Source: Hyphomicrobiales bacterium (lineage in GTDB: Bacteria; Pseudomonadota; Alphaproteobacteria; Rhizobiales; Rhizobiaceae). From it: a stretch of 64,000 nt of DNA. The notes under the pieces are model-generated. The model had not been told where the DNA came from. It saw only the letters and a program-made list of their open reading frames with translations, and searched no databases. Positions within the stretch are counted from its first letter, which is position 1. Every line of letters starts with the position of its first letter. Of the stretch, positions 1-64,000 are shown one piece after another. A program made the position numbers and the translations under genes. Location: contig NVSG01000001.1 in NCBI GenBank assembly GCA_002401155.1, positions 905,052-969,051 on the forward strand. Direction: 5' to 3'.

Positions 1-1146
1 TTTGGCAGCAACCTGATCGATATCATCCACTGTGCCAAAACCAATCGTCCGGGTGTTCAAAACATTAGAGACGAACTGCTTGCAGTTTTGGCCGGACTTT
101 CCTTGATAGGAAGAAATTTGATCCACGCCGAAATTCTCATAGGTGAAACCATAACCAGCCATCTGGCAATAATCATTGACCAACCCGGCAATCATTTGAA
201 TGAGGATGGTTTTACCGGTTCCCGGCGCACCATCGCCAATGAAAGTGAACAGAAACCCGCCCAACTCAACAAACGGATTGAGCTGACGATCAAAGTCATA
301 AGCCATCAACATCTTGGCCAGTTTCATCGACTGATATTTGGCGATGTGGTTGCCAATAATCTCATTGGGTTTTTTGAAACTCATTACCAATGGTTTTGAT
401 TTAGCGCCCGGCGCCACGTCAAAACCGTTGATTTCAAAGCCATCGCTTTCAAGGCGCAAATGAATATCTTCAAATGTCCCAAGCCCGCTGAAACGGGATT
501 TGCGCGTCAGCAAATCTTCCAGCGCCTCATCTACAAATGCCCGCACATGGGTTTGCAGGCCCGAATCCCCACTCGATGTGGTAACCGCAACTTCCAGCCC
601 GGCAACAAATGCTTTCAACGCATCTTGCGGCGTGTTAAAATTATATTCCGGAGCTTCAATATCGTTGGCAGCTTCCCCCGCCCCTTCCACCGACTGGTGC
701 AGATAGGCCGCCGCCGTGAAGGCTGAGACATAGGCGCTAGCTTCAAGCAAAACACGATAGCGATCAGCATCCGCCCCTTGCAACGCCGAAGACGCATTGC
801 GGCTTCGAAGCGCATCAAGGCCGGTATTCTTTGCAAATAAATCCGACACCGCCAATGCCACAGCCAAGGCACGGCGCGTCTTGAACAAGATATTATGCTG
901 CGCAGGCGATAACATCGTATCCCCCGGCGTCAGTGCCAACAGGGTTTTAGCAAGCTCCACCTCACGCGAAGTGCGCGAACCGGCGGTTGAAACGGTCGAG
1001 ATAAACCTGCGGCGTGTACCGGCAATTTCTGTCTTGCTCTTGCCGCTCGCTGCCTCCAGCACAATCATTTTTGTGACAAGGCTTTGCGCCATCGAAATAT
1101 GTTTTTCGACGTCTTTTTCATCCAGAGTAGTAAGTCCGATATCCAT
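1..1146 (-). CDS. AAA+ ATPase, 5' part only (382 codons; C-terminus lies beyond the window edge)
   Basis: My minus-strand translation from ATG 1146 (MDIGLTTLDEKDVEKHISMAQ...) stays open to nt 1. A Walker A loop FIGDGAPGTGKTILIQ is encoded around nt 200-245. AGGA lies about 10 nt upstream of the ATG. It is missing from the ORF track because no stop codon lies in the window. Confidence 0.75.
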   Translation of the reverse strand, partial: MDIGLTTLDEKDVEKHISMAQSLVTKMIVLEAASGKSKTEIAGTRRRFISTVSTAGSRTSREVELAKTLLALTPGDTMLSPAQHNILFKTRRALAVALAVSDLFAKNTGLDALRSRNASSALQGADADRYRVLLEASAYVSAFTAAAYLHQSVEGAGEAANDIEAPEYNFNTPQDALKAFVAGLEVAVTTSSGDSGLQTHVRAFVDEALEDLLTRKSRFSGLGTFEDIHLRLESDGFEINGFDVAPGAKSKPLVMSFKKPNEIIGNHIAKYQSMKLAKMLMAYDFDRQLNPFVELGGFLFTFIGDGAPGTGKTILIQMIAGLVNDYCQMAGYGFTYENFGVDQISSYQGKSGQNCKQFVSNVLNTRTIGFGTVDDIDQVAAK

Positions 1147-1183
1147 TAATTTCGTCCTGTTCTTTCAGCCCGATAGGCAGCCC

Positions 1184-2329
1184 CTACATATTTCTAAGCA
1201 CCTGATTTCCAGAAATAATGTGCTTTTGATAACCGTCGAAAATCTCATCTTCTTCGCCAGCGGCATAAATCGCCTGATAAGCTTCGTGCGGCACCAAAGC
1301 GTGGCGTTGAAACGCACTCACCCCCTGCCGCGCGCAATCAAGATCATCTGTATTGATAAAGAATTCTTCGCGCGCTGGGTCGCTGTGCCAAAGCCCCCAC
1401 TTTGCGGGTTTTTCATTGTAGGAATAGAGTTCCTGCAGCGTCCATGTGAGCATCCATGCATTTTCCGGCTTCTTCACTTTTTGCAGGATTTGATCCACCT
1501 TGTGCCCGTGTTCGGTGATCCCCGCATGATAAAACGGCCCCAACACAAAACGCCGCAATTGCTTTGGATGAAGGTGCTCGAAATCGTGATCCAGATTGGT
1601 AGCAATCGTCGAAAGCGTCAGGCCGTAAGATGAATTTTTCTCGCAAAAATCATCAAACTGCCGTGCAAGTTTTGGATTCAGCAGGCCTTCAACCGGCAGC
1701 GGAATATCAACCTTCTGATTAAGCTTCTTTTCCTTCGTAACCAGCGTCTCAACCATATCATCAGAGGAATCTTCAATCGTTGCCATATAGACCATCGGCA
1801 AATTGGCCGAACCGTCATAAGCACCCCAATGAACCACATAATAAGGCCTGCCGGTTTTCGGGTTTACAGATACCCGCACGGTCTTCGGCAAATTTAGCGG
1901 CGAAAAATGCGCCCCATCCATCAAGGTTTCCAGATAGCGTCGTTCTGACATGGTCTTTTGCAGCGCTGCCGGAAACGCTTTCTTCTTCAAAATATATTCG
2001 ACCATCTCTTCGCGAATACGCGCATCATCGGGGAGCGATGCCAAACGCTTTTCGGCACCACGCCGGTCATTTTCGAGTTCAAGTACATTTTGAAAAACCG
2101 GGAACCCGCTTTCCGAACGAGAAATCCGGAAATGGTCAGTGAAGGAAATCCGGTTTTCCCAGCTTTCCAGCGACTCGTCCATGCGCTTGAGATAACCAGC
2201 AACAACAGCCCCGATCACATCATGCTTATAAAGCGGTGAATCATCCTCGCGCAAATACATATCCAACCCGGCAAGGGCCTTCACCAAAGCATCAAAATAT
2301 TGCGTAACTGCCGCGTTTTTTGTCACCAT
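1184..2329 (-). CDS. hypothetical protein, 381 aa, no motif recognised; middle gene of a three-gene operon
   Basis: Long ORF with a 21-nt gap to the upstream gene and a 37-nt gap to the downstream AAA+ gene, all on the same strand. The plus-strand ORFs over it look like shadows. Confidence 0.7.
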   Translation of the reverse strand: MVTKNAAVTQYFDALVKALAGLDMYLREDDSPLYKHDVIGAVVAGYLKRMDESLESWENRISFTDHFRISRSESGFPVFQNVLELENDRRGAEKRLASLPDDARIREEMVEYILKKKAFPAALQKTMSERRYLETLMDGAHFSPLNLPKTVRVSVNPKTGRPYYVVHWGAYDGSANLPMVYMATIEDSSDDMVETLVTKEKKLNQKVDIPLPVEGLLNPKLARQFDDFCEKNSSYGLTLSTIATNLDHDFEHLHPKQLRRFVLGPFYHAGITEHGHKVDQILQKVKKPENAWMLTWTLQELYSYNEKPAKWGLWHSDPAREEFFINTDDLDCARQGVSAFQRHALVPHEAYQAIYAAGEEDEIFDGYQKHIISGNQVLRNM

Positions 2330-2350
2330 CGAGGCACCCTGCGCGCCGCT

Positions 2351-3436
2351 TTATGTCCGCACATAATTGCCGGAATCGTGCTTCTTCATCACCTCTTCAA
2401 AGCGCCGTGCAAAAGCCTCATCAGCCAATTGCTTGCGCCGTTGAATATCCTTGGTAGAGACCATATTCTTCTCGTGCATTTCCAACAGGTCACCAATATG
2501 AGACTGCGCTGCAGCACCAATACCGGCCATGGTTGTTTCAGCTGCCGTATCAACTTGATTACCCAACGTATTGATTTTATGGGCAACATCTTGTTGCGCT
2601 GCTGTTTTTAAACTGTCTTCCAGAGCCTTGTAGAGAACAACACGCTGCTCCGTATCAATGGTCAGTTTATTGATCAACGTTTGTTGTGCCGCAAGCTGGT
2701 TGTTGAGACTGTCGACAAAGGTCTGGAACATCGAGGTGTAACGTTCCAGCGTCTGGCTTTCTGCCAAGAGTTCCTGCTCCTTGGCCTGCTGCTGATTATA
2801 TTCAGTCGCAAGCTCGGAGCGCGTAGATTCCAAATCGGTTCTGGTCTTTTTATCAGTTGAAGCCGATATCTGGTTTTCTACATCCAGCAACATCGGATTT
2901 AATTCTTCAATGCGCCCCTGAACCGTTTCAAGCTCGACCATAGTGTTTTGATTACGTTCAATAACCTCACGCAAACTGCTTTCGGACGCAGCATAGCGCG
3001 TATCCAACGTATCTTTTTGCGCGGTCAAAATGCCGACAATGCTATTGGATTTAGATAGCAATTCCTGCAAATTTCCCGCCAGAGACATATTACGCACCCG
3101 GTCAGAACGCATACGCTTCATTTTTTGCTTGGAGAAAATTCCAACAAATTTTTCCCAGCCCGAATAGCTTTTCATGCTTTCAAACTCGGCACCAAAAACA
3201 TTGGTTGCATCTTCAAGCCCAATAATCAGATCGGCAATATTGCCTTCCATCACCGATTGCTGTTTCAAAACATCTTGAATGCGGGCGTTTTCAATATCGA
3301 AATCTGCGTCCCCAATCGTATCCGATTTGGCGAACTCATCCAGCACCTTGCCGCTATGTTCTAACTTGGAACGCATATCTTCGACGACTGCGCGGGTTTT
3401 CTCAATTTCTGAATCTAAATTCTGCAATGTTGCCAC
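2351..3436 (-). CDS. coiled-coil protein, 361 aa (possibly TelA/YaaN-like, unverified)
   Basis: The whole length is heptad-like helical sequence rich in Q/E/L/K/T. There is no TM segment and no signal peptide. It is the first gene of the same-strand trio. Confidence 0.7.
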   Translation of the reverse strand: MATLQNLDSEIEKTRAVVEDMRSKLEHSGKVLDEFAKSDTIGDADFDIENARIQDVLKQQSVMEGNIADLIIGLEDATNVFGAEFESMKSYSGWEKFVGIFSKQKMKRMRSDRVRNMSLAGNLQELLSKSNSIVGILTAQKDTLDTRYAASESSLREVIERNQNTMVELETVQGRIEELNPMLLDVENQISASTDKKTRTDLESTRSELATEYNQQQAKEQELLAESQTLERYTSMFQTFVDSLNNQLAAQQTLINKLTIDTEQRVVLYKALEDSLKTAAQQDVAHKINTLGNQVDTAAETTMAGIGAAAQSHIGDLLEMHEKNMVSTKDIQRRKQLADEAFARRFEEVMKKHDSGNYVRT

Positions 3437-3550
3437 GAATAAAATCTCCCGTTTCGCCCCGAGTAAATCAATCAGTCCAGCTTAACATAGGCGTTCTCAC
3501 CTCGTTTTTGAAGCGCAAAGGCTTATTTTTACTGTTTGTTCGCTGTTCGT

Positions 3551-4135
3551 TTAAGAATTTCCCAAGTCTCTTTTACTCCAGTGTTTGCGGCAAAGCGATA
3601 CATAGGATTCATTGCCGCCAACAAATATCTGCTCCCCTTCTTCCAAAGGTTTGCCATCCCCATCAAGTCGCACCACCATGGTCGCCTTGCTACCGCACCA
3701 GCATATGGTGCGAACCTCGCGAATTTCATCGGCAATCGCCAATAAACCTGCACTGCCCGGAAAGGTTTTTCCCTGAAAATCAGTACGCAATCCATAGCAC
3801 ATGATTGGAATGCCCAACTCATCCACTACCTTGGCCAATTGCCAGATTTGTTCACCGCTCATCCACTGGGCTTCATCAATGAAAATACAGGCAATCTTTT
3901 TGCCCTCGGTGCGCGCCCGGATAAATTCATAGATATCATCATCATTGGTGAAAATATCGGCACTCTGGTTGAGACCGATACGCGATGTAATCTCGCCCTG
4001 ACGTGATCTGTTTTCAATCGCAGAAATCAGCAAAAGGGTTTCCATACCCCGTTCCTGATAATTGTATGAAGCCTGAAGCAGCAATGTGGATTTACCGGCA
4101 TTCATCGCCGAATAGCTGAAATATAATTTTGCCAA
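3551..4135 (-). CDS. tdk: thymidine kinase
   Basis: Colinear, from memory, with E. coli Tdk: (M)AKLYFSYSAMNAGKSTLLLQASYNYQERGM, CYGLRTDFQGK, ICWCGSKATMVVRLD, GGNESYVSLCRKH. I place the start at TTG 4135; the ORF-track start is 4177. Confidence 0.9.
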   Translation of the reverse strand: MAKLYFSYSAMNAGKSTLLLQASYNYQERGMETLLLISAIENRSRQGEITSRIGLNQSADIFTNDDDIYEFIRARTEGKKIACIFIDEAQWMSGEQIWQLAKVVDELGIPIMCYGLRTDFQGKTFPGSAGLLAIADEIREVRTICWCGSKATMVVRLDGDGKPLEEGEQIFVGGNESYVSLCRKHWSKRDLGNS

Positions 4136-4255
4136 AATGATCTCCGTTTCAAAACCATTTTGCAAAAGGCCCAACACCTATGGCAAGGGCTTTTGAATTT
4201 CTCCACAATGTAATTGATAAAAATGGAAGGCTTCAGACTCAAAGTCCAGCAAAGT

Positions 4256-4339
4256 TAATGGGGCCGCGAACCCACACGCGGCCCCATTAGCCGTCACCGA
4301 AGTGACGGTGTCGATAATCCCCCAACAAAGGAATATCGA
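4256..4339. other. three tandem hairpins in the GGDEF-EAL/tdk intergenic region
   Basis: 4256..4289 is TAATGGGGCCGCG-8nt-CGCGGCCCCATTA, a 13-bp perfect stem. 4291..4308 is CCGTCAC-CGAA-GTGACGG. 4311..4339 is TCGATAATCC-9nt-GGAATATCGA with one mismatch. None has a T-tract. Confidence 0.5.
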
Positions 4340-4606
4340 CAAAAAACATTAGCTTATCTGTCCAAAGATTCTGAACAATTAGCTTCCCCAATTAAGGGAT
4401 ATCTTTGTGATTGGGTGAACGGTGTGCACAAAAAAATCTATAAAACTGCTTCGACCCTGCATTGCCCGTTTCAGCTGACCACATCCAAGAATCCCCCAAT
4501 AAGTCCTCGACAGTACTAATGAGTGATTCTAGTTAACTAATGGTTAACAGAAAAACGCTGGATTATAAATAGTTGTCATGAGAACCTTCTTATTCTCTGA
4601 AAGTGC

Positions 4607-6328
4607 TTAGCTGGTGGCCTGCTGAGCAGATCCCAGTGTAGAGTCTCCCATATATTCTCGAATATAGGCAAGGGTGCGGCGCTCATTTTGTGGCCTGCCA
4701 AATAAATACCCCTGCCCTGCATGGCACCCGATTCGTTTAAGAAGCTCCGCTTGCGGCAATGTTTCAATCCCCTCTGCCACGACGGTCAATTCAAGGCCCA
4801 CACATAATTCCAGAACAGCGCGCACAATATGTTCGGCAGCTTTATCTTCACCAATCGGCTTAATAAATGCACGGTCAATTTTCACCTTATCGAGGTTTAG
4901 TTCCCGCAGACGCCCAAGGCTCGATTGGCCGGTACCAAAATCATCCATCGAAATGCGCACACCAGCCTTACTCAAATCAGCAAGCACCATGGCGGCAGTT
5001 TCAGGATCACTCATCATTGCAGTTTCGGTGACCTCTATTTCAAGGCGCTTGGGATCCAGCCCAATACTTTTAATAATGGAGAGCATCGTACGTGCAGTGT
5101 TTGGGTCTACCAATTGCACACTGGATAAATTAAATGACAGAAACAACTCCGCAGGCCATAGTACAGCAGCGCCCGCCGCCTGCCTCAGCAGGCTTTCCGT
5201 CAATGGCGCAATCATCCCGCGCTTTTCGGCAAGAGGAATGAATTTTACCGGAGAAACAGGCCCTAATTCTGGATCATTCCAGCGCGCCAACGCCTCAAAA
5301 CCAAGAAGAGACCCGTCCTGAAGCGAAATGATCGGCTGAAAATGCGGCAACACTTCCGTATTATCGATGGCCCGGCGCAACGCCTGTTCGAGCCTCGCAT
5401 TGTCCAGGTTTTCCTGTTCATGCTCTCTTGAATAAACAGTAACACGCCCTTGCCCAGCACGTTTTGAATGAGCCAGTGCACTGGTAAGGTTGTCGTTTAC
5501 CGTCTCGAATTGCACTCCCACCTGCGGAACAATACCGACCCCGATGGAACCTGAAAGCCTCACCGCACGACCATCAAGGTCATAAGGGGCCTGCAAAACC
5601 TCGAGCAGGAGATTTGCTTTCGCTTCAATTTCATCTTCACTCGTGATGTCGGGAAAAATGAACGCAAACTTATCCCCGTCCAACCGGGTCACGAGCCCAC
5701 CCTCTTCAACGCCATTGGAGAGGCGCATGGCGCATTGCTTTAGAATTGCGTCTCCACCAGCACGGCCAAACATGTCATTAATCAGCTTCATGCCATCAAG
5801 ATCCAGCAGCCCAATAGCAAAACAGGCGCTGTCGCCGGGATAACCATTCCCGTCTTCCGAAGCTGAGTTTATCATTTTCTCAAATTTATCAACAATACGA
5901 TCCCGATTTCCCAATCCCGTTAAAGGATCCGTAAATCTAAGCTGGATTACCCCCTCGTCTTCATCGACAATTTCAATTGGTGCGTGGGGGTACTGTGCTT
6001 GGGCGCGCGGCGCATGCTGCGGCGGGGCAGGAGGCGGCGGCGGAATAGAGGCGGATGCATCAGGATGAGCGTAAAATTCGGTAGGAGATTCTAGAGGAGG
6101 CTCGGGCATTTCTCCTCTTTCAAACTCAGCCTCACTATTTTTCTTTTGCATCCAGAACAAACCGATGGCACAGGCCGCCATGCTCCCGACCCCAATCAGG
6201 GTCATGGTTCTAAATCCTGCTTCGCTGATTTGCCAAAAAGCCCCCGGAAAAAGCACCAAAGAGGACAAGGCTAACGCTACAAACAAGATTACAATAATCG
6301 CCAGCCGCTCAACGCTCACAGACTTCAC
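4607..6328 (-). CDS. membrane GGDEF-EAL protein (degenerate GGDEF, intact EAL; probable c-di-GMP phosphodiesterase)
   Basis: Two N-terminal TM helices and a Pro-rich linker (IPPPPPAPP). The GGDEF-type domain has RLDGDKFAF in place of the GGDEF site. EAL motifs are present: EALARW, EVTE, DDFGTGQSSL, KIDRAF, AEGIET, GQGYLFGRP. Confidence 0.9.
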   Translation of the reverse strand: MKSVSVERLAIIVILFVALALSSLVLFPGAFWQISEAGFRTMTLIGVGSMAACAIGLFWMQKKNSEAEFERGEMPEPPLESPTEFYAHPDASASIPPPPPAPPQHAPRAQAQYPHAPIEIVDEDEGVIQLRFTDPLTGLGNRDRIVDKFEKMINSASEDGNGYPGDSACFAIGLLDLDGMKLINDMFGRAGGDAILKQCAMRLSNGVEEGGLVTRLDGDKFAFIFPDITSEDEIEAKANLLLEVLQAPYDLDGRAVRLSGSIGVGIVPQVGVQFETVNDNLTSALAHSKRAGQGRVTVYSREHEQENLDNARLEQALRRAIDNTEVLPHFQPIISLQDGSLLGFEALARWNDPELGPVSPVKFIPLAEKRGMIAPLTESLLRQAAGAAVLWPAELFLSFNLSSVQLVDPNTARTMLSIIKSIGLDPKRLEIEVTETAMMSDPETAAMVLADLSKAGVRISMDDFGTGQSSLGRLRELNLDKVKIDRAFIKPIGEDKAAEHIVRAVLELCVGLELTVVAEGIETLPQAELLKRIGCHAGQGYLFGRPQNERRTLAYIREYMGDSTLGSAQQATS

Positions 6329-6575
6329 ACCCGAGGTTCCTTATTTCATTGAGTGTTTGCGAATCGCACTCGGGCAATTCCTCAAGAAAATGTTTTGCAA
6401 ACCGTAGAACAATGAACCCTGTAAGCAAACAGTATTCTCCAATCACCACCAGACAGAAGGGGAAAACCAAATAATTGTGCTTATTCAGGGGGCTAGTTGC
6501 TAGTTTCAACTGTTAGATTGATGAAATGAGCCAGCCATAAAACAGACCCAAAACAGCAAGTCGCAGGTCTCTTTT

Positions 6576-7313
6576 TTACCCGATCGTCCCCAAAGCAGGA
6601 AACCATTCAAGCAGCAGATAAGACAGAGTGCTCATTTTGCCCGTGATAAACAGGATGCCGGTTAGCACCAGCATGCCGCCCATTACTTTTTCAACCTTGC
6701 CCAAATGCTTTGAGAAACGTCGCATCATGCCCATGAACGGGGCGACAAAAAACGACGCCAATATGAAGGGAATTCCAATTCCCAATGCATAGACAAATAA
6801 CAGCAGCGCCCCGCGCGAAGCGGACTCTTCCGCCCCGGCCGCAAATAATACCGCAGCCAATACTGGTCCAACGCACGGCGTCCAGCCAAATGCAAACGCA
6901 AGCCCCACCACATAGGCACCCAGCAAGCCTGCCGGCTTACGCTCCACATGCACCCGCGCCTCGCGGTAGAGCAACGCAATTTTGAATACCCCAAGAAAAT
7001 GCAGCCCGAGAATAATAATGATCGCACCGGCAATCATGCTGAGCGTATCGAGATGCTTCACTACAAAGCCCCCGAGAAAAGACGCGCTCGCCCCCAAGGC
7101 GACAAAAACCGTGGCAAACCCAAGAACAAACGCAATCGAAGCGGCCACCACTTTTTTATAAGCCGCGGAATTTTCATTGCTTTTGGAAAGTTCCTCCATC
7201 GACATCCCTGCTAGAAAACAGAGATATGGCGGCACGATGGGCAGCACACAAGGAGATATGAATGAAACCAGCCCTGCCAAAAATACGGCGATATATGTTA
7301 CGTCCAATCCCAT
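6576..7313 (-). CDS. ccdA: cytochrome c biogenesis / thiol:disulfide transfer membrane protein CcdA (DsbD family)
   Basis: 245 aa and multi-TM. Has ISPCVLPIVPPYL and a second Cys motif GWTPCVGPVL. Confidence 0.85.
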   Translation of the reverse strand: MGLDVTYIAVFLAGLVSFISPCVLPIVPPYLCFLAGMSMEELSKSNENSAAYKKVVAASIAFVLGFATVFVALGASASFLGGFVVKHLDTLSMIAGAIIIILGLHFLGVFKIALLYREARVHVERKPAGLLGAYVVGLAFAFGWTPCVGPVLAAVLFAAGAEESASRGALLLFVYALGIGIPFILASFFVAPFMGMMRRFSKHLGKVEKVMGGMLVLTGILFITGKMSTLSYLLLEWFPALGTIG

Positions 7314-7418
7314 GAAAATACTCGATCCCTATTTTGTGATTTTATATATTCGTAAATTGCTATATGTTTGGCAAGTCAATTCGCTTTGATTGCCTGTTGA
7401 TGATGCACATGTTAACAT

Positions 7419-7853
7419 ATGAATTCACAAAAGCCGGAAAATCAGACCATGATCCATACAATCAAAAGCTATTTTTCCGGAACAATTCTACTGGCAATGC
7501 TGACATTATCAACTTTCATCGGCCTTCCAACCAGCCAAAGTGAAGCCGCCGAACTCATCATGCTCGAACAGCAATATTGCGCATGGTGCGAACGTTGGAA
7601 AAAGGAAATCGGGCCAATTTACCCCAAAACAGCAGAATCAAAAATTGCCCCTCTGCGCATGATTGATATTCATGAACCCTTGCCTAACGATTTAAAAGAA
7701 CTTTCAAAGGGGCGCTTCACGCCGACTTTTGTATTGATGCATGAGGGCAAGGAAATCGGACGCATGCGCGGCTATACCAGCGAAGATTTCTTCTGGGGTC
7801 TGCTCGGCGAAATGCTGAAAAAGCTCCCTACCGAAGCCCGAACACAAAGTTAA
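7419..7853 (+). CDS. periplasmic thioredoxin-fold protein (CxxC; SoxS/SoxW-like)
   Basis: An N-terminal hydrophobic anchor or signal is followed by a CAWC redox motif. The gene is divergent from ccdA. The start could be the internal ATG at 7449. Confidence 0.7.
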   Translation: MNSQKPENQTMIHTIKSYFSGTILLAMLTLSTFIGLPTSQSEAAELIMLEQQYCAWCERWKKEIGPIYPKTAESKIAPLRMIDIHEPLPNDLKELSKGRFTPTFVLMHEGKEIGRMRGYTSEDFFWGLLGEMLKKLPTEARTQS

Positions 7854-7968
7854 GTTCAAAGCTGAACATCGCGACATATTCGACTTTGCACCACAAACAA
7901 ATTGCATTAGCTCTGCCTCGACAATATCAAGTACTCGCGTAATTTTATCTAAATTTTGGAGCCCACAC

Positions 7969-8382
7969 ATGGCAAAACATCTGATACAATTGACACTAGC
8001 AGCAGTTATCGCATTCGCGGCCTCTCCGGCATTTGCCGAGGGAGACCTTAAAAAGGGCGAAAAGATTTTTAAAAAATGTCGCGCCTGTCACGAAGTTGGC
8101 GACGCCGCCAAGATTAAACTGGGCCCTGTGCTCAACAATGTTTTCGGCGCAACCCCCGGCACCAATGCAGACTATGCCGACAAATATTCCAAAGCCATGA
8201 AGAAAAAAGGCGAAGAAGGCATCCTCTGGAATGCAGAAACTTTGAATGAATTCCTCAAAAAGCCAAAGAAATACGTCAAGAAAACCAAAATGGCATTTGC
8301 TGGAATCAAAAAGGAAAAACAGCGCGAAGACCTGCTTGCTTATTTGATCCAGTACAGCCCGGATTATACACCAGCCGAATGA
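7969..8382 (+). CDS. class I c-type cytochrome (c2/c550-like)
   Basis: The signal peptide ends AFAEGD. Haem site is CRACHEV. The distal Met lies in KTKMAFAGIKK. Confidence 0.85.
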   Translation: MAKHLIQLTLAAVIAFAASPAFAEGDLKKGEKIFKKCRACHEVGDAAKIKLGPVLNNVFGATPGTNADYADKYSKAMKKKGEEGILWNAETLNEFLKKPKKYVKKTKMAFAGIKKEKQREDLLAYLIQYSPDYTPAE

Positions 8383-8406
8383 CCTTGAAGCACAACTCGC
8401 TTTAAA

Positions 8407-9522
8407 CTATTCAGCAGCCTGTGTTGCCATGGGCGATGCTTGTGTCAGGGGTTTCCTGTTCGCGACGCGCATGGCAATAACAGCACCAGCAACGATTGCC
8501 GCAAAAGCAATCAACGAGGTCAGGGATAAAGTACCGATACCGCTTACCCCCTGACCAACCGAACAACCAAGCGCCGTCACACCGCCAAAGCCCATCATCA
8601 ATCCACCCAGCCCATAACGAAGCGGCGCCGCCTCGCTGGTAAAGCCGCGCAGTTTGAAACGGCCGCCAATGATGGAACTAACAAATGCGCCGAGTAAAAT
8701 GCCGCCGATTAAAGCAATCGGAAAACGAACTTCGTCCCCCGTGTAAATCATCAAAAATTGCAGGCTCTCCGCCAAAGGCGAAATCATGCTGAGTGATGTC
8801 AGCGTGGTCGGCTCAAAATCATCAGCCCCAACAATCCCCGTTGCCATCCATCCAAGAATGACCAGTCCACCAACAGCAACACCGCTGAGAATGCCCCGCA
8901 CCGAACCGGATTTTCGAACCAGCAATGCCAGAGCACAAATCAAAGCGACAGCCGCCGCGATGGCCCAAAGGTGACTGCTTCCCTCGATAAGAACGCCAGC
9001 CCCCTCTTCGCTTGCCATCACATTTTCAAGCAGGATGCGCGGATAAGACAATATCCCCCGCAAGGTAGCGTAAGCAGCAATGGCTGCAATGATCATGGTA
9101 AGCAGTGAGCGGATATTGCCGCTAAAGCCAAGCACCAGCATCCGGCTGACACAGCCCCCCGCCAGCACCATGCCAATACCGAAAGTAATGCCACCAACAA
9201 CCAGAGCAACAGGCCTGATCGGCGCACTCCAATAAAGCGATTGCGTCAAATCAATCACGCCGGAAAACTGCATCAACTGCACGCCAACAATACTGGCCAA
9301 AATAGCGCTGAGATACTGCACCGAACGCAAATTACCCGTTTTGGACTTGTCGGAATTCCATTCACTCACGGCAGCGCGTAGGCAAAACTGGCTGGCTTCC
9401 GCGATTGCCCCGAAGGCAATGCCAATGGCAAACGCTGAGAATGCCACCAAAATTCTGGTATCATAACTTTCGCGCAAAATTTCCAGATATGAATTGACCG
9501 CATCCATGACAAAAATCCTCAA
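8407..9522 (-). CDS. YeeE/YedE family sulfur-compound transporter
   Basis: Polytopic membrane protein with two internal repeats, each carrying a Cys loop (LAGGCVSRML and ALGCSVGQGVSG). The start may be ATG 9507. Confidence 0.8.
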   Translation of the reverse strand: MRIFVMDAVNSYLEILRESYDTRILVAFSAFAIGIAFGAIAEASQFCLRAAVSEWNSDKSKTGNLRSVQYLSAILASIVGVQLMQFSGVIDLTQSLYWSAPIRPVALVVGGITFGIGMVLAGGCVSRMLVLGFSGNIRSLLTMIIAAIAAYATLRGILSYPRILLENVMASEEGAGVLIEGSSHLWAIAAAVALICALALLVRKSGSVRGILSGVAVGGLVILGWMATGIVGADDFEPTTLTSLSMISPLAESLQFLMIYTGDEVRFPIALIGGILLGAFVSSIIGGRFKLRGFTSEAAPLRYGLGGLMMGFGGVTALGCSVGQGVSGIGTLSLTSLIAFAAIVAGAVIAMRVANRKPLTQASPMATQAAE

Positions 9523-9637
9523 ACAATATTCAACTGCTTAATAATAGGAAATCTTGCATGTAATTAATTGGGATGAACATTTAATCATTCAGAACACTGC
9601 GCAACAAATCACCCGAACAGGATGGAATGATAGAATT

Positions 9638-10366
9638 TTATTCCTGCTTATCGCCCTTAAACCCCTTGGCCAACAAATAGAGCTCAACCGAGTCAGCTCG
9701 AGAGGCTGGCGGTTTAACGTGATGAACGGATTTAAAATTATGCTTCAGCTGCGTCAACAGATGAGCTTCAGTCCCGCCCTGAAATGTTTTTGATAAAAAA
9801 TGCCCGCCCGGTTTCAGCACTTGCAGCGCAAAATCAAGCGCTACTTCCACCAGATGCATCGTGCGAATATGATCGGTTTTCCGGTGACCGGTCGTCGGCG
9901 CTGCCATATCCGAAAGCACCACATCCGGCTTGCCGCCTAATGCTTCAAGCAACAAATCCGGCGCATCATCATCGAGAAAGTTTTTCTCCAAAATCGTCGC
10001 GCCTGGTATGTGGATCATCTCCAGATAGTCGATCCCCACCACCTTGACATTATCCGGCTCGGACTGAGTCAATTGCACAGATATCTGGCTCCAACCGCCC
10101 GGAGCAGCACCAAGATCAATTACCCGACTGCCCTTTTTGATAAAGTCATAGCGCTCATTCATCTCGGCCAGCTTATAGGCTGCACGCGAAGCATAACCCT
10201 CCGCCCTCGCACGCTGCACGTAGGGGTCGTTCAACTGGCGTTGCAGCCAGAGCGTTGAAGAAAGTTTCCGGCCCTTGGCGGTTTTCACCTTAACATGCAT
10301 AGTACGAACATTGGAGCGTTTGCTGGTGCTGGGGTTTTTACCGCCACCGCTTTTTGAAGCTGCCAT
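9638..10366 (-). CDS. rlmE: 23S rRNA U2552 2'-O-methyltransferase
   Basis: Motifs [23 protein letters not shown] and [12 protein letters not shown], plus a basic N-terminal extension. Its ATG overlaps the upstream stop (TAATG). Confidence 0.9.
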
Positions 10367-12018
10367 TATGTTTCTCCTTGTCTGGGATTACCCGGACGAA
10401 AATTAGAATTTCCAGAAGGCCGACGATGCCGCTTTTTCCGCCAGCGGCCCTTTTTGGGCGTGATCCACGCCCCGTCGCCATTAATCATTTCATTCAGCAG
10501 GCCTTCACGCAAACCGCGATCAGCAACCCGTAATTTCTGACACGGCCATGTCAGACGAATAGCCTGCAAGATCGCACATCCTGCCAATACCAGATCAGCC
10601 CGCTCATGGCCAATGCAAGGATTTTTTGCCCGCTCATCATAGCCCATGTTCAACAATTGCGAAATCACAGCATCAACTTCCCGGTCCGCAAGCCAGATGC
10701 CATCAACCTTGCGGCGATCATATTTGGGAAGCTTCAAATGAACCCCGGCAATCGTCGTCACAGTTCCAGATGTTCCAAGCAGATGCACCCTGCCCTTGTT
10801 CCAGATGTGAGCCAGCTTATCGCGCCCCTCAAACGCATCAAGATGCCCGACAACCTCTTTGACCATCAGATCAAAAACCGCTTTTGAAACCTCTTGCCCG
10901 CCATGGCGTTCAGCCAACGTAACAACCCCCAGCGGCAAAGACGTCCAAGCCGTAATTTTTTCCGAAATAGGTTTTTTATGACTGCGTGCGCCCTTGCCCG
11001 CATTAAGGTTTCGATCGATCAAAATAAGCTCGGATGAACCACCGCCAATATCAAATAACACGGCTGCATCTGCCTTGCGATCCATCAAAGTTCCACAACC
11101 TTCAGCCGCCAGCCGTGCCTCGGTTTCCCGGTTAACGATTTCCAGATCAAGCCCGGTTTCGGTTTTCACCCGTGAGAGAAATTCCGCTCCGTTTTCCGCC
11201 TGCCGGCATGCCTCGGTGGCAATCAGGCGAAACCGCTTAATGCCATGATTTCTCAATTTCGCAGCGCAAATTTTAAGGGCATCAACTGAGCGTTGCATGG
11301 CTTCTTCGGAAAGTCGACCAGTAAGCGTCAGTCCTTCTCCCAGCCGCACAATACGCGAAAACGCATCAACCACCCGAAAACGCCCAACCTCTTGCGGCGC
11401 AACAATCAACAAGCGGCAATTATTGGTACCAAGATCAAGCGCTGCATAAAGAAGCTTCTGGCGACCATCGCTGCCCGAATTTTTAGTAGAATTTCTGGTT
11501 GAGCTTCTGCCCAAGTTTTTATTGGAATTCCTCGAGGCGTTTCTACCACCTTGATCATTCCGCTGTCGCTGCCCGTTTTTGCTACCATTGTTAAATTTTT
11601 CGGAACTTTCATTTGTCCGTTTCTTCGGATCAAATGTTACATCGGTCGTACGTCGCGCAGGCGCACGCATATTGCGTAGCTCAGCTTGCTCAGCCTCGCC
11701 GTTTCGACGGTTTTTAGATTTAGAATTGCGGCCCCTATTGCGCCCGTTTTGCTCACGTCTAGCAGCCCCGGACTCACCCGAAGCAACATCGCCATCGGCC
11801 CTACCCCGAAAATTATCCCGGTCAGGCCGCCCAGAGCCGTTTCCATTTCCAGAATTCCGGGGGCTTTTCCCCTTTCCCTTGTTTCGGGACGGACTTCCAG
11901 ATTCACGCGGTGATCTTTGCGCCGCTTGCTGGCTGTCACCACTGGCGTGATCGTTGTCACGCAATTCTCGGATCGGCTCCTCTACTGGTCCATCAGAACC
12001 ATCAGAAGAACGCTTCAC
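10366..12018 (-). CDS. Ppx/GppA family phosphatase with a 188-aa basic low-complexity N-terminal extension
   Basis: Residues ~190-550 carry ASKHA-fold motifs ([35 protein letters not shown]). Residues 1-188 are rich in R/N/G/S/K. An alternative start at the internal Met (LRNMRAP) is possible. Confidence 0.8.
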
Positions 12019-12143
12019 ACCCTATTCCTACTCTGCCGAACCCCAAGCCGCATCAGCTCTTTTTCCCGGCAATTGATTATGTCGTTACCAAAAGAGTACC
12101 ATCGAAACGCCATTTTTACCATCAAAATATCTGGTGATATAGG

Positions 12144-12172
12144 TTGCAATGCAACAAGTGCGGCTCTATACA
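12144..12172 (+). promoter_or_regulatory. candidate sigma-70 promoter for tRNA-Gln
   Basis: TTGCAA (12144..12149), a 17-nt spacer, then TATACA (12167..12172), about 50 nt upstream of the tRNA. Confidence 0.35.
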
Positions 12173-12223
12173 GCCCCTGAGCAATCGAACTGTTTGCTAC
12201 ATCAGGCTATTGCCTGAAAAGAT

Positions 12224-12297
12224 TGGGAATTAGTTTAACGGTAGAACTACGGACTCTGACTCCGTCAATCCTGGTTCGAATCCAGGATTCCCAGCCA
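12224..12297 (+). tRNA. tRNA-Gln (anticodon CUG), CCA encoded
   Basis: Hand-folded cloverleaf. Acceptor TGGGAAT/ATTCCCA, D arm GTTT-AACGGTA-GAAC, anticodon arm ACGGA-CTCTGAC-TCCGT, T arm CCTGG-TTCGAAT-CCAGG, discriminator G, then CCA. The U1:A72 pair with G73 is typical of tRNA-Gln. Confidence 0.9.
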
Positions 12298-12394
12298 TCT
12301 AATTCACCCGAAATTCTGGCAAAAAATTGGGCCGATACCCCGCATATCTGGAAGAACCGGCCCAACTTAAAATCACAATGCTTTTTTAAAAAAC

Positions 12395-13669
12395 CTATGC
12401 CGCCCGAGCTGTTTCCTGCGGTTTTTCACCTTGTGATTGACCTGATCTGTCACTCAAATCCTCATTGAGCATGGCATCAATCCTTGTGAGATTAGCCGCC
12501 AGCGTCTGGCTTGCTCCGATGGATTGTTGTGCCGTTTCCGCGTTTTGCTGAGCCCCGGAATCAATCGTATCAATTGCCTGATTGATTTCGGCAAGCCCAA
12601 GCGATTGCTCACGCGTCGCTTCAACAATTGCTGAAATATTGGCATCAATCTCCTGGACTTCAACAACGATTGCAGAAAGCGCCTTGCCGGTTTCATTCAC
12701 CAAAGCCACACCGGTCTTCACTTCTTCGCTTGAAACATTGATGAGCTGGGTGATTTCCTTGGCAGCATTGGCCGAACGTTGAGCCAGCTCGCGCACTTCC
12801 TGCGCCACAACCGCAAAGCCCCTCCCGGCATCTCCCGCACGAGCAGCTTCTACGCCCGCATTGAGCGCCAGAAGGTTGGTTTGAAAGGAAATTTCATCAA
12901 TTATCCCGATAATATTAGCGATTTTTCCGGATGAATCTTCAATCTTCGCCATCGCTTCAATCGCAGTATTCACAATGATGCCCGACTGTTCCGCATTAGC
13001 CTTTGTTCCAGCAACCAGATTGCTGGCATCTTCTGCCCGCTCGGTTGAGGATTTCACATTGGCAGCAATTTGGGTCACCGCCGCTGCAGTTTCCTCCACA
13101 GCAGCTGATTGTTGCTCGGCCTGAGAGGAGATTTGGCGTTCCAAATCCCCGTTCGTTGCTTGTCTAACAAGCACACCCAGCTCTTCCAGCGCACCCTTTA
13201 TCATGGTTTGCCTTGTGCCCATATTTTCAATTGCCGAATTGATTTGGGTCACCGAGGATAAAAACATTCCCTTCATGCCTTCCGGGCGGATTTTGCGATA
13301 ATAGCGTTCTTCACTCACAGCTTCCATTGCCAAAGCAGCTTCGCGCACAAATGCATCGCAAACATCAATCATGTTGTTCACCTGATTGATCAAGAATTTC
13401 AAATCACCCTTCTCTTTAGGAAAGATCACTCGTTCTTCCAAATCGCCGTTCTTAATTGCTTGGCTAACCCGTGCAACCTCATTGATAATCTGTTTGGTTT
13501 TCCATAAGTAAAGGACAACAACAAGGGTTATGACAATTTGAAAAACCGACAAGGGCAAAAGCACACTTTCAGCACTGTGTACCAATTCAAGCACAATGAT
13601 GACAACCGCAGAAACAACACTAGCAACAGAGAAAATAACAGCCTTAGATAGTTTGGACAAATTCATCAT
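12395..13669 (-). CDS. methyl-accepting chemotaxis protein (TM hairpin + HAMP + signalling domain); C-terminal part of an Aer-like receptor
   Basis: Has two adjacent TM helices and a HAMP domain. The conserved tip is [50 protein letters not shown] precedes ATGATG at 13669/13666. The ORF-track start is GTG 13687. Confidence 0.85.
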
Positions 13670-14195
13670 AATCCACTCCCTTTTCACCTAATATTTTCTG
13701 CAGCAATACATAGCCGGCCTTTTGGCCGTCTTTGCGGTTGGATTTCCGATTTTCTTCATCCAGCAGTTTTTCATAAAGCACCGATATCGTGGAAATCGCA
13801 GCCTCCGATGGACACCTCCGGTTTGAATGATAAGAGGTAATATTCCCTTTATTATCGCGGCTCGGAGTTACATGAGCCAACACCCAATAATATGCATCGT
13901 TGTTTTTAGTATTGTTCACCACATAGGCAAATATCTCACGCCCGGCTTGCAATCGCTCCCAAAGAAGCTGGAAGATACAGCGGGGCATAACACCATTTCG
14001 AATGAGTGAATGAGGTTGTCCCAACACGTCACTCAATGAATAGTCTGCGATTTCCAAAAACACATCATTGGCGTAGGTGATGTGGCCTTTTAAGTTGGTT
14101 TTACTAACGATAATATCGTCTTGATCAAGCTTTCGCTCGATACCATGTGGCTTTAACATGTGGGTTTCTCGTGGGTTGTTGGAGTTGCCCTGCAC
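13644..14195 (-). CDS. stand-alone Aer-type PAS domain protein (N-terminal part of an Aer-like receptor)
   Basis: PAS core: [79 protein letters not shown] tail of about 50 aa resembles the Aer F1 region. The gene overlaps the MCP gene by 26 nt. Confidence 0.8.
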
Positions 14196-14525
14196 TCAAT
14201 TATGCTAGGGCAACATGGTTAACAACATGCTAACAAGAACAACCAATACTTGAATTACCTTACGTTATATAGAACTTACAATAAGTATTTATTGAACAAT
14301 CCTAGATTTTACCCACATCAGCCAAACACTACCGAAACATACGAAAGAAGCTCGCACATGCCCATTATTGTCATCACAGTTGGAGCTGTATCGATAGATA
14401 TGCGAAACCCTTGATACCCTCACTGCCGCAGCCATTCTTGCAGCATTGCCTTTTTCTTCAAACGCAAACACTTGGGGAGATGAGATTTACCTCACCACTC
14501 CCCTAAACATTGAAATCAAAGCTTG

Positions 14526-14550
14526 GATGCACCCGTGAGAACAAATAACA
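14526..14550 (+). repeat. 3' fragment of the intergenic repeat family
   Basis: GGATGCACCCGTGAGAACAAATAAC matches GGATACGCCCGTGAGAACAAAATAAC of the copies at 30441 and 51390, with about 3 differences. Confidence 0.55.
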
Positions 14551-14560
14551 AGCAAACAAA

Positions 14561-15856
14561 CTACTGGTTGCGAAGTTCACTCAACAATTCGCCTGCATAA
14601 TCGGCACGTACATCGCCCGCCTTCGCTAGGCTTTCAGCAATAATCCCGACTTCATCACCAACAGCCCCTGCGACAATTGCCATATTACGAGCATGAAGCA
14701 CCATATGGCCACGCTGAATGCCTTCGGTGGCCAGCGCCCGCAAAGCACCCATATTCTGCGCTAGACCAACCGCCATGCAAACCTCGCCCAATTCCTGCGC
14801 GGTCTTAACACCGAGAATTTTCAGACTAAGCTGCGCCAATGGATGAGTTTTGGTAGCCCCGCCCACCAGACCAAGCGGCATTGGCATTTCCATCGTGCCA
14901 ATCAAGCGCCCCTGCGCATCCTTTTCCCAGCTGGATAATGGGCTGTATTGGCCGCTCTTTGATGCCCACACATGAGCCCCCGCTTCCACCGCACGCCAAT
15001 CATTGCCGGTGGCAAGCACAATCGGATCAATCCCGTTCATAATGCCTTTGTTGTGGGTCGCAGCCCTGTAGGGATCGACGGTCGCGAAGCAATAAGCATC
15101 CAAAATGCCCTCAATCACTTCCTCGCCGGAAAGCTCCTTGGTTCGCAGCGCCTCCGGTTCAATCGCCACATAGGCACGCGACAAGCGCAAATCCGCAAAG
15201 TTCGATAAAATTCGCAACCGCGCCACGCCGCCGGAACATTTCTCCAGCATCGGAGCGACAGCTTCCGCCATGGTATTGACCGCATTGGCCCCCATCGCAT
15301 CACGCACATCCACCAGCAAATGCACGATGACCATCGAACCACGCGGAGTATTTTCCTTCACATGGATTTCGATATCCTTGCAACCACCACCAAGCTCCAC
15401 CAGCAATTTATCTTTGGTATTGGCCGCAGCGATAATGTTATCGCGCTCCGCCAAAATACGTTGCTTTGCGCCATTAGGATCATCAATCCCGATAATCTGG
15501 ATTTGCGCTCGCATGATCGGCAAAGTGCTGGAGGTTTTAAACCCACCTCCCTCACGAACAATCCGCGCCATAAAGGACGCAGCCGCAATAATCGAAGGTT
15601 CTTCAACCGCCATCGGAATGAGATAGTCACGCCCGTTGATCAAGAAATTCGTTGCAATTCCCATGGGAAGTTCAAACGTACCAACGACATTTTCAATCAT
15701 CCCATTTGCCCGTTCCATGGGCAAGGCACCCGGCCCATCCATCAGCGCATTATCAGCCTCATCAAGGCCAATCTCCGAGACAACTTTTTGCCAACGCTCT
15801 TGCGGCGTTAAGTTCCGAAATCCCGCGATACGGGAGTTATAAGATGGTTTAGTCAT
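14561..15856 (-). CDS. mvaA: class II (NAD-dependent, degradative type) HMG-CoA reductase
   Basis: 431 aa, colinear from memory with Pseudomonas mevalonii HMGR. Motifs: [64 protein letters not shown]. Confidence 0.85.
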
Positions 15857-15868
15857 AAAGCGCCCCTG

Positions 15869-17284
15869 CTATTCTAACCGCCAAGCACAACTGCCTTCGC
15901 CCACATCCTTGCAAGGTTCGTAGACAACGGTTTCGCTCTCAGTCTCATATTTATCCTGCCAGACGACCTGCACCGCTACAGTTTTCACTGTGCCAAGCTT
16001 AAAGGTCGAATAGATATATGTATCTGATGTTATGGAATAAGGCTGTTGCGGATTGCATTTCGCCAATTTCAAACGCTTGTCCAGCGCCATCGAGTTGATA
16101 GAATAACGAACCTCTTTCAGCCCACAATGCATCGTCTGTAGGGAGGTGAAATACACCAATTGTTTGCCGCTGTAATTACGAAATGCCACCAGCCCAGCAG
16201 GCAAATTTGCATCCCACATAGACTTATATAATTGCATATTTGGCACTTTGGACTTGGCGCCAAGCCCCTGCTTGGGAGCGATAATCACCGAAGCTTTATC
16301 TTGCTGCACCGAGGTCAGTGTACTACCTTTTCGAGCTTCTTCGTCAGCCTTCAGAGCGGCCAGCTTTGTCTGCGCAATCTGCACATTGAAGTTTTCTTTT
16401 TGGTTTCCGTATTTGTTTACAAATAATTCCCAAACCTGCTTGGTGCCAATTTTCATGGAAATATTAAAGTCTTTTTCAAGCTGGCTTTCGTTAGTAGTAG
16501 CAACAGCAACGCTGCTGCCAGCGGCAGGAAGAAATTCAAACCGCCCGGTGATCGACGAATATTCATAAGGCACCTGCTGCCCGCCGGTGACTTTACCAAC
16601 AAGAGTACGCACAGCCTTGAACACATCCTCGATTTGCGCACCAGGATTGCCAAGAATGGCTTTACTGAGCGCCAATGTGTAAGGGCTATTGCCCTGATCG
16701 CCATCCAGTGCCACCTGTCCGGAGCCGGTCGAATACCCAACATAAGTTCCTTTGGGCGCATCCACCGGCGCCAAACCTCCAAGGATCAGGGATCGAACAC
16801 TGCCCTTGAACGGATTGTTCCGGCAAGCATCGAGAATAACAATATTGATCGAGCTATTTGCTTCATCCAGACGCCGCAAAAACGAGTTCACGTCGATGGC
16901 TTCATCGGCCACCTCGCCCTTGCTGGTGATATCGGCAGAGGTGGGCAAAAGGTAATTCTGCCCATCCACCTGCAAGCCATGACCTGCATAAAAGAACAAG
17001 CTCGCCTCAACCTCTTCGCGCCGCAACAGCCGCGTATAGTTGAGCAAAGCCCGCTTCAAAGTACGCTGATCAGCATCCATAATTGTCGTGACAGTAAACC
17101 CGGCTTTTTCCAGCGTACTGGAAATAAGAACAGCATCATTCACCGGATTGGCAAGCGAGCCAATATTCTCGTATTGAGAATTGCCAACCACCAGCGCAAA
17201 CCGCGCCCCGGCTGATGTACTAAACGAAAATGCCAATATGAAAAACACGGCAATGACCATGCGGGTAACAAAATTTATCATCAC
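15869..17284 (-). CDS. secreted caspase-family (peptidase C14) protein with an uncharacterised C-terminal domain
   Basis: Signal peptide present. Catalytic His lies in FFYAGHGLQ and catalytic Cys in VILDACRNNPF. The C-terminal ~200 aa have no recognisable motif. Confidence 0.8.
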   Translation of the reverse strand: MMINFVTRMVIAVFFILAFSFSTSAGARFALVVGNSQYENIGSLANPVNDAVLISSTLEKAGFTVTTIMDADQRTLKRALLNYTRLLRREEVEASLFFYAGHGLQVDGQNYLLPTSADITSKGEVADEAIDVNSFLRRLDEANSSINIVILDACRNNPFKGSVRSLILGGLAPVDAPKGTYVGYSTGSGQVALDGDQGNSPYTLALSKAILGNPGAQIEDVFKAVRTLVGKVTGGQQVPYEYSSITGRFEFLPAAGSSVAVATTNESQLEKDFNISMKIGTKQVWELFVNKYGNQKENFNVQIAQTKLAALKADEEARKGSTLTSVQQDKASVIIAPKQGLGAKSKVPNMQLYKSMWDANLPAGLVAFRNYSGKQLVYFTSLQTMHCGLKEVRYSINSMALDKRLKLAKCNPQQPYSITSDTYIYSTFKLGTVKTVAVQVVWQDKYETESETVVYEPCKDVGEGSCAWRLE

Positions 17285-17386
17285 GAAATTCTCTCCACCA
17301 AAACAAACATTTGCGCCCTCAAGGGAGAGGTTACAATTTCAGTGGGAGTGGTTCAATAGGAGGTTAGCGAAATATTGAAAGGCGCG

Positions 17387-18082
17387 TCAAACACTCACCG
17401 CTTCGCGCAGCTTTTCTTTTTCCACCTCGTCCTTGGAACCATCAAGCACAATTTTCCCACGGCGCATGGCGTAGAATTTATCAGCCAAATCATAAGCGAA
17501 GTCGAAATATTGTTCGACTAGAATGATTGCCATATTGCCCTCGTCGCGTAGATGGGAAATTACCTCGCCAATCTGCGTGATGATGTTGGGCTGAATACCC
17601 TCGGTGGGTTCATCCAGCAATAGCAGTTTTGGCTTGGTAATCAGCGCCCGGGCAATCGCCAATTGTTGTTGCTGGCCACCGGAAAGATCACCGCCCCGGC
17701 GGTTGATCATCTGTTTGAGAACCGGGAACAGTTCGAAAATATGATCGGGAACTTCATGCTCATCTTTTGGCAAGCAGGCAAAACCTGTTTCAAGGTTTTC
17801 CTGAATGGTCATCAGCGGAAAAACATCACGGCCCTGCGGCACATAACCAATACCCTTCGCCGCCAGAATATGAGCCTTGGAACCGGCCACTTCTTCGCCG
17901 TTCAATTTGTACGAACCGCCGCTTTGGGGATGGGTACCGGAAAGCACTTTTAGCAGACTGGTTTTGCCCACACCATTGGTGCCCATCAGGCAGCAAACCT
18001 TGCCCACTTCTGCGGTCATGGAGATATCATAGAGGATTTGTGACGCCCCATAATGAAGCGATATATCTTTAAACTCCAGCAT
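17387..18082 (-). CDS. urtE: urea ABC transporter ATP-binding protein UrtE
   Basis: Walker A GTNGVGKTS, signature LSGGQQQQLAIARAL, Walker B LLLLDEP. I place the start at ATG 18082 (MLEFKDISL), 11 nt after the urtD stop and preceded by GGAG. The ORF-track start is 18196. Confidence 0.9.
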   Translation of the reverse strand: MLEFKDISLHYGASQILYDISMTAEVGKVCCLMGTNGVGKTSLLKVLSGTHPQSGGSYKLNGEEVAGSKAHILAAKGIGYVPQGRDVFPLMTIQENLETGFACLPKDEHEVPDHIFELFPVLKQMINRRGGDLSGGQQQQLAIARALITKPKLLLLDEPTEGIQPNIITQIGEVISHLRDEGNMAIILVEQYFDFAYDLADKFYAMRRGKIVLDGSKDEVEKEKLREAVSV

Positions 18083-18093
18083 AAATTCTCCAA

Positions 18094-18840
18094 TCAGCGC
18101 CCAAGATAAACATCGATAACTTCCTGATTTTGGATGACATGATCGAGACTGCCCTCGTCCAAAATCGCGCCCTCGTGTAACACAGTCACCTTGCATTCAA
18201 GATTACGTACAAATTCCATATCGTGTTCAACAACGATAACCGCACGGGTCTCTGCCATCTTTTTCAAGAGCTTCACCGTATGATCCCGCTCCTGCCCGGT
18301 CATGCCGGCAGCCGGTTCGTCCACCAGCATGAGGCGCGGGTCTTGAGCCAATAACATGCCGATTTCCAACCATTGTTTTTGCCCGTGTGAAAGTTCACCC
18401 GCGAGACGATCCGTATGATCTTTCAGCCCAATCTCTTCAGCAGTTTCTTGCACCCGTTCCTGATCGTCATTGCTAAAAGCATAAAACAACGCATCCAGCG
18501 GACCGCGCTTGTTTCGAAGCGCCATCATTAAATTGTCGGTGACGGTCTGCTCTTCAAAAACCGTCGGGCGCTGGAACTTACGACCAATACCCATTGAAGC
18601 GATTTCATGTTCGGATTTTTTCAGCAAGGAAACGTTTTTCGAACCCCATGTCACATCACCGGAATCGGCACGGGTTTTGCCTGTGACGATATCCATGAAC
18701 GTGGTTTTACCAGCTCCGTTCGGCCCGATAATCGCACGCAATTCTGCGGGACCAATATTGAAACTGAGATTATTGATGGCCTTGAACCCGTCAAAGGAAA
18801 CGGAAATCCCCTGCACCTCAAGCAACATACGTTGGCTCAT
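18094..18840 (-). CDS. urtD: urea ABC transporter ATP-binding protein UrtD
   Basis: Motifs GPNGAGKTT, LSHGQKQWLEIG, LMLVDEP. ATG 18840 forms an ATGA overlap with the urtC stop. The ORF-track start is 18855. Confidence 0.9.
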   Translation of the reverse strand: MSQRMLLEVQGISVSFDGFKAINNLSFNIGPAELRAIIGPNGAGKTTFMDIVTGKTRADSGDVTWGSKNVSLLKKSEHEIASMGIGRKFQRPTVFEEQTVTDNLMMALRNKRGPLDALFYAFSNDDQERVQETAEEIGLKDHTDRLAGELSHGQKQWLEIGMLLAQDPRLMLVDEPAAGMTGQERDHTVKLLKKMAETRAVIVVEHDMEFVRNLECKVTVLHEGAILDEGSLDHVIQNQEVIDVYLGR

Positions 18841-20015
18841 GGTTTTTCTCCCCAACCAAATTTATCGAACAATCCGCCAATGCCCTTCGGTGCGTAAAGC
18901 GTCACGAGAACAAAACTCGCACCGAGCAGAACCAACCACCAATCAACCCATTTGATGGTGTAAAAACCAAGCGGAATATCCGGTGCCTGACCGCCCGTGA
19001 ACCACGAAGATAGAAGCGAAACAAAAGCTGCACCAATCACCGCACCGTAGATGCGTCCACGACCACCAATAGCCACCCAAACCGCCAGATAAATCGAAGC
19101 AATAGGGGCAAGTTCCGCTGGGTTGATAATACCCGCTTGCGGGTAATAAAGCGCACCGGCAATTGCGGCAATCACCGCCGTTAGCACGAAAATGAACAGC
19201 TTATAGGCTTCCACATTATACCCGAGAAACCGCACCCGCGCCTCGTCATCGCGAATGCCGCGAATGATATTGCCAAGCTTGCTTTCAACAATCAGCTTCA
19301 CCACGATATAGCCAAGCCCCAATGCCAAAGCCGAAGCCCAGAAGAACCACAAGGAAATATCCGCCTGCGCCGCGTCTTCCAAACCGGGCAGATTTTGCAG
19401 GCCAGACAAACCATTATTACCGCGCAAGCCACTATCGTTCTGGAACAGATAAAGCGCCAGAGCCAATGTCATCGCTTGGGTCAAAATCGAAAGATAAACC
19501 CCGGTCACCCGACTGCGAAATGCCAGCCAGCCAAATACCATCGCCAAGACTCCAGGCACCAGCACAACGAGGATAAGCTGTATCGTCAGACTATCGGCAA
19601 AGGCCCAGATGGCGGGTATCTTTGCGCCCCCTACCACGCCAAAAATTTGTGTACCGATACCATCGGTCAACTCCTGCGGTGTCAGCGGAAGAGCAGCTCC
19701 TGCAGATGCTTTCAGAACGATCAATTCGGTCCGTGCATACATCAGCCACATGCCGATCATATAGCCACCAAGGCCGAAAAACGCGAAATGCCCAAGGCTC
19801 AAAATCCCGCAATAGCCCCAGACCAAGTCCATCGCGATGGCCACAAGGCAGAAGCAAAGTGTCTTGCCAAGGGTCTTAAGGAAACTGGTGGAAACAATCC
19901 CATTGCCAACGCTTTCACTGAAAATCGTGACGGCGATGGTGAAGCCAGCAAGGCATAAAATAAATATCATTGCGGATGGGTAGCGCAAGAAAAATGGTTT
20001 TGATGTTTTGTCCAT
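18837..20015 (-). CDS. urtC: urea ABC transporter permease UrtC
   Basis: LivM-type polytopic permease in canonical urtABCDE order. Confidence 0.9.
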   Translation of the reverse strand: MDKTSKPFFLRYPSAMIFILCLAGFTIAVTIFSESVGNGIVSTSFLKTLGKTLCFCLVAIAMDLVWGYCGILSLGHFAFFGLGGYMIGMWLMYARTELIVLKASAGAALPLTPQELTDGIGTQIFGVVGGAKIPAIWAFADSLTIQLILVVLVPGVLAMVFGWLAFRSRVTGVYLSILTQAMTLALALYLFQNDSGLRGNNGLSGLQNLPGLEDAAQADISLWFFWASALALGLGYIVVKLIVESKLGNIIRGIRDDEARVRFLGYNVEAYKLFIFVLTAVIAAIAGALYYPQAGIINPAELAPIASIYLAVWVAIGGRGRIYGAVIGAAFVSLLSSWFTGGQAPDIPLGFYTIKWVDWWLVLLGASFVLVTLYAPKGIGGLFDKFGWGEKP

Positions 20016-20025
20016 AACCCTCTCC

Positions 20026-22080
20026 TTACGCTTCTGCCGCCCGGCCCTTGAGAGCGATAATGCCTCGAGGTCGGAACTGAATAAAAATGATAATAAAGAT
20101 GATCATGTAAGTCTGCGCCGCAAGCGTATTGCTCGGGTTGAAGAACTCGATATTCTTCTGCAAGAAGCCGATCAGAGTAGCGCCCGCAAGCGTACCCCAA
20201 ATATTACCCACACCGCCCACAACCACGGTCATAAAGCTCTGCACGATATAGTCAGAACCAAGCTCGGAAGTCACCTTGGCGAATAAACCGATGGCCACAC
20301 CGGCAATCCCGGCAATGCCACTACCAAGCCCGAAGGTCAGCATATAAACCCGGTCAATATTAATGCCCATGGAAGCAGCCATGCGTGGGTTTTGCGTTAC
20401 CGCACGGGTCTCAAGACCAAGCCGTGTCTTGTTCAAAATAAACAGTAGAAGAACGAAAAACAAAATGCCGAGAACAAAGATCGCAACCCGTATCCAGCTG
20501 ATCGAAACCACTTCATTAATAACCAATGCCCCATCAAGCCAGTCGGGCGCGGTAAGCGGACGCGCTTGCGTCCCGAAAATATTCTTCGCCAATTGTTGCA
20601 GACAAATTGAAATCCCGAAGGTCGCCAAAAGAGTCTCCAGCGGGCGATTATAAAGATGGCGAATAACCAACCTCTCCATCACCACACCAGCAGCGAAGGT
20701 TACTGCAAAAGCTGCAGGCACCGCAACGATGATCGAAAGCGTATAATTGGGGATAAATTGCTGCACCACATAGCCCGTATAGGCCCCCATCATAATGAAT
20801 TCGCCATGGGCCATATTGATCACCCGCATCACACCGAAGGTGATTGCCAAGCCAATTGCCGCAAGGAAATAGATCGAAGCCAAGCTCATCGCATCAAGGA
20901 ACAAATCAAAGAATGTATTGATGGAAACTTTTGAATTGATCGACGCCAGCGTCGTACGCGCAGCCCGCACCACATCCATATTTTTCTGGTCATAAACCCC
21001 GTAAAAAAACGCTTCTTCAATCACCGCATGCTGCTCTTCAACACTGATAGTTTCCGCAGCAAGGTCTTCTCTTACAAGAGCGCGATAAGCGGTCGCCCGC
21101 GCTTTATCTGTATTGAGATCAGCAATTGCAACACCGCCAACCTGACCGTTTTTGATATTAGAAATCAGAGCGGTTTTTTGATCTTCAATCGAGACATCCG
21201 CTGGCGCCAGCTTCGCCTTGACCAGCAAAATGTATGCATCCGCCATGCTCAATTCCGGTGGGCTGCCGCCCAGCCATTCATAATAAAGCGCTTCGCTTGC
21301 CGTGCCACCATCATTCTTGATTGTCACGCCGGGGAAAATATCTCGCGCCAAGTTCGCCATATCCGGCGCTTCCATCGCCACCTTCACTTTGGACGAAAGC
21401 AGTGGATTAAGTGCGGCACGCACATCAATCCCCATATCATCGGCAAAACTTTCAATCGCCACCACACGCTTGGCGGTATCGGTCTCGAACCTTGCAATGA
21501 GAATACGTTCCATCCGGCTCATTCTGGTTTTCAACCCGGCATCTTTTTCCTTGGAAAGCGCCGTACGAATGATCGGAAGATATGCAGCTTTGGGATCACG
21601 ACCGAGACTATCCAACGCGCTGATACGCACTGCTTTGTCGCTATCGGTCAGGCGAAAAAACACCAGCGCTCCGTCAATCAGTCCCCGGACACCACTATTG
21701 GGCTTAATCTGTTTGATCTCTTTTTTGGTCGCACTGCCGATCGATTGTCCGGTCGCAATATCCAGCAGGCTGTAAGTTTTCTTGTCATTAGTTTCGACAA
21801 AAATCAGCAAATCATCTGATTTTCGGAACCATAATTCCTTGGCCCGCCATTTCTCCAGCACGTTTTGCGCCTGAGGAAGCCCGCTCTCGCGTATCGCTTC
21901 AATCACCGGTCCAATCGACTTGGCTGAACTTCTTTTCAGTTTTTTGGAATGGCTTTGCAGCAAGGTTTGAATGGGGCTCGCGCCATCCTGCGCAAAGGCC
22001 GCCCCTGTTATAGAACCAATTAATGCCCCCAGCAAAAGCACAATCAAAAATAGGTTTTTCACGTACAGACCCATAACCAA
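20026..22080 (-). CDS. urtB: urea ABC transporter permease UrtB with a ~385-aa N-terminal periplasmic extension
   Basis: The C-terminal ~300 aa form a LivH-type permease (ASIYFLAAIGLAITFGVMRVINMAHGEF...). The N-terminus has a signal peptide (AAFA-QD) followed by a soluble ~350-aa domain. Confidence 0.85.
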   Translation of the reverse strand: MVMGLYVKNLFLIVLLLGALIGSITGAAFAQDGASPIQTLLQSHSKKLKRSSAKSIGPVIEAIRESGLPQAQNVLEKWRAKELWFRKSDDLLIFVETNDKKTYSLLDIATGQSIGSATKKEIKQIKPNSGVRGLIDGALVFFRLTDSDKAVRISALDSLGRDPKAAYLPIIRTALSKEKDAGLKTRMSRMERILIARFETDTAKRVVAIESFADDMGIDVRAALNPLLSSKVKVAMEAPDMANLARDIFPGVTIKNDGGTASEALYYEWLGGSPPELSMADAYILLVKAKLAPADVSIEDQKTALISNIKNGQVGGVAIADLNTDKARATAYRALVREDLAAETISVEEQHAVIEEAFFYGVYDQKNMDVVRAARTTLASINSKVSINTFFDLFLDAMSLASIYFLAAIGLAITFGVMRVINMAHGEFIMMGAYTGYVVQQFIPNYTLSIIVAVPAAFAVTFAAGVVMERLVIRHLYNRPLETLLATFGISICLQQLAKNIFGTQARPLTAPDWLDGALVINEVVSISWIRVAIFVLGILFFVLLLFILNKTRLGLETRAVTQNPRMAASMGINIDRVYMLTFGLGSGIAGIAGVAIGLFAKVTSELGSDYIVQSFMTVVVGGVGNIWGTLAGATLIGFLQKNIEFFNPSNTLAAQTYMIIFIIIFIQFRPRGIIALKGRAAEA

Positions 22081-22132
22081 ACAAGAGGAGGCCGAAGCCT
22101 CCTCTAATCCTCTTAAAAGATTTTATCCGAAC

Positions 22133-23398
22133 TTAGTAGTTGGATTTGATCTGAACACAAGTGTTGGTTTTGGTATTATACATGCCACAACCCTTGTTTT
22201 TCCAATCAGACATCAAAACAGCAGATTCTGGCAGGAAGTCAGTCCATGCATCGCCCGGAACTTCTTTAGTCTGGGAGGTGATGTCGAACTGGCCATCAGC
22301 CTGAATTTCACCGATAAGAACTGGTTTTGACAAGTGATGGTTCACCAGCATTTCAGCTGTACCACCGGTAAGGTTCGGGAATTTCTGGCCGTACATTGCT
22401 GCACGAACTTTATCCACATCTGTAGAACCGGCCGCAGTCGCTGCATTCACCCACATGTTGAAGCCGATATAATGTGCTTCCATCGGATCATTGGTAACCC
22501 GTTTTTCGCCCATTTTAGCTTTCCATGCTTTGATGAATTCATCATTGGCATCAGACTCGGCAGACTGGAAATAGTTCCATGCAGCAAGGTGACCAACAAG
22601 GTTTGATGTATCAAGACCGGAGAGTTCTTCTTCACCAACAGAGAACGCAATAACCGGAATATCATCAGCAGAAATACCTGCAGCTGCAAGCTCTTTATAG
22701 AAGCCGATATTCGCATCACCATTGATTGTGGAGATTACACCAACTTTTTTGCCGTCAGCACCAAGGGCCACAACATCGGCAACAATTTTGGACCAATCGG
22801 AATGACCAAATGGCGTGTAGTTCACAAAAATATCTTCTTTAGCAATGCCCTTGTCGAGCAGATACTGGTTTAGAATTTTGTTGGTTGTACGCGGATAAAC
22901 ATAATCTGTACCAAGCAGCGCAAATTTCTTCACACCCAGCTCATCAAGCAAATAGTCGGTTGCCGGAATGGCCTGCTGGTTTGGTGCAGCACCAGTATAG
23001 AAAACGTTTTTGGAGGATTCTTCGCCTTCATACTGAACAGGGTAGAACAGCAAACCATTAAGTTCTTCAATCACCGGCAAAACAGATTTGCGCGATACAG
23101 ATGTCCAGTTACCAAAGATCACGTCCACTTTATGAACGGTCAAAAGCTCACGAGCTTTTTCAGCAAATAGCGGCCAATCGGATGCAGGATCAACCACAAC
23201 TGGAACCAGTTTTTCGCCCAACAAGCCACCTTTTGCATTCTGCTGTTCGATCAGCATAAGCATAGTGTCTTTGAGGGTGGTTTCCGAAATTGCCATTGTG
23301 CCGGAAAGTGAATGCAAAATTCCAACTTTAATATCAGCCATAGCCGCGGTTGATGCCGCTGCCAGAACAGTCGTTGCAAGCAATAATTTCTTAAACAT
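22133..23398 (-). CDS. urtA: urea ABC transporter substrate-binding protein UrtA
   Basis: MFKKLLLATTVLAAASTAAMA signal, then DIKVGILHSLSGTMAISE, a type I periplasmic binding fold. I place the start at ATG 23398; the ORF-track start is 23536. Confidence 0.9.
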   Translation of the reverse strand: MFKKLLLATTVLAAASTAAMADIKVGILHSLSGTMAISETTLKDTMLMLIEQQNAKGGLLGEKLVPVVVDPASDWPLFAEKARELLTVHKVDVIFGNWTSVSRKSVLPVIEELNGLLFYPVQYEGEESSKNVFYTGAAPNQQAIPATDYLLDELGVKKFALLGTDYVYPRTTNKILNQYLLDKGIAKEDIFVNYTPFGHSDWSKIVADVVALGADGKKVGVISTINGDANIGFYKELAAAGISADDIPVIAFSVGEEELSGLDTSNLVGHLAAWNYFQSAESDANDEFIKAWKAKMGEKRVTNDPMEAHYIGFNMWVNAATAAGSTDVDKVRAAMYGQKFPNLTGGTAEMLVNHHLSKPVLIGEIQADGQFDITSQTKEVPGDAWTDFLPESAVLMSDWKNKGCGMYNTKTNTCVQIKSNY

Positions 23399-23694
23399 GT
23401 ATAGACCTTTCTTATAATTCCGACGCCGCCGATTGGCGGTTTTGTCAGATACGCATGAGTGCTCCCAATTCATGGGTAAATAAATTAAGGCCCAATATTC
23501 CAGCCTTGAGCCTATACGTACCCATCCCACGCGCACCTGTCTGTCGTTAAAAAAGACCGCAACCGTTGCCTAAAACGCAACACAACACTTTTGCCCAACA
23601 TTAGACATGTTGTTGATATTGTTTTGAAGTCTGGCGAAAGCTTGCACTGCTAAACTGGCTTCCTTACATAGGGCGTATTCTATTGGAGAGTTTC

Positions 23695-25110
23695 ATGGCC
23701 GGTAATTTCTTTTCCCCTATCACGAATATCCGCAAGCAATATCTCGAGGCACGCGAGCGTGAACTTGAGGATGCGGAGAACAACCCGCATTTGCGCGCGG
23801 CACTGGAACAAAACAAGCGTGAGGGCCACAAATTAGCGGTTTATTCGCGTTGGGTTGCCCTCGCCATTCTCGGAATAATGTTCCCCTTCATCATCCCAAA
23901 CTGGAGCGCGACCCTTTATAATGAGGCAATCCTGATTTGCTTCGCTCTTTTGGGCTGGGCTCAATTGAAGGCTGGTAAAGTCGGGCAAAGCAAAATGGAA
24001 CTGTTTTTGTTGTTTTGCGATCTGGCACTGATGACATTGGCTTGCATCATTCCAAATCCGTTTTTCGACAATAACTGGCCAACCCCCATGCAATACAGAT
24101 TTGGCTACTTCATATATTTCTTCATGCTGCTGGCTGGCGCAACCCTTGCTTATTCATGGAGAACAATTTTCGCCGTTGGTACATGGACCACGGGATTGTG
24201 GGCTAGCGGCGTCGCAATTACCTATTATTTTGGCAGACATAATCTTGAATTGGCCACAGAGTTAAAGGAAGCCCTGCCCTCTTATCCCCTAATGGCAGCA
24301 TTCTTTGATCCAAATGAAATCTTGCTCGATTTAAGGGTGCAGGAAATTATTCTGTTCCTGATCGTTGCGGGAATTCTTGCGCTCAACGGCTGGCGCAACA
24401 ATCATCTTGTACTGCAACAGGCCAGAATTGCCCGCGAAAGAGGAAATCTCGCCCGCCATTTTCCGCCCAATATTGTAGACGAACTGGCGGGCCAAAACGA
24501 CCCCTTCGCCAATATCCGCTCACAGCCAGTAGCGGTATTATTTGCAGATATCGTAGGCTTCACCCGCATGGCAGAACAGGGTTCGCCAGAAAACGTGGTA
24601 GCCATGCTGCGCACATACCATCAAAAGCTCGAACACGCCGTATTCGATAATCACGGCACCCTCGACAAGTTTCTCGGCGATGGCATAATGGCAACTTTCG
24701 GCAGCCCAACGGTCGGCCCGAACGATGCAGCCAACGCCATCCAGTGCGCCCGCGATATGGTAACGGCAATCGATCAATGGAACATCGAGCGCAAAAACAA
24801 CGGCGAAGACCCGGTCATTTTATCCGTAGGCATTCACTACGGCGATGTCATCCTAGGCGACATAGGCTCCGAACGCCGCCTGGAATTCGCAACGCTGGGC
24901 GATACAGTAAACGTTGCCAGCAGACTAGAATCCCTAACCCGCAAACTCCACACCCAAGTGATTATCTCCAACGCAGTAGTAGAATCGCAGGAAGCAACCT
25001 CCCCCGACAAAGGCGCGACCCTCCTTCTAGGCTTCCAACCAGACGGCAAACAATCAGTAAGAGGTCGCGAGACCGGAATCGACATCTGGAAACTGGACCA
25101 CGCGGCATAG
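23695..25110 (+). CDS. membrane-anchored class III adenylate/guanylate cyclase
   Basis: About 6 TM helices, then VAVLFADIVGFTRMAE, KFLGDGIMATFG and GDTVNVASRLES. The ORF-track start is TTG 23683. Confidence 0.85.
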   Translation: MAGNFFSPITNIRKQYLEARERELEDAENNPHLRAALEQNKREGHKLAVYSRWVALAILGIMFPFIIPNWSATLYNEAILICFALLGWAQLKAGKVGQSKMELFLLFCDLALMTLACIIPNPFFDNNWPTPMQYRFGYFIYFFMLLAGATLAYSWRTIFAVGTWTTGLWASGVAITYYFGRHNLELATELKEALPSYPLMAAFFDPNEILLDLRVQEIILFLIVAGILALNGWRNNHLVLQQARIARERGNLARHFPPNIVDELAGQNDPFANIRSQPVAVLFADIVGFTRMAEQGSPENVVAMLRTYHQKLEHAVFDNHGTLDKFLGDGIMATFGSPTVGPNDAANAIQCARDMVTAIDQWNIERKNNGEDPVILSVGIHYGDVILGDIGSERRLEFATLGDTVNVASRLESLTRKLHTQVIISNAVVESQEATSPDKGATLLLGFQPDGKQSVRGRETGIDIWKLDHAA

Positions 25111-25139
25111 GAAAAAGCGGTTCTGCAAGGAGCCGGTCG

Positions 25140-26549
25140 TTACACCTTGAACCTGTTTCGCAGGCTCAAACCAATCAGAAAAATCAAAATAATTGATATA
25201 AGGCTTTGAGCGAATGCCAATAAAACTACCTCGACAGGCAGTTGTTCCAATCGGAACAAACATTTCGCTCCGTCAATGCGCGCTGTCCTACTTATCGGGA
25301 CAAATGAAAGCATCTGCCCTATAGAAAAAGTTATTGAAGCCCACATTTTTCCGGATGGTTCACACAATTGATCTTTCATGGTGTCAGACCAATATAAGTA
25401 TGCTCTCGAACAAGCAGCACATACAAAAACCATCCATAAAAAGGCGCGAATTTCACTGCGCCCGTAATTACTGCTAGCCTGAAAAACAAATTCAAAAAAA
25501 AGGCCTGCTATCGTGGTCTTGTGCCACCGTTTTGCCTGCATCTCCATAACGTTGAAATACAAAGCCTGCTCATGGTCTTTATTATTGCCAGCAATTTCCT
25601 TCAACCTGCGAAATCGTTCGATATCCCGAACATTAAGAGCTTTAGCTTTGCCTAACCATTCGCTCCCCAAAAAGGCTTTTGTTTTCCTCAAACTGCACTG
25701 CAAACCCGCTAGAGAAACTTGATTACTCATTTTTGTACTGGTCAAATCCACAACACATCCAAAAGGTTCATCCGACGAAATACTCAAGGAGTTTTGAAAA
25801 GTTGAGTGAGCAAACGTAAAATTTTTAACAGCGCTAACATTTTCTAAGTCTGAAAAATCAACTCTGCCCTCAAAGTCAACTGATTCAAAGTGGACAGCCC
25901 CGTCACCAAATGATGATTTCCAGAAATTGACATGCCCCTCACCAAACGAGACACCACAGAAATTGACCAATCCATCCCCAAATAATGTTCCACCGAAGCT
26001 AACTTCTCCTTTGCCAAACAACGTTCTGTTAAAGTCGACTTCACCCTTGCCAAACGATGCAAATTCAAAAATAACATCTCCATCTCCAAACGATGATCCA
26101 AAGAAGCTAACATCCCCGTCTCCAAATGACGTATCATGGAAACTAACCCCTCCATCGCCAAATGTTGTCGACGAAAAGTCAACTTGTCCATCGCCAAAGG
26201 ATGTCTCATAAAAACTGATGTACCCATTGCCAAACGATGATCCAAAGAAACTAACTTCTCCATCACCAAACGACACTCCGCTAAAGTGAACATCCCCTTT
26301 GCCAAACGACGTTCCAATGAAGCTAACAGCCCCCGTTGGAAATGCAAAACCGCTAAACGGCCATTCATCATTTTTTATGAATGGATGGTCTCTATATTCG
26401 GAAAAGTCCATGTCATAAAAATCAACATCTGCAACGGGGTTTTCTTTAACCCATGCATTCCATGAGTCTTTGCCCTTCAACCATAAATCAATGGCATCTT
26501 GCCCTTCCAAATCTATTTTTTTATCACTTTCCAACATTCTTCCAATCAC
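25140..26549 (-). CDS. repeat protein: WNAW N-terminal motif, ~13 tandem 12-residue SFGDGxVxFxxx repeats (pentapeptide-like), C-terminal TM domain
   Basis: Phe recurs with alternating 7 and 5 spacing (F82, 89, 94, 101, 106, 113...) from residue ~69 to ~232. The C-terminal third has 3-4 hydrophobic helices and ends LSLRNRFKV. Confidence 0.75.
   Translation of the reverse strand: MIGRMLESDKKIDLEGQDAIDLWLKGKDSWNAWVKENPVADVDFYDMDFSEYRDHPFIKNDEWPFSGFAFPTGAVSFIGTSFGKGDVHFSGVSFGDGEVSFFGSSFGNGYISFYETSFGDGQVDFSSTTFGDGGVSFHDTSFGDGDVSFFGSSFGDGDVIFEFASFGKGEVDFNRTLFGKGEVSFGGTLFGDGLVNFCGVSFGEGHVNFWKSSFGDGAVHFESVDFEGRVDFSDLENVSAVKNFTFAHSTFQNSLSISSDEPFGCVVDLTSTKMSNQVSLAGLQCSLRKTKAFLGSEWLGKAKALNVRDIERFRRLKEIAGNNKDHEQALYFNVMEMQAKRWHKTTIAGLFFEFVFQASSNYGRSEIRAFLWMVFVCAACSRAYLYWSDTMKDQLCEPSGKMWASITFSIGQMLSFVPISRTARIDGAKCLFRLEQLPVEVVLLAFAQSLISIILIFLIGLSLRNRFKV
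25854..26345 (-). repeat. in-frame 36-nt tandem coding repeat (~13 units) inside the repeat-protein gene
   Basis: The DNA periodicity mirrors the 12-aa protein repeat. Repetitive shadow ORFs appear in other frames (25844..26371, 25927..26211). Confidence 0.8.
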
Positions 26550-26729
26550 TCATTTTTATTTGAGAACATCATCTACAAACTAAACTATACAGTAAAACCC
26601 TCCCGCCGAAAATATTCCACTTCTCTCAATTCCAACATTTAAAAAGACCATGCGTCAAGCAGCACCATTGCAATGCAACTCATTTCTTGATTTGTATAAT
26701 CAAAATTCAATCAGACAACGGACACATCC

Positions 26730-27773
26730 ATGCGCGCAGCACTTCTTACTGACTGGCGGTCAGAGCTTAAAATCGAAACCGTCGACACTCCCGAATGCGC
26801 CGAAGATGGTGTGGTTTTAAAAGTGCTGGCTACCGGCATTTGCCGTTCGGACTGGCACGCATGGACAGGCTCCGATGGACCCCTGCCATTCCCCCATATT
26901 CTGGGCCACGAATATTGCGGCGTGGTGGAAGAAACAGGTTCGCGCATTACCAAATGGAAAAAAGGCGACCGCGTCATTGCCCCGTTCATTCTGGCTTGCG
27001 GCCATTGCCACGCATGCGCTGCTGGCAACCAAACCACATGCGACGATCAGGTCCTGCCGGGCTTCAACGCCCCCGGCGCATTCGCTGAATATGTGGCCGT
27101 CCCCCACGCCGAAACCAACCTAACCGCCCTGCCCGAGAGCATGGATGAAGCACTCGCCGCATCACTCGGTTGCCGCGCAACCACCGCATGGCACGGCCTC
27201 ACCGGACGCGCCGCATTACAGGGCGGCGAATGGCTGGCCGTATTCGGCGGCGGCGGCGTAGGCCTTGCAGCCCTCTTGCTTGGCAAGGCGTTGGGTGCGC
27301 GCGTAGTGGTGGTAGATGTGGTTCAGGACAAACTGGATTACGCCACAAAACACGGCGCCGATGCCGTGGTAGACGCAAGCAAGGTCGATCCGGTAGAAGC
27401 CATTCGCGAAATCACTGGAGGCGGCGCACATGTGTCCCTCGAAGCCCTCGGCATTCCGGTCACCACCATCAATTCAATCAAATCTCTGCGCAAGCTCGGG
27501 CGCCACATCCAGATTGGCATGCCCGCTGGCGAACACCTCAACATGAACATCCCGATGGATGCCGTCTATTCAGGCCAACTCGCACTATACGGCACCAGAG
27601 GCATGCCCGCATGGCGCTATCCAAGCCTGCTTGCGATGATTGAAAGCGGTTCTGTGGATTTATCACCAATGATCGCGAGGAAAGTACCCTTGTCAAAAGT
27701 CACCGAAGAACTGCAAGTCTTCGACAAGCCCGCCCCTCCCGGTGTCGCGGTGATTACTGATTTTCTAACGTGA
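26730..27773 (+). CDS. zinc-dependent alcohol dehydrogenase (MDR family)
   Basis: Motifs GICRSDWHAWTG, GHEYCGVVEETG, structural Zn motif CGHCHAC, Rossmann GGGGVGLAA. Confidence 0.85.
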   Translation: MRAALLTDWRSELKIETVDTPECAEDGVVLKVLATGICRSDWHAWTGSDGPLPFPHILGHEYCGVVEETGSRITKWKKGDRVIAPFILACGHCHACAAGNQTTCDDQVLPGFNAPGAFAEYVAVPHAETNLTALPESMDEALAASLGCRATTAWHGLTGRAALQGGEWLAVFGGGGVGLAALLLGKALGARVVVVDVVQDKLDYATKHGADAVVDASKVDPVEAIREITGGGAHVSLEALGIPVTTINSIKSLRKLGRHIQIGMPAGEHLNMNIPMDAVYSGQLALYGTRGMPAWRYPSLLAMIESGSVDLSPMIARKVPLSKVTEELQVFDKPAPPGVAVITDFLT

Positions 27774-28303
27774 GTTCAGACCTCTCCATCCAGCCTTTTC
27801 ACGCGAATTATACGGGCGATGTTATCTCTCTTTTCACGGAGATAAACAGCGCTCTGGCACCCGCAGGGAAAGAACAGGCATTTGAAAATTATATCCAAAT
27901 TTCACTGGATGAAGATATCGGGCGCATTGAAGAATATTACTCCGAAAAACAAGGTGGCTTCTGGATAGCCCTAAAAGACGAAAAACTCGTCGGCATGTGC
28001 GGGTTGGAAGCAGTTTCAAACACCAACATGGAATTGCGCCAGATGTATGTGGCCCCGTCCCATAGAAGGCAAGGCATAGCCCAAAACCTGCTCAGCCACG
28101 CGGAAGTTCAATGTGCAAAATTGGGCAAAACGGTTCTCGAACTCTCCACATCTGAAATACAAGAAGCTGCATTACAATTATATCCCAATGCCGGTTTCGT
28201 ACTGCAACGCGAAGAGGTCGCTACCGAAGCTTCCAACAAAACTATCGGTGGCGGTATTAATCGGTTCTACTTCGAAAAGCAGGTGGAAGAAGCCCAACAA
28301 TAG
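27770..28303 (+). CDS. GNAT family N-acetyltransferase
   Basis: Motif A RQMYVAPSHRRQGIAQNLL. The GTG start overlaps the adh stop (GTGA). Confidence 0.8.
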   Translation: MSSDLSIQPFHANYTGDVISLFTEINSALAPAGKEQAFENYIQISLDEDIGRIEEYYSEKQGGFWIALKDEKLVGMCGLEAVSNTNMELRQMYVAPSHRRQGIAQNLLSHAEVQCAKLGKTVLELSTSEIQEAALQLYPNAGFVLQREEVATEASNKTIGGGINRFYFEKQVEEAQQ

Positions 28304-29230
28304 CTAACCACCGGTGGTGGATTTACGCAACAATCGACCGTCCACTGCGATCAATCCAGTCAGGATCAGCGCCAGCCCAACATAGTGGCGGGTTTCCAGA
28401 ATTTCATTGAGGAAGATTGTACCAAGTAGAATGGCGCTAACGGGAACCAGCAACGTCACCAGCGCAACATTAACCGCGCCGACACTTGCCAAAAGCTGAA
28501 AATAAATCACATAGGCCAGCGCCGTCGAGATTAAAGCCAGCGCCACGATCGCAAGAACAACACCTGTTCCCGGCATCGCTAATTCCCAGGGCCGATCGAC
28601 GATCAGCATCACCGGGATCATCACCAATGTCGATGCCGTAAGCTGGCCAAAGGCCACGTAAGAATTGGAAACATCCATCGTACGAAACCGTCTGCCGAAG
28701 GTCGCCGCACAAGCATAGGAGAGAGCTGCACCTAAGCACGCAATCATACCAAAAATGGCAATATTTTCGCCCTCTATAACGCTGCCGCCCACAAGGGCCA
28801 TCACCCCAAACAGGCCCAGGAAAACCCCAATAATTTTATTGGCTGCCATTTTTTCATCCGCCAATGCGAAATGCGCAACGATGATTGAAAACATCGGCGT
28901 TGTGGCATTTAGGATTGAGGCCAAGCCGCTAGAGATGTTCGTTTGTGCCCAAAACAACAGGCTGAACGGAATGATATTATTCAGCATCCCCATCACCAAA
29001 AAGGCTAATAGAAGTGAACGCTCAAATTGCAGTTTCTCCCCCTTGATCTGCAAATAGAGTAATAGCGCAAGCGCTGCAATTCCTACTCTCAGGAAAACAA
29101 CAGTCAACGGCGGAACCACATGAACGGCCACAGCCACAAAAAAGAATGCGCCGCCCCATATGATCGACAAAAAAGTCAGCAACGCCCATTCGCGTGGTGT
29201 CATTTGCATGTGGTGATTTCCTTCTAACAA
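28304..29230 (-). CDS. DMT superfamily (EamA-like) transporter
   Basis: About 10 TM helices arranged as two EamA-type repeats. The start may be ATG 29209. Confidence 0.8.
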   Translation of the reverse strand: MLEGNHHMQMTPREWALLTFLSIIWGGAFFFVAVAVHVVPPLTVVFLRVGIAALALLLYLQIKGEKLQFERSLLLAFLVMGMLNNIIPFSLLFWAQTNISSGLASILNATTPMFSIIVAHFALADEKMAANKIIGVFLGLFGVMALVGGSVIEGENIAIFGMIACLGAALSYACAATFGRRFRTMDVSNSYVAFGQLTASTLVMIPVMLIVDRPWELAMPGTGVVLAIVALALISTALAYVIYFQLLASVGAVNVALVTLLVPVSAILLGTIFLNEILETRHYVGLALILTGLIAVDGRLLRKSTTGG

Positions 29231-29313
29231 GAACCCAAATTGTTATATTATTTGCCCTTGCCAAACTAGCCGGAATCGGACTTGATACTTCGAAATCACT
29301 CGACCCTGCGACG

Positions 29314-29919
29314 ATGCTTTCCTATGTTAATATCATGTTAGATTTCAAAACCTGCGAAAGTGCGAGGCACGCCCGCGACCCCAAATTCGACGGCCTGTTT
29401 TTCACCGCCGTCAAAACCACCGGCATTTACTGCCGCAATGTCTGTCCGGTGAAACAACCGCTGACAAAGAACGTCACCTATTACCAAAGCGCACCGGCAG
29501 CAGAACATGCAGGCTTTCGCCCGTGCTTACGCTGTCGCCCGGAAACCGCCCCTTTTTGCCCCGCATGGAAAGGCACAAAAACCACTGTAGAACGCGCCTT
29601 AAAGCTAATCGACGATGGCGCATTGGACAAAGGAAATGTGGAGCAATTATCTGACTGCGTCGGGGTTGGCGCTCGACATTTATCCCGTTTGTTCAAACAA
29701 CATATCGGCGCAAGCCCGACACAGGCCGCCAAAACTTTTCGCCTGCAACGGGCCAAGCGCATGCTGAACGATACCGAACTCACCATCACCGAAATAGCTT
29801 ACCGCGCAGGCTTTGGCAGCTTGCGCCGGTTCAATGCAGCCTTCAGTGAATTATACGACCGGCCGCCATCCAAAATTCGCAAAGCCCCGAAAGAGGACAT
29901 CCAAAATGAGCAATCCTGA
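29314..29919 (+). CDS. Ada-type regulator: Zn(Cys4) methylphosphotriester-acceptor domain + AraC HTH
   Basis: FFTAVKTTGIYCRNVCP...GFRPCLRCRPE, followed by LSRLFKQHIGASPTQAAKTFRLQRAKRML..ITEIAYRAGFGSLRRFNAAF. The start is uncertain (29314, 29335, or ORF-track 29194). Confidence 0.8.
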   Translation: MLSYVNIMLDFKTCESARHARDPKFDGLFFTAVKTTGIYCRNVCPVKQPLTKNVTYYQSAPAAEHAGFRPCLRCRPETAPFCPAWKGTKTTVERALKLIDDGALDKGNVEQLSDCVGVGARHLSRLFKQHIGASPTQAAKTFRLQRAKRMLNDTELTITEIAYRAGFGSLRRFNAAFSELYDRPPSKIRKAPKEDIQNEQS

Positions 29920-30412
29920 ATTAGCCTATACCTATCTGGAAAGTCCCATCGGCCAGCTTCTAGTGGCAGGCGACGAACAGCATTTGTATTACATCAGCTT
30001 CCCGGGCGGCAAAGGTAAAATCACGCCTCACGACAATTGGCACGAAGACCCCGCCCCATTCAAAGAAATCGCCAAACAGCTCACTGCATATTTCAAAGGT
30101 GAACTGGAGAATTTCGATATCCCGATGGTGCTCAACGGTACGGATTTTCAGGAAAACGTCTGGACCGCCCTTTGCGATATCCCCTATGGCGAAACTATCT
30201 CCTATGGCGAACTGGCAAGGCGCATCGACAGGCCAAAAGCCAGCCGCGCGGTAGGTGCTGCCAATGGTGCGAACCATCTACCCATCATCATCCCCTGCCA
30301 CCGGGTAATCGGCGCCAATAATTCACTCACAGGCTTTGGCGGCGGCATTGAAACCAAGCAATATTTGCTACAGCACGAACAGGGCGAAGACCCGCAACTG
30401 ACTTTGATTTAG
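29906..30412 (+). CDS. ogt: methylated-DNA--protein-cysteine methyltransferase
   Basis: Active site IIIPCHRVIGANNSLTGFGGG. ATG 29906 overlaps the end of the Ada-like gene. The ORF-track start is 29813. Confidence 0.9.
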   Translation: MSNPELAYTYLESPIGQLLVAGDEQHLYYISFPGGKGKITPHDNWHEDPAPFKEIAKQLTAYFKGELENFDIPMVLNGTDFQENVWTALCDIPYGETISYGELARRIDRPKASRAVGAANGANHLPIIIPCHRVIGANNSLTGFGGGIETKQYLLQHEQGEDPQLTLI

Positions 30413-30415
30413 AGT

Positions 30416-30435
30416 AAGTCAACTTCGGTTGACTT
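30416..30435 (+). terminator. stem-loop immediately after ogt
   Basis: AAGTCAAC-TTCG-GTTGACTT, a perfect 8-bp stem with a tetraloop, 4 nt after the stop. There is no T-tract. Confidence 0.4.
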
Positions 30436-30440
30436 GCTTA

Positions 30441-30559
30441 GGTGGCGAAGAGCCCCCCGGCGCTAGCTGCGCCGCCCATACGGAGGGCCCGAGTGAAACG
30501 AGGATACGCCCGTGAGAACAAAATAACCTAGATCGTTTCCGTCAAAGACGGACACGATC
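30441..30559 (+). repeat. intergenic repeat element, copy A (~119 nt, ends in a 13-bp hairpin)
   Basis: GGTGGCGAAGAGCCCCCCGGCGCTAGCTGCGCCGCCCATACGGAGGGCCCGAGTGAAACGAGGATACGCCCGTGAGAAC...GATCGTTTCCGTC-AAA-GACGGACACGATC. About 90% identical by eye to 51390..51507. Confidence 0.8.
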
Positions 30560-31515
30560 TAGAGAAGCTTGCGAATAAACTTCTGCTCGATAACTTCCTT
30601 GCCCCATTGGTCCCCTGCTTGCTCTTCAGCCAATACAAAACCAAAAGCTTCATATAGCTTGCGCGCGGCATCCAGCCCCTGAAATGTCCAGAGGTGAGTC
30701 TCATCAAATTTTTGCGCATCGCAAAAATCAACAACTACCTGCATGAAGCGACGCCCAAGACCCGCCCCGCGCAATCCATCATCAACAATGAACCAGCGCA
30801 GATGTGCAATATTATCGCCAAGATCTTCGCTATCAATCGTGACGCTCCCGACAATCGCCCCGCGTTTGGTTGCGTACCAAGTCGCGTTTTTAGAGTTTTC
30901 CAGACGGGGAACAAATTCCGCCATGCCACCGGCAACCAATGCTTCAAAAGCTGCGCCAAAACCTGAATGCTTGCTATAGTATGAGGCGTGCATACTGGCC
31001 ACTTGCCCGATAAGTCCGGGAACATAACCTTGATGTAGGGTCACCTCGCTTTTCGCCGGATCAACCAGCCGCGTATCACCAAGGGCAGCAGCGTAAATCT
31101 CCAGCCCTTCCAGCACCTTATCGCGCTTTTCTTCACTTAAAGGAGCAATTGCGGATGCCACTTGATTTTCGGCAAATTCGACGATATTTCCCATCGCGAT
31201 TTGGCCCGTATCACTCAAACTCAGATACTTCACCCGGCCATCAGTTTCCGCTGGCGTTTCAACCACCAACCCATCGGCTACCAAGGACTTAACCAGCCGA
31301 CTGATGGTGGATTTTTCCAGTAACAAAATTTGACCCAGCATCTTCGCCGTAATTTCACTGGCGAGCCCAATCTCAACAATCGCATGAACCGCTGAGGGGG
31401 ATAGTTCTGTACCGGCTAAGGTCTGTTTGAGAAATCCCAATTCCCGCACCAACTCACGCGATGCGGTACGAATGGCCGAGATGGTTTTTGCCTGAGAAGA
31501 GTTCATAAATTGCAT
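30559..31515 (-). CDS. MarR-type HTH fused to a GNAT acetyltransferase domain
   Basis: The N-terminal ~140 aa form a wHTH (LGQILLLEKSTISRLVKSLVADGLV). The C-terminal GNAT domain has LRWFIVDDGLRGAGLGRRFM. Confidence 0.8.
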   Translation of the reverse strand: MQFMNSSQAKTISAIRTASRELVRELGFLKQTLAGTELSPSAVHAIVEIGLASEITAKMLGQILLLEKSTISRLVKSLVADGLVVETPAETDGRVKYLSLSDTGQIAMGNIVEFAENQVASAIAPLSEEKRDKVLEGLEIYAAALGDTRLVDPAKSEVTLHQGYVPGLIGQVASMHASYYSKHSGFGAAFEALVAGGMAEFVPRLENSKNATWYATKRGAIVGSVTIDSEDLGDNIAHLRWFIVDDGLRGAGLGRRFMQVVVDFCDAQKFDETHLWTFQGLDAARKLYEAFGFVLAEEQAGDQWGKEVIEQKFIRKLL

Positions 31516-31570
31516 CCATTTAGTTGCTAGCTACAACTAAATGGATGAACAACAGATGTCAATTTTTACC

Positions 31571-32689
31571 CTAGAGCATTCCAAGAACGGCGGCATATAC
31601 CACCCCCGAAAGGAACGCGCCGGAAGCTGCCATAACCAGATAGAGCGCAAACAGCCGCGGCTTGGCCAATGTCCAAACCGCAATCGCAGCGGGAATGCTA
31701 GTAACGCTGCCAGCCAACATAAAGGAAAGCCCGGTCGCAGGCGACATGCCCAGATCAAGCAGACCACGCACCAACGGAATGGCTGCATATCCATTGAGAT
31801 AGGCAGGAACGCCAATCACCACCGCCAAAGGAATGGCAAACGGATTGCCATCCCCAAGCCATTCGGCAACGGTGGCTGCGGGTAAATAGGCAACCATCAG
31901 GCTTTCCAGCAAAAAGGCGAAGGCAAGCCAGCGCCCAAGGAACCAACCAGAGGAAAGCGTCTCGCTCCAAAAGGTTTTCAGCCGCGCACTTTCCTGCCAG
32001 AATTTCCATACTGGCCGCGCCTCTTTAAGGTCGGGAGAACAACTCGAAGCCCCACAAGATGGTTTCGCAATGTTCTTGAGCACATCATCCAGCGCACCGG
32101 TTTTTGAAATCAGCAGAGTGACGTACCCCGTCAACAATCCCATACAAACGGCAGCCATCGTTTTGACCACGGTGAATTCCAAGCCAATACCTGCGGCGGT
32201 AAGCACAAACATTTCCGGGTCCATAATTGGTGAGGCGATACAAAACGCCAGTACCGGAGCAATAGGAACACCGGCTGCCAACAGGCCCGCAACCAGCGGA
32301 ATAACCCCACAAGAACAAAACGGCGAAAGCGCCCCAAATATCGAAGCAACAGCAATCGCCTTCACGGGACTACCTTCAAATGCCTTGGCAACAATCTGGT
32401 CAGCACCGCTGGCCTTAAGATAAGATGCCAAAGCCACAGAGAGCAAAATAAAAGGCAGAATGCCCACCAATGCCTCAAATGTGAAAGTCAAACTCGTGCC
32501 CGCTTGCGAAGGCACCAGCAGAAGCAAGACAGCAAATATCAAACCAGATAAAACAATTGGCGCACCAAGTTGCTTCCAAACGGTCGAGATATAAGTTTGC
32601 AAAGATGCCCCATCCGAGCGCTCTGGATCGGGAGAACAACATGTTGTCGGAGCGGTAATTTTATTTATGACATTCATTTTAATTTCCAC
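31571..32689 (-). CDS. UPF0718/ArsP-like permease, Cys-rich
   Basis: Polytopic protein with signature SPFCSCGVIPLV. Extra Cys clusters are TTCCSP near the N-terminus and SCGASSCSP in a central loop. Confidence 0.8.
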   Translation of the reverse strand: MEIKMNVINKITAPTTCCSPDPERSDGASLQTYISTVWKQLGAPIVLSGLIFAVLLLLVPSQAGTSLTFTFEALVGILPFILLSVALASYLKASGADQIVAKAFEGSPVKAIAVASIFGALSPFCSCGVIPLVAGLLAAGVPIAPVLAFCIASPIMDPEMFVLTAAGIGLEFTVVKTMAAVCMGLLTGYVTLLISKTGALDDVLKNIAKPSCGASSCSPDLKEARPVWKFWQESARLKTFWSETLSSGWFLGRWLAFAFLLESLMVAYLPAATVAEWLGDGNPFAIPLAVVIGVPAYLNGYAAIPLVRGLLDLGMSPATGLSFMLAGSVTSIPAAIAVWTLAKPRLFALYLVMAASGAFLSGVVYAAVLGML

Positions 32690-32733
32690 TTACCTAGGTT
32701 TATAGTTATTTTTTCTCAAAAAAGGGAAGTAAT

Positions 32734-33063
32734 CTATGCAGCATCTCCGCATAATTCATTCGATTGCTGATCAGCACAGCACTCATCTTCAAGGCTGTGC
32801 AAAACACTGGTCAGCATCTCAAGTTCGGCAAAGCAAAACACGCTACGCCCCTGCCTTTGCTGGGTTACCAGCCCGACCTCAACCAGACCGCGCAAATGAA
32901 ACCCAAGGGTCGATGGCGGCACCTCCAAACGCTTGCCAATCTCGCCAATGGTCACCCCGTCCTTGCCCGATTTCAACAACAGTCGAAAAATCGCCAGCCG
33001 GGTCTCATTGCCCAACTCTGCCAATGTGCGTGTAACGTGGTCTGGTTTCATAATAACATCCAT
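32734..33063 (-). CDS. ArsR/SmtB family metalloregulator
   Basis: LGNETRLAIFRLLLKSGKDGVTIGEIGKRLEVPPSTLGFHLRGL. A C-terminal CC pair is present (EDECCADQ). The ORF-track start is 33093. Confidence 0.8.
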   Translation of the reverse strand: MDVIMKPDHVTRTLAELGNETRLAIFRLLLKSGKDGVTIGEIGKRLEVPPSTLGFHLRGLVEVGLVTQQRQGRSVFCFAELEMLTSVLHSLEDECCADQQSNELCGDAA

Positions 33064-33336
33064 AGCATGAGAAAAACAAATAAACAACCACAAAACTAGT
33101 TTTATAGATATGTATGTTTCCCCAGCTCCTCCAGCAAGCCTATGGTTTCATATTCAAGTTTCGATAAATAGTCCAACATCTCCGAAGCTTCATTGATATG
33201 TATCATACCGCCGCTTGCCCCTGCCTGATCAAATAATTCAAACATCTGTATCCGCAGCTATTCATCTATCCGAATTTTACCGTTGAACAAATGCAAGCAG
33301 GCCCATTGCGTTAATGCCCTAAAAAGCCTGATAGGA

Positions 33337-34260
33337 TTACGCTAGTTCTTCCAGCCACGGCGGGTTAGCCCCGGCACGGGTAACAGAGATCCCAGCAACC
33401 TTAGTTGCCATTTCCACCGCAGCGCGCAAAGTTTTCTCATTAAGCTCACGCAATGAAGACTTGCTAAGAACGCCAGCCTTACTCAGCCCGGCAAGCAGCC
33501 CTCCGTTAAAGGAATCCCCTGCCCCGACCGTATCCACCACCTGCATTTTTTGCACAGGAACAACAATATCATGGTGCGGCGTAATAACCCGGCACCCTTC
33601 CGCTCCCATGGTGAAAACGACAATCGAAGTTCCGTTTTCAATCCATGATTTTGCAGACTGTTCGAACGAGCCGCCTGGCACCAGCCAGTCAAAATCCTCA
33701 TCCGATACCTTGATGATATCGCTCATTGCGATCATCCGCTCCATGCGGGACCGATGCACGGCCTCGTCCTTGATAAAACTCACCCGGATATTGGGATCAA
33801 GCGATATGACACGGGCTTGATGCTCGCGCTTCATCAGCACTTCGAGCGTCGTACCGCAAGGCTCCGAAATCAAGCTCATCGTACCAAAATGCAGCGCCGT
33901 CACCTTGTCACCAAAATCCGGCAAATCCGATTCTGAGATCATCCGGCCAGCGGTATTCTCATCATAAAATGTATATTGCGCCTGACCGTTGGTGAGTTTT
34001 ACAAAGGCCAGCGTGGTTGGCAATTCGCTGCGCACCGAATATTGAAAATCCACATCAGAAGCGTCAAGCGCCTCCGCCAGTTTCTCGCCAAACAAATCCG
34101 TCGAAAGGCCAGAGAAAAACCCTGCTTTTTCACCCAGCCGCCCAAGTGCAATCGCCGTATTGAATATCGCACCACCCGGCACTGGCAGCAAAACCTCACC
34201 ACCATCTTCCAATTGCCGCGGCAGCATATCAATCAACGCTTCACCACAACAAATGATCAT
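33337..34260 (-). CDS. PfkB family sugar kinase (fructokinase-like)
   Basis: Motifs PGGAIFNTA and DTVGAGDSFNGGLL. ATGA overlap with the upstream gene. Confidence 0.85.
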   Translation of the reverse strand: MIICCGEALIDMLPRQLEDGGEVLLPVPGGAIFNTAIALGRLGEKAGFFSGLSTDLFGEKLAEALDASDVDFQYSVRSELPTTLAFVKLTNGQAQYTFYDENTAGRMISESDLPDFGDKVTALHFGTMSLISEPCGTTLEVLMKREHQARVISLDPNIRVSFIKDEAVHRSRMERMIAMSDIIKVSDEDFDWLVPGGSFEQSAKSWIENGTSIVVFTMGAEGCRVITPHHDIVVPVQKMQVVDTVGAGDSFNGGLLAGLSKAGVLSKSSLRELNEKTLRAAVEMATKVAGISVTRAGANPPWLEELA

Positions 34261-35288
34261 GGCACCAGCATCACTTTGCCGGTGTTCATATGGCTAAGCT
34301 CTTCTGGCAATTCTGTCATGGCATCACGCAAGGAGATCGTGGCTCTAACATCTGTTTTCCACTTGCCGCTGGCAAACAGTTCCTGCACTTGCGCTATCAC
34401 TGCCATTTGCTCTTTAGGAGGTTTTGATTCCATCCATTTGGTCAGCCAGAAACCCGTAATCTCTTTACCGGTGAACACAAACTGCCCCATCTGGTTCAAA
34501 ACAGGCGCATCGGGAGACAGCTTGCCATAAACCACCCATTTAGCGCGACTTGGCATGGTAAAGAAGATATCCGCAGAAATCTGGTCAGCCACCGCATCAA
34601 GCAAAATGCGTGGCTTTTCTTCCTTCATGACCTGGCCAATCGCCAGCTGAAAATCCCCAGTCATACAATTTAGCACATGGGCCGCACCAAGGTTTTTCAA
34701 CATCTCGATCTGTTCATCATTGCGAACAATCGAAATCGCGTTAATCCCACTATCCTTTGCAAGACCGATAATCAATTTGCAAAGTTGGCTCGCCGCCGCC
34801 GTCATAATAAAGCTCGACGTACCCGATTGCTTAACTTCATCAAACATCGCGACCGCGGTGAGTGGATTCACAAACAATGTCGCCGCATCCTCATCACGCA
34901 AATCATCACGAACCGGAATACATGTGATCGCGTCAGCAATCACGTATTCAGCCCATGCACCGGACGCAGAAGCCAAAAACGCTACACGTTTACCAACAAG
35001 ACCTTCACCGCCAGCTCCAGCAGCGACCACTTCGCCAACACCTTCAAAGCCAGCAGGCACACCGATGCGGCGCGGCAAACCATATTCGCCCTTGATAAAA
35101 TGCAAATCCGATGGATTGATATTCGCCCGAATAAGACGGATCAAAACCTGACCATCGTCAGGTTCTGGAACATCAATTTCCTTGGCCTCAAGATAAGGTT
35201 CCAGCGTGGTAATTGATGGCCCTTCCTGCGTATTGGAATAGCCATCATTGAGCAAAACTAACGCAAACATTTTTGTGGGTAAAGACAT
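34257..35288 (-). CDS. MDR family NAD(P)H-dependent oxidoreductase (quinone reductase-like)
   Basis: 343 aa with a GroES-like N-domain (NPSDLHFIKGEYG) and a Rossmann domain. Confidence 0.75.
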   Translation of the reverse strand: MSLPTKMFALVLLNDGYSNTQEGPSITTLEPYLEAKEIDVPEPDDGQVLIRLIRANINPSDLHFIKGEYGLPRRIGVPAGFEGVGEVVAAGAGGEGLVGKRVAFLASASGAWAEYVIADAITCIPVRDDLRDEDAATLFVNPLTAVAMFDEVKQSGTSSFIMTAAASQLCKLIIGLAKDSGINAISIVRNDEQIEMLKNLGAAHVLNCMTGDFQLAIGQVMKEEKPRILLDAVADQISADIFFTMPSRAKWVVYGKLSPDAPVLNQMGQFVFTGKEITGFWLTKWMESKPPKEQMAVIAQVQELFASGKWKTDVRATISLRDAMTELPEELSHMNTGKVMLVP

Positions 35289-35297
35289 GGGAGGTTC

Positions 35298-36266
35298 CTA
35301 AGGTTTCAGTACAATTTTTCCGACCGCTTTACGGTCATGAATATGATTGAGAGCACTCGCAGCATCGCTGAGCGCAAATGTATCTTCAACATATGGCTTA
35401 ATTTTTCCAGCACCATACCAGTCCATCAACTCAGCCATATTCTCTGCGTATACACTTTGTTCCGTGCGAGTAAAAGTACCCCAGAAAACACCAACGACAC
35501 TATAGCCTTTAACCAAAGCCAGATTAACCGGGAATTTAGGTATCGTACCGGAGGTGAAGCCCACCACGAGCAGGCGTCCATTCCAGGCCATGGCGCGCGA
35601 ACAGGCGTCAAACACCTCTCCGCCCACCACATCAAACACCACATCGGCACCCTTACCACCGGTAGCTTCCTTGATGTTGTCTTTGAGATTCTCGTAGCCA
35701 AGCGCGATATCAGCACCGTTTTCCAGCACGATTTTGCGCTTTTCCTCAGTCGAGGCAATCGCAATAACCTTCGCCCCCATGGCTTTGCCAATCTGCACAG
35801 CGGCAAGGCCAGTCAAACCAGCAGCCCCGGTTACAACCAGCGTCTCGCCTTCAGCTAATTGCGCCCGTTGTTTCAATCCATAATGAGAGGTGCCAAACCC
35901 GCATAAAAGCGCGGTAACAGCATCAGCATTTACCCCATCGGGCACAGGCATAACAGTAGCCTTATTGGCCAGAACTTTTTCGGCGTAACATCCCAATTGG
36001 GCAATCGCAGCCACACGGTCGCCGACCTTAAAATTACTAACACCGGAACCAATCGAGACTATATGCCCAACCACTTCCATGCCGGGCACAAAAGGCACTT
36101 GCGGCTTGGCCTGATAAAGCCCCTGAACCAGCAGGCCATCGGGGAAATTTACCCCGATGGATTCGGCTTCAATCACCACCTCATTTTCACCCGCAACCGG
36201 CTCATCCATATCCCCGTAAACGAGATTATCGATGGAACCATACTCTTTGCAAATTATTGCTTTCAT
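35298..36266 (-). CDS. NADPH:quinone oxidoreductase family protein
   Basis: 322 aa. Motifs GVNFPDGLLVQGLYQ and VTGAAGLTGLAAVQIGKAMGAKVIA. Confidence 0.85.
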   Translation of the reverse strand: MKAIICKEYGSIDNLVYGDMDEPVAGENEVVIEAESIGVNFPDGLLVQGLYQAKPQVPFVPGMEVVGHIVSIGSGVSNFKVGDRVAAIAQLGCYAEKVLANKATVMPVPDGVNADAVTALLCGFGTSHYGLKQRAQLAEGETLVVTGAAGLTGLAAVQIGKAMGAKVIAIASTEEKRKIVLENGADIALGYENLKDNIKEATGGKGADVVFDVVGGEVFDACSRAMAWNGRLLVVGFTSGTIPKFPVNLALVKGYSVVGVFWGTFTRTEQSVYAENMAELMDWYGAGKIKPYVEDTFALSDAASALNHIHDRKAVGKIVLKP

Positions 36267-36285
36267 TTTCGCAAATGCTCCGAAA

Positions 36286-37551
36286 TTACATTTTCTGCTG
36301 GGTGTATTTTTTCAGTTCAGCGCGTGCCACCTGACGACGATGCACCGCATCCGGCCCATCGGCCAAACGCAGGGTACGCACATGCTGCCATGCTCTGGCC
36401 AGTGAGAAATCCTGAGAAATCCCCTGCGCCCCATGCATCTGCACCGCTTCATCAATGACTTTCAGCGCCATCAACGGAGCCACCACTTTAATCTGCGAAA
36501 TCCACGGTGCTGCAGCACGCTTATCACCTTGATCCATCATCCATGCAGCTTTGAGGCAAAGCAGTCTGGCCTGTTCAATTTCCATCCGGCAATTGGCGAT
36601 GATATCAAAGTTCGCACCCAATTGAGCAAGTGGCTTGCCAAAGGCTTCGCGTTGAATGGAACGTTTGCACATTTGTTCCAGCGCCCGTTCAGCTTGGCCA
36701 ATAGCACGCATACAATGGTGTATCCGGCCCGGCCCAAGCCGCCCTTGCGAAATCTCGAACCCACGCCCTTCACCAAGCAATAAATTGCTGGCAGGCACGC
36801 GTACATCTTTAAATTTAAGATGCATATGGCCGTGCGGCGCATCGTCCAGACCATAGACTTCCATCGGCCGCAATTTGGTAATTCCGGGCGTATCAGCTGC
36901 AACCAAAATCTGCGAATGCTGCTGATGCTTCGTGCGTTCTTCATCCGGGGATGCCACCATCACAATGTAAATTTTACAGCGGGGATCGCCTGCCCCTGAT
37001 GCCCACCACTTTTCACCATTGAGCACGTATTCATCACCATCGCGAACACAGCTCATTTCGATGTTGGTAGCATCCGATGAAGCCACATCCGGCTCAGTCA
37101 TCAAATAGGCTGAACGAATTTCGCCTTCCAGTAGAGGTGCCAGCCATTTTTTCTTGTGCTCCTCAGTGCCGTAGCGTTCCAGCACTTCCATATTACCCGT
37201 ATCCGGCGCACTACAGTTGAAAGTCTCGGCACCCAGATGCGCCTTGCCCATTTCCTCAGCCAGATAAGCGTATTCGACTGTTGTCAGGCCATAGCCACTT
37301 TCAGAGTTTGTCAGCCAGAAATTCCATAGCCCGCGTTCTTTCGCTTTGGCTTTCAGGCTAGAAAGGATTTCCTCCTGGCGCGCCGTATAGGTCCAGCGAT
37401 CGCCTTTTTCGACTTCGGCAAGAAATTCTTCATCAAGAGGCAAAATTTCCTCTTCGATCATCTTCGCCACTTGCTCATGCAAGGGACGGACCTTCTCGCT
37501 CATACCCAGTGCCATGGCATCGCCGGATTTCATTTCAGAACCGCTACTCAT
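36286..37551 (-). CDS. acyl-CoA dehydrogenase (FadE2/ACAD10-like)
   Basis: Motifs [31 protein letters not shown], and the C-terminal helical domain. Confidence 0.9.
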
Positions 37552-37940
37552 ATTTCATTCTCCCAACTAACATTCGGAAATCATTACCGAACAAAAAACT
37601 AAAACAATTAATCAGGCATCTTGTCATCACACACAAGAGGCATATTGTAAGAAAGTCGTAGATCATGAATGCACAATCAAGAACGAAATGGCGATGAAAC
37701 CGCGAAAAACTGCGAGGAGTAAAGGGTACAGAACGGGTTATTTACCCATTCAATTTTTTTGACGCGGCAGATTGAAGCGGCCTCACCGTCTTGCGGATAT
37801 AATCCCTTTGCCCAACTCAATCATTGCAAGCTCTTGAAAACTAGATAGTTTCCTGCGAACTTGCACCCAGTATCTGAACAAATGGATCACACCATATCGT
37901 CCCTGATTATGCGTTCATGACCTAGACGCTGACATTCCTC

Positions 37941-38765
37941 ATGGAGAAACATATGAATATTTTGAACCGCCTCTTTTCGCTAGAGGGGAAAACCGCACTG
38001 GTTACCGGAGGTGCCACAGGCATTGGCCGAATGATTGCCACCGCACTGGTTGAAGCTGGCGCTCATGTGATGATTGCATCACGTAAGGGCGAAGACTGTG
38101 TAACAGTCGCCAACGAAATCAACGCTTCCAATCCATTGGGAAAAGCGGAAGGTTTTTCAGGCAATGTAGGCACAGAAGAAGGCGTCGATAACCTCGTTGC
38201 AGAGGTAAAATCACGCACCGATAAACTCAATATTTTGGTCAATAATGCAGGCGTCACCTGGGGCGCGCCACTGGATGAGTTTCCTTATGGAGCCTGGGCC
38301 AAGATCATGGATGTGAACGTCACCGGACTGTTCCACCTAACCCAACAACTCCTTCCATTGCTGGATAACGCAGCCAGTGACGAAGACCCGGCCCGGGTCA
38401 TCAATCTGGGTTCCATCATGGGCACTGTTGCCATGGGCGATGGCGCTTATTCCTATTCAGCTTCAAAAGCAGCTGTGCACCAACTTACCAGAATTCTCGG
38501 CAAGGAACTGGCATCACGCCGCATTACGGTAAACGCTTTTGCCCCCGGCCCGTTCCAAAGTAAAATGACAGCCTTTGCTACCGGCAGCGATGAAAAAGCT
38601 GCCAAAGTTGGAGAAGGCGTGCCACTAGGCCGCATCGGTTCTCCGGATGATATTGCTGGTGCAGCGCTGTTTTTATGCGGCAAAGGCGGCTCATACGTCA
38701 CCGGTGCAATCCTTCCTTTATGCGGTGGCGGACATTTACTCACCGGCGACCCTCTGTTTGATTAA
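37941..38765 (+). CDS. SDR family oxidoreductase (ketoacyl reductase-like)
   Basis: Motifs TGGATGIG, NNAG, YSYSASKAA. The start may be ATG 37953. Confidence 0.85.
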   Translation: MEKHMNILNRLFSLEGKTALVTGGATGIGRMIATALVEAGAHVMIASRKGEDCVTVANEINASNPLGKAEGFSGNVGTEEGVDNLVAEVKSRTDKLNILVNNAGVTWGAPLDEFPYGAWAKIMDVNVTGLFHLTQQLLPLLDNAASDEDPARVINLGSIMGTVAMGDGAYSYSASKAAVHQLTRILGKELASRRITVNAFAPGPFQSKMTAFATGSDEKAAKVGEGVPLGRIGSPDDIAGAALFLCGKGGSYVTGAILPLCGGGHLLTGDPLFD

Positions 38766-38777
38766 GGCTCATAAAAG

Positions 38778-39242
38778 ATGGACACAATTCCCATTAAAGA
38801 AATCGTCGCGAGCGCCGGTACATTTGAAGCAACGTCCCCATGGGTGGAAGTTTCTCAAGCAATGATCAACCAGTTTGCCGATGCAACCCACGATCACCAG
38901 TTCATCCATGTGGATGAAGCCCGTGCCAGAGCGGAAACGCCTTATGGCGGCACAATTGCCCACGGATTCTTGACCCTTTCCTTGCTTTCAAAGTTTGCTA
39001 TAGACAGCATTCCCAAAGCAACAGAGGCCATTCGCGCGGTAAATTACGGCTTTGAAAAAATCCGTTTTCTTGCTCCCGTAAAATCTGGTTCTAGAGTACG
39101 CGGAAACATCAAACTGGCCGAATGTACAGAACGAAAACCCGGAGAATTCCTGTCGCGATATATCGTGAGTGTGGAAATCGAAGGTGAAGAAAAACCAGCC
39201 CTTGTCGCCGAATGGCTCGGCATGGCAGTAGTAAATACATAG
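38778..39242 (+). CDS. MaoC-like (R)-specific enoyl-CoA hydratase
   Basis: Hotdog fold with FADATHDHQFIHVDEARA...GGTIAHGFLTLSL. Confidence 0.85.
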   Translation: MDTIPIKEIVASAGTFEATSPWVEVSQAMINQFADATHDHQFIHVDEARARAETPYGGTIAHGFLTLSLLSKFAIDSIPKATEAIRAVNYGFEKIRFLAPVKSGSRVRGNIKLAECTERKPGEFLSRYIVSVEIEGEEKPALVAEWLGMAVVNT

Positions 39243-39357
39243 CACAATCTGAAAAGTGGGGACCGGTTTTCAGAGAAATTGTGCGCGAAAATAAACATAT
39301 AGGCACTTTTTGCGATTCAAAAATCGCAAAAAGTGCCCCAGATGGAGATAATTAAGA

Positions 39358-40263
39358 ATGACAATTGAATTTAATGGCCAGGTGGCCATTGTAACAGGCG
39401 CCGGTAACGGCCTTGGAAAATCCCACGCCCTCGAACTTGCCAAACGCGGCGCAAAAGTCGTGGTCAATGATTTTGGTGGCGCCAGAGATGGCGGTTCCGA
39501 TGGCTCCCTATCACCAGCAGAAGCAACCGTTGCAGAAATCAAAGCCGCTGGCGGCGAAGCAATCGCCAATGGTGCCAATGTAGCAAGCTTTGAAGATTGC
39601 GAAAAAATGGTGGCGCAAGCCGTTGAAAAATGGGGCCGCGTTGATATCCTCATCAACAATGCAGGCATTTTGCGCGATCGCTCTTACGGTAAAATGACCA
39701 CGTCCGATTGGGATAGCGTTATCGCCGTCCACCTCACCGGCTCCGGCAATTGTGCCCGTGCCGTCTGGAATCAGATGAAAGAGCAAAGTTACGGCCGCAT
39801 CCTGATGACAACATCCACATCAGGCATCTACGGCAATTTCGGCCAGGCCAACTATGGTGCCGCAAAAATGGGCGTCGTCGGCCTGATGAATACGCTTTGC
39901 ATTGAAGGGGCAAAAAACAACATCCAGATAAATTGCCTGTCGCCAACCGCTGCCACCAGAATGACCGAAGACATCATGACACCGGAAATGCTGGAAGCAT
40001 TAAAACCTGAATATGTAACGCCCGCAGCTATTTTTCTCGTCAGCAAGGACGCACCAAATCACACTGTGATGTTTGCAGGAGCCGGCACTTTCACCACGCT
40101 GGAAATCCACGAAAGCAAGGGCAAGTTTCTCAAGGAAGGTCATCGCAGTGCCGATGACGTTGCAGAAAATTTTGCAGCAATCAACGATATGTCCGATCCG
40201 GATGTCTTTTTGAGCGGCACCGAACACGTAGTAAAGGTTATCGACAACGCAACCAAAACCTAG
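39358..40263 (+). CDS. SDR family 3-hydroxyacyl-CoA dehydrogenase (MFE-2 N-domain-like)
   Basis: Motifs TGAGNGLGK, NNAGI, YGAAKMG. Confidence 0.85.
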   Translation: MTIEFNGQVAIVTGAGNGLGKSHALELAKRGAKVVVNDFGGARDGGSDGSLSPAEATVAEIKAAGGEAIANGANVASFEDCEKMVAQAVEKWGRVDILINNAGILRDRSYGKMTTSDWDSVIAVHLTGSGNCARAVWNQMKEQSYGRILMTTSTSGIYGNFGQANYGAAKMGVVGLMNTLCIEGAKNNIQINCLSPTAATRMTEDIMTPEMLEALKPEYVTPAAIFLVSKDAPNHTVMFAGAGTFTTLEIHESKGKFLKEGHRSADDVAENFAAINDMSDPDVFLSGTEHVVKVIDNATKT

Positions 40264-40273
40264 AGGTAAACCC

Positions 40274-40680
40274 ATGCGCGAAGCAATCATCGTCTCCACC
40301 GCCTGACAATGAGCTCTTCGCGCAGGGTTACCCACCTGCGTTCCCGGCATGATGCTGGACCGCCAATACGCACCAAGCCTGATTGGCATGGCCCGGTTTT
40401 AGCCGTCCTCAAATTGCTCAATGCCCATGGCTTGAAGGTAGATGATATCGGCCTTTGGGAATTGAACGGTGCGTTTGCCTGTCAGGCCATTTATTATCGC
40501 GACATCCTCGGCATTGATCCCGAAATTACAATGTAGGCGGTGGCGCAATACCCATCGCCGCCCCTATAACATGTCAGGCACCCTTATGACTAGGCATGCA
40601 TTGATTGAAGGAAAGCGAAGAGGTATCAAATACGTCGTTGTAACCATGCGTATGGGCGGGGCGGATTTCTTTAAAATTAC
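40274..40680 (+). pseudogene. thiolase (acetyl-CoA C-acyltransferase) pseudogene: N-terminal stub plus frameshifted C-terminal remnant
   Basis: MREAIIVSTA is followed directly by TGA. Downstream, in shifted frames: GPVLAVLKLLNAHGLKVDDIGLWELNGAFACQAIYYRDILGIDPE, then NVGGGAIPIAAP, then YNMSGTLMTRHALIEGKRRGIKYVVVTMRMGG. The roughly 270-aa middle, including the catalytic Cys, is missing. Confidence 0.8.
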
Positions 40681-40730
40681 ATTAAAACAATCCAGAAGCA
40701 CTTGTAATCATTGTTTAAAATGTAAAATCA

Positions 40731-40763
40731 AACAAAAAACTTACGTTACGTAAGTTTTTTGTT
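40731..40763. terminator. perfect 16-bp palindrome between convergent genes (bidirectional terminator candidate)
   Basis: AACAAAAAACTTACGT-T-ACGTAAGTTTTTTGTT. The A/T runs supply a U-tract in both directions. Confidence 0.55.
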
Positions 40764-40925
40764 GTAATCGATAGGTAACCTGATGTAAGACTTTAGTGTC
40801 AAGAGTCGAAGCACCCCCCAGCCTATTACGCTTTGACAATCAGAGACGAACATTCTTATGAACTTATCTGACTTGACAAAGAAGCCGAGCTAACCACATA
40901 GCTCGGCTTCTTGATTTCAAAATGG

Positions 40926-42131
40926 CTATTTTTCCCCAACAGCGCCGGATTTTTTGATGTTTTCAATGTCTTCATCGCTATAGCCAAGCTCAGAAAGTAT
41001 CGCCAGATTATCCTCCCCCATAAGAGGCGCATCGCGGTAAATACGCGCTGGCGAATCAGTAAATTTCACAGGATTATTAACCGCCAGATATTCACCTTCA
41101 CTGGGATGGCTCCGTTGTTCAATAAATCCGGTATCGATCATTTGCGGGTCCTCCAGAACATCATCCAGCGATTGCACCTTCATACAAGGCACATTCGCCG
41201 CGCCAAGTTCGCTCATCCACTCGGCAGTGGTTTTTTGCAAGGCAATCTCTTCGAGATGACCGTACAGCTCAGTGATATTTTCCGTACGCTTGGGATAGGT
41301 TGAAAACCGCTCGTCATCCATCAGTTCAGGACGTCCGCCAAGCTTAAAGAAATCAGCCCAATTAGCGGTAGTATACGGCATGATGCCGATATAACCATCC
41401 TTGGTTTTATAGGGTTTGCGCTGAGGATTAATCGAACGGGCATAGGTGGTCCCACCCTTTGGCGGCACAAAAGTGCGCCCGTAGAGATTTTCAGCCATGG
41501 TGAAATTTACCATGCATTCCAACATCGGCACCTCGATAAATTGCCCCCGCCCCGTGCGCTCTTTGTGCAAAAAACCAGCCATCATGGCATAGGCCGCATA
41601 AAGCCCGGTGGTTTTATCAGCCACCAACCCCGGAAAATAACGCGGCGCTTCACTGCCATCCTGCAAAGGCAGCATCGAGGCCATCCCGCTGGCACATTGT
41701 ATCAGATCGTCATAGGCCTGCCGCTCGGCATAAACACCATCAGAACCATACCCCACCGCATGCACATAGAGGATTTCAGGATTGATCGCCTTAACGCTGT
41801 CATAGTCAAAGCCCAGCCGACGCATACCGCCAGCGCGAATATTATGGATAATCCCGTCAGCACCGGCGATCAATTTACGCAAAATCTCCTTCGCCTCATC
41901 CTTACGCAAATCCAGCGTCAAAGCGCGTTTATTGCGATTGATCGTCAGATAGATCGAGCCCATGCCATGAGAAACATGCGGCCCCGCATGACGCATCACA
42001 TCGCCCTCGGGCGTTTCGATCTTGATGACCTCCGCCCCAAGATCTCCCAACATCTGGGTACAAAATGGCCCTAACACCACACTGGTCAAATCCAGAATTT
42101 TATACCCACTCAAAACGCCTTGTTTATTCAA
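40926..42131 (-). CDS. family III CoA-transferase (CaiB/BaiF-like)
   Basis: GYKILDLTSVVLGPFCTQMLGDLGAEVIKIE. I prefer the TTG start at 42131 (~401 aa). The ORF-track start at 42245 would overlap the divergent thioesterase gene. Confidence 0.85.
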   Translation of the reverse strand: MNKQGVLSGYKILDLTSVVLGPFCTQMLGDLGAEVIKIETPEGDVMRHAGPHVSHGMGSIYLTINRNKRALTLDLRKDEAKEILRKLIAGADGIIHNIRAGGMRRLGFDYDSVKAINPEILYVHAVGYGSDGVYAERQAYDDLIQCASGMASMLPLQDGSEAPRYFPGLVADKTTGLYAAYAMMAGFLHKERTGRGQFIEVPMLECMVNFTMAENLYGRTFVPPKGGTTYARSINPQRKPYKTKDGYIGIMPYTTANWADFFKLGGRPELMDDERFSTYPKRTENITELYGHLEEIALQKTTAEWMSELGAANVPCMKVQSLDDVLEDPQMIDTGFIEQRSHPSEGEYLAVNNPVKFTDSPARIYRDAPLMGEDNLAILSELGYSDEDIENIKKSGAVGEK

Positions 42132-42207
42132 TTCAATTCTCCGTATATGGACACTGGCCGACTTAGCCGTACAATCATCCAACCACAAAAAAAGGCAGGC
42201 TGCACCC

Positions 42208-42675
42208 ATGGATGCGACAAAACCAATCAAAATTTTCCAGACCACCGTGGCGCAGGATTGGATCGACTATAACGGCCACATGACCGAGGCCCGCTACCTC
42301 CACTTAATGAGCGAAGGCTCCGACGAATTCCTACGCCAAATCGGCATGGACATGGCCTATGTAGCCACTGGCTTCTCCTATTATTCCGTAGAAACCCACA
42401 TCATAAACAAAGCCGAAATCCGAGGTGGTGAACCGGTAGCGGTAGAGTTCCAACTGCTGGACTGGAGCGAAAAAAAGCTCCACATTTTTCAACGGATATT
42501 GCATGGGGGAACAGGGCAAGAGCTAGCCAGCGGGGAACAGATATTGCTGCATGTGGATATGAAGGCGAATAAGGTCGTGGCAGCTGGTGCTGGGATACTT
42601 GAGCGGTTACGGTCGATTGCTGAAGCACAATTAAAATTAGTTTGGCCGGATAATGCTGGGCGGGTTGGGAAATAA
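42208..42675 (+). CDS. hotdog-fold acyl-CoA thioesterase (YbgC/4HBT-like)
   Basis: VAQDWIDYNGHMTEARYLHLMSEG...YYSVETHI. I place the start at ATG 42208; the ORF-track start is 42022. Confidence 0.8.
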   Translation: MDATKPIKIFQTTVAQDWIDYNGHMTEARYLHLMSEGSDEFLRQIGMDMAYVATGFSYYSVETHIINKAEIRGGEPVAVEFQLLDWSEKKLHIFQRILHGGTGQELASGEQILLHVDMKANKVVAAGAGILERLRSIAEAQLKLVWPDNAGRVGK

Positions 42676-42853
42676 TTTTAGTCACACATTGAGAAAAAAT
42701 TGTAAGAAAATAGTAATTAGCAGTAATGAAGGTAATTACTTGCTCTCGAATAAACGGCGATATCAATTGGAAATACAGAATATTGCAGTAGTATATACCC
42801 AATGAAAGAGTACACTAAAAAACTTCATACAGACTCTTGGATTTCAGCACCTA

Positions 42854-43657
42854 ATGGCAACCATCAATAATCAAAAGTGCGAAGCAACTACTCTCAACGG
42901 AAAACGATGCAAAAACCATAAACTTAACGGAAGTAAATTTTGTAAAGTTCACCAATATATGGATGAATCTCAAATAACATCAGATATATTAAACGATTTC
43001 TTTGATGCTATTCTTGACGTCAAAGTAATCCAAAAAACTGCATCATATATAATACAAGGAATAATCGCGGTTTCTGCTGGAGCCTTAGCGACAACTTTTA
43101 CACTATCTACATTCTTTAACCGTGGCAGTGGCACCCATCTATTCGAAACTGTTTCCGAGTTCATAATACTTGCCGCACCAATTCTATTTTTTGTGTTTGT
43201 AGTATCTATATCGACATCTTTACTTTTACTAAAAATATCAAGCACCTCAACCTTTACCAGCACAATGCCGGAGAAAGAGGACATGACCGAACTTATGCGT
43301 GAACCGCTTCATGAAACCACCCGAAAAACAAGAAGGAATTTACTTTTTATTAGCCTTATTGGCTTCACCATGACATTGGGGGGAATAACGCCAAAAAAAG
43401 TGGACGCGCTTGGTATTGAGGTGACGGATATTAACAAGGCAAATTTACTCATCATCGCTTTTTTTATTATTGGATATTTGCTTCTCTCATTTTCTATATT
43501 TGTTCGAAACGACATTGTTAATTTTATGATCAAAGCGCCTCACATGAAGCGCCACATGAAATCAAATATGTTACTACGGCTATGGTTCGAAGCAGGGTTA
43601 CCGGTAATCGTTGGAGCTTTTTCACTCACATTTTTGCTTAAACAAATCTGGTTTTAG
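42854..43657 (+). CDS. orphan membrane protein with an N-terminal C-X9-C-X10-C-X2-H zinc-ribbon-like motif; low GC
   Basis: KCEATTLNGKRCKNHKLNGSKFCKVH (C9, C19, C30, H33), followed by about 5 hydrophobic helices. Hand-counted 60-nt lines give ~30-32% GC, against ~60% in the neighbouring gene. Confidence 0.65.
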   Translation: MATINNQKCEATTLNGKRCKNHKLNGSKFCKVHQYMDESQITSDILNDFFDAILDVKVIQKTASYIIQGIIAVSAGALATTFTLSTFFNRGSGTHLFETVSEFIILAAPILFFVFVVSISTSLLLLKISSTSTFTSTMPEKEDMTELMREPLHETTRKTRRNLLFISLIGFTMTLGGITPKKVDALGIEVTDINKANLLIIAFFIIGYLLLSFSIFVRNDIVNFMIKAPHMKRHMKSNMLLRLWFEAGLPVIVGAFSLTFLLKQIWF

Positions 43658-43708
43658 TTTGCTTCATTGATTTATTTGTTTCCCAAAACACTCAGCAAGC
43701 TTAAGCTT

Positions 43709-44956
43709 CTACCACAAAAAATGCCGAGGCGATCCAATCGCTTCCTCATACCACTTCGCCAGAATATCCCGCTCTTCCATCGTGACAGAAGTCAAATTCC
43801 CCGGTGGCATCGCGTTTGAGCGGCCTGCGTGTTTGTAGATCAATTCTGCATGACGAACGATGTCTGCATCTTCTTCCAGCACCACCAGCTTCGGCGTGAT
43901 GGTCAGGCCTTCCCACACGGGCTCCTGCGCATGACACATGGAGCAGCGGCTGATGACGATATCGCGCACCATATCGAAGGATGGCGCATTGGCCAATTTC
44001 AGTTCGGTTTCTGTTGGTGCGTGGCTGGAACTTGCGGTTTCCTCATTGTTCACCGGCCCTGCCTGCGATAGCCACATGATGATAATGAAGCAAATAGTTG
44101 CCACCAGCCATGTCCAATGCGGCTCACCTTTTTTGGCGTGATGCATGTTGAAGAAGTGACGGATAACCACCCCAATCACCAGCACCAGCGCAATGATAAT
44201 CCAGCTATATTGCGTGGAATGGGCTAGCGGATAATGGTTAGAAAGCATCAGAAACAGCACCGGCAAGGTGAGGTAATTATTATGCATCGAGCGCTGTTTT
44301 GCCTGCATACCAAGGGCAGGATCAGGCGCCTTGCCAGCCAAGAGCGCGGCCACTGTTTTCTTCTGGTTGGGAATGATGATCATGATCACATTGGCCGACA
44401 TGATCGTTGCAATCAGCGCGCCCGTATGAACAAACGCCCCGCGCCCGGAAAACACCTGCAAAAAGCCCCAGCCGATCGCCACCACAAAGATAAACACCAG
44501 CACAGAAAGCAGATTGTCATTCTTGCCAATGGGAGAATTACAAAGAAAATTATAAAGCACCCAGCCAAGTATCATGCCGCCAAAGCCGATCCCGATGGCT
44601 TGCCACTGGCTCAAATCATAAATATTGCGATCAATCAAAAACAGCTCCGACGAACCGTAATAAAGGACGCACATCATGAAAAACCCGGAAATCCACGTGG
44701 CATAGGATTCCCATTTAAACCATGTCAGTTCCTCCGGCATGGATGCCGGGGCCACCGTATATTTCTGCATGTGGTAAAACCCGCCCCCATGCACTTGCCA
44801 CGTATCGCCGGAAACACCCTCCGGCAGGCCATCATGCTTTTTCAGGCTCAGATCGAGCGCGATGAAATAAAACGACGAACCAATCCACGCAATCCCGGTG
44901 ATCACATGCACCCAGCGAATTGCAAAATTAAGCCAGTCCCAGACAATCGGCCACAT
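43709..44956 (-). CDS. puuD: urate hydroxylase PuuD (membrane protein with C-terminal cytochrome c domain)
   Basis: N-terminus LNFAIRWVHVITGIAWIGSSFYFIALDLSL, a multi-TM region, and a C-terminal CSMCHAQEP haem site. It sits next to uraH. Confidence 0.85.
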   Translation of the reverse strand: MWPIVWDWLNFAIRWVHVITGIAWIGSSFYFIALDLSLKKHDGLPEGVSGDTWQVHGGGFYHMQKYTVAPASMPEELTWFKWESYATWISGFFMMCVLYYGSSELFLIDRNIYDLSQWQAIGIGFGGMILGWVLYNFLCNSPIGKNDNLLSVLVFIFVVAIGWGFLQVFSGRGAFVHTGALIATIMSANVIMIIIPNQKKTVAALLAGKAPDPALGMQAKQRSMHNNYLTLPVLFLMLSNHYPLAHSTQYSWIIIALVLVIGVVIRHFFNMHHAKKGEPHWTWLVATICFIIIMWLSQAGPVNNEETASSSHAPTETELKLANAPSFDMVRDIVISRCSMCHAQEPVWEGLTITPKLVVLEEDADIVRHAELIYKHAGRSNAMPPGNLTSVTMEERDILAKWYEEAIGSPRHFLW

Positions 44957-44958
44957 AA

Positions 44959-45315
44959 TTAGCTCCCCCTATAGGTTGAGTAGCCAAAAGCCGAAATCAG
45001 CAGCGGCACATGATAGTGCGAGCTTGCATCGGCAATGCCAAAGCGAATGGGAACCACATCAAGAAACAGCGGATCGGGCAAATCCCCACCCTGCTTCTTG
45101 AGATAATCCCCCGCCGCAAAATGCAATTCGTATGTACCAATGGCAAACTCGGTTTCATCCAGTATAGGCCCATCGCAACGCCCATCAGAATTGGTCACAA
45201 CCGATTTCAGCTTTTCCAAAACCCCGTCATTATCGCGATAAAGCGTAATCGCCAGACCACTCGCCGGTTTACCGCTCGCCGTATCCAGAACATGGGTCGT
45301 CAAAAATCCGCTCAT
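44959..45315 (-). CDS. uraH: 5-hydroxyisourate hydrolase
   Basis: Transthyretin-like: [16 protein letters not shown] and the C-terminal [18 protein letters not shown]. Confidence 0.9.
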
Positions 45316-45440
45316 AGCTTGAATGCCTTCAAATATTTTTCACCAAACGCTTGACTGAATCCCACCCCATGCGCATGGTTTTCTCAACGTAAGCCAGTTT
45401 TGACCCTTTAACGCGGTTTGGCAATACCTTCGGCGGCGAC

Positions 45441-46859
45441 ATGAACAGATACCCAAGAGATTTCCGCGGCAACGGCCCAAAAGGGCTCGACCCAAAATGG
45501 CCCAATGGCGCGAAGATCGCCGTTCAGTTCGTCATCAATTACGAAGAAGGCGGCGAGAACAATATCCTGCATGGAGATGCTGCATCCGAAGCGTTCCTTT
45601 CCGAAATCGTAGGGGCTGCCCCATGGCAAGGCCAGCGCCATTGGAACATGGAAACCATCTATGAATATGGCGCACGCGCAGGCTTTTGGCGCTTGCATAA
45701 AATGTTCACAGAATTTGAAATTCCAGTTACCGTTTATGGCGTTGCAACGGCCCTCGCCCGCGCACCGGAACAAGTCGCAGCCATGCAGGAAGCCGATTGG
45801 GAAATCGCCACGCACGGACTAAAATGGATCGAATATAAAGACTACACACCAGAAGCCGAACGCGCCGATATCGTAGAAGCAATCCGCCTCCACACCGAAG
45901 TCACCGGCAGCGCTCCGCAAGGCTGGTATACGGGCCGCTGCTCAATCAATACCGTTGATCTCGTTTCCGAGCAAGAAGGCATAGCCTATTGTTCCGACTC
46001 TTATTCTGACGATCTACCCTATTGGCATGACACAGGCGAAAAGCCCTTGCTCGTCATCCCCTACACCCTCGATAGCAACGACATGCGCTTTGCAATTCCG
46101 GCGGGGTTCAACAGCGGCGACCCGTTCTACACCTACCTCAAAGACTCCTTCGATATCCTCTATGCCGAGGGCTGCGAAGGCGCGCCAAAAATGTTCAACA
46201 TCGGCCTCCATTGCCGCATCGTTGGACGCCCCGGACGTATCGCCGCGCTCAAACGATTCATCGAATATGCGATGGGCCATGAAGATGTGTGGTTCCCGCG
46301 CCGCATCGATATCGCCAATCACTGGTTTGAGCATCACCCCTATAAACCATTCGACCGTCCAAGCCGGATGGAGCAGAAAAAATTCGTCGCCACCTATGGC
46401 GGTGTATTTGAGCATTCCCCATGGATTGCCGAGCGCGCCCACGCAGATGAACTCGGCCCCGCCCATGATTGCGCCGTGGGCCTCCATTCCGCATTAGCCA
46501 GAAAATTCCGCTCCGCAAGCCATGACGAAAAACTAGGCGTTCTAAACGCCCATCCAGACCTTGCCGGAAAGCTCGCGGCAGCCAAACAGCTCACCGCAGA
46601 ATCCACCAGCGAACAAGCCGCCGCCGGTCTCGACGCATTGACCGACGAAGAGCGCACCACCTTCACTGGCCTCAATAACGATTACGTCGCTAAGTTCAGT
46701 TTCCCTTTCATCATCGCTGTAAAAGGTCTGACCAAATCTGACATATTGGCAGCATTCAAAAGCCGTATTAATAACGACGCAGAAGCCGAATTTTCCACTG
46801 CTTGCCAACAAGTAGAAAAAATTGCCCGCCTGCGCCTCAACGACCTGCTACCGGAGTAA
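45441..46859 (+). CDS. puuE: fusion of PuuE-type allantoinase (polysaccharide deacetylase fold) and OHCU decarboxylase
   Basis: The N-terminal ~300 aa carry YPRDFRGNGP...INYEEGGE...HG of PuuE. The C-terminal ~165 aa carry FVATYGGVFEHSPWIAERA...LNAHPDLAGK...FPFIIAVKG of UraD. Confidence 0.85.
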   Translation: MNRYPRDFRGNGPKGLDPKWPNGAKIAVQFVINYEEGGENNILHGDAASEAFLSEIVGAAPWQGQRHWNMETIYEYGARAGFWRLHKMFTEFEIPVTVYGVATALARAPEQVAAMQEADWEIATHGLKWIEYKDYTPEAERADIVEAIRLHTEVTGSAPQGWYTGRCSINTVDLVSEQEGIAYCSDSYSDDLPYWHDTGEKPLLVIPYTLDSNDMRFAIPAGFNSGDPFYTYLKDSFDILYAEGCEGAPKMFNIGLHCRIVGRPGRIAALKRFIEYAMGHEDVWFPRRIDIANHWFEHHPYKPFDRPSRMEQKKFVATYGGVFEHSPWIAERAHADELGPAHDCAVGLHSALARKFRSASHDEKLGVLNAHPDLAGKLAAAKQLTAESTSEQAAAGLDALTDEERTTFTGLNNDYVAKFSFPFIIAVKGLTKSDILAAFKSRINNDAEAEFSTACQQVEKIARLRLNDLLPE

Positions 46860-46864
46860 ATATT

Positions 46865-47905
46865 TTGCAAGACTCAACTGACACCCCCTTGCCCGATTTC
46901 ATCGATGGCACCATCAATCTAGCCTCCGCCAGTCTTGGCGCAACGGCGGTTTTCGCAACCGATGATTTCTTCGCCCCCCTCTCACGCATGTTGAATGACG
47001 GCGATGCTATATTCGTTCCCGATAAATATGACGACAACGGCAAATGGATGGATGGCTGGGAATCCCGACGCAAACGCACCCCCGGCCATGATTGGGCAAT
47101 CATCAAACTGGCCCGCCCCGGCACCATTGCCGGTTTCGATATCGATACAGCCCATTTCACCGGCAACAATGCACCTGCAGCCTCAATCGAAGCGGTGCAA
47201 ATGGACGAAGGCGAAGTGCCCGACGAGAATTCCGATTGGCAGGAAATTCTATCAACGAAAATCCTCAGCCCCGACAGCCATCATTTTCACCCGATTGATG
47301 AAGACGAAATGGGCGAAAAAGTCTGGACCCATTTGCGCCTACACATCTATCCAGATGGCGGCGTTGCAAGATTACGGGTCTATGGCCAAAGCCATTTTGA
47401 CTGGAGCAAGGTGAAGGATAATCAGCAGATCGATCTGGCCTTCCTGTTTCATGGAGCCAAACCCCTGAACTGGTCCGACTCTCACTACGGTTCTCCGGAA
47501 AAACTGCTAACCCCCGGCAGAGGCGTCGATATGGGCGATGGCTGGGAAACCGCACGACGCCGCGGCCCCGGCTATGATTGGGTTATCATTAAATTAGGCC
47601 ATGCGGGCACCATCTCGGATATCATCATCGATACGGCACACTTTAAGGGCAATTATCCCGAAACTGGCGAAGTGTTGGGAGCATACCTTCCGGACCTCGA
47701 CGCCCGGTTATCGCTTGGAGAAATAGATAAATCCGAGGATTGGGAAGTCATCCTGCCACAGCAAAAATTGAAGATGGACCACATCCATAAATACAGCTCA
47801 AAAAAGCTAACCTCAAAAGAACCGGTAACCCATATCCGTTTCAACATTCGCCCTGATGGGGGCGTAAGCCGGTTACGGATTAACGGCAAAATCTTCCGCG
47901 GTTAG
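46865..47905 (+). CDS. alc: allantoicase
   Basis: Two allantoicase repeats (DGWESRRKR...DTAHFTGN and DGWETARRR...DTAHFKGNYP). TTG 46865 lies 5 nt after the upstream stop and is preceded by GGAG. The ORF-track start is 46802. Confidence 0.85.
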   Translation: MQDSTDTPLPDFIDGTINLASASLGATAVFATDDFFAPLSRMLNDGDAIFVPDKYDDNGKWMDGWESRRKRTPGHDWAIIKLARPGTIAGFDIDTAHFTGNNAPAASIEAVQMDEGEVPDENSDWQEILSTKILSPDSHHFHPIDEDEMGEKVWTHLRLHIYPDGGVARLRVYGQSHFDWSKVKDNQQIDLAFLFHGAKPLNWSDSHYGSPEKLLTPGRGVDMGDGWETARRRGPGYDWVIIKLGHAGTISDIIIDTAHFKGNYPETGEVLGAYLPDLDARLSLGEIDKSEDWEVILPQQKLKMDHIHKYSSKKLTSKEPVTHIRFNIRPDGGVSRLRINGKIFRG

Positions 47906-48367
47906 CGCATAAGCCTTGCCAAATCCGCCATTGAGATTGGCCCGTTCGATTTCCAATCGGTAGAACTGGAAGTCGCCGAAATCAATATAAAGCTTCGCCT
48001 TTGGATGCTGCTCAAGATAGGGATCGCGCAGGCGGTCCCGCTCTTCCGATTTTCGTTCAATGATCACCGCATTACATATCAAAGTAATGCGCGGATGGGC
48101 CAGCGGATCGCCCTTGCCCGGCTCGCCCAAAAGCACAGAACATTTATTATTCTTCGCCAGACATTTGGAATGAATGGAAAGTTCAGAAGCCAGAAATATC
48201 GGGCGCCCCTCAGGGTCAGTGGCAATCGCTACCCTGCTCACCAGCGGCACGCCGGTATCAGGCTCCTGCACCGCAATCGCACCAAAGTTAGCTTCCGCAA
48301 TCAGCTTGCGCGCAAGAATGCGGGCGTCATCATCAGTATCGCGAATTACTTTTTTCTCTTCAGCCAT
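47873..48367 (-). CDS. pyridoxamine 5'-phosphate oxidase-fold protein (HugZ-like)
   Basis: 164 aa with ARKLIAEANFGAIAV...PLVSRVAIATDPEGRPIFLAS. The assignment is from general resemblance only. Confidence 0.65.
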   Translation of the reverse strand: MAEEKKVIRDTDDDARILARKLIAEANFGAIAVQEPDTGVPLVSRVAIATDPEGRPIFLASELSIHSKCLAKNNKCSVLLGEPGKGDPLAHPRITLICNAVIIERKSEERDRLRDPYLEQHPKAKLYIDFGDFQFYRLEIERANLNGGFGKAYALTAEDFAVNP

Positions 48368-48376
48368 TTAATCCCC

Positions 48377-49633
48377 CTAGATTACTAAGCTTGCTACCAG
48401 ATCATTATCGGTAATGTCCTGAAAACCAAGACCACCTTCATCAAATTTTTGTTTCAACGCATCAAAATTCTTGGCGTCTGTGGTTTCAATACCAATCAGA
48501 ACCGAACCAAAATTTCGAGCCGATTTTTTCAGATATTCAAACCGTGCAATATCATCATTGGGCCCAAGCATCAAAAGAAAGTCTTTCAAGGCACCCGGCC
48601 TTTGCGGCAGTTTCAAAATAAAATATTTCTTCAGCCCGGAGAATTTAAGCGCCCGCTCTTTCACTTCCGGCAGGCGTTCGAAATCAAAATTACCACCAGA
48701 GGTAACACAGCAAATTGTCTTGCCTGCGATCTGCTCTTTCGGCAAACGCTTCAAGGCATCTACCGACAAAGCCCCGGCAGGTTCAAGCACCACGCCCTCA
48801 ATATTCAACATCTCAATCATAGTCGCACAAACCCCATTGGTCGGCGCGAGCACCACCTGATCGGCATCAAAACTTTTCAAATAATCAAAATTCGTTGCCC
48901 CGATTTCAGCAACGGCGGCCCCATCGACAAAATTATCAATGCCATGAAGTTTGATCCGCTCGCCAGCCTTCAAACTGTTTTGCAAGCTCGGCGCATTGTC
49001 CGGTTCGACAAAACAAAATTTCGTATCAGGCGACTGGCTTTTCATATATCGGGTAACGCCTGCCGCGAGACCGCCACCACCAACCGGCAGGATCATCAAA
49101 TCGATTTTCACCCCATCCGGCAATTGCTCAAGCAGCTCTTTTGCAATGGTCGCTTGCCCTAAAATAATGCGTTCATCGTCAAATGGCGGCACCATGATGC
49201 CACCCTTTTCCTTGCAATATTTACGCGCAGCATCATTGGCTTCATCAAAACTATCGCCAATCAAAATGATTTCTACAAAAGGTTCACCAAACGATTTGGT
49301 TTTCATGATTTTTTGCTGCGGCGTTGTCACCGGCATAAAAATCACACCATGTTTTTTATAGTTGCGGCAGGCGTGCGAAAACCCTTGCGCATGATTACCA
49401 GCGGATGCGCAAACAAAATTCTCAGCCGAAGCATCCTGCTTCAAAATCTCGTTGAAAAACGTATAGGCTCCGCGAATTTTATAGCTGCGAACGGGCGACA
49501 AATCTTCGCGTTTCAGCCAGATATCAGCACCATGCAAGTCACTGAGATATTGATTATATTGTAACGGCGTCGGTTCCAGCACTGCCTTTAAATCCGCGTG
49601 CACTCTTGCCGTTTCGCTAACAAAATCTGCCAT
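48377..49633 (-). CDS. ilvA: threonine ammonia-lyase (short form, one regulatory domain)
   Basis: PLP Lys motif PVRSYKIRGAY, Gly loop PVGGGGLAAG, and an ACT-like C-terminal domain. I place the start at ATG 49633; the ORF-track TTG start is 49654. Confidence 0.9.
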   Translation of the reverse strand: MADFVSETARVHADLKAVLEPTPLQYNQYLSDLHGADIWLKREDLSPVRSYKIRGAYTFFNEILKQDASAENFVCASAGNHAQGFSHACRNYKKHGVIFMPVTTPQQKIMKTKSFGEPFVEIILIGDSFDEANDAARKYCKEKGGIMVPPFDDERIILGQATIAKELLEQLPDGVKIDLMILPVGGGGLAAGVTRYMKSQSPDTKFCFVEPDNAPSLQNSLKAGERIKLHGIDNFVDGAAVAEIGATNFDYLKSFDADQVVLAPTNGVCATMIEMLNIEGVVLEPAGALSVDALKRLPKEQIAGKTICCVTSGGNFDFERLPEVKERALKFSGLKKYFILKLPQRPGALKDFLLMLGPNDDIARFEYLKKSARNFGSVLIGIETTDAKNFDALKQKFDEGGLGFQDITDNDLVASLVI

Positions 49634-49747
49634 CGTGTTGTTCGCCCTAAACAATCATTCGGGAATCATCAAAATTCGCTTCACACATCCTTATCACAGC
49701 GATAGGGTTTGCCATAGAAATTGAAGTAGCATGCCGGAGGAAAATAC

Positions 49748-51370
49748 ATGCACGGTTTGATGATGGAACAGCAATTGCTGATTTCGGGAATAATTGATCA
49801 CGCAGCGAACTATCACAACGATAGCGAAGTGATTTCAGTCAATACCAATGGCGGCCAGACCCGCACGAATTACGGCGAAATCCGCGAACGGGCATTGCAA
49901 CTGGGTTCAGCTTTGTTGAAGCAGGGCATGAACAAATCGGATCGCATCGCCACCATCGCCTGGAACAATCATCGCCATATGGAATTATATTATGCAATTC
50001 CCGGCATGGGCCTTGTTAGCCACACGCTTAATCCGCGTCTGTTCCCCGAGCAGTTGATCTACATCATGAACCATGCCGAGGATCGCATTCTGTTTTTCGA
50101 CCAGACATTTATTCCTCTGGTCGATGCCGTGCGCGGAAACCTGAAATCAGTAGAAAAATACATCCTGATGGAAGCCCGCGACGAAGAAATCGCCAAGGCC
50201 AATCCATGGCTCGGTTTTTACGAGGAGTTCCGTGAAACCGGCGACAAGGATGCAAGCTGGGTCGATGATCTGGACGAGCGCGATGCTTCAAGCCTGTGCT
50301 ACACTTCCGGCACCACAGGCAATCCGAAGGGCGCTCTTTATTCCCATCGCTCAACCCTGATCCATGCCATTGTCAGCGCCACACCTGACGTAATGAACAT
50401 ATCCGCACGTGACAGCATTTTGCCGGTCGTACCGATGTTCCACGTCAACGCATGGGGCATTGCCTATGCAGCGCCACTGGTAGGCGCAAAGCTGGTATTA
50501 CCCGGCCCCGGCCTCGACGGCAAAAGTTTGGTAGCTTTGTTGAACGATGAGCACGTTACATTCAGCGCTGGCGTACCGACCATCTGGTCTGGCCTGATAC
50601 AGGAATTGAGAGATACCAATACCAAATTGCCCCACATGGAGCGCACGGTAATTGGTGGTTCGGCCTGCCCACCGTCAATGATCGATACTTTCCGTGACGA
50701 TTTTGATGTGGAAGTCATCCACGCTTGGGGCATGACGGAACTAAGCCCGCTCGGTTCAGTCAATAATTTGAAAAACAAACACCTCACTCTGTCTCAAGAC
50801 GAACAAAATGCCATGCGGGTAAATCAGGGACGGCCACCCTACGGCATTGAACTGGGCGTATTTGATGAAGACGCCAAACAATTACCCAATGATGGCGTCG
50901 CGCAGGGCGATCTTTATTGCCGCGGCCCATGGGTAATCTCGGAATATTTCGGCGGCGAAGGCGGTGATCCGCTGGTCGATGGCTGGTTCCCCACCGGCGA
51001 TGTGGCAACCATTGATGAAGATGGCAACATGACCATCCGCGACCGCTCAAAGGATATCATCAAATCCGGCGGAGAATGGATTTCCTCCGTCGAGCTTGAG
51101 GGCCTCGCCATGGCGCACCCGGATATCGCAGACGCCGCAGTGATTGCAGCACGCCATGCTAAATGGGAAGAGCGCCCCTTGTTGATCGTGGTTCCGAAGG
51201 AAGGCAAAATAGTTTCCACCGAAGACATGCAAAAGTTCTACGAGGGCAAAGTTGCCAAATGGTGGATACCCGATGCTGTGCAGCTAACCGACGAAATACC
51301 ACGCAACGCCACAGGAAAAATCCTCAAAACCAAGCTGCGAGAATCCTTTGGCGACGTCTTATTGTCATAA
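49748..51370 (+). CDS. AMP-dependent acyl-CoA synthetase (fatty-acid--CoA ligase)
   Basis: Motifs YTSGTTGNPKGALYSHRS, GWFPTGDVA, DRSKDIIKSGGEWISS, NATGKILK. Confidence 0.9.
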   Translation: MHGLMMEQQLLISGIIDHAANYHNDSEVISVNTNGGQTRTNYGEIRERALQLGSALLKQGMNKSDRIATIAWNNHRHMELYYAIPGMGLVSHTLNPRLFPEQLIYIMNHAEDRILFFDQTFIPLVDAVRGNLKSVEKYILMEARDEEIAKANPWLGFYEEFRETGDKDASWVDDLDERDASSLCYTSGTTGNPKGALYSHRSTLIHAIVSATPDVMNISARDSILPVVPMFHVNAWGIAYAAPLVGAKLVLPGPGLDGKSLVALLNDEHVTFSAGVPTIWSGLIQELRDTNTKLPHMERTVIGGSACPPSMIDTFRDDFDVEVIHAWGMTELSPLGSVNNLKNKHLTLSQDEQNAMRVNQGRPPYGIELGVFDEDAKQLPNDGVAQGDLYCRGPWVISEYFGGEGGDPLVDGWFPTGDVATIDEDGNMTIRDRSKDIIKSGGEWISSVELEGLAMAHPDIADAAVIAARHAKWEERPLLIVVPKEGKIVSTEDMQKFYEGKVAKWWIPDAVQLTDEIPRNATGKILKTKLRESFGDVLLS

Positions 51371-51389
51371 AGACTAATGGCTTGGCCAA

Positions 51390-51507
51390 GGTGGCGAAAA
51401 GCCACCCGGCGCTAGCTGCGCCGCCCATGCGGAGGGCCCGAGTGAAACGAGGATACGCCCGTGAGAACAAAAAAACATATCGTTTCCGTCACAGACGAAC
51501 ACGATAT
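51390..51507 (+). repeat. intergenic repeat element, copy B
   Basis: The first 80 nt differ from copy A at 3 positions. The terminal hairpin is ATATCGTTTCCGTC-ACA-GACGAACACGATAT. It begins 20 nt after the acyl-CoA synthetase stop. Confidence 0.8.
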
Positions 51508-51607
51508 GGAACTCTAAACCTTTACTCCCTTCGCCCCTTGTACTAAAGCAAGATCACTCCATCTTACGTAATGGTAAGAATCAACGAATTAATCAGAGGA
51601 AACACTC

Positions 51608-51904
51608 ATGACCATTGAAGCAGCAGCAGAATCCATCCGTTCCAAAGTTGGCGACTCCAGCGGCCTTGGTGCCACCGTCAAATTCGATTGCGGCGATGAT
51701 GGTTCTGTTTTCGTAGATGGCGTATCCACACCAAACACGGTTACCACCGATGGCGGCGATGCCGATTGCACCGTGTCCCTCGATCTTGAAACCCTAAATG
51801 AACTGATCTCCGGCGATCTGGATGCAACAGCAGCCTTCATGCAGGGCAAGATCAAAGTAGATGGCGACATGAGCGTTGCCATGAAGCTAAGTTCGATTCT
51901 CTAG
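51608..51904 (+). CDS. SCP2 sterol/lipid-binding domain protein
   Basis: 98 aa with ATVKFDCGDDG...LDLETLNELISGDLDATAAFMQGKIKVDGDMSVAMKL. Confidence 0.8.
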   Translation: MTIEAAAESIRSKVGDSSGLGATVKFDCGDDGSVFVDGVSTPNTVTTDGGDADCTVSLDLETLNELISGDLDATAAFMQGKIKVDGDMSVAMKLSSIL

Positions 51905-51932
51905 AGCGTTCACGTTTTAACGAGAACGCGAA

Positions 51933-51955
51933 GGTGGCGAAGATACGCCGTGAGT
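51933..51955 (+). repeat. internally deleted copy C of the intergenic repeat
   Basis: GGTGGCGAAG is joined directly to ATACGCC-GTGAG, so about 60 central nt are missing. An 8-bp hairpin CACGAATA-CTT-TATTCGTG follows. Confidence 0.55.
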
Positions 51956-52025
51956 GCAAATTGTCTCATCTCACGAATACTTTATTCGTGATCAATTATT
52001 TGTATAAACCGACAAATTTAATCAT

Positions 52026-52052
52026 ACCCGGAGCAGCGCTTCGGGTGTTTTT
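52026..52052 (+). terminator. rho-independent terminator upstream of the RiPP cluster
   Basis: ACCCGGAGC-AGC-GCTTCGGGT, 9 bp including one G-U pair, followed by GTTTTTA. Confidence 0.55.
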
Positions 52053-52187
52053 ATGTGCAACTTCAAATAGATAGAGAGAACGCCCAAACCAACAACCGAC
52101 TTCACGAAAGCGTTAATTGCTAGTCATCGGCGAGTTTGGTCAAAGTGAACCACCCACTCTGGGAAATCATATTTGGAGAATTAATCA

Positions 52188-52451
52188 ATGAAACATACCG
52201 GAAAATCAGGCGCAACGCTTGCAGCAGCAGCATTTGCATTGGCTATCACTGGTTCAGCAATGACCATTTCTACACCATCATTTGCAGCTGACAACGTTCA
52301 GTGCTTCGGCGTAAACTCATGCAAAGGCCAGAGCGCTTGCAAAACCGCTAAATCTTCTTGCAAAGGCTTGAACAGCTGCAAAGGTCAGGGCTTCCTTGAA
52401 ATGACCAAAGATGATTGCTCCGCAAAAGGCGGCACACTAACTCAGGGTTAA
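52188..52451 (+). CDS. bufA: secreted 6-Cys RiPP precursor peptide (bufferin / DUF2282-related)
   Basis: 87 aa. A Sec signal ends SFA-AD. The mature 54 aa are ADNVQCFGVNSCKGQSACKTAKSSCKGLNSCKGQGFLEMTKDDCSAKGGTLTQG. GGAG lies 9 nt upstream. The gene sits immediately upstream of the DUF692 and DUF2063 genes. Confidence 0.8.
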   Translation: MKHTGKSGATLAAAAFALAITGSAMTISTPSFAADNVQCFGVNSCKGQSACKTAKSSCKGLNSCKGQGFLEMTKDDCSAKGGTLTQG

Positions 52452-52483
52452 TTCTCCTAAGAGTACAAATTTGACGAATGACG

Positions 52484-52513
52484 ACTCGCCCGGGCAAACT
52501 CGGGCGAGTTTTT
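52484..52513 (+). terminator. intrinsic terminator/attenuator between the precursor and modification genes
   Basis: ACTCGCCCG-GGCAAACT-CGGGCGAGT, a perfect 9-bp stem, followed by TTTTT, 33 nt after the bufA stop. Confidence 0.7.
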
Positions 52514-52568
52514 GCTTTCAGCACCACACTGTTTTATACAATCTCCATGTTTAGCAGGAAATCAAACC

Positions 52569-53426
52569 ATGATTGATAAGCCTCCCTTCCTTGGATTCGG
52601 ACTTGGGCTGAGACCTCAGCATTATCCCGAAATTCTTGATGCAGAAACAGAACTGCCCATCGACTGGTTCGAGATAATTTCCGAAAATTATATGGTCGAA
52701 GGCGGTCGCCCGCTACAAATGCTCGATCGCATCAAGGAGCGCTATCCGGTCGTCATGCACGGCGTATCCATGTCGATTGCATCCACGGCTCCGCTGAACA
52801 TGGAATATCTCGGCAGACTAAAAAAGCTCGCAGACCACGCCAATCCAAAATGGATTTCCGATCATCTGTGCTGGACCGGCGTCCACGGCGTAAACCTCCA
52901 CGATTTACTGCCCATTCCCTATACCGAGGAAGCATTGAACCACGTGGCCGGACGCATATCCCAGGTTCAGGATTTCCTTGGCCGCCGCATCGCCATCGAA
53001 AACGTCTCTTCTTATATAGAGTTCGAAGAATCCGAAATGGACGAATGGACCTTCGTTGCCGAAATCGCAAAACGTGCCGATTGCTGGCTGCTATTGGACG
53101 TCAATAACGTATTCGTCTCCGGCCAAAACCACCAGTTCGACGATGGCAATTTCATTGAACAAATCCCTGTTGAGCGCGTGGTGCAATTTCATCTCGCGGG
53201 CCACAGCGAAGGCGAAGACGTCCTCATCGACACCCACGACCAGCCGGTTTGCGACGAGGTTTTTGAACTCTACGAAAATGCACTCAAGCGCTTCGGCCCG
53301 GTCTCTACCATGATCGAACGCGACGACAACATCCCGCCACTGGCAGAATTACTGGCTGAGTTAGACCGCGCCCGCGAAATTGCATCCGGGGTTCTTTCGC
53401 CGGAACAATTGAAAACCGCCGCCTGA
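52569..53426 (+). CDS. bufB: DUF692 / MNIO family enzyme (MbnB/TglH/BufB-like RiPP Cys-modifying oxidase)
   Basis: Motifs LGFGLGLRPQHY, DWFEIISENYM, HGVSMSIAS, ISDHLCW, IENVSSYIEF, LLLDVNNVFVS, FHLAGH, IDTHD, MIERDDNIP. I place the start at ATG 52569; the ORF-track start is 52512. Confidence 0.85.
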   Translation: MIDKPPFLGFGLGLRPQHYPEILDAETELPIDWFEIISENYMVEGGRPLQMLDRIKERYPVVMHGVSMSIASTAPLNMEYLGRLKKLADHANPKWISDHLCWTGVHGVNLHDLLPIPYTEEALNHVAGRISQVQDFLGRRIAIENVSSYIEFEESEMDEWTFVAEIAKRADCWLLLDVNNVFVSGQNHQFDDGNFIEQIPVERVVQFHLAGHSEGEDVLIDTHDQPVCDEVFELYENALKRFGPVSTMIERDDNIPPLAELLAELDRAREIASGVLSPEQLKTAA

Positions 53427-54214
53427 TGGCCAAAAACCTCGCAAACCTTCAATCGCAAATGCAAAACGATATTTTAAAACGCGAGAGCCGCGTCTTAAAA
53501 CGCTTTTCCGTCCCCAAACACACCACGGCCGAAAAACGTTTCGCCGTCTATCAGGACGCCTATCAGATACGCCTCATTGAGGTGCTATCGGAAGATTATG
53601 AAAACACATGGAAATATCTGGGCGACGAACAGTTTTATAAATTGGCCGTTGAATATATAAAAGCCCACCCCTCGGACCAGACCAATATGCGCTGGTTTGG
53701 CAGACATTTTCCAGAATTTTTAACCCAATGCTCCCTCTCCAGCGATCATCCAATTCTCACAGAAATCGCGTCAATTGAAAAAGCCATCGAAGACGCGTTC
53801 GATGCAGTCGATGACCAAACAGCCACCATGGAGAATTTGGCCGCAATCCCTCCCGAGGCAATCACCGGGCTAACCTTCAAGCTTAAATCTGCCTGCCGCC
53901 TGCTCCGCCAGCAAACCAACGCCTTGGACATCTATATGGCTCTGGTAAACGAACAAACGCCCGATGCTCTGGAGAGTTTTGACCAGCCCCGCCACACCCT
54001 CGTTTGGCGCAACGATATGATGTGCCAATATCGTGCACTGGACGCAGAAGAAGGCATGTTGGTCGACCTGATGTTTGACGGCAAGGACTTTGCCCTGATG
54101 TGCGAGATGGCAGCAACCATGCGCGATGCCGATAGTGCCGCCACCAGAGTTGCAGGGCATATCACCAACTGGTTGCAAACACAGGTGATCTCAGAATTGA
54201 TCATTGCCAAATAG
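53426..54214 (+). CDS. bufC: DUF2063 protein (MNIO partner / precursor-recognition subunit, BufC-like)
   Basis: RFAVYQDAYQIRLIEVLSEDYENTWKYLGDEQFYKLAVEYIKAHPS...RWFGRHFPEFL. The start overlaps the bufB stop by 1 nt (TGATG). Confidence 0.75.
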   Translation: MAKNLANLQSQMQNDILKRESRVLKRFSVPKHTTAEKRFAVYQDAYQIRLIEVLSEDYENTWKYLGDEQFYKLAVEYIKAHPSDQTNMRWFGRHFPEFLTQCSLSSDHPILTEIASIEKAIEDAFDAVDDQTATMENLAAIPPEAITGLTFKLKSACRLLRQQTNALDIYMALVNEQTPDALESFDQPRHTLVWRNDMMCQYRALDAEEGMLVDLMFDGKDFALMCEMAATMRDADSAATRVAGHITNWLQTQVISELIIAK

Positions 54215-54260
54215 GCATCGTTCTGTAATCTCAATGGATAGTATTGAGGAGCAGAATCTA

Positions 54261-55220
54261 ATGAGTAGTCACGGATATGATGAAGGCAGACTGAACCTGC
54301 CATTTGTTGGCCACGCCACTTTTGGTAAACAACCCCCATGCCTCAACTGGGACGAGATTGAAGCAGACGTAGCAATCCTCGGCGCACCGTTTGATTTTGG
54401 CACCCAATACCGCCCCGGAGCAAGGTTCGGCCCCCGCGCCATCCGCGAAGCTTCAACACTTTTCTCCTTTGGCCATGCCGGTGCCTACGACCACGAGGAT
54501 GACGCCATCTACCTGCCGGGCAGCGTGCGCATCGTCGATATGGGCGATGCTGATATCATCCACACCAACACAGAACAAAGCCATAAAAATATAGAATTCG
54601 GCGTTCGCAAAGCACTTGCTGCCGGTGCGTTGCCCGTCGTTTTAGGCGGCGATCACTCGGTCAATATCCCCTGCATCCGTGCCTTTGACGATCAGGAACC
54701 CATCCATCTGGTGCAAATCGATGCCCACCTCGATTTCGTCGATGTGCGTCACGGCGTCACCAATGGCCATGGCAACCCCATGCGCCGCGCCGCAGAGCAA
54801 GACCACGTCACCGGCCTCTCCCAACTCGGCATCCGCAATGTTTCGTCCACAGCTAAAGATGGATACGAGGATGCACGAAAAAGAGGCTCGGATATTCTTT
54901 CTGTACGCCAATTCCGAAAACTGGGCGTCGAAGCTGTCCTTGCCCGCATACCAAGCGATGTACGTTATTATGTAACCATCGATATCGATGGCTTCGATCC
55001 TTCAATAGCCCCCGGCACAGGCACACCAAGCCATGGTGGTTTCCTCTACTACGAAGTACTGGAGCTGCTGCAAGGGCTCACCAAACAAGGTGAGATCGCT
55101 GGCATAGATTTGGTCGAGGTCGCCCCCGATTACGACCATTCCGGCATAACCGGTTTTCTTGCCGCCCAAATTCTACTCAATTTTCTGGGCTTTATTTTCC
55201 ACCAGCGTAGTCTGAAATAA
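54261..55220 (+). CDS. ureohydrolase (agmatinase/guanidino-acid hydrolase family)
   Basis: Mn-site motifs GGDHSV, DAHLDF and DIDGFDPSIAPGTGTP. GAGGAG precedes ATG 54261. The ORF-track start is 54204. Confidence 0.85.
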   Translation: MSSHGYDEGRLNLPFVGHATFGKQPPCLNWDEIEADVAILGAPFDFGTQYRPGARFGPRAIREASTLFSFGHAGAYDHEDDAIYLPGSVRIVDMGDADIIHTNTEQSHKNIEFGVRKALAAGALPVVLGGDHSVNIPCIRAFDDQEPIHLVQIDAHLDFVDVRHGVTNGHGNPMRRAAEQDHVTGLSQLGIRNVSSTAKDGYEDARKRGSDILSVRQFRKLGVEAVLARIPSDVRYYVTIDIDGFDPSIAPGTGTPSHGGFLYYEVLELLQGLTKQGEIAGIDLVEVAPDYDHSGITGFLAAQILLNFLGFIFHQRSLK

Positions 55221-55247
55221 TTCGTGCCTAGACCAAGAGACAAGCCC

Positions 55248-56498
55248 ATGCAGAAATTCAATTCGATTGATAAGCAAACCCAAATGCATCGCCTGATGCA
55301 AATAAAAAATGGCGAGAAAGCATGGTCGCCGTTTTCCGATGACGAAATGGATCGCAGACAAGATGACATGCGTGCCTATATGGCAGAAAATGACATCGAT
55401 GCGGTCATCTTCACCAGCTATCATTGTGTCAATTATTATGCCGGGTTTCTCTATTGCTCCTTTGGACGAAAATACGCCTGTATCATCGATAAAGACAATC
55501 TCACTACTCTCAGCGCCGGTATAGATGGTGGGCAGCCCGCCCGCATGACCTATGGCAACAACGTCACCTACACCGATTGGCGCCGTGATAATTTTTTCTT
55601 TGGCCTACAGGAAATTATAATTAGTTCTTCGAGAACGAGAATAATGCGCATCGGCATCGAGTTCGACCATTTGAGCATCGAATATTATAAACAGCTGGAA
55701 GCTGCTTTCCCCGAAGCAGAATTCGTCAATATAGCTAAAGCCTCCATGTGGATGCGCACGGTCAAGTCACCTGAGGAAATTCAACTCATCACCACCAGCG
55801 CCCAAATCGCAGATTATGGCGGCAGGATGTGCGTCGAGGCAATTCACGCCGGTGCCCGCGAAAATGAAGTGGCCCTTGCCGCCACCAATGCCATGGTCAA
55901 AAGGATCGCCGCCACCTTCCCCCGTGTGGAACTGATGGACACATGGACATGGTTCCAGTCCGGTATCAACACCGATGGCGCCCACAATCCGGTTACCAAC
56001 AAAAAGATAAAGTCCGGCGATATCCTCTCCCTCAATTGCTTTCCAATGATGTTTGGCTATTACACCGCCCTTGAACGCACCCTGTTTTGTGAGCATGCAA
56101 GCGACGAACATTTAAGACTGTGGGAGATCAATTGCGAAGTCCACCGCGCCGGTCTGAAACTAATACGCCCGGGAGTTAAATGCAGCGACATCGCAAAAAT
56201 GCTCAATGAGCTTTACGAATACCATGATTTATTAAAATACCGCTCTTTCGGCTACGGCCATTCCTTTGGCGTACTGAGCCATTATTATGGCCGGGAAGCC
56301 GGCGTTGAGTTGCGCGAAGACGTGGATACCATTTTAGAACCGGGCATGATTGTTTCCATGGAGCCAATGATAATGATCCCGGAAGGAATACCTGGAGCCG
56401 GAGGTTACCGCGAACACGATATTTTGGTAATCGAGGAATCAGGTGCAGAAAACATCACCAAATTCCCCTTCGGCCCGGAACATAACATTATCAAATAG
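55248..56498 (+). CDS. creatinase (creatine amidinohydrolase)
   Basis: Colinear from memory with Pseudomonas putida creatinase. Motifs: IFTSYHCVNYYAGFLYCSFGR, DGGQP, ELMDTWTWFQSGINTDGAHNPVT, GDILSLNCFPM, YYTALERTLF, HSFGVLSHYYGREAG, GAGGYREHDILV, ENITKFPFGPE. The start is either 55248 or 55284. Confidence 0.9.
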   Translation: MQKFNSIDKQTQMHRLMQIKNGEKAWSPFSDDEMDRRQDDMRAYMAENDIDAVIFTSYHCVNYYAGFLYCSFGRKYACIIDKDNLTTLSAGIDGGQPARMTYGNNVTYTDWRRDNFFFGLQEIIISSSRTRIMRIGIEFDHLSIEYYKQLEAAFPEAEFVNIAKASMWMRTVKSPEEIQLITTSAQIADYGGRMCVEAIHAGARENEVALAATNAMVKRIAATFPRVELMDTWTWFQSGINTDGAHNPVTNKKIKSGDILSLNCFPMMFGYYTALERTLFCEHASDEHLRLWEINCEVHRAGLKLIRPGVKCSDIAKMLNELYEYHDLLKYRSFGYGHSFGVLSHYYGREAGVELREDVDTILEPGMIVSMEPMIMIPEGIPGAGGYREHDILVIEESGAENITKFPFGPEHNIIK

Positions 56499-56724
56499 TC
56501 TTATCCTATGAGATTCTATCACAATCTAATCTATTGAATTCAAACATCTAACGCCACAGCGGCAGCTTAAACCACGGATATTTTCGGTTTATGACGCTAA
56601 TACGACACAATCTGCCGCTTTGGCATTGACCAATCATCATCAACAGGCTTCACTATCGTTAATTAAAGGGAGCGGGCAAAAACCAACTTTAGATTGGGTT
56701 GCCCAAAATATAGAGTGACCATGC

Positions 56725-57813
56725 ATGGCCGCAAGTGACGCGTTTGTTCGTTTCGAAAAAGTTCAAAAAAGTTATGACGGTGAAATTCTCGTCGTAAAAG
56801 ATTTAAATCTCGATATCGCAAAGGGTGAGTTTCTCACGATGCTCGGGCCATCGGGCTCTGGAAAAACCACTTGTTTGATGATGCTGGCAGGGTTCGAACC
56901 TGCCACCAATGGCGATATTTACCTTGATGGCACCTCCATCAACCACGTACCGCCCCACAAGCGCGGCATTGGCATGGTGTTTCAAAATTACGCCCTGTTC
57001 CCTCATATGTCGGTTGCGGAAAACCTCGCTTTTCCACTGCAAGTTCGCAATATGGGCCAAGCTGAAATCAAGGAAAAAGTGCAGCGCACCCTCGATATGG
57101 TCGAGCTTGGTGCTTTTGGTGATCGTCGCCCAGCACAACTTTCTGGTGGCCAGCAACAACGCGTGGCCGTTGCCCGTGCCCTCGTTTTTGAACCCGATCT
57201 AATCTTGATGGATGAGCCGCTTGGCGCTCTCGACAAGCAATTGCGCGAGCAAATGCAATATGAAATCAAACACATCCACGAACAACTTGGCGTAACCGTT
57301 GTTTATGTGACCCACGACCAGACCGAAGCTTTGACCATGTCTGACCGGGTTGCTGTTTTCGAAGATGGCGTCATTCAGCAATTATCGACACCACAGGAGC
57401 TTTACGAAAACCCAAAAAACGCATTCGTTGCTCAGTTCATCGGCGAGAACAATAGATTGCTTGGCGTTGTCGAAAAAATCAAAGGCAATAATTGCACCGT
57501 GAAGCTCGACGATGGCACCATCATTAAGGCTGACCGGGTCAATGTAAGCAGCGTGGGCGAGCGCAGCTCTTTGTCTCTCCGCCCTGAGCGCATTGAGATT
57601 GACCCGCCAAAATCCATGGAAAATCATCTCACGGGCGTTATTCGTGAACTGATTTATCTTGGAGACCACATTCGTGTTCGCATGGATGTCGCTGGCAATG
57701 ACGAGTTCATCGTTAAAGTGCGCAACCGTGCCGACAAGCGGGATTTAAGTGAAGGCCAGAAAGTCAAAATTGGGTGGAAATCAAGCGATTGTAAAGCGCT
57801 GGATGTCCGCTAA
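56725..57813 (+). CDS. ABC transporter ATP-binding protein (PotA-like)
   Basis: Motifs [31 protein letters not shown], plus a C-terminal TOBE-like domain. Confidence 0.9.
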
Positions 57814-57914
57814 CAATTCAATTTGAATTAGTACCCCCGGCTATTGGCCGGAACCGGGTACATAATAGCCGTTTCATCCTTGATGAAACAAATTACAAAA
57901 AAAGGGAGAACATT

Positions 57915-59003
57915 ATGAAACTCACGAAACTCCTTGCATCAACCCTTGTAGGCGTTAGCCTGCTCGCTGGTGCAACAGTTGCAAACGCCGGTGAAATCAC
58001 CGTCGTATCCTGGGGTGGTGCTTACACCAAATCTCAGGTTGAAGCCTATCACAAGCCTTGGATGGCAGCGACCGGCAACGTCATCAAGTCGGAAGACTAT
58101 AATGGTGGGGTCGCCGAGATCAAAGCCCAGGTTGAAGCAGGAAATGTTAGCTGGGACATCGTCGACGTTGAACTTTCCGATGCCATTCGCGCATGCGATG
58201 AAGGCCTTCTGGAAACAATCGATGCCTCTACTTTGCCAGCCGGTGCCGATGGCACATCTGCACAAGATGATTTCATCGAAGGCACATTGCATGATTGCGC
58301 AGTAGCAAGCATTGTTTGGTCCACAATCTTTGCATATGATAAGGAAAAGTTCCCGGACGCTGGTCCAACAACCATGGCTGATTTCTTCAACGTGGCTAAA
58401 TTCCCCGGTAAACGTGGCCTACGCAAAGGCGCAAAAGTGAACCTTGAGTTCGCTCTGATCGCTGACGGCGTACTAGCCAAAGACGTTTACGAAGTGCTTG
58501 CCACACCTGAAGGCGTTGATCGCGCATTCAAAAAACTCGACACCATCAAAGGTGACGTTGTTTGGTGGGAAGCTGGCGCTCAGCCTCCACAGCTTTTGGC
58601 TGATGGCGAAGTTTCCATGACAACTGCTTATAATGGTCGTATTTTCAATGCAGTTGCTGGCGAAGGCAAAGCATTTGAAATCGTTTGGGACGGTCAAGTT
58701 TGGGATTTGGATCTTTGGGTAATTCCAAAAGGTACAAAAAACAAAGAGCTGGCAATGGAATTCCTGAAATTCTCAACAGCAACAGAACAACTTGCTGCTC
58801 AGGCTTCATACATTTCCTACGGTCCTGCTCGTAAGTCTTCGTCTTCTTTGGTTGGAAAATATCACAACAAAGACATCGACATGGGCCCTGAAATGCCTAC
58901 AAACCCGGACAATCTGAAAAACGCTGTACAAAACAACTTCAACTTCTGGGCAGATAATGCCGATCAGTTGAACGAGCGTTTCAATGCTTGGCTTGCTGGC
59001 TAA
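57915..59003 (+). CDS. ABC transporter periplasmic substrate-binding protein (PotD/PotF-like)
   Basis: The signal peptide ends VANA-GE, followed by ITVVSWGGAY. Confidence 0.85.
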   Translation: MKLTKLLASTLVGVSLLAGATVANAGEITVVSWGGAYTKSQVEAYHKPWMAATGNVIKSEDYNGGVAEIKAQVEAGNVSWDIVDVELSDAIRACDEGLLETIDASTLPAGADGTSAQDDFIEGTLHDCAVASIVWSTIFAYDKEKFPDAGPTTMADFFNVAKFPGKRGLRKGAKVNLEFALIADGVLAKDVYEVLATPEGVDRAFKKLDTIKGDVVWWEAGAQPPQLLADGEVSMTTAYNGRIFNAVAGEGKAFEIVWDGQVWDLDLWVIPKGTKNKELAMEFLKFSTATEQLAAQASYISYGPARKSSSSLVGKYHNKDIDMGPEMPTNPDNLKNAVQNNFNFWADNADQLNERFNAWLAG

Positions 59004-59019
59004 TCAGCAAAAACAATAC

Positions 59020-59054
59020 GGAGATGCGCAAATTTGCGCATCTCCATTCATTTT
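59020..59054 (+). terminator. intra-operon hairpin plus T-rich tail after the binding-protein gene
   Basis: GGAGATGCGCAA-AT-TTGCGCATCTCC, perfect 12-bp arms, then ATTCATTTT. Confidence 0.55.
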
Positions 59055-59069
59055 CGGGAACCAAACCAC

Positions 59070-60368
59070 ATGACCAGCACAACACTTGATCAAAAAGACA
59101 TAAGCGACGCATCTGCCGACGCATTGATCATGGTCGATGGCGTTCCCCTCAAACAAAAACTGGCCGAGACCACCAAAAAGCAACGCTCAAGAGCATTGCT
59201 GCTAACCGTGCCGCTGGTGCTGTTTCTAGTCATCAGTTTCGTCATACCCATTGGCCAAATGCTGTTCCGCTCGGTACACAATCCCGCCGGTTCAAACGTA
59301 TTACCCAATTTTGCAATAGCCATTCAGGATTGGGACGGTAAAGGATACCCTTCCGAAGCCATGTTTGAGCTGTTCGTCAAGGATATGCAGAACGCCCGCA
59401 AAAAACGCGAAATCGGCAAGACGGTCGGCAATCTTGCAACCCGCATGAATTACACCATTCCCGGCACAAGAAGCCTGTTCACATCCACTTCGAGAAAACT
59501 GTCCAAGGTCACCGAAGGCCCCTATAAAGAGGCGCTGTTCAAGATTGATAAAAAGTGGGAAAATAAAGTAATTTGGCGCAATCTGAAACGGGTTTCGCGC
59601 GACTATACCATAGCTTTTTATCTTGCCGCTCTCGACCATAAATTCGATGATGACGGCGATATCATTGCCGCTGACAAGCTCTACCAGATTTACGTGTCCA
59701 ACTTTTTCAAGACCTTAAAACTGTCGGCAATCATCACTTTCTTATGCCTGCTCATTGCTTTTCCGGTATCTTACCTGCTGTCGATCCTGCCGCTCAGAAC
59801 TTCCAATCTGCTGATGATTTTGGTGCTGCTGCCGTTCTGGACATCCTTGCTGGTTCGAACCACCGCGTGGATTGCGATCCTGCAAACCCAAGGCATCCTC
59901 AATAATATTCTGGTCTCTATCGGCCTCGTTTCTGATGATGGCCGCATCCAGATGATTTATAACCAGACCGGCACGATCATTGCCATGGTACACATATTGC
60001 TGCCCTTTATGATCCTGCCGTTATTTTCGGTAATGAAGACCATCCCGCCGAGCTATATGCGCGCAGCGCGTTCCATGGGCGCAACGCCGTTCACAGCTTA
60101 TCGCAGGGTTTATTTCCCGCTCACCTTGCCGGGGATTGCAGCTGGTACCTTGCTCGTATTTATCTTGGCCATTGGCTATTACATCACCCCTGCCCTCGTC
60201 GGCGGCGAAGATGGTCTGCTGATTTCCAATCTGATCGCCTACCACATCAAAAGCTCCTTGAACTGGAGCCTTGGTGCTGCACTTGGCACGATCCTGCTGG
60301 TAACCGTTCTGGTGCTCTACTGGGTCTACAACAAACTTGTCGGCATCGACAAACTAAGCTTCGGGTGA
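59070..60368 (+). CDS. ABC transporter permease (PotB-like) with an extended N-terminal region
   Basis: The C-terminal half carries a binding-protein-dependent permease domain with an EAA-type loop (MRAARSMGATPFTAYRRVYFPL). I place the start at ATG 59070. The ORF-track start at 59034 lies inside the hairpin. Confidence 0.85.
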   Translation: MTSTTLDQKDISDASADALIMVDGVPLKQKLAETTKKQRSRALLLTVPLVLFLVISFVIPIGQMLFRSVHNPAGSNVLPNFAIAIQDWDGKGYPSEAMFELFVKDMQNARKKREIGKTVGNLATRMNYTIPGTRSLFTSTSRKLSKVTEGPYKEALFKIDKKWENKVIWRNLKRVSRDYTIAFYLAALDHKFDDDGDIIAADKLYQIYVSNFFKTLKLSAIITFLCLLIAFPVSYLLSILPLRTSNLLMILVLLPFWTSLLVRTTAWIAILQTQGILNNILVSIGLVSDDGRIQMIYNQTGTIIAMVHILLPFMILPLFSVMKTIPPSYMRAARSMGATPFTAYRRVYFPLTLPGIAAGTLLVFILAIGYYITPALVGGEDGLLISNLIAYHIKSSLNWSLGAALGTILLVTVLVLYWVYNKLVGIDKLSFG

Positions 60369-60375
60369 CGGCGCA

Positions 60376-61407
60376 ATGAATTTAAAGAAACATCATATCG
60401 CTTTCATCATCGCTTGTGCGCTGGTCCTGTTGATCACCGGCCGCATATCGGTGCTGATCGGCTTCTTTGCATTGTTTGGAACGCCGCTATTCTTCATGAA
60501 AGAATTGCCACCTTTCGCCTCAACCCTTGATCGAATTTGGCAATATACCTTCCTGACGATCTGCACCTTCATATTTGTGTTCCTGATCACCCCGATCCTG
60601 ATCATCATACCATTATCGTTTAACGTGGAACCTTATTTCACCTTCACCGAAGGCATGATGTCCTTTGATCCCGCTGCATATTCGCTGCGCTGGTATCAGG
60701 ATATTTTCCACAACGGCATGACCAACCCCGATGCAGAAGGCAGTGCATGGTATAGCGACATGTGGAATAACGCCCAATGGGTGCGTGCCATGCGTAACTC
60801 GTTCTTCATCGCCTTCTTCGCAACCATTTTGGCCACGAGCCTTGGAACGCTGGCAGCCCTTGGCCTGTCACGGCCAGAGATGCCTTATCGCGGACTGATC
60901 ACAGGCCTGCTCATTTCGCCAATGATTGTGCCGCTAGTGATTACGGCAACTGGTATGTTCTTTTTCTATTCAGATATCGGCCTCGCAAAAACCTTTCCGG
61001 GCGTCATTCTAGCCCACACAACGCTGGGCATTCCCTTCGTCATCATCACAGTAACAGCAACGCTGTCAGGCTTTGACCAGTCGCTAATCCGCGCATCCCA
61101 AGGCATGGGCGCTAATGGCTGGACCACATTCAGAAAAGTCATCATGCCGCTAATCCTGCCGGGCATGATCTCCGGCGCATTATTTGCCTTCATCACTTCA
61201 ATGGATGAGGTCGTTGCGGTAATTTTCCTCGCCGATGTTGATCAACGAACCATCCCGCGCCAAATGTTCTCAGGCATTCGCGAACAAATCTCGCCAACCA
61301 TTTTGGCCGTTGCAACCATTCTAGTGGCAATCTCGATTGTGTTGCTATCGGTTTTGGAAATACTAAGACGCCGCTCAGAACGCATGCGCGGTCTGGCTCC
61401 GTCATAA
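60376..61407 (+). CDS. ABC transporter permease (PotC-like)
   Basis: EAA-type loop IRASQGMGANGWTTFRKVIMPL and about 6 TM helices. Confidence 0.85.
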   Translation: MNLKKHHIAFIIACALVLLITGRISVLIGFFALFGTPLFFMKELPPFASTLDRIWQYTFLTICTFIFVFLITPILIIIPLSFNVEPYFTFTEGMMSFDPAAYSLRWYQDIFHNGMTNPDAEGSAWYSDMWNNAQWVRAMRNSFFIAFFATILATSLGTLAALGLSRPEMPYRGLITGLLISPMIVPLVITATGMFFFYSDIGLAKTFPGVILAHTTLGIPFVIITVTATLSGFDQSLIRASQGMGANGWTTFRKVIMPLILPGMISGALFAFITSMDEVVAVIFLADVDQRTIPRQMFSGIREQISPTILAVATILVAISIVLLSVLEILRRRSERMRGLAPS

Positions 61408-61410
61408 TAA

Positions 61411-62061
61411 TTAGCTAGCTGGAAAGATCGTTTCCGCATCACCTGCATGCCATTGGGGATATTTTTTCATGATGGATTGAAAGCGTTCGCTTTCAAGAAA
61501 CTCTTCCAGCCAGCGCAACAAGTTGGGCCATGGTTGCGCATCAAACCATTCGCGATCCACATTGGCAAACTGGCGTATAAATGGCGCAAGTGTCATATCG
61601 ACAAGTGAGATACGTGTTCCAAACAAATAGGTGCGCTCACTTAGCAAAGCATCCAACTTAAGAAGAAACTCACCCGCTGCCTCACGCTCGTCATCAGAAT
61701 CCACGTCCTCATGGCGGCTCGCATATTTATAGCGATCCAGATGGTCTTTGAATGGCCCATCCCCTTCTGCGATCAGCAATTGCATCTCTGCCAGAGTACC
61801 AATTTCAGGCGCAAGCCAATTCTCAGGGTCATTGCGCTCCAGCGCCCATAATACGATATCGAGGCTTTCCTCAATCACCTGACCATTATCAATAAGAACA
61901 GGAACGGTTGCCTTGGGAGAAGCTTCCAAAAATTCAGGAGCCTTATCGCGCAGCACGATTTCACGCAACTCGCACGCCATTCCGCTGACAAGAATCGCCA
62001 ACCTTGCCCGCATGGCATAAGGACAACGGCGGAACGAATAAAGGATCGGCCTATTGGCCAT
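61411..62061 (-). CDS. glutathione S-transferase family protein
   Basis: Thioredoxin-like N-domain [18 protein letters not shown]...ATVPVLI. ATG 62061 overlaps the trhO stop by 11 nt. The ORF-track start is 62163. Confidence 0.8.
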
Positions 62062-63031
62062 TGGATCGCAATGCGTGTTCTTCCATCGCCTGCTTTTTAC
62101 GCAATTTCTGCGCGGTTTGATCGGCAGCAATATGGGTTTCGCCGCGCGCCTTCGCCAGATCAATCTGATGCTGGCGCTCGGTAAAGCGTTTGCGTTGCTC
62201 GACGCTCATTTTATCATGGCATCGGGGGCAGGAAACACCCGGCAGATAATGCTCCGACTGCTTATCTTCATCGGTAATTGGATGACGACAGGCATGGCAC
62301 AAGTCGTACGGCCCCGGTTTCAAACCATGCCCAACGCTAACCCGCTGATCAAAAACAAAACACTCCCCTTCCCAAAGGCTTTCATCCTCGGGCACCGTCT
62401 CCAAATATTTCAAAATACCGCCATTAAGATGATAAACATCTTCAAAACCCTCGGACTTCAAAAATGAGGTGGATTTCTCACAACGGATACCGCCAGTGCA
62501 AAACATCGCGATCTTGGGCTTGTTATGCAATTGCTTTTGCGCCCTAAACCAAGCAGGAAATTCACGAAATGAAACAGTCTTCGGGTCAATCGCCCCCTTA
62601 AACGTGCCAATCGAAACCTCGTAATCATTGCGTGTATCAATCAGCACCACGTCCGGGTCTTCGATCAACGCATTCCAGTCTTCCGGTTCCACATATTCGC
62701 CAACTTCATTGGTCGGGCTAATGCCTTTAACGCCCAGCGTGACGATTTCCTTCTTCAACCGCACCTTCATGCGATAAAATGGATTTTCGCCCTCGGCCCA
62801 ACTTTCCTTATGTACAAGGTCGCTGAATCGCGGCTCTTCTCGTAAATAAGCAAGCAAATTACGAACGCCAGCCTCCGACCCGGCAATCGTGCCATTAATG
62901 CCTTCTTCAGCTAAAAGCAGCGTCCCCATCACGCCTTCTTCTAGGCATTTAGCAAGAATTAGCCCTTGCAGGTCTTTAAAATCCGGCAAAGATACAAATT
63001 TATAAAGGGCAGCAACAAGAAATTTGGACAT
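62051..63031 (-). CDS. trhO: rhodanese-domain tRNA U34 hydroxylase (UPF0176/YceA)
   Basis: [17 protein letters not shown]...[14 protein letters not shown], and a rhodanese loop [11 protein letters not shown]. The ORF-track start is 63097. Confidence 0.85.
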
Positions 63032-63184
63032 AATCACTCTCGGTTTACACAGGTATAATTCAGCTGACTTCATACGCCTACCGCCCAAATTATTCAATTT
63101 CTAAAAATGTCGCATTTTTGAACTGTAAATCTTCATTAAATAGCGCATAATAGAATCAATTATTTACCGGGCTTGGAGGGTCTA

Positions 63185-64000
63185 ATGATGGGCAAAATTG
63201 AACCTGTTGAAAACGCTGAAAAGTTAGTTTCGCTGGAGGACAAGTACACAGCTACTTCCGGCAAGGTCTTCATGAATGGTACGCAGGCACTGGTTCGTCT
63301 GCCCATGGTGCAGATGCGCCGTGACAAAAAAGCAGGTCTAAACACCGGCGCTTTCATCTCCGGTTATCGCGGTTCGCCCATTGGCGGTTATGATTTCGCG
63401 CTAACAGGTGCAAAAAAATACCTCGATCCCTATGACATCGTTTTCCAACCTGGCGTGAATGAAGATTTAGCCGCCACCGCCATTTGGGGTACGCAACAGC
63501 TCTACCTTTCGCCCGGAGCGAAAAAAGACGGCATTTTGGGCCTGTGGTACGGCAAAGGCCCCGGCGTTGACCGCTCAGGCGATGTGTTCAAACACGCAAA
63601 CTCCGCCGGCACCTCGCCCCATGGCGGCGTGTTGTGCTTTGCCGGTGATGACCATCAGGCACGCTCGTCAACCGTTGCGCACCAGTCAGACCACGGTTTT
63701 ATCGCCGCTTCCATGCCCATGCTATTTCCTTCCAGCGTGCATGAATTCATCGAATTAGGCCTGTTTGGCATTGCCATGTCGCGCTATTCCGGCTGCTGGA
63801 TCGGCTATAAAGTCATCGCCGATACGATTGAAACCACCGGCGTGGTTGACCTTGCAGGCGAAGATCGTGAATTCGTCATCCCTACCGATTTCGAAATGCC
63901 CGCCGATGGCCTAAATCTGCGCTGGCCAGACGGAATTTTAGAGCAAGACGCCCGCCTTCAGGATTACAAAGTCTTTGCGGCCCTTGCCTTTGCAAGAGTA
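63185..64000 (+). CDS. indolepyruvate:ferredoxin oxidoreductase family protein, N-terminal 272 codons (continues beyond the window)
   Basis: My translation: MMGKIEPVENAEKLVSLEDKYTATSGKVFMNGTQALVRLPMVQMRRDKKAGLNTGAFISGYRGSPIGGYD...GLWYGKGPGVDRSGDVFKHAN. GGAGGG lies 6 nt upstream. It is missing from the ORF track because no stop codon lies in the window. Confidence 0.8.
   Translation, partial: MMGKIEPVENAEKLVSLEDKYTATSGKVFMNGTQALVRLPMVQMRRDKKAGLNTGAFISGYRGSPIGGYDFALTGAKKYLDPYDIVFQPGVNEDLAATAIWGTQQLYLSPGAKKDGILGLWYGKGPGVDRSGDVFKHANSAGTSPHGGVLCFAGDDHQARSSTVAHQSDHGFIAASMPMLFPSSVHEFIELGLFGIAMSRYSGCWIGYKVIADTIETTGVVDLAGEDREFVIPTDFEMPADGLNLRWPDGILEQDARLQDYKVFAALAFARV

Follow-up and report, generated by a model that had tools for sequence, protein, structure and literature searches.

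Three co-directional genes on the forward strand (52188..54214) of a 64,000-nt stretch of DNA, referred to here as the window, carry the label 'hypothetical protein' in the annotation of their source, a marine Hyphomicrobiales metagenome-assembled genome (MAG). A sequence-only reading had assigned these genes to a bufferin-type cluster and had pointed to three apparent departures from the textbook layout, i.e. a short six-Cys precursor, a lack of DoxX and regulatory genes, and a location between lipid-metabolism and guanidino-compound catabolism genes. The locus therefore raises the question of whether it is a bufferin operon and, if so, whether it is an unusual one. In our assessment, with a probability of roughly 0.86, it represents a canonical bufA2-bufB-bufC operon of the Buf2 (BUF_6/12Cys) family, within the 'Cys-Lys' captophorin group, and would direct synthesis of an exported, Cys-modified copper-binding peptide, its chemistry, order of export, disulfide and copper binding being predicted by homology with Buf1 and Buf2 of Caulobacter vibrioides. 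The family to which the locus belongs has been catalogued in 864 complete genomes, Buf2 ranks second in size among the bufferin families, and the locus is an ordinary, real but not unusual member of a family known from thousands of bacteria.

Gene identity and layout of the bufA2-bufB-bufC locus

The coordinates of the three genes and of associated features are compiled in Table 1. All three ORFs were recovered as proposed. The product of the first exceeded the cut-off of 60 bits of the NCBIfam equivalog model NF050166 (Cu_RiPP_BufA2) with a score of 97.6 bits, and a homologue search returned more than 1000 precursor homologues; no Pfam family, PF10048 (DUF2282) included, matched the precursor at E <= 0.01. 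The second product, whose translation contains every DUF692 motif that had been quoted for it, scored 381.7 bits (E 2e-114) against PF05114 and 387.8 bits against NF050167 (MNIO_BufB; cut-off 310), while remaining under the cut-offs of the HvfB (NF003818; 291.4 bits against 360) and MbnB (TIGR04159; 77 bits against 325) models. The third product was matched by PF09836 (DUF2063) over residues 8-99 with 75.4 bits, and stayed under all NCBIfam equivalog cut-offs (HvfC, 33 bits against 142). The profile searches that the sequence-only reading had proposed returned DUF692, DUF2063 and the 6/12-Cys precursor model, and the 'hypothetical protein' genes can be renamed bufA2, bufB and bufC, two of them being identified outright by curated models.

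Table 1. Features of the bufA2-bufB-bufC locus and its flanks, in window coordinates
Feature	Position	Strand	Remarks
SCP2 terminator	52024..52048		Upstream of bufA
Conserved upstream block GACTTCACGAAAGCGTTAATTGCTAGTCATC, candidate promoter/operator of bufA	52096..52128	+	Near-invariant in related sequences
Shine-Dalgarno GGAG of bufA	52175..52178	+	9 nt before ATG; read from the sequence
bufA2, precursor gene	52188..52451	+	87 aa; NCBIfam NF050166 BufA2
Sec-signal-like region of the precursor	52188..52286	+	Residues 1-33
Mature core of the precursor	52287..52448	+	Residues 34-87; 54 aa, six Cys
Intrinsic-terminator-like hairpin and T-tract, bufA2-bufB spacer	52483..52520	+	Terminator scan
Hairpin within the preceding feature	52483..52510	+	12-bp stem, 4-nt loop
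bufB, MNIO (formerly DUF692)	52569..53426	+	285 aa; PF05114 and NF050167 MNIO_BufB
bufB stop codon TGA	53424..53426	+	
bufC start codon ATG	53426..53428	+	
bufC, PME-type 1 partner	53426..54214	+	262 aa; PF09836
Ureohydrolase gene	54261..55220	as bufC	46-nt gap after bufC
Creatinase gene	55224..56498	as bufC	641 bits to 7YTO, creatine amidinohydrolase

The one-base overlap between the bufB stop and bufC start codons (TGATG), noted previously, was read directly from the sequence. An alternative TTG start codon for bufB at 52512 was rejected, as it lies inside the T-tract of the spacer terminator and the gene calls of relatives use the ATG. The A-B-C gene order was shown to be kept in approximately 74 of the 80 closest loci, and TTTGGAGAAT at the Shine-Dalgarno site of bufA is present in all six relatives compared.

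Conserved residues of the precursor, the oxidase and its partner

The presence of a Sec signal followed by a six-Cys mature region in the precursor was upheld. The signal call is based on charge, hydrophobicity, cut-site residues and the lipobox: residues 2 and 6 of the region are Lys, its hydrophobicity peaks at a Kyte-Doolittle value of 2.27, S-F-A directly precedes the predicted cleavage site, and a lipobox Cys is lacking. Within the mature core, the Cys residues occupy positions 6, 12, 18, 25, 31 and 44, a 5-5-6-5-12 spacing that recurs in 72 of 83 relatives. Lys follows exactly the four central Cys residues and neither the first nor the last (x-K-K-K-K-x), a pattern common to most relatives. 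Across 86 precursor sequences, the six Cys residues as well as N43, G47, N62 and G66 are invariant. The n-region of the signal peptide matched the core in conservation (0.80 against 0.75); the authors who described the bufferin family have suggested that the recognition sequence includes the signal peptide. AlphaFold2 modelled the precursor with low confidence (pLDDT 58.3), and the published beta-pair plus helix was only weakly echoed; at this confidence the model is unsuited to Cys-Cys geometry or a fold search, and it gives no independent support for proximity of CysI and CysVI.

All nine iron ligands of MbnB (H54, H90, E133, D163, N166, H192, D208, H210 and E239; PMC9060507) were found to align with identical residues in BufB (H64, H99, E144, D177, N180, H208, D221, H223 and E250). 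The last of these opens an E-R-D-D motif (residues 250-253), which is present in all 81 loci (the window and the 80 closest), whereas 3BWW, a Haemophilus DUF692 protein and the best PDB sequence match of BufB (168 bits), and MbnB both contain ERDF. MNIOs of the Cys-Lys type have been reported to carry, right after the catalytic Asp, an Asp that contacts the substrate Lys, instead of the Phe of other MNIOs (PMC13097082); D253 of BufB was equated with FonB-F250 and BufB2-D251 by alignment of the motif rather than by direct alignment to those proteins.

BufC was shown to consist of an N-terminal helical DUF2063 domain and a C-terminal RRE-like domain, and its AlphaFold2 model was of high confidence (pLDDT 94.3). 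Sequence and profile searches found no relative of BufC in the PDB. A Foldseek search with the model returned TglI (8HI7_A and 8HCI_A; TM 0.61-0.63) and TbiB1 RRE domains (rmsd 1.9 A), with MbnC as a weak fold match only (E 1.0); the DUF2063 crystal structure cited in the literature, 3DEE, was not among the top matches. The equivalog models for precursor and enzyme, the iron ligands and the TglI/RRE fold match of the partner together bear out the assignment to the bufferins.

That the cluster is cryptic or decaying, without a functional product, as its 'hypothetical protein' label in the source MAG might be taken to imply, is scarcely credible. The three ORFs are intact, with all catalytic, specificity and Cys positions conserved; conservation among relatives extends to the terminator and the ribosome-binding sites, and the GC content of the locus matches that of the surrounding genome.

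A route from precursor to product can be proposed for a functional Buf2 operon. In the cytoplasm, the RRE-like domain of BufC would bind the precursor and present it to the iron enzyme BufB, and the unusually conserved signal peptide would probably form part of what BufC recognises. In Buf2 of Caulobacter vibrioides, the central Cys residues carry a mass shift of -4.03 Da, with no modification of CysI or CysVI (PMC11626156). By analogy, BufB and O2 would perform a four-electron oxidation of each central Cys that precedes a Lys (precursor C45, C51, C58 and C64), each oxidised Cys being predicted to become a 5-thiooxazole with a loss of ~4 Da. Sec would then export the modified precursor, with cleavage following S-F-A(33), a disulfide would link C39 and C77, the outermost Cys residues, in the periplasm, and the folded 54-aa peptide may chelate Cu(I) and Cu(II) via its thiooxazoles, and so buffer periplasmic copper.

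Candidate promoter region and structured bufA-bufB spacer

In the region upstream of bufA, the conserved block was found to differ hardly at all between six related sequences, among them the divergent locus L088, in contrast to its variable flanks, and no match to a sigma-70 consensus was found. Three motifs picked out by eye in the 5' leader of bufA, namely a SigF-like GTAACC-N16-CGAA, a sigma-54 motif and a CsoR-like TACCC...GGG, were rejected or left unassigned, as their key bases are not kept in the related loci L001, L081 or L088. Rfam and tRNA scans identified a tRNA-Gln only, far from the locus. The start of transcription is expected in the interval from the SCP2 terminator to bufA, the conserved block being its probable site.

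The hairpin located in the bufA-bufB spacer includes eight G-C pairs in its stem, is followed by TTTTTGCTTT and has a predicted energy of -21.4 kcal/mol; the spacer as a whole displayed a z of -2.3 against shuffled sequences. In close relatives the hairpin is preserved by compensatory changes, with the exception of L088, in which the spacer is wholly absent. Spacers of 73 related loci exhibited a mean z of -2.47, with 97% below 0, although these loci share kinship and do not represent independent samples.

The structure suggests that the spacer acts as an attenuator favouring precursor transcripts; alternatively, it could be a full terminator or a stabiliser of the bufA message. As an attenuator, it would stop most transcripts at the hairpin and T-tract, with a fraction reading into the translationally coupled bufB-bufC pair, and the precursor message would as a result exceed the enzyme message. 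Such attenuation would explain how the substrate comes to outnumber the enzyme. The hairpin is also a point to bear in mind in the design of constructs for heterologous expression. A structured spacer or terminator after bufA was not mentioned in the bufferin family literature searched, and represents a modest addition, and the sole one, to the known picture of Buf2. For the rest, the locus contributes a marine Hyphomicrobiales example to the bufferin family and has little significance beyond annotation.

Gene neighbourhood and relation to known systems

The cluster is preceded by acyl-CoA ligase and SCP2 genes and followed by ureohydrolase and creatinase genes, in agreement with the setting described by the sequence-only reading. 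The absence of nearby DoxX, sigma/anti-sigma and metal-regulator genes was likewise substantiated, as Pfam searches of ORFs of at least 110 aa, tblastn searches with DoxX and NrsF queries, and inspection of unannotated gaps revealed no DoxX, sigma/anti-sigma or copper genes in the 64-kb window. The facts behind the three supposed departures are therefore correct; their interpretation as departures is not, since all three are normal for Buf2. Six Cys residues occur in 90% of Buf2 precursors (PMC12452194). The founding C. vibrioides buf2ABC cluster lacks a DoxX gene, and DoxX is dispensable for the modification and function of Buf1 (PMC11626156), while Buf1 clusters, unlike those of Buf2, have been reported to contain sigma/NrsF genes (PMC12452194). 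Among the 80 closest loci, DoxX is absent within 6 kb in 59, was located upstream of the cluster in 21 by screening for hydrophobic ORFs, and was found directly 3' of bufC in none; the flanking genes vary across these loci.

The same surroundings bear on the role of the peptide. Copper responsiveness is unsupported at this particular locus, because the 64 kb contain no copper-homeostasis or regulator genes, and the position of the cluster among catabolic genes, the heterogeneous flanks of related loci and the MerC-Buf2 fusions and the potential involvement of other metals noted in the literature (PMC12452194) would each fit a peptide with the same thiooxazole chemistry that serves another purpose, be it binding of a different metal, delivery of copper to cuproenzymes, or protection against redox or sulfur stress. 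We consider such a role improbable, as the two characterised bufferins are induced by copper and protect against it, Buf1 being copper-selective (PMC11626156), and the specificity and ligand residues encoded in the window are canonical. Furthermore, missing local metal genes are typical of Buf2 clusters. The Caulobacter gene for the regulator SigF is a neighbour of buf1 and not of buf2 (PMC11626156). A copper-buffering peptide accordingly remains the preferred reading.

The genes downstream of bufC lie on the same strand, with no terminator in between, which would be compatible with a larger unit, with the ureohydrolase and creatinase genes sharing a transcript with bufC and their products linked in function to the peptide, for example by tailoring it or by being clients of the metallophore. 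The same gene order is present in L081, a near-identical metagenome contig, L001 retains the creatinase after bufC, and a creatininase-family gene immediately follows bufC in 17 Bradyrhizobium-type loci. However, among the 80 genome loci and the window, the ureohydrolase was found in the window only (and, outside this set, in L081), and the creatinase in the window, L001 and L081 only; as these are all very close relatives, their arrangement is explained by shared ancestry. Moreover, the creatinase is a bona fide one and has a matching ABC transporter downstream of it, the two forming a self-sufficient catabolic module, and the Bradyrhizobium-type gene scores below the cut-offs for both true creatininase and MftE, so that its resemblance to the creatinase of the window was judged a coincidence of superfamily names. 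A functional tie of this kind is hence highly improbable, and the operon is taken to comprise bufA2, bufB and bufC. A broader proposal, which we regard as tentative and more doubtful than not, is that a widely conserved, previously unreported stem-loop or terminator after the precursor gene sets a high precursor-to-enzyme transcript ratio in Buf2 operons by attenuation, and that in this lineage read-through from bufC into the creatine/guanidino catabolism genes may tie the metallophore to nitrogen-compound catabolism rather than to a dedicated copper regulon.

The locus was compared with four known groups of systems. Methanobactin biosynthesis (MbnABC) involves an iron enzyme, MbnB, that is homologous to BufB, folds as a TIM barrel and has its metal ligands at identical positions. 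As predicted for BufB, MbnB oxidises Cys residues of a ribosomal peptide to generate a copper ligand; the system differs in its oxazolone-thioamide pairs, the lack of a Sec signal, the MbnC partner and a secreted chalkophore as product. The Lys-Cys captophorins (oxazolin HvfABC of Haemophilus, gonophorin and fontiphorin FonABC) combine an MNIO with a PME-type 1 partner and a signal-peptide precursor, as does the locus studied here, and their 5-thiooxazoles and link to copper would be held in common with its predicted product; they are distinguished by EGKCG repeats and by Phe after the catalytic Asp, where the window encodes the C-K motif and Asp, respectively.

Buf1 systems (C. vibrioides buf1ABCD and the Cupriavidus gig operon) share the pair of MNIO and DUF2063-RRE partner, and their Sec-exported precursors, conversion of Cys to 5-thiooxazole and periplasmic copper chelation are likewise expected for the window. 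Their precursors contain four Cys residues and belong to PF10048, in contrast to the six-Cys precursor described here, and DoxX is usually, and sigma/NrsF often, part of their clusters without being obligatory; neither is present in the 64 kb analysed. Finally, C. vibrioides buf2ABC (CCNA_03001-02999; BufA2/BufB2/BufC2) was compared through the equivalog models named after it and its published description rather than by sequence alignment. The core measures 54 aa in the window and 61 aa in Caulobacter Buf2, the host is a marine Hyphomicrobiales MAG, and SigF/NrsF genes do not occur in the 64 kb of the window. In both cases, an A-B-C trio without DoxX encodes a precursor with a Sec signal and six Cys residues, together with an MNIO and a DUF2063-RRE partner, and the four central Cys residues, each part of a C-K motif in the window, correspond to those that are modified in Caulobacter.

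Identity of the buf gene products

The three co-directional ORFs described in the sequence-only reading were found exactly as stated (see the table below), as was the TGATG overlap, in which direct reading of the sequence assigned base 53426 to both the bufB stop codon (TGA) and the bufC start codon (ATG). The buf locus is single-copy, with a GC content equal to that of its surroundings. Among species-level genomes, that of a marine Rhizobiaceae MAG is the nearest (BufB 91% identical), and BufC is 100% identical to a Hyphomicrobiales MAG protein annotated as 'hypothetical protein'.

Coordinates of the buf genes and associated non-coding elements in the window
Feature	Position	Strand	Description
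bufA (ORF1)	52188..52451	+	Precursor, 87 aa
bufB (ORF2)	52569..53426	+	MNIO-type oxidase, 285 aa counted from ATG
bufC (ORF3)	53426..54214	+	DUF2063 partner protein, 262 aa
Intrinsic-terminator-like hairpin	52483..52510		Between bufA and bufB; 12-bp stem, -21.4 kcal/mol, then TTTTTGCTTT
Conserved block, candidate promoter or operator	52096..52128		Upstream of bufA; kept among relatives

Profile searches returned the families anticipated for all three proteins. ORF1 exceeded the cut-off of the NCBIfam equivalog 'BufA2 family periplasmic bufferin-type metallophore' (97.6 bits; cut-off 60) and had no match in a Pfam profile search. ORF2, whose translation contains every DUF692 motif previously quoted, matched PF05114 (MbnB_TglH_ChrH; 381.7 bits) in Pfam and 'MNIO family bufferin maturase' in NCBIfam (387.8 bits; cut-off 310), with the NCBIfam models for HvfB, ApyH, MbnB and ChrH all remaining under their cut-offs. 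The NCBIfam matches are decisive for the identity of ORF1 and ORF2. Residues 8-99 of ORF3 matched PF09836 (DUF2063; 75.4 bits) in Pfam.

The precursor shows both a Sec-type N-terminus, with Lys2 and Lys6, a hydrophobic stretch and S-F-A ahead of the predicted cut, and the claimed six-Cys mature region, a 54-aa remainder with Cys at mature positions 6, 12, 18, 25, 31 and 44. The precursor family is very large (>1000 matches), and an alignment of 86 of its sequences showed no variation in the six Cys or in the N-x-C-K-G elements. Conservation of the signal-peptide n-region equalled that of the core, which fits the suggestion in the family literature that recognition by the enzyme complex includes the signal peptide. 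Furthermore, Lys follows Cys only at the four central Cys, in agreement with mass spectrometry of Caulobacter vibrioides Buf2, which showed modification of the central Cys and none of CysI or CysVI (PMC11626156). Many relatives (e.g. loci L011, L024, L025, L028, L035, L036, L043, L050 and L054) carry a tandem pair of BufA2-like precursor genes 5' of a single bufBC, compared with one precursor gene in the window.

BufB could be aligned to MbnB (7TCR), TglH (8HCI) and, best of all, the Haemophilus DUF692 structure 3BWW. The iron ligands of MbnB (His54, His90, Glu133, Asp163, His192, Glu239, Asn166, Asp208 and His210; PMC9060507) correspond, in that order, to H64, H99, E144, D177, H208, E250, N180, D221 and H223. 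Directly after the catalytic Asp, 'Cys-Lys' MNIOs such as BufB2 carry an Asp that faces the substrate Lys, and others a Phe (PMC13097082); E-R-D-D was observed in the window BufB and in 81/81 loci examined, and E-R-D-F in 3BWW and MbnB.

No PDB relative of BufC was found at the sequence level. An AlphaFold2 model built from a 71-sequence alignment (pLDDT 94.3) gave TglI, the partner protein of the MNIO TglH, as its best full-length fold match (TM 0.61-0.63), and the predicted C-terminal domain resembles TbiB1 RRE domains, which bind leader peptides (rmsd 1.9 Å).

Non-coding elements around bufA

The hairpin between bufA and bufB is kept via compensatory changes in the related loci L001, L081 and L085. 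In a set of 73 related loci, the spacer that separates bufA from bufB was far more structured than dinucleotide shuffles (mean z -2.47; z<0 in 97% and <-2 in 58% of values), figures that overstate independence since these loci share kinship. In locus L088, the precursor of which is 77% identical to that of the window, bufB starts three bases past the bufA stop (L088:734-738), leaving neither spacer nor hairpin; the terminator is therefore not universal. Judged from sequence, the hairpin may be read as an attenuator that would provide surplus precursor transcript, and attenuation giving precursor excess is common logic in RiPP operons. A post-bufA hairpin is mentioned in neither of two bufferin family papers.

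Further upstream, the SCP2 stop codon and the SCP2 terminator (52024..52048) enclose an inverted repeat with perfect 9-bp arms (TCACGAATA-ctt-TATTCGTGA; 51971..51991). This repeat may bind a protein; L081 and L085 have an identical copy, and one arm is degenerate in L001 and L087.

Genomic surroundings in the window and in related loci

The lipid-metabolism and guanidino-catabolism flanks noted previously were both recovered: genes for SCP2 and an acyl-CoA ligase lie upstream, and those for a ureohydrolase, a genuine creatinase (7YTO matched at 641 bits) and an ABC transporter lie downstream. This neighbourhood is common only to the very close relatives L001 and L081, and thus reflects ancestry rather than functional linkage. 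The downstream genes form a creatine/guanidino-compound catabolism module (54261..61407) with a polyamine-type transporter; its ureohydrolase gene (closest solved relatives agmatinase 1WOG and guanidinobutyrase 3NIO) follows bufC after 46 nt without a terminator, and is missing in L001 and present in L081.

Elsewhere in the window, a purine-catabolism cluster (43709..47905) encodes a membrane-type urate oxidase (PF06181), HIU hydrolase, a polysaccharide-deacetylase/OHCU-decarboxylase fusion and allantoicase. A 662-nt gap (40264..40925) with thiolase C-terminus-like short ORFs in two frames is probably, from its sequence, a frameshifted pseudogene. The only metal(loid)-type genes of the window encode a regulator of the ArsR family and an ArsP-like permease (31571..33093), and are ~20 kb away from bufABC. 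Five ORFs of 144-469 aa (1184..2329, 2351..3436, 7419..7853, 25140..26549 and 42854..43657) had no family match at E<=1e-5 (Pfam) or E<=1e-3 (NCBIfam).

Among the 80 closest related loci, 17 Bradyrhizobium/Xanthobacteraceae-like ones (L024, L025, L027, L028, L029, L032, L033, L035, L036, L038, L042, L043, L047, L051, L054, L055 and L061) carry a creatininase-family gene 3' of bufC on the same strand, mostly at a spacing of ~-4 to +30 nt (PF02633, 156 bits; under the NCBIfam cut-offs for creatininase and MftE). A conserved ~323-aa protein without family match comes next in 19 loci (examples of these extra genes: L032:7637-8428 and L034:7689-8660). Both may serve a sub-clade of Buf2 as additional genes for tailoring or processing, and may have been missed by the published family survey, which admitted unrelated genes to a cluster only at gaps of 10 bp or less. 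In two gammaproteobacterial-type loci, a DsbB gene (PF02600, ~160 bits) lies directly 3' of bufC (L052:2357-2848 and L059:6537-7028), fitting the need of the mature peptide for a periplasmic disulfide.

Comparison with the Buf2 family

The sequence-only reading regarded the short six-Cys precursor, the lack of DoxX and regulatory genes and the metabolic surroundings as departures from the textbook layout. All three features are present; as departures they do not stand, being normal for Buf2, the second largest bufferin family, with precursors known from 864 complete genomes. Six Cys occur in 90% of Buf2 precursors, and sigma/NrsF genes are reported in Buf1 (four-Cys DUF2282) clusters and not in Buf2 clusters (PMC12452194); DoxX is dispensable even for Buf1 (PMC11626156). 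The survey of the 80 closest loci agrees with this literature: gene order was A-B-C in ~74/80, DoxX was located 3' of bufC in none and within 6 kb in 21, upstream in every case, NrsF was found in two, and flanking genes were otherwise heterogeneous. The reported absence of DoxX and sigma/anti-sigma genes holds across the full 64 kb of the window, in which there are no copper genes either.

The published Buf2 pathway is the likeliest mechanism here, with chemistry and metal role both assigned by homology. In the cytoplasm, BufB and BufC would convert four Cys into 5-thiooxazoles, after which the modified peptide would leave via Sec with cleavage of its signal, acquire the CysI-CysVI disulfide and buffer copper in the periplasm. 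The founding cluster, C. vibrioides buf2ABC, is without a DoxX gene (PMC11626156), as is the window, and the present cluster, rightly recognised as bufferin-type from the outset, is an ordinary Buf2 bufferin cluster.
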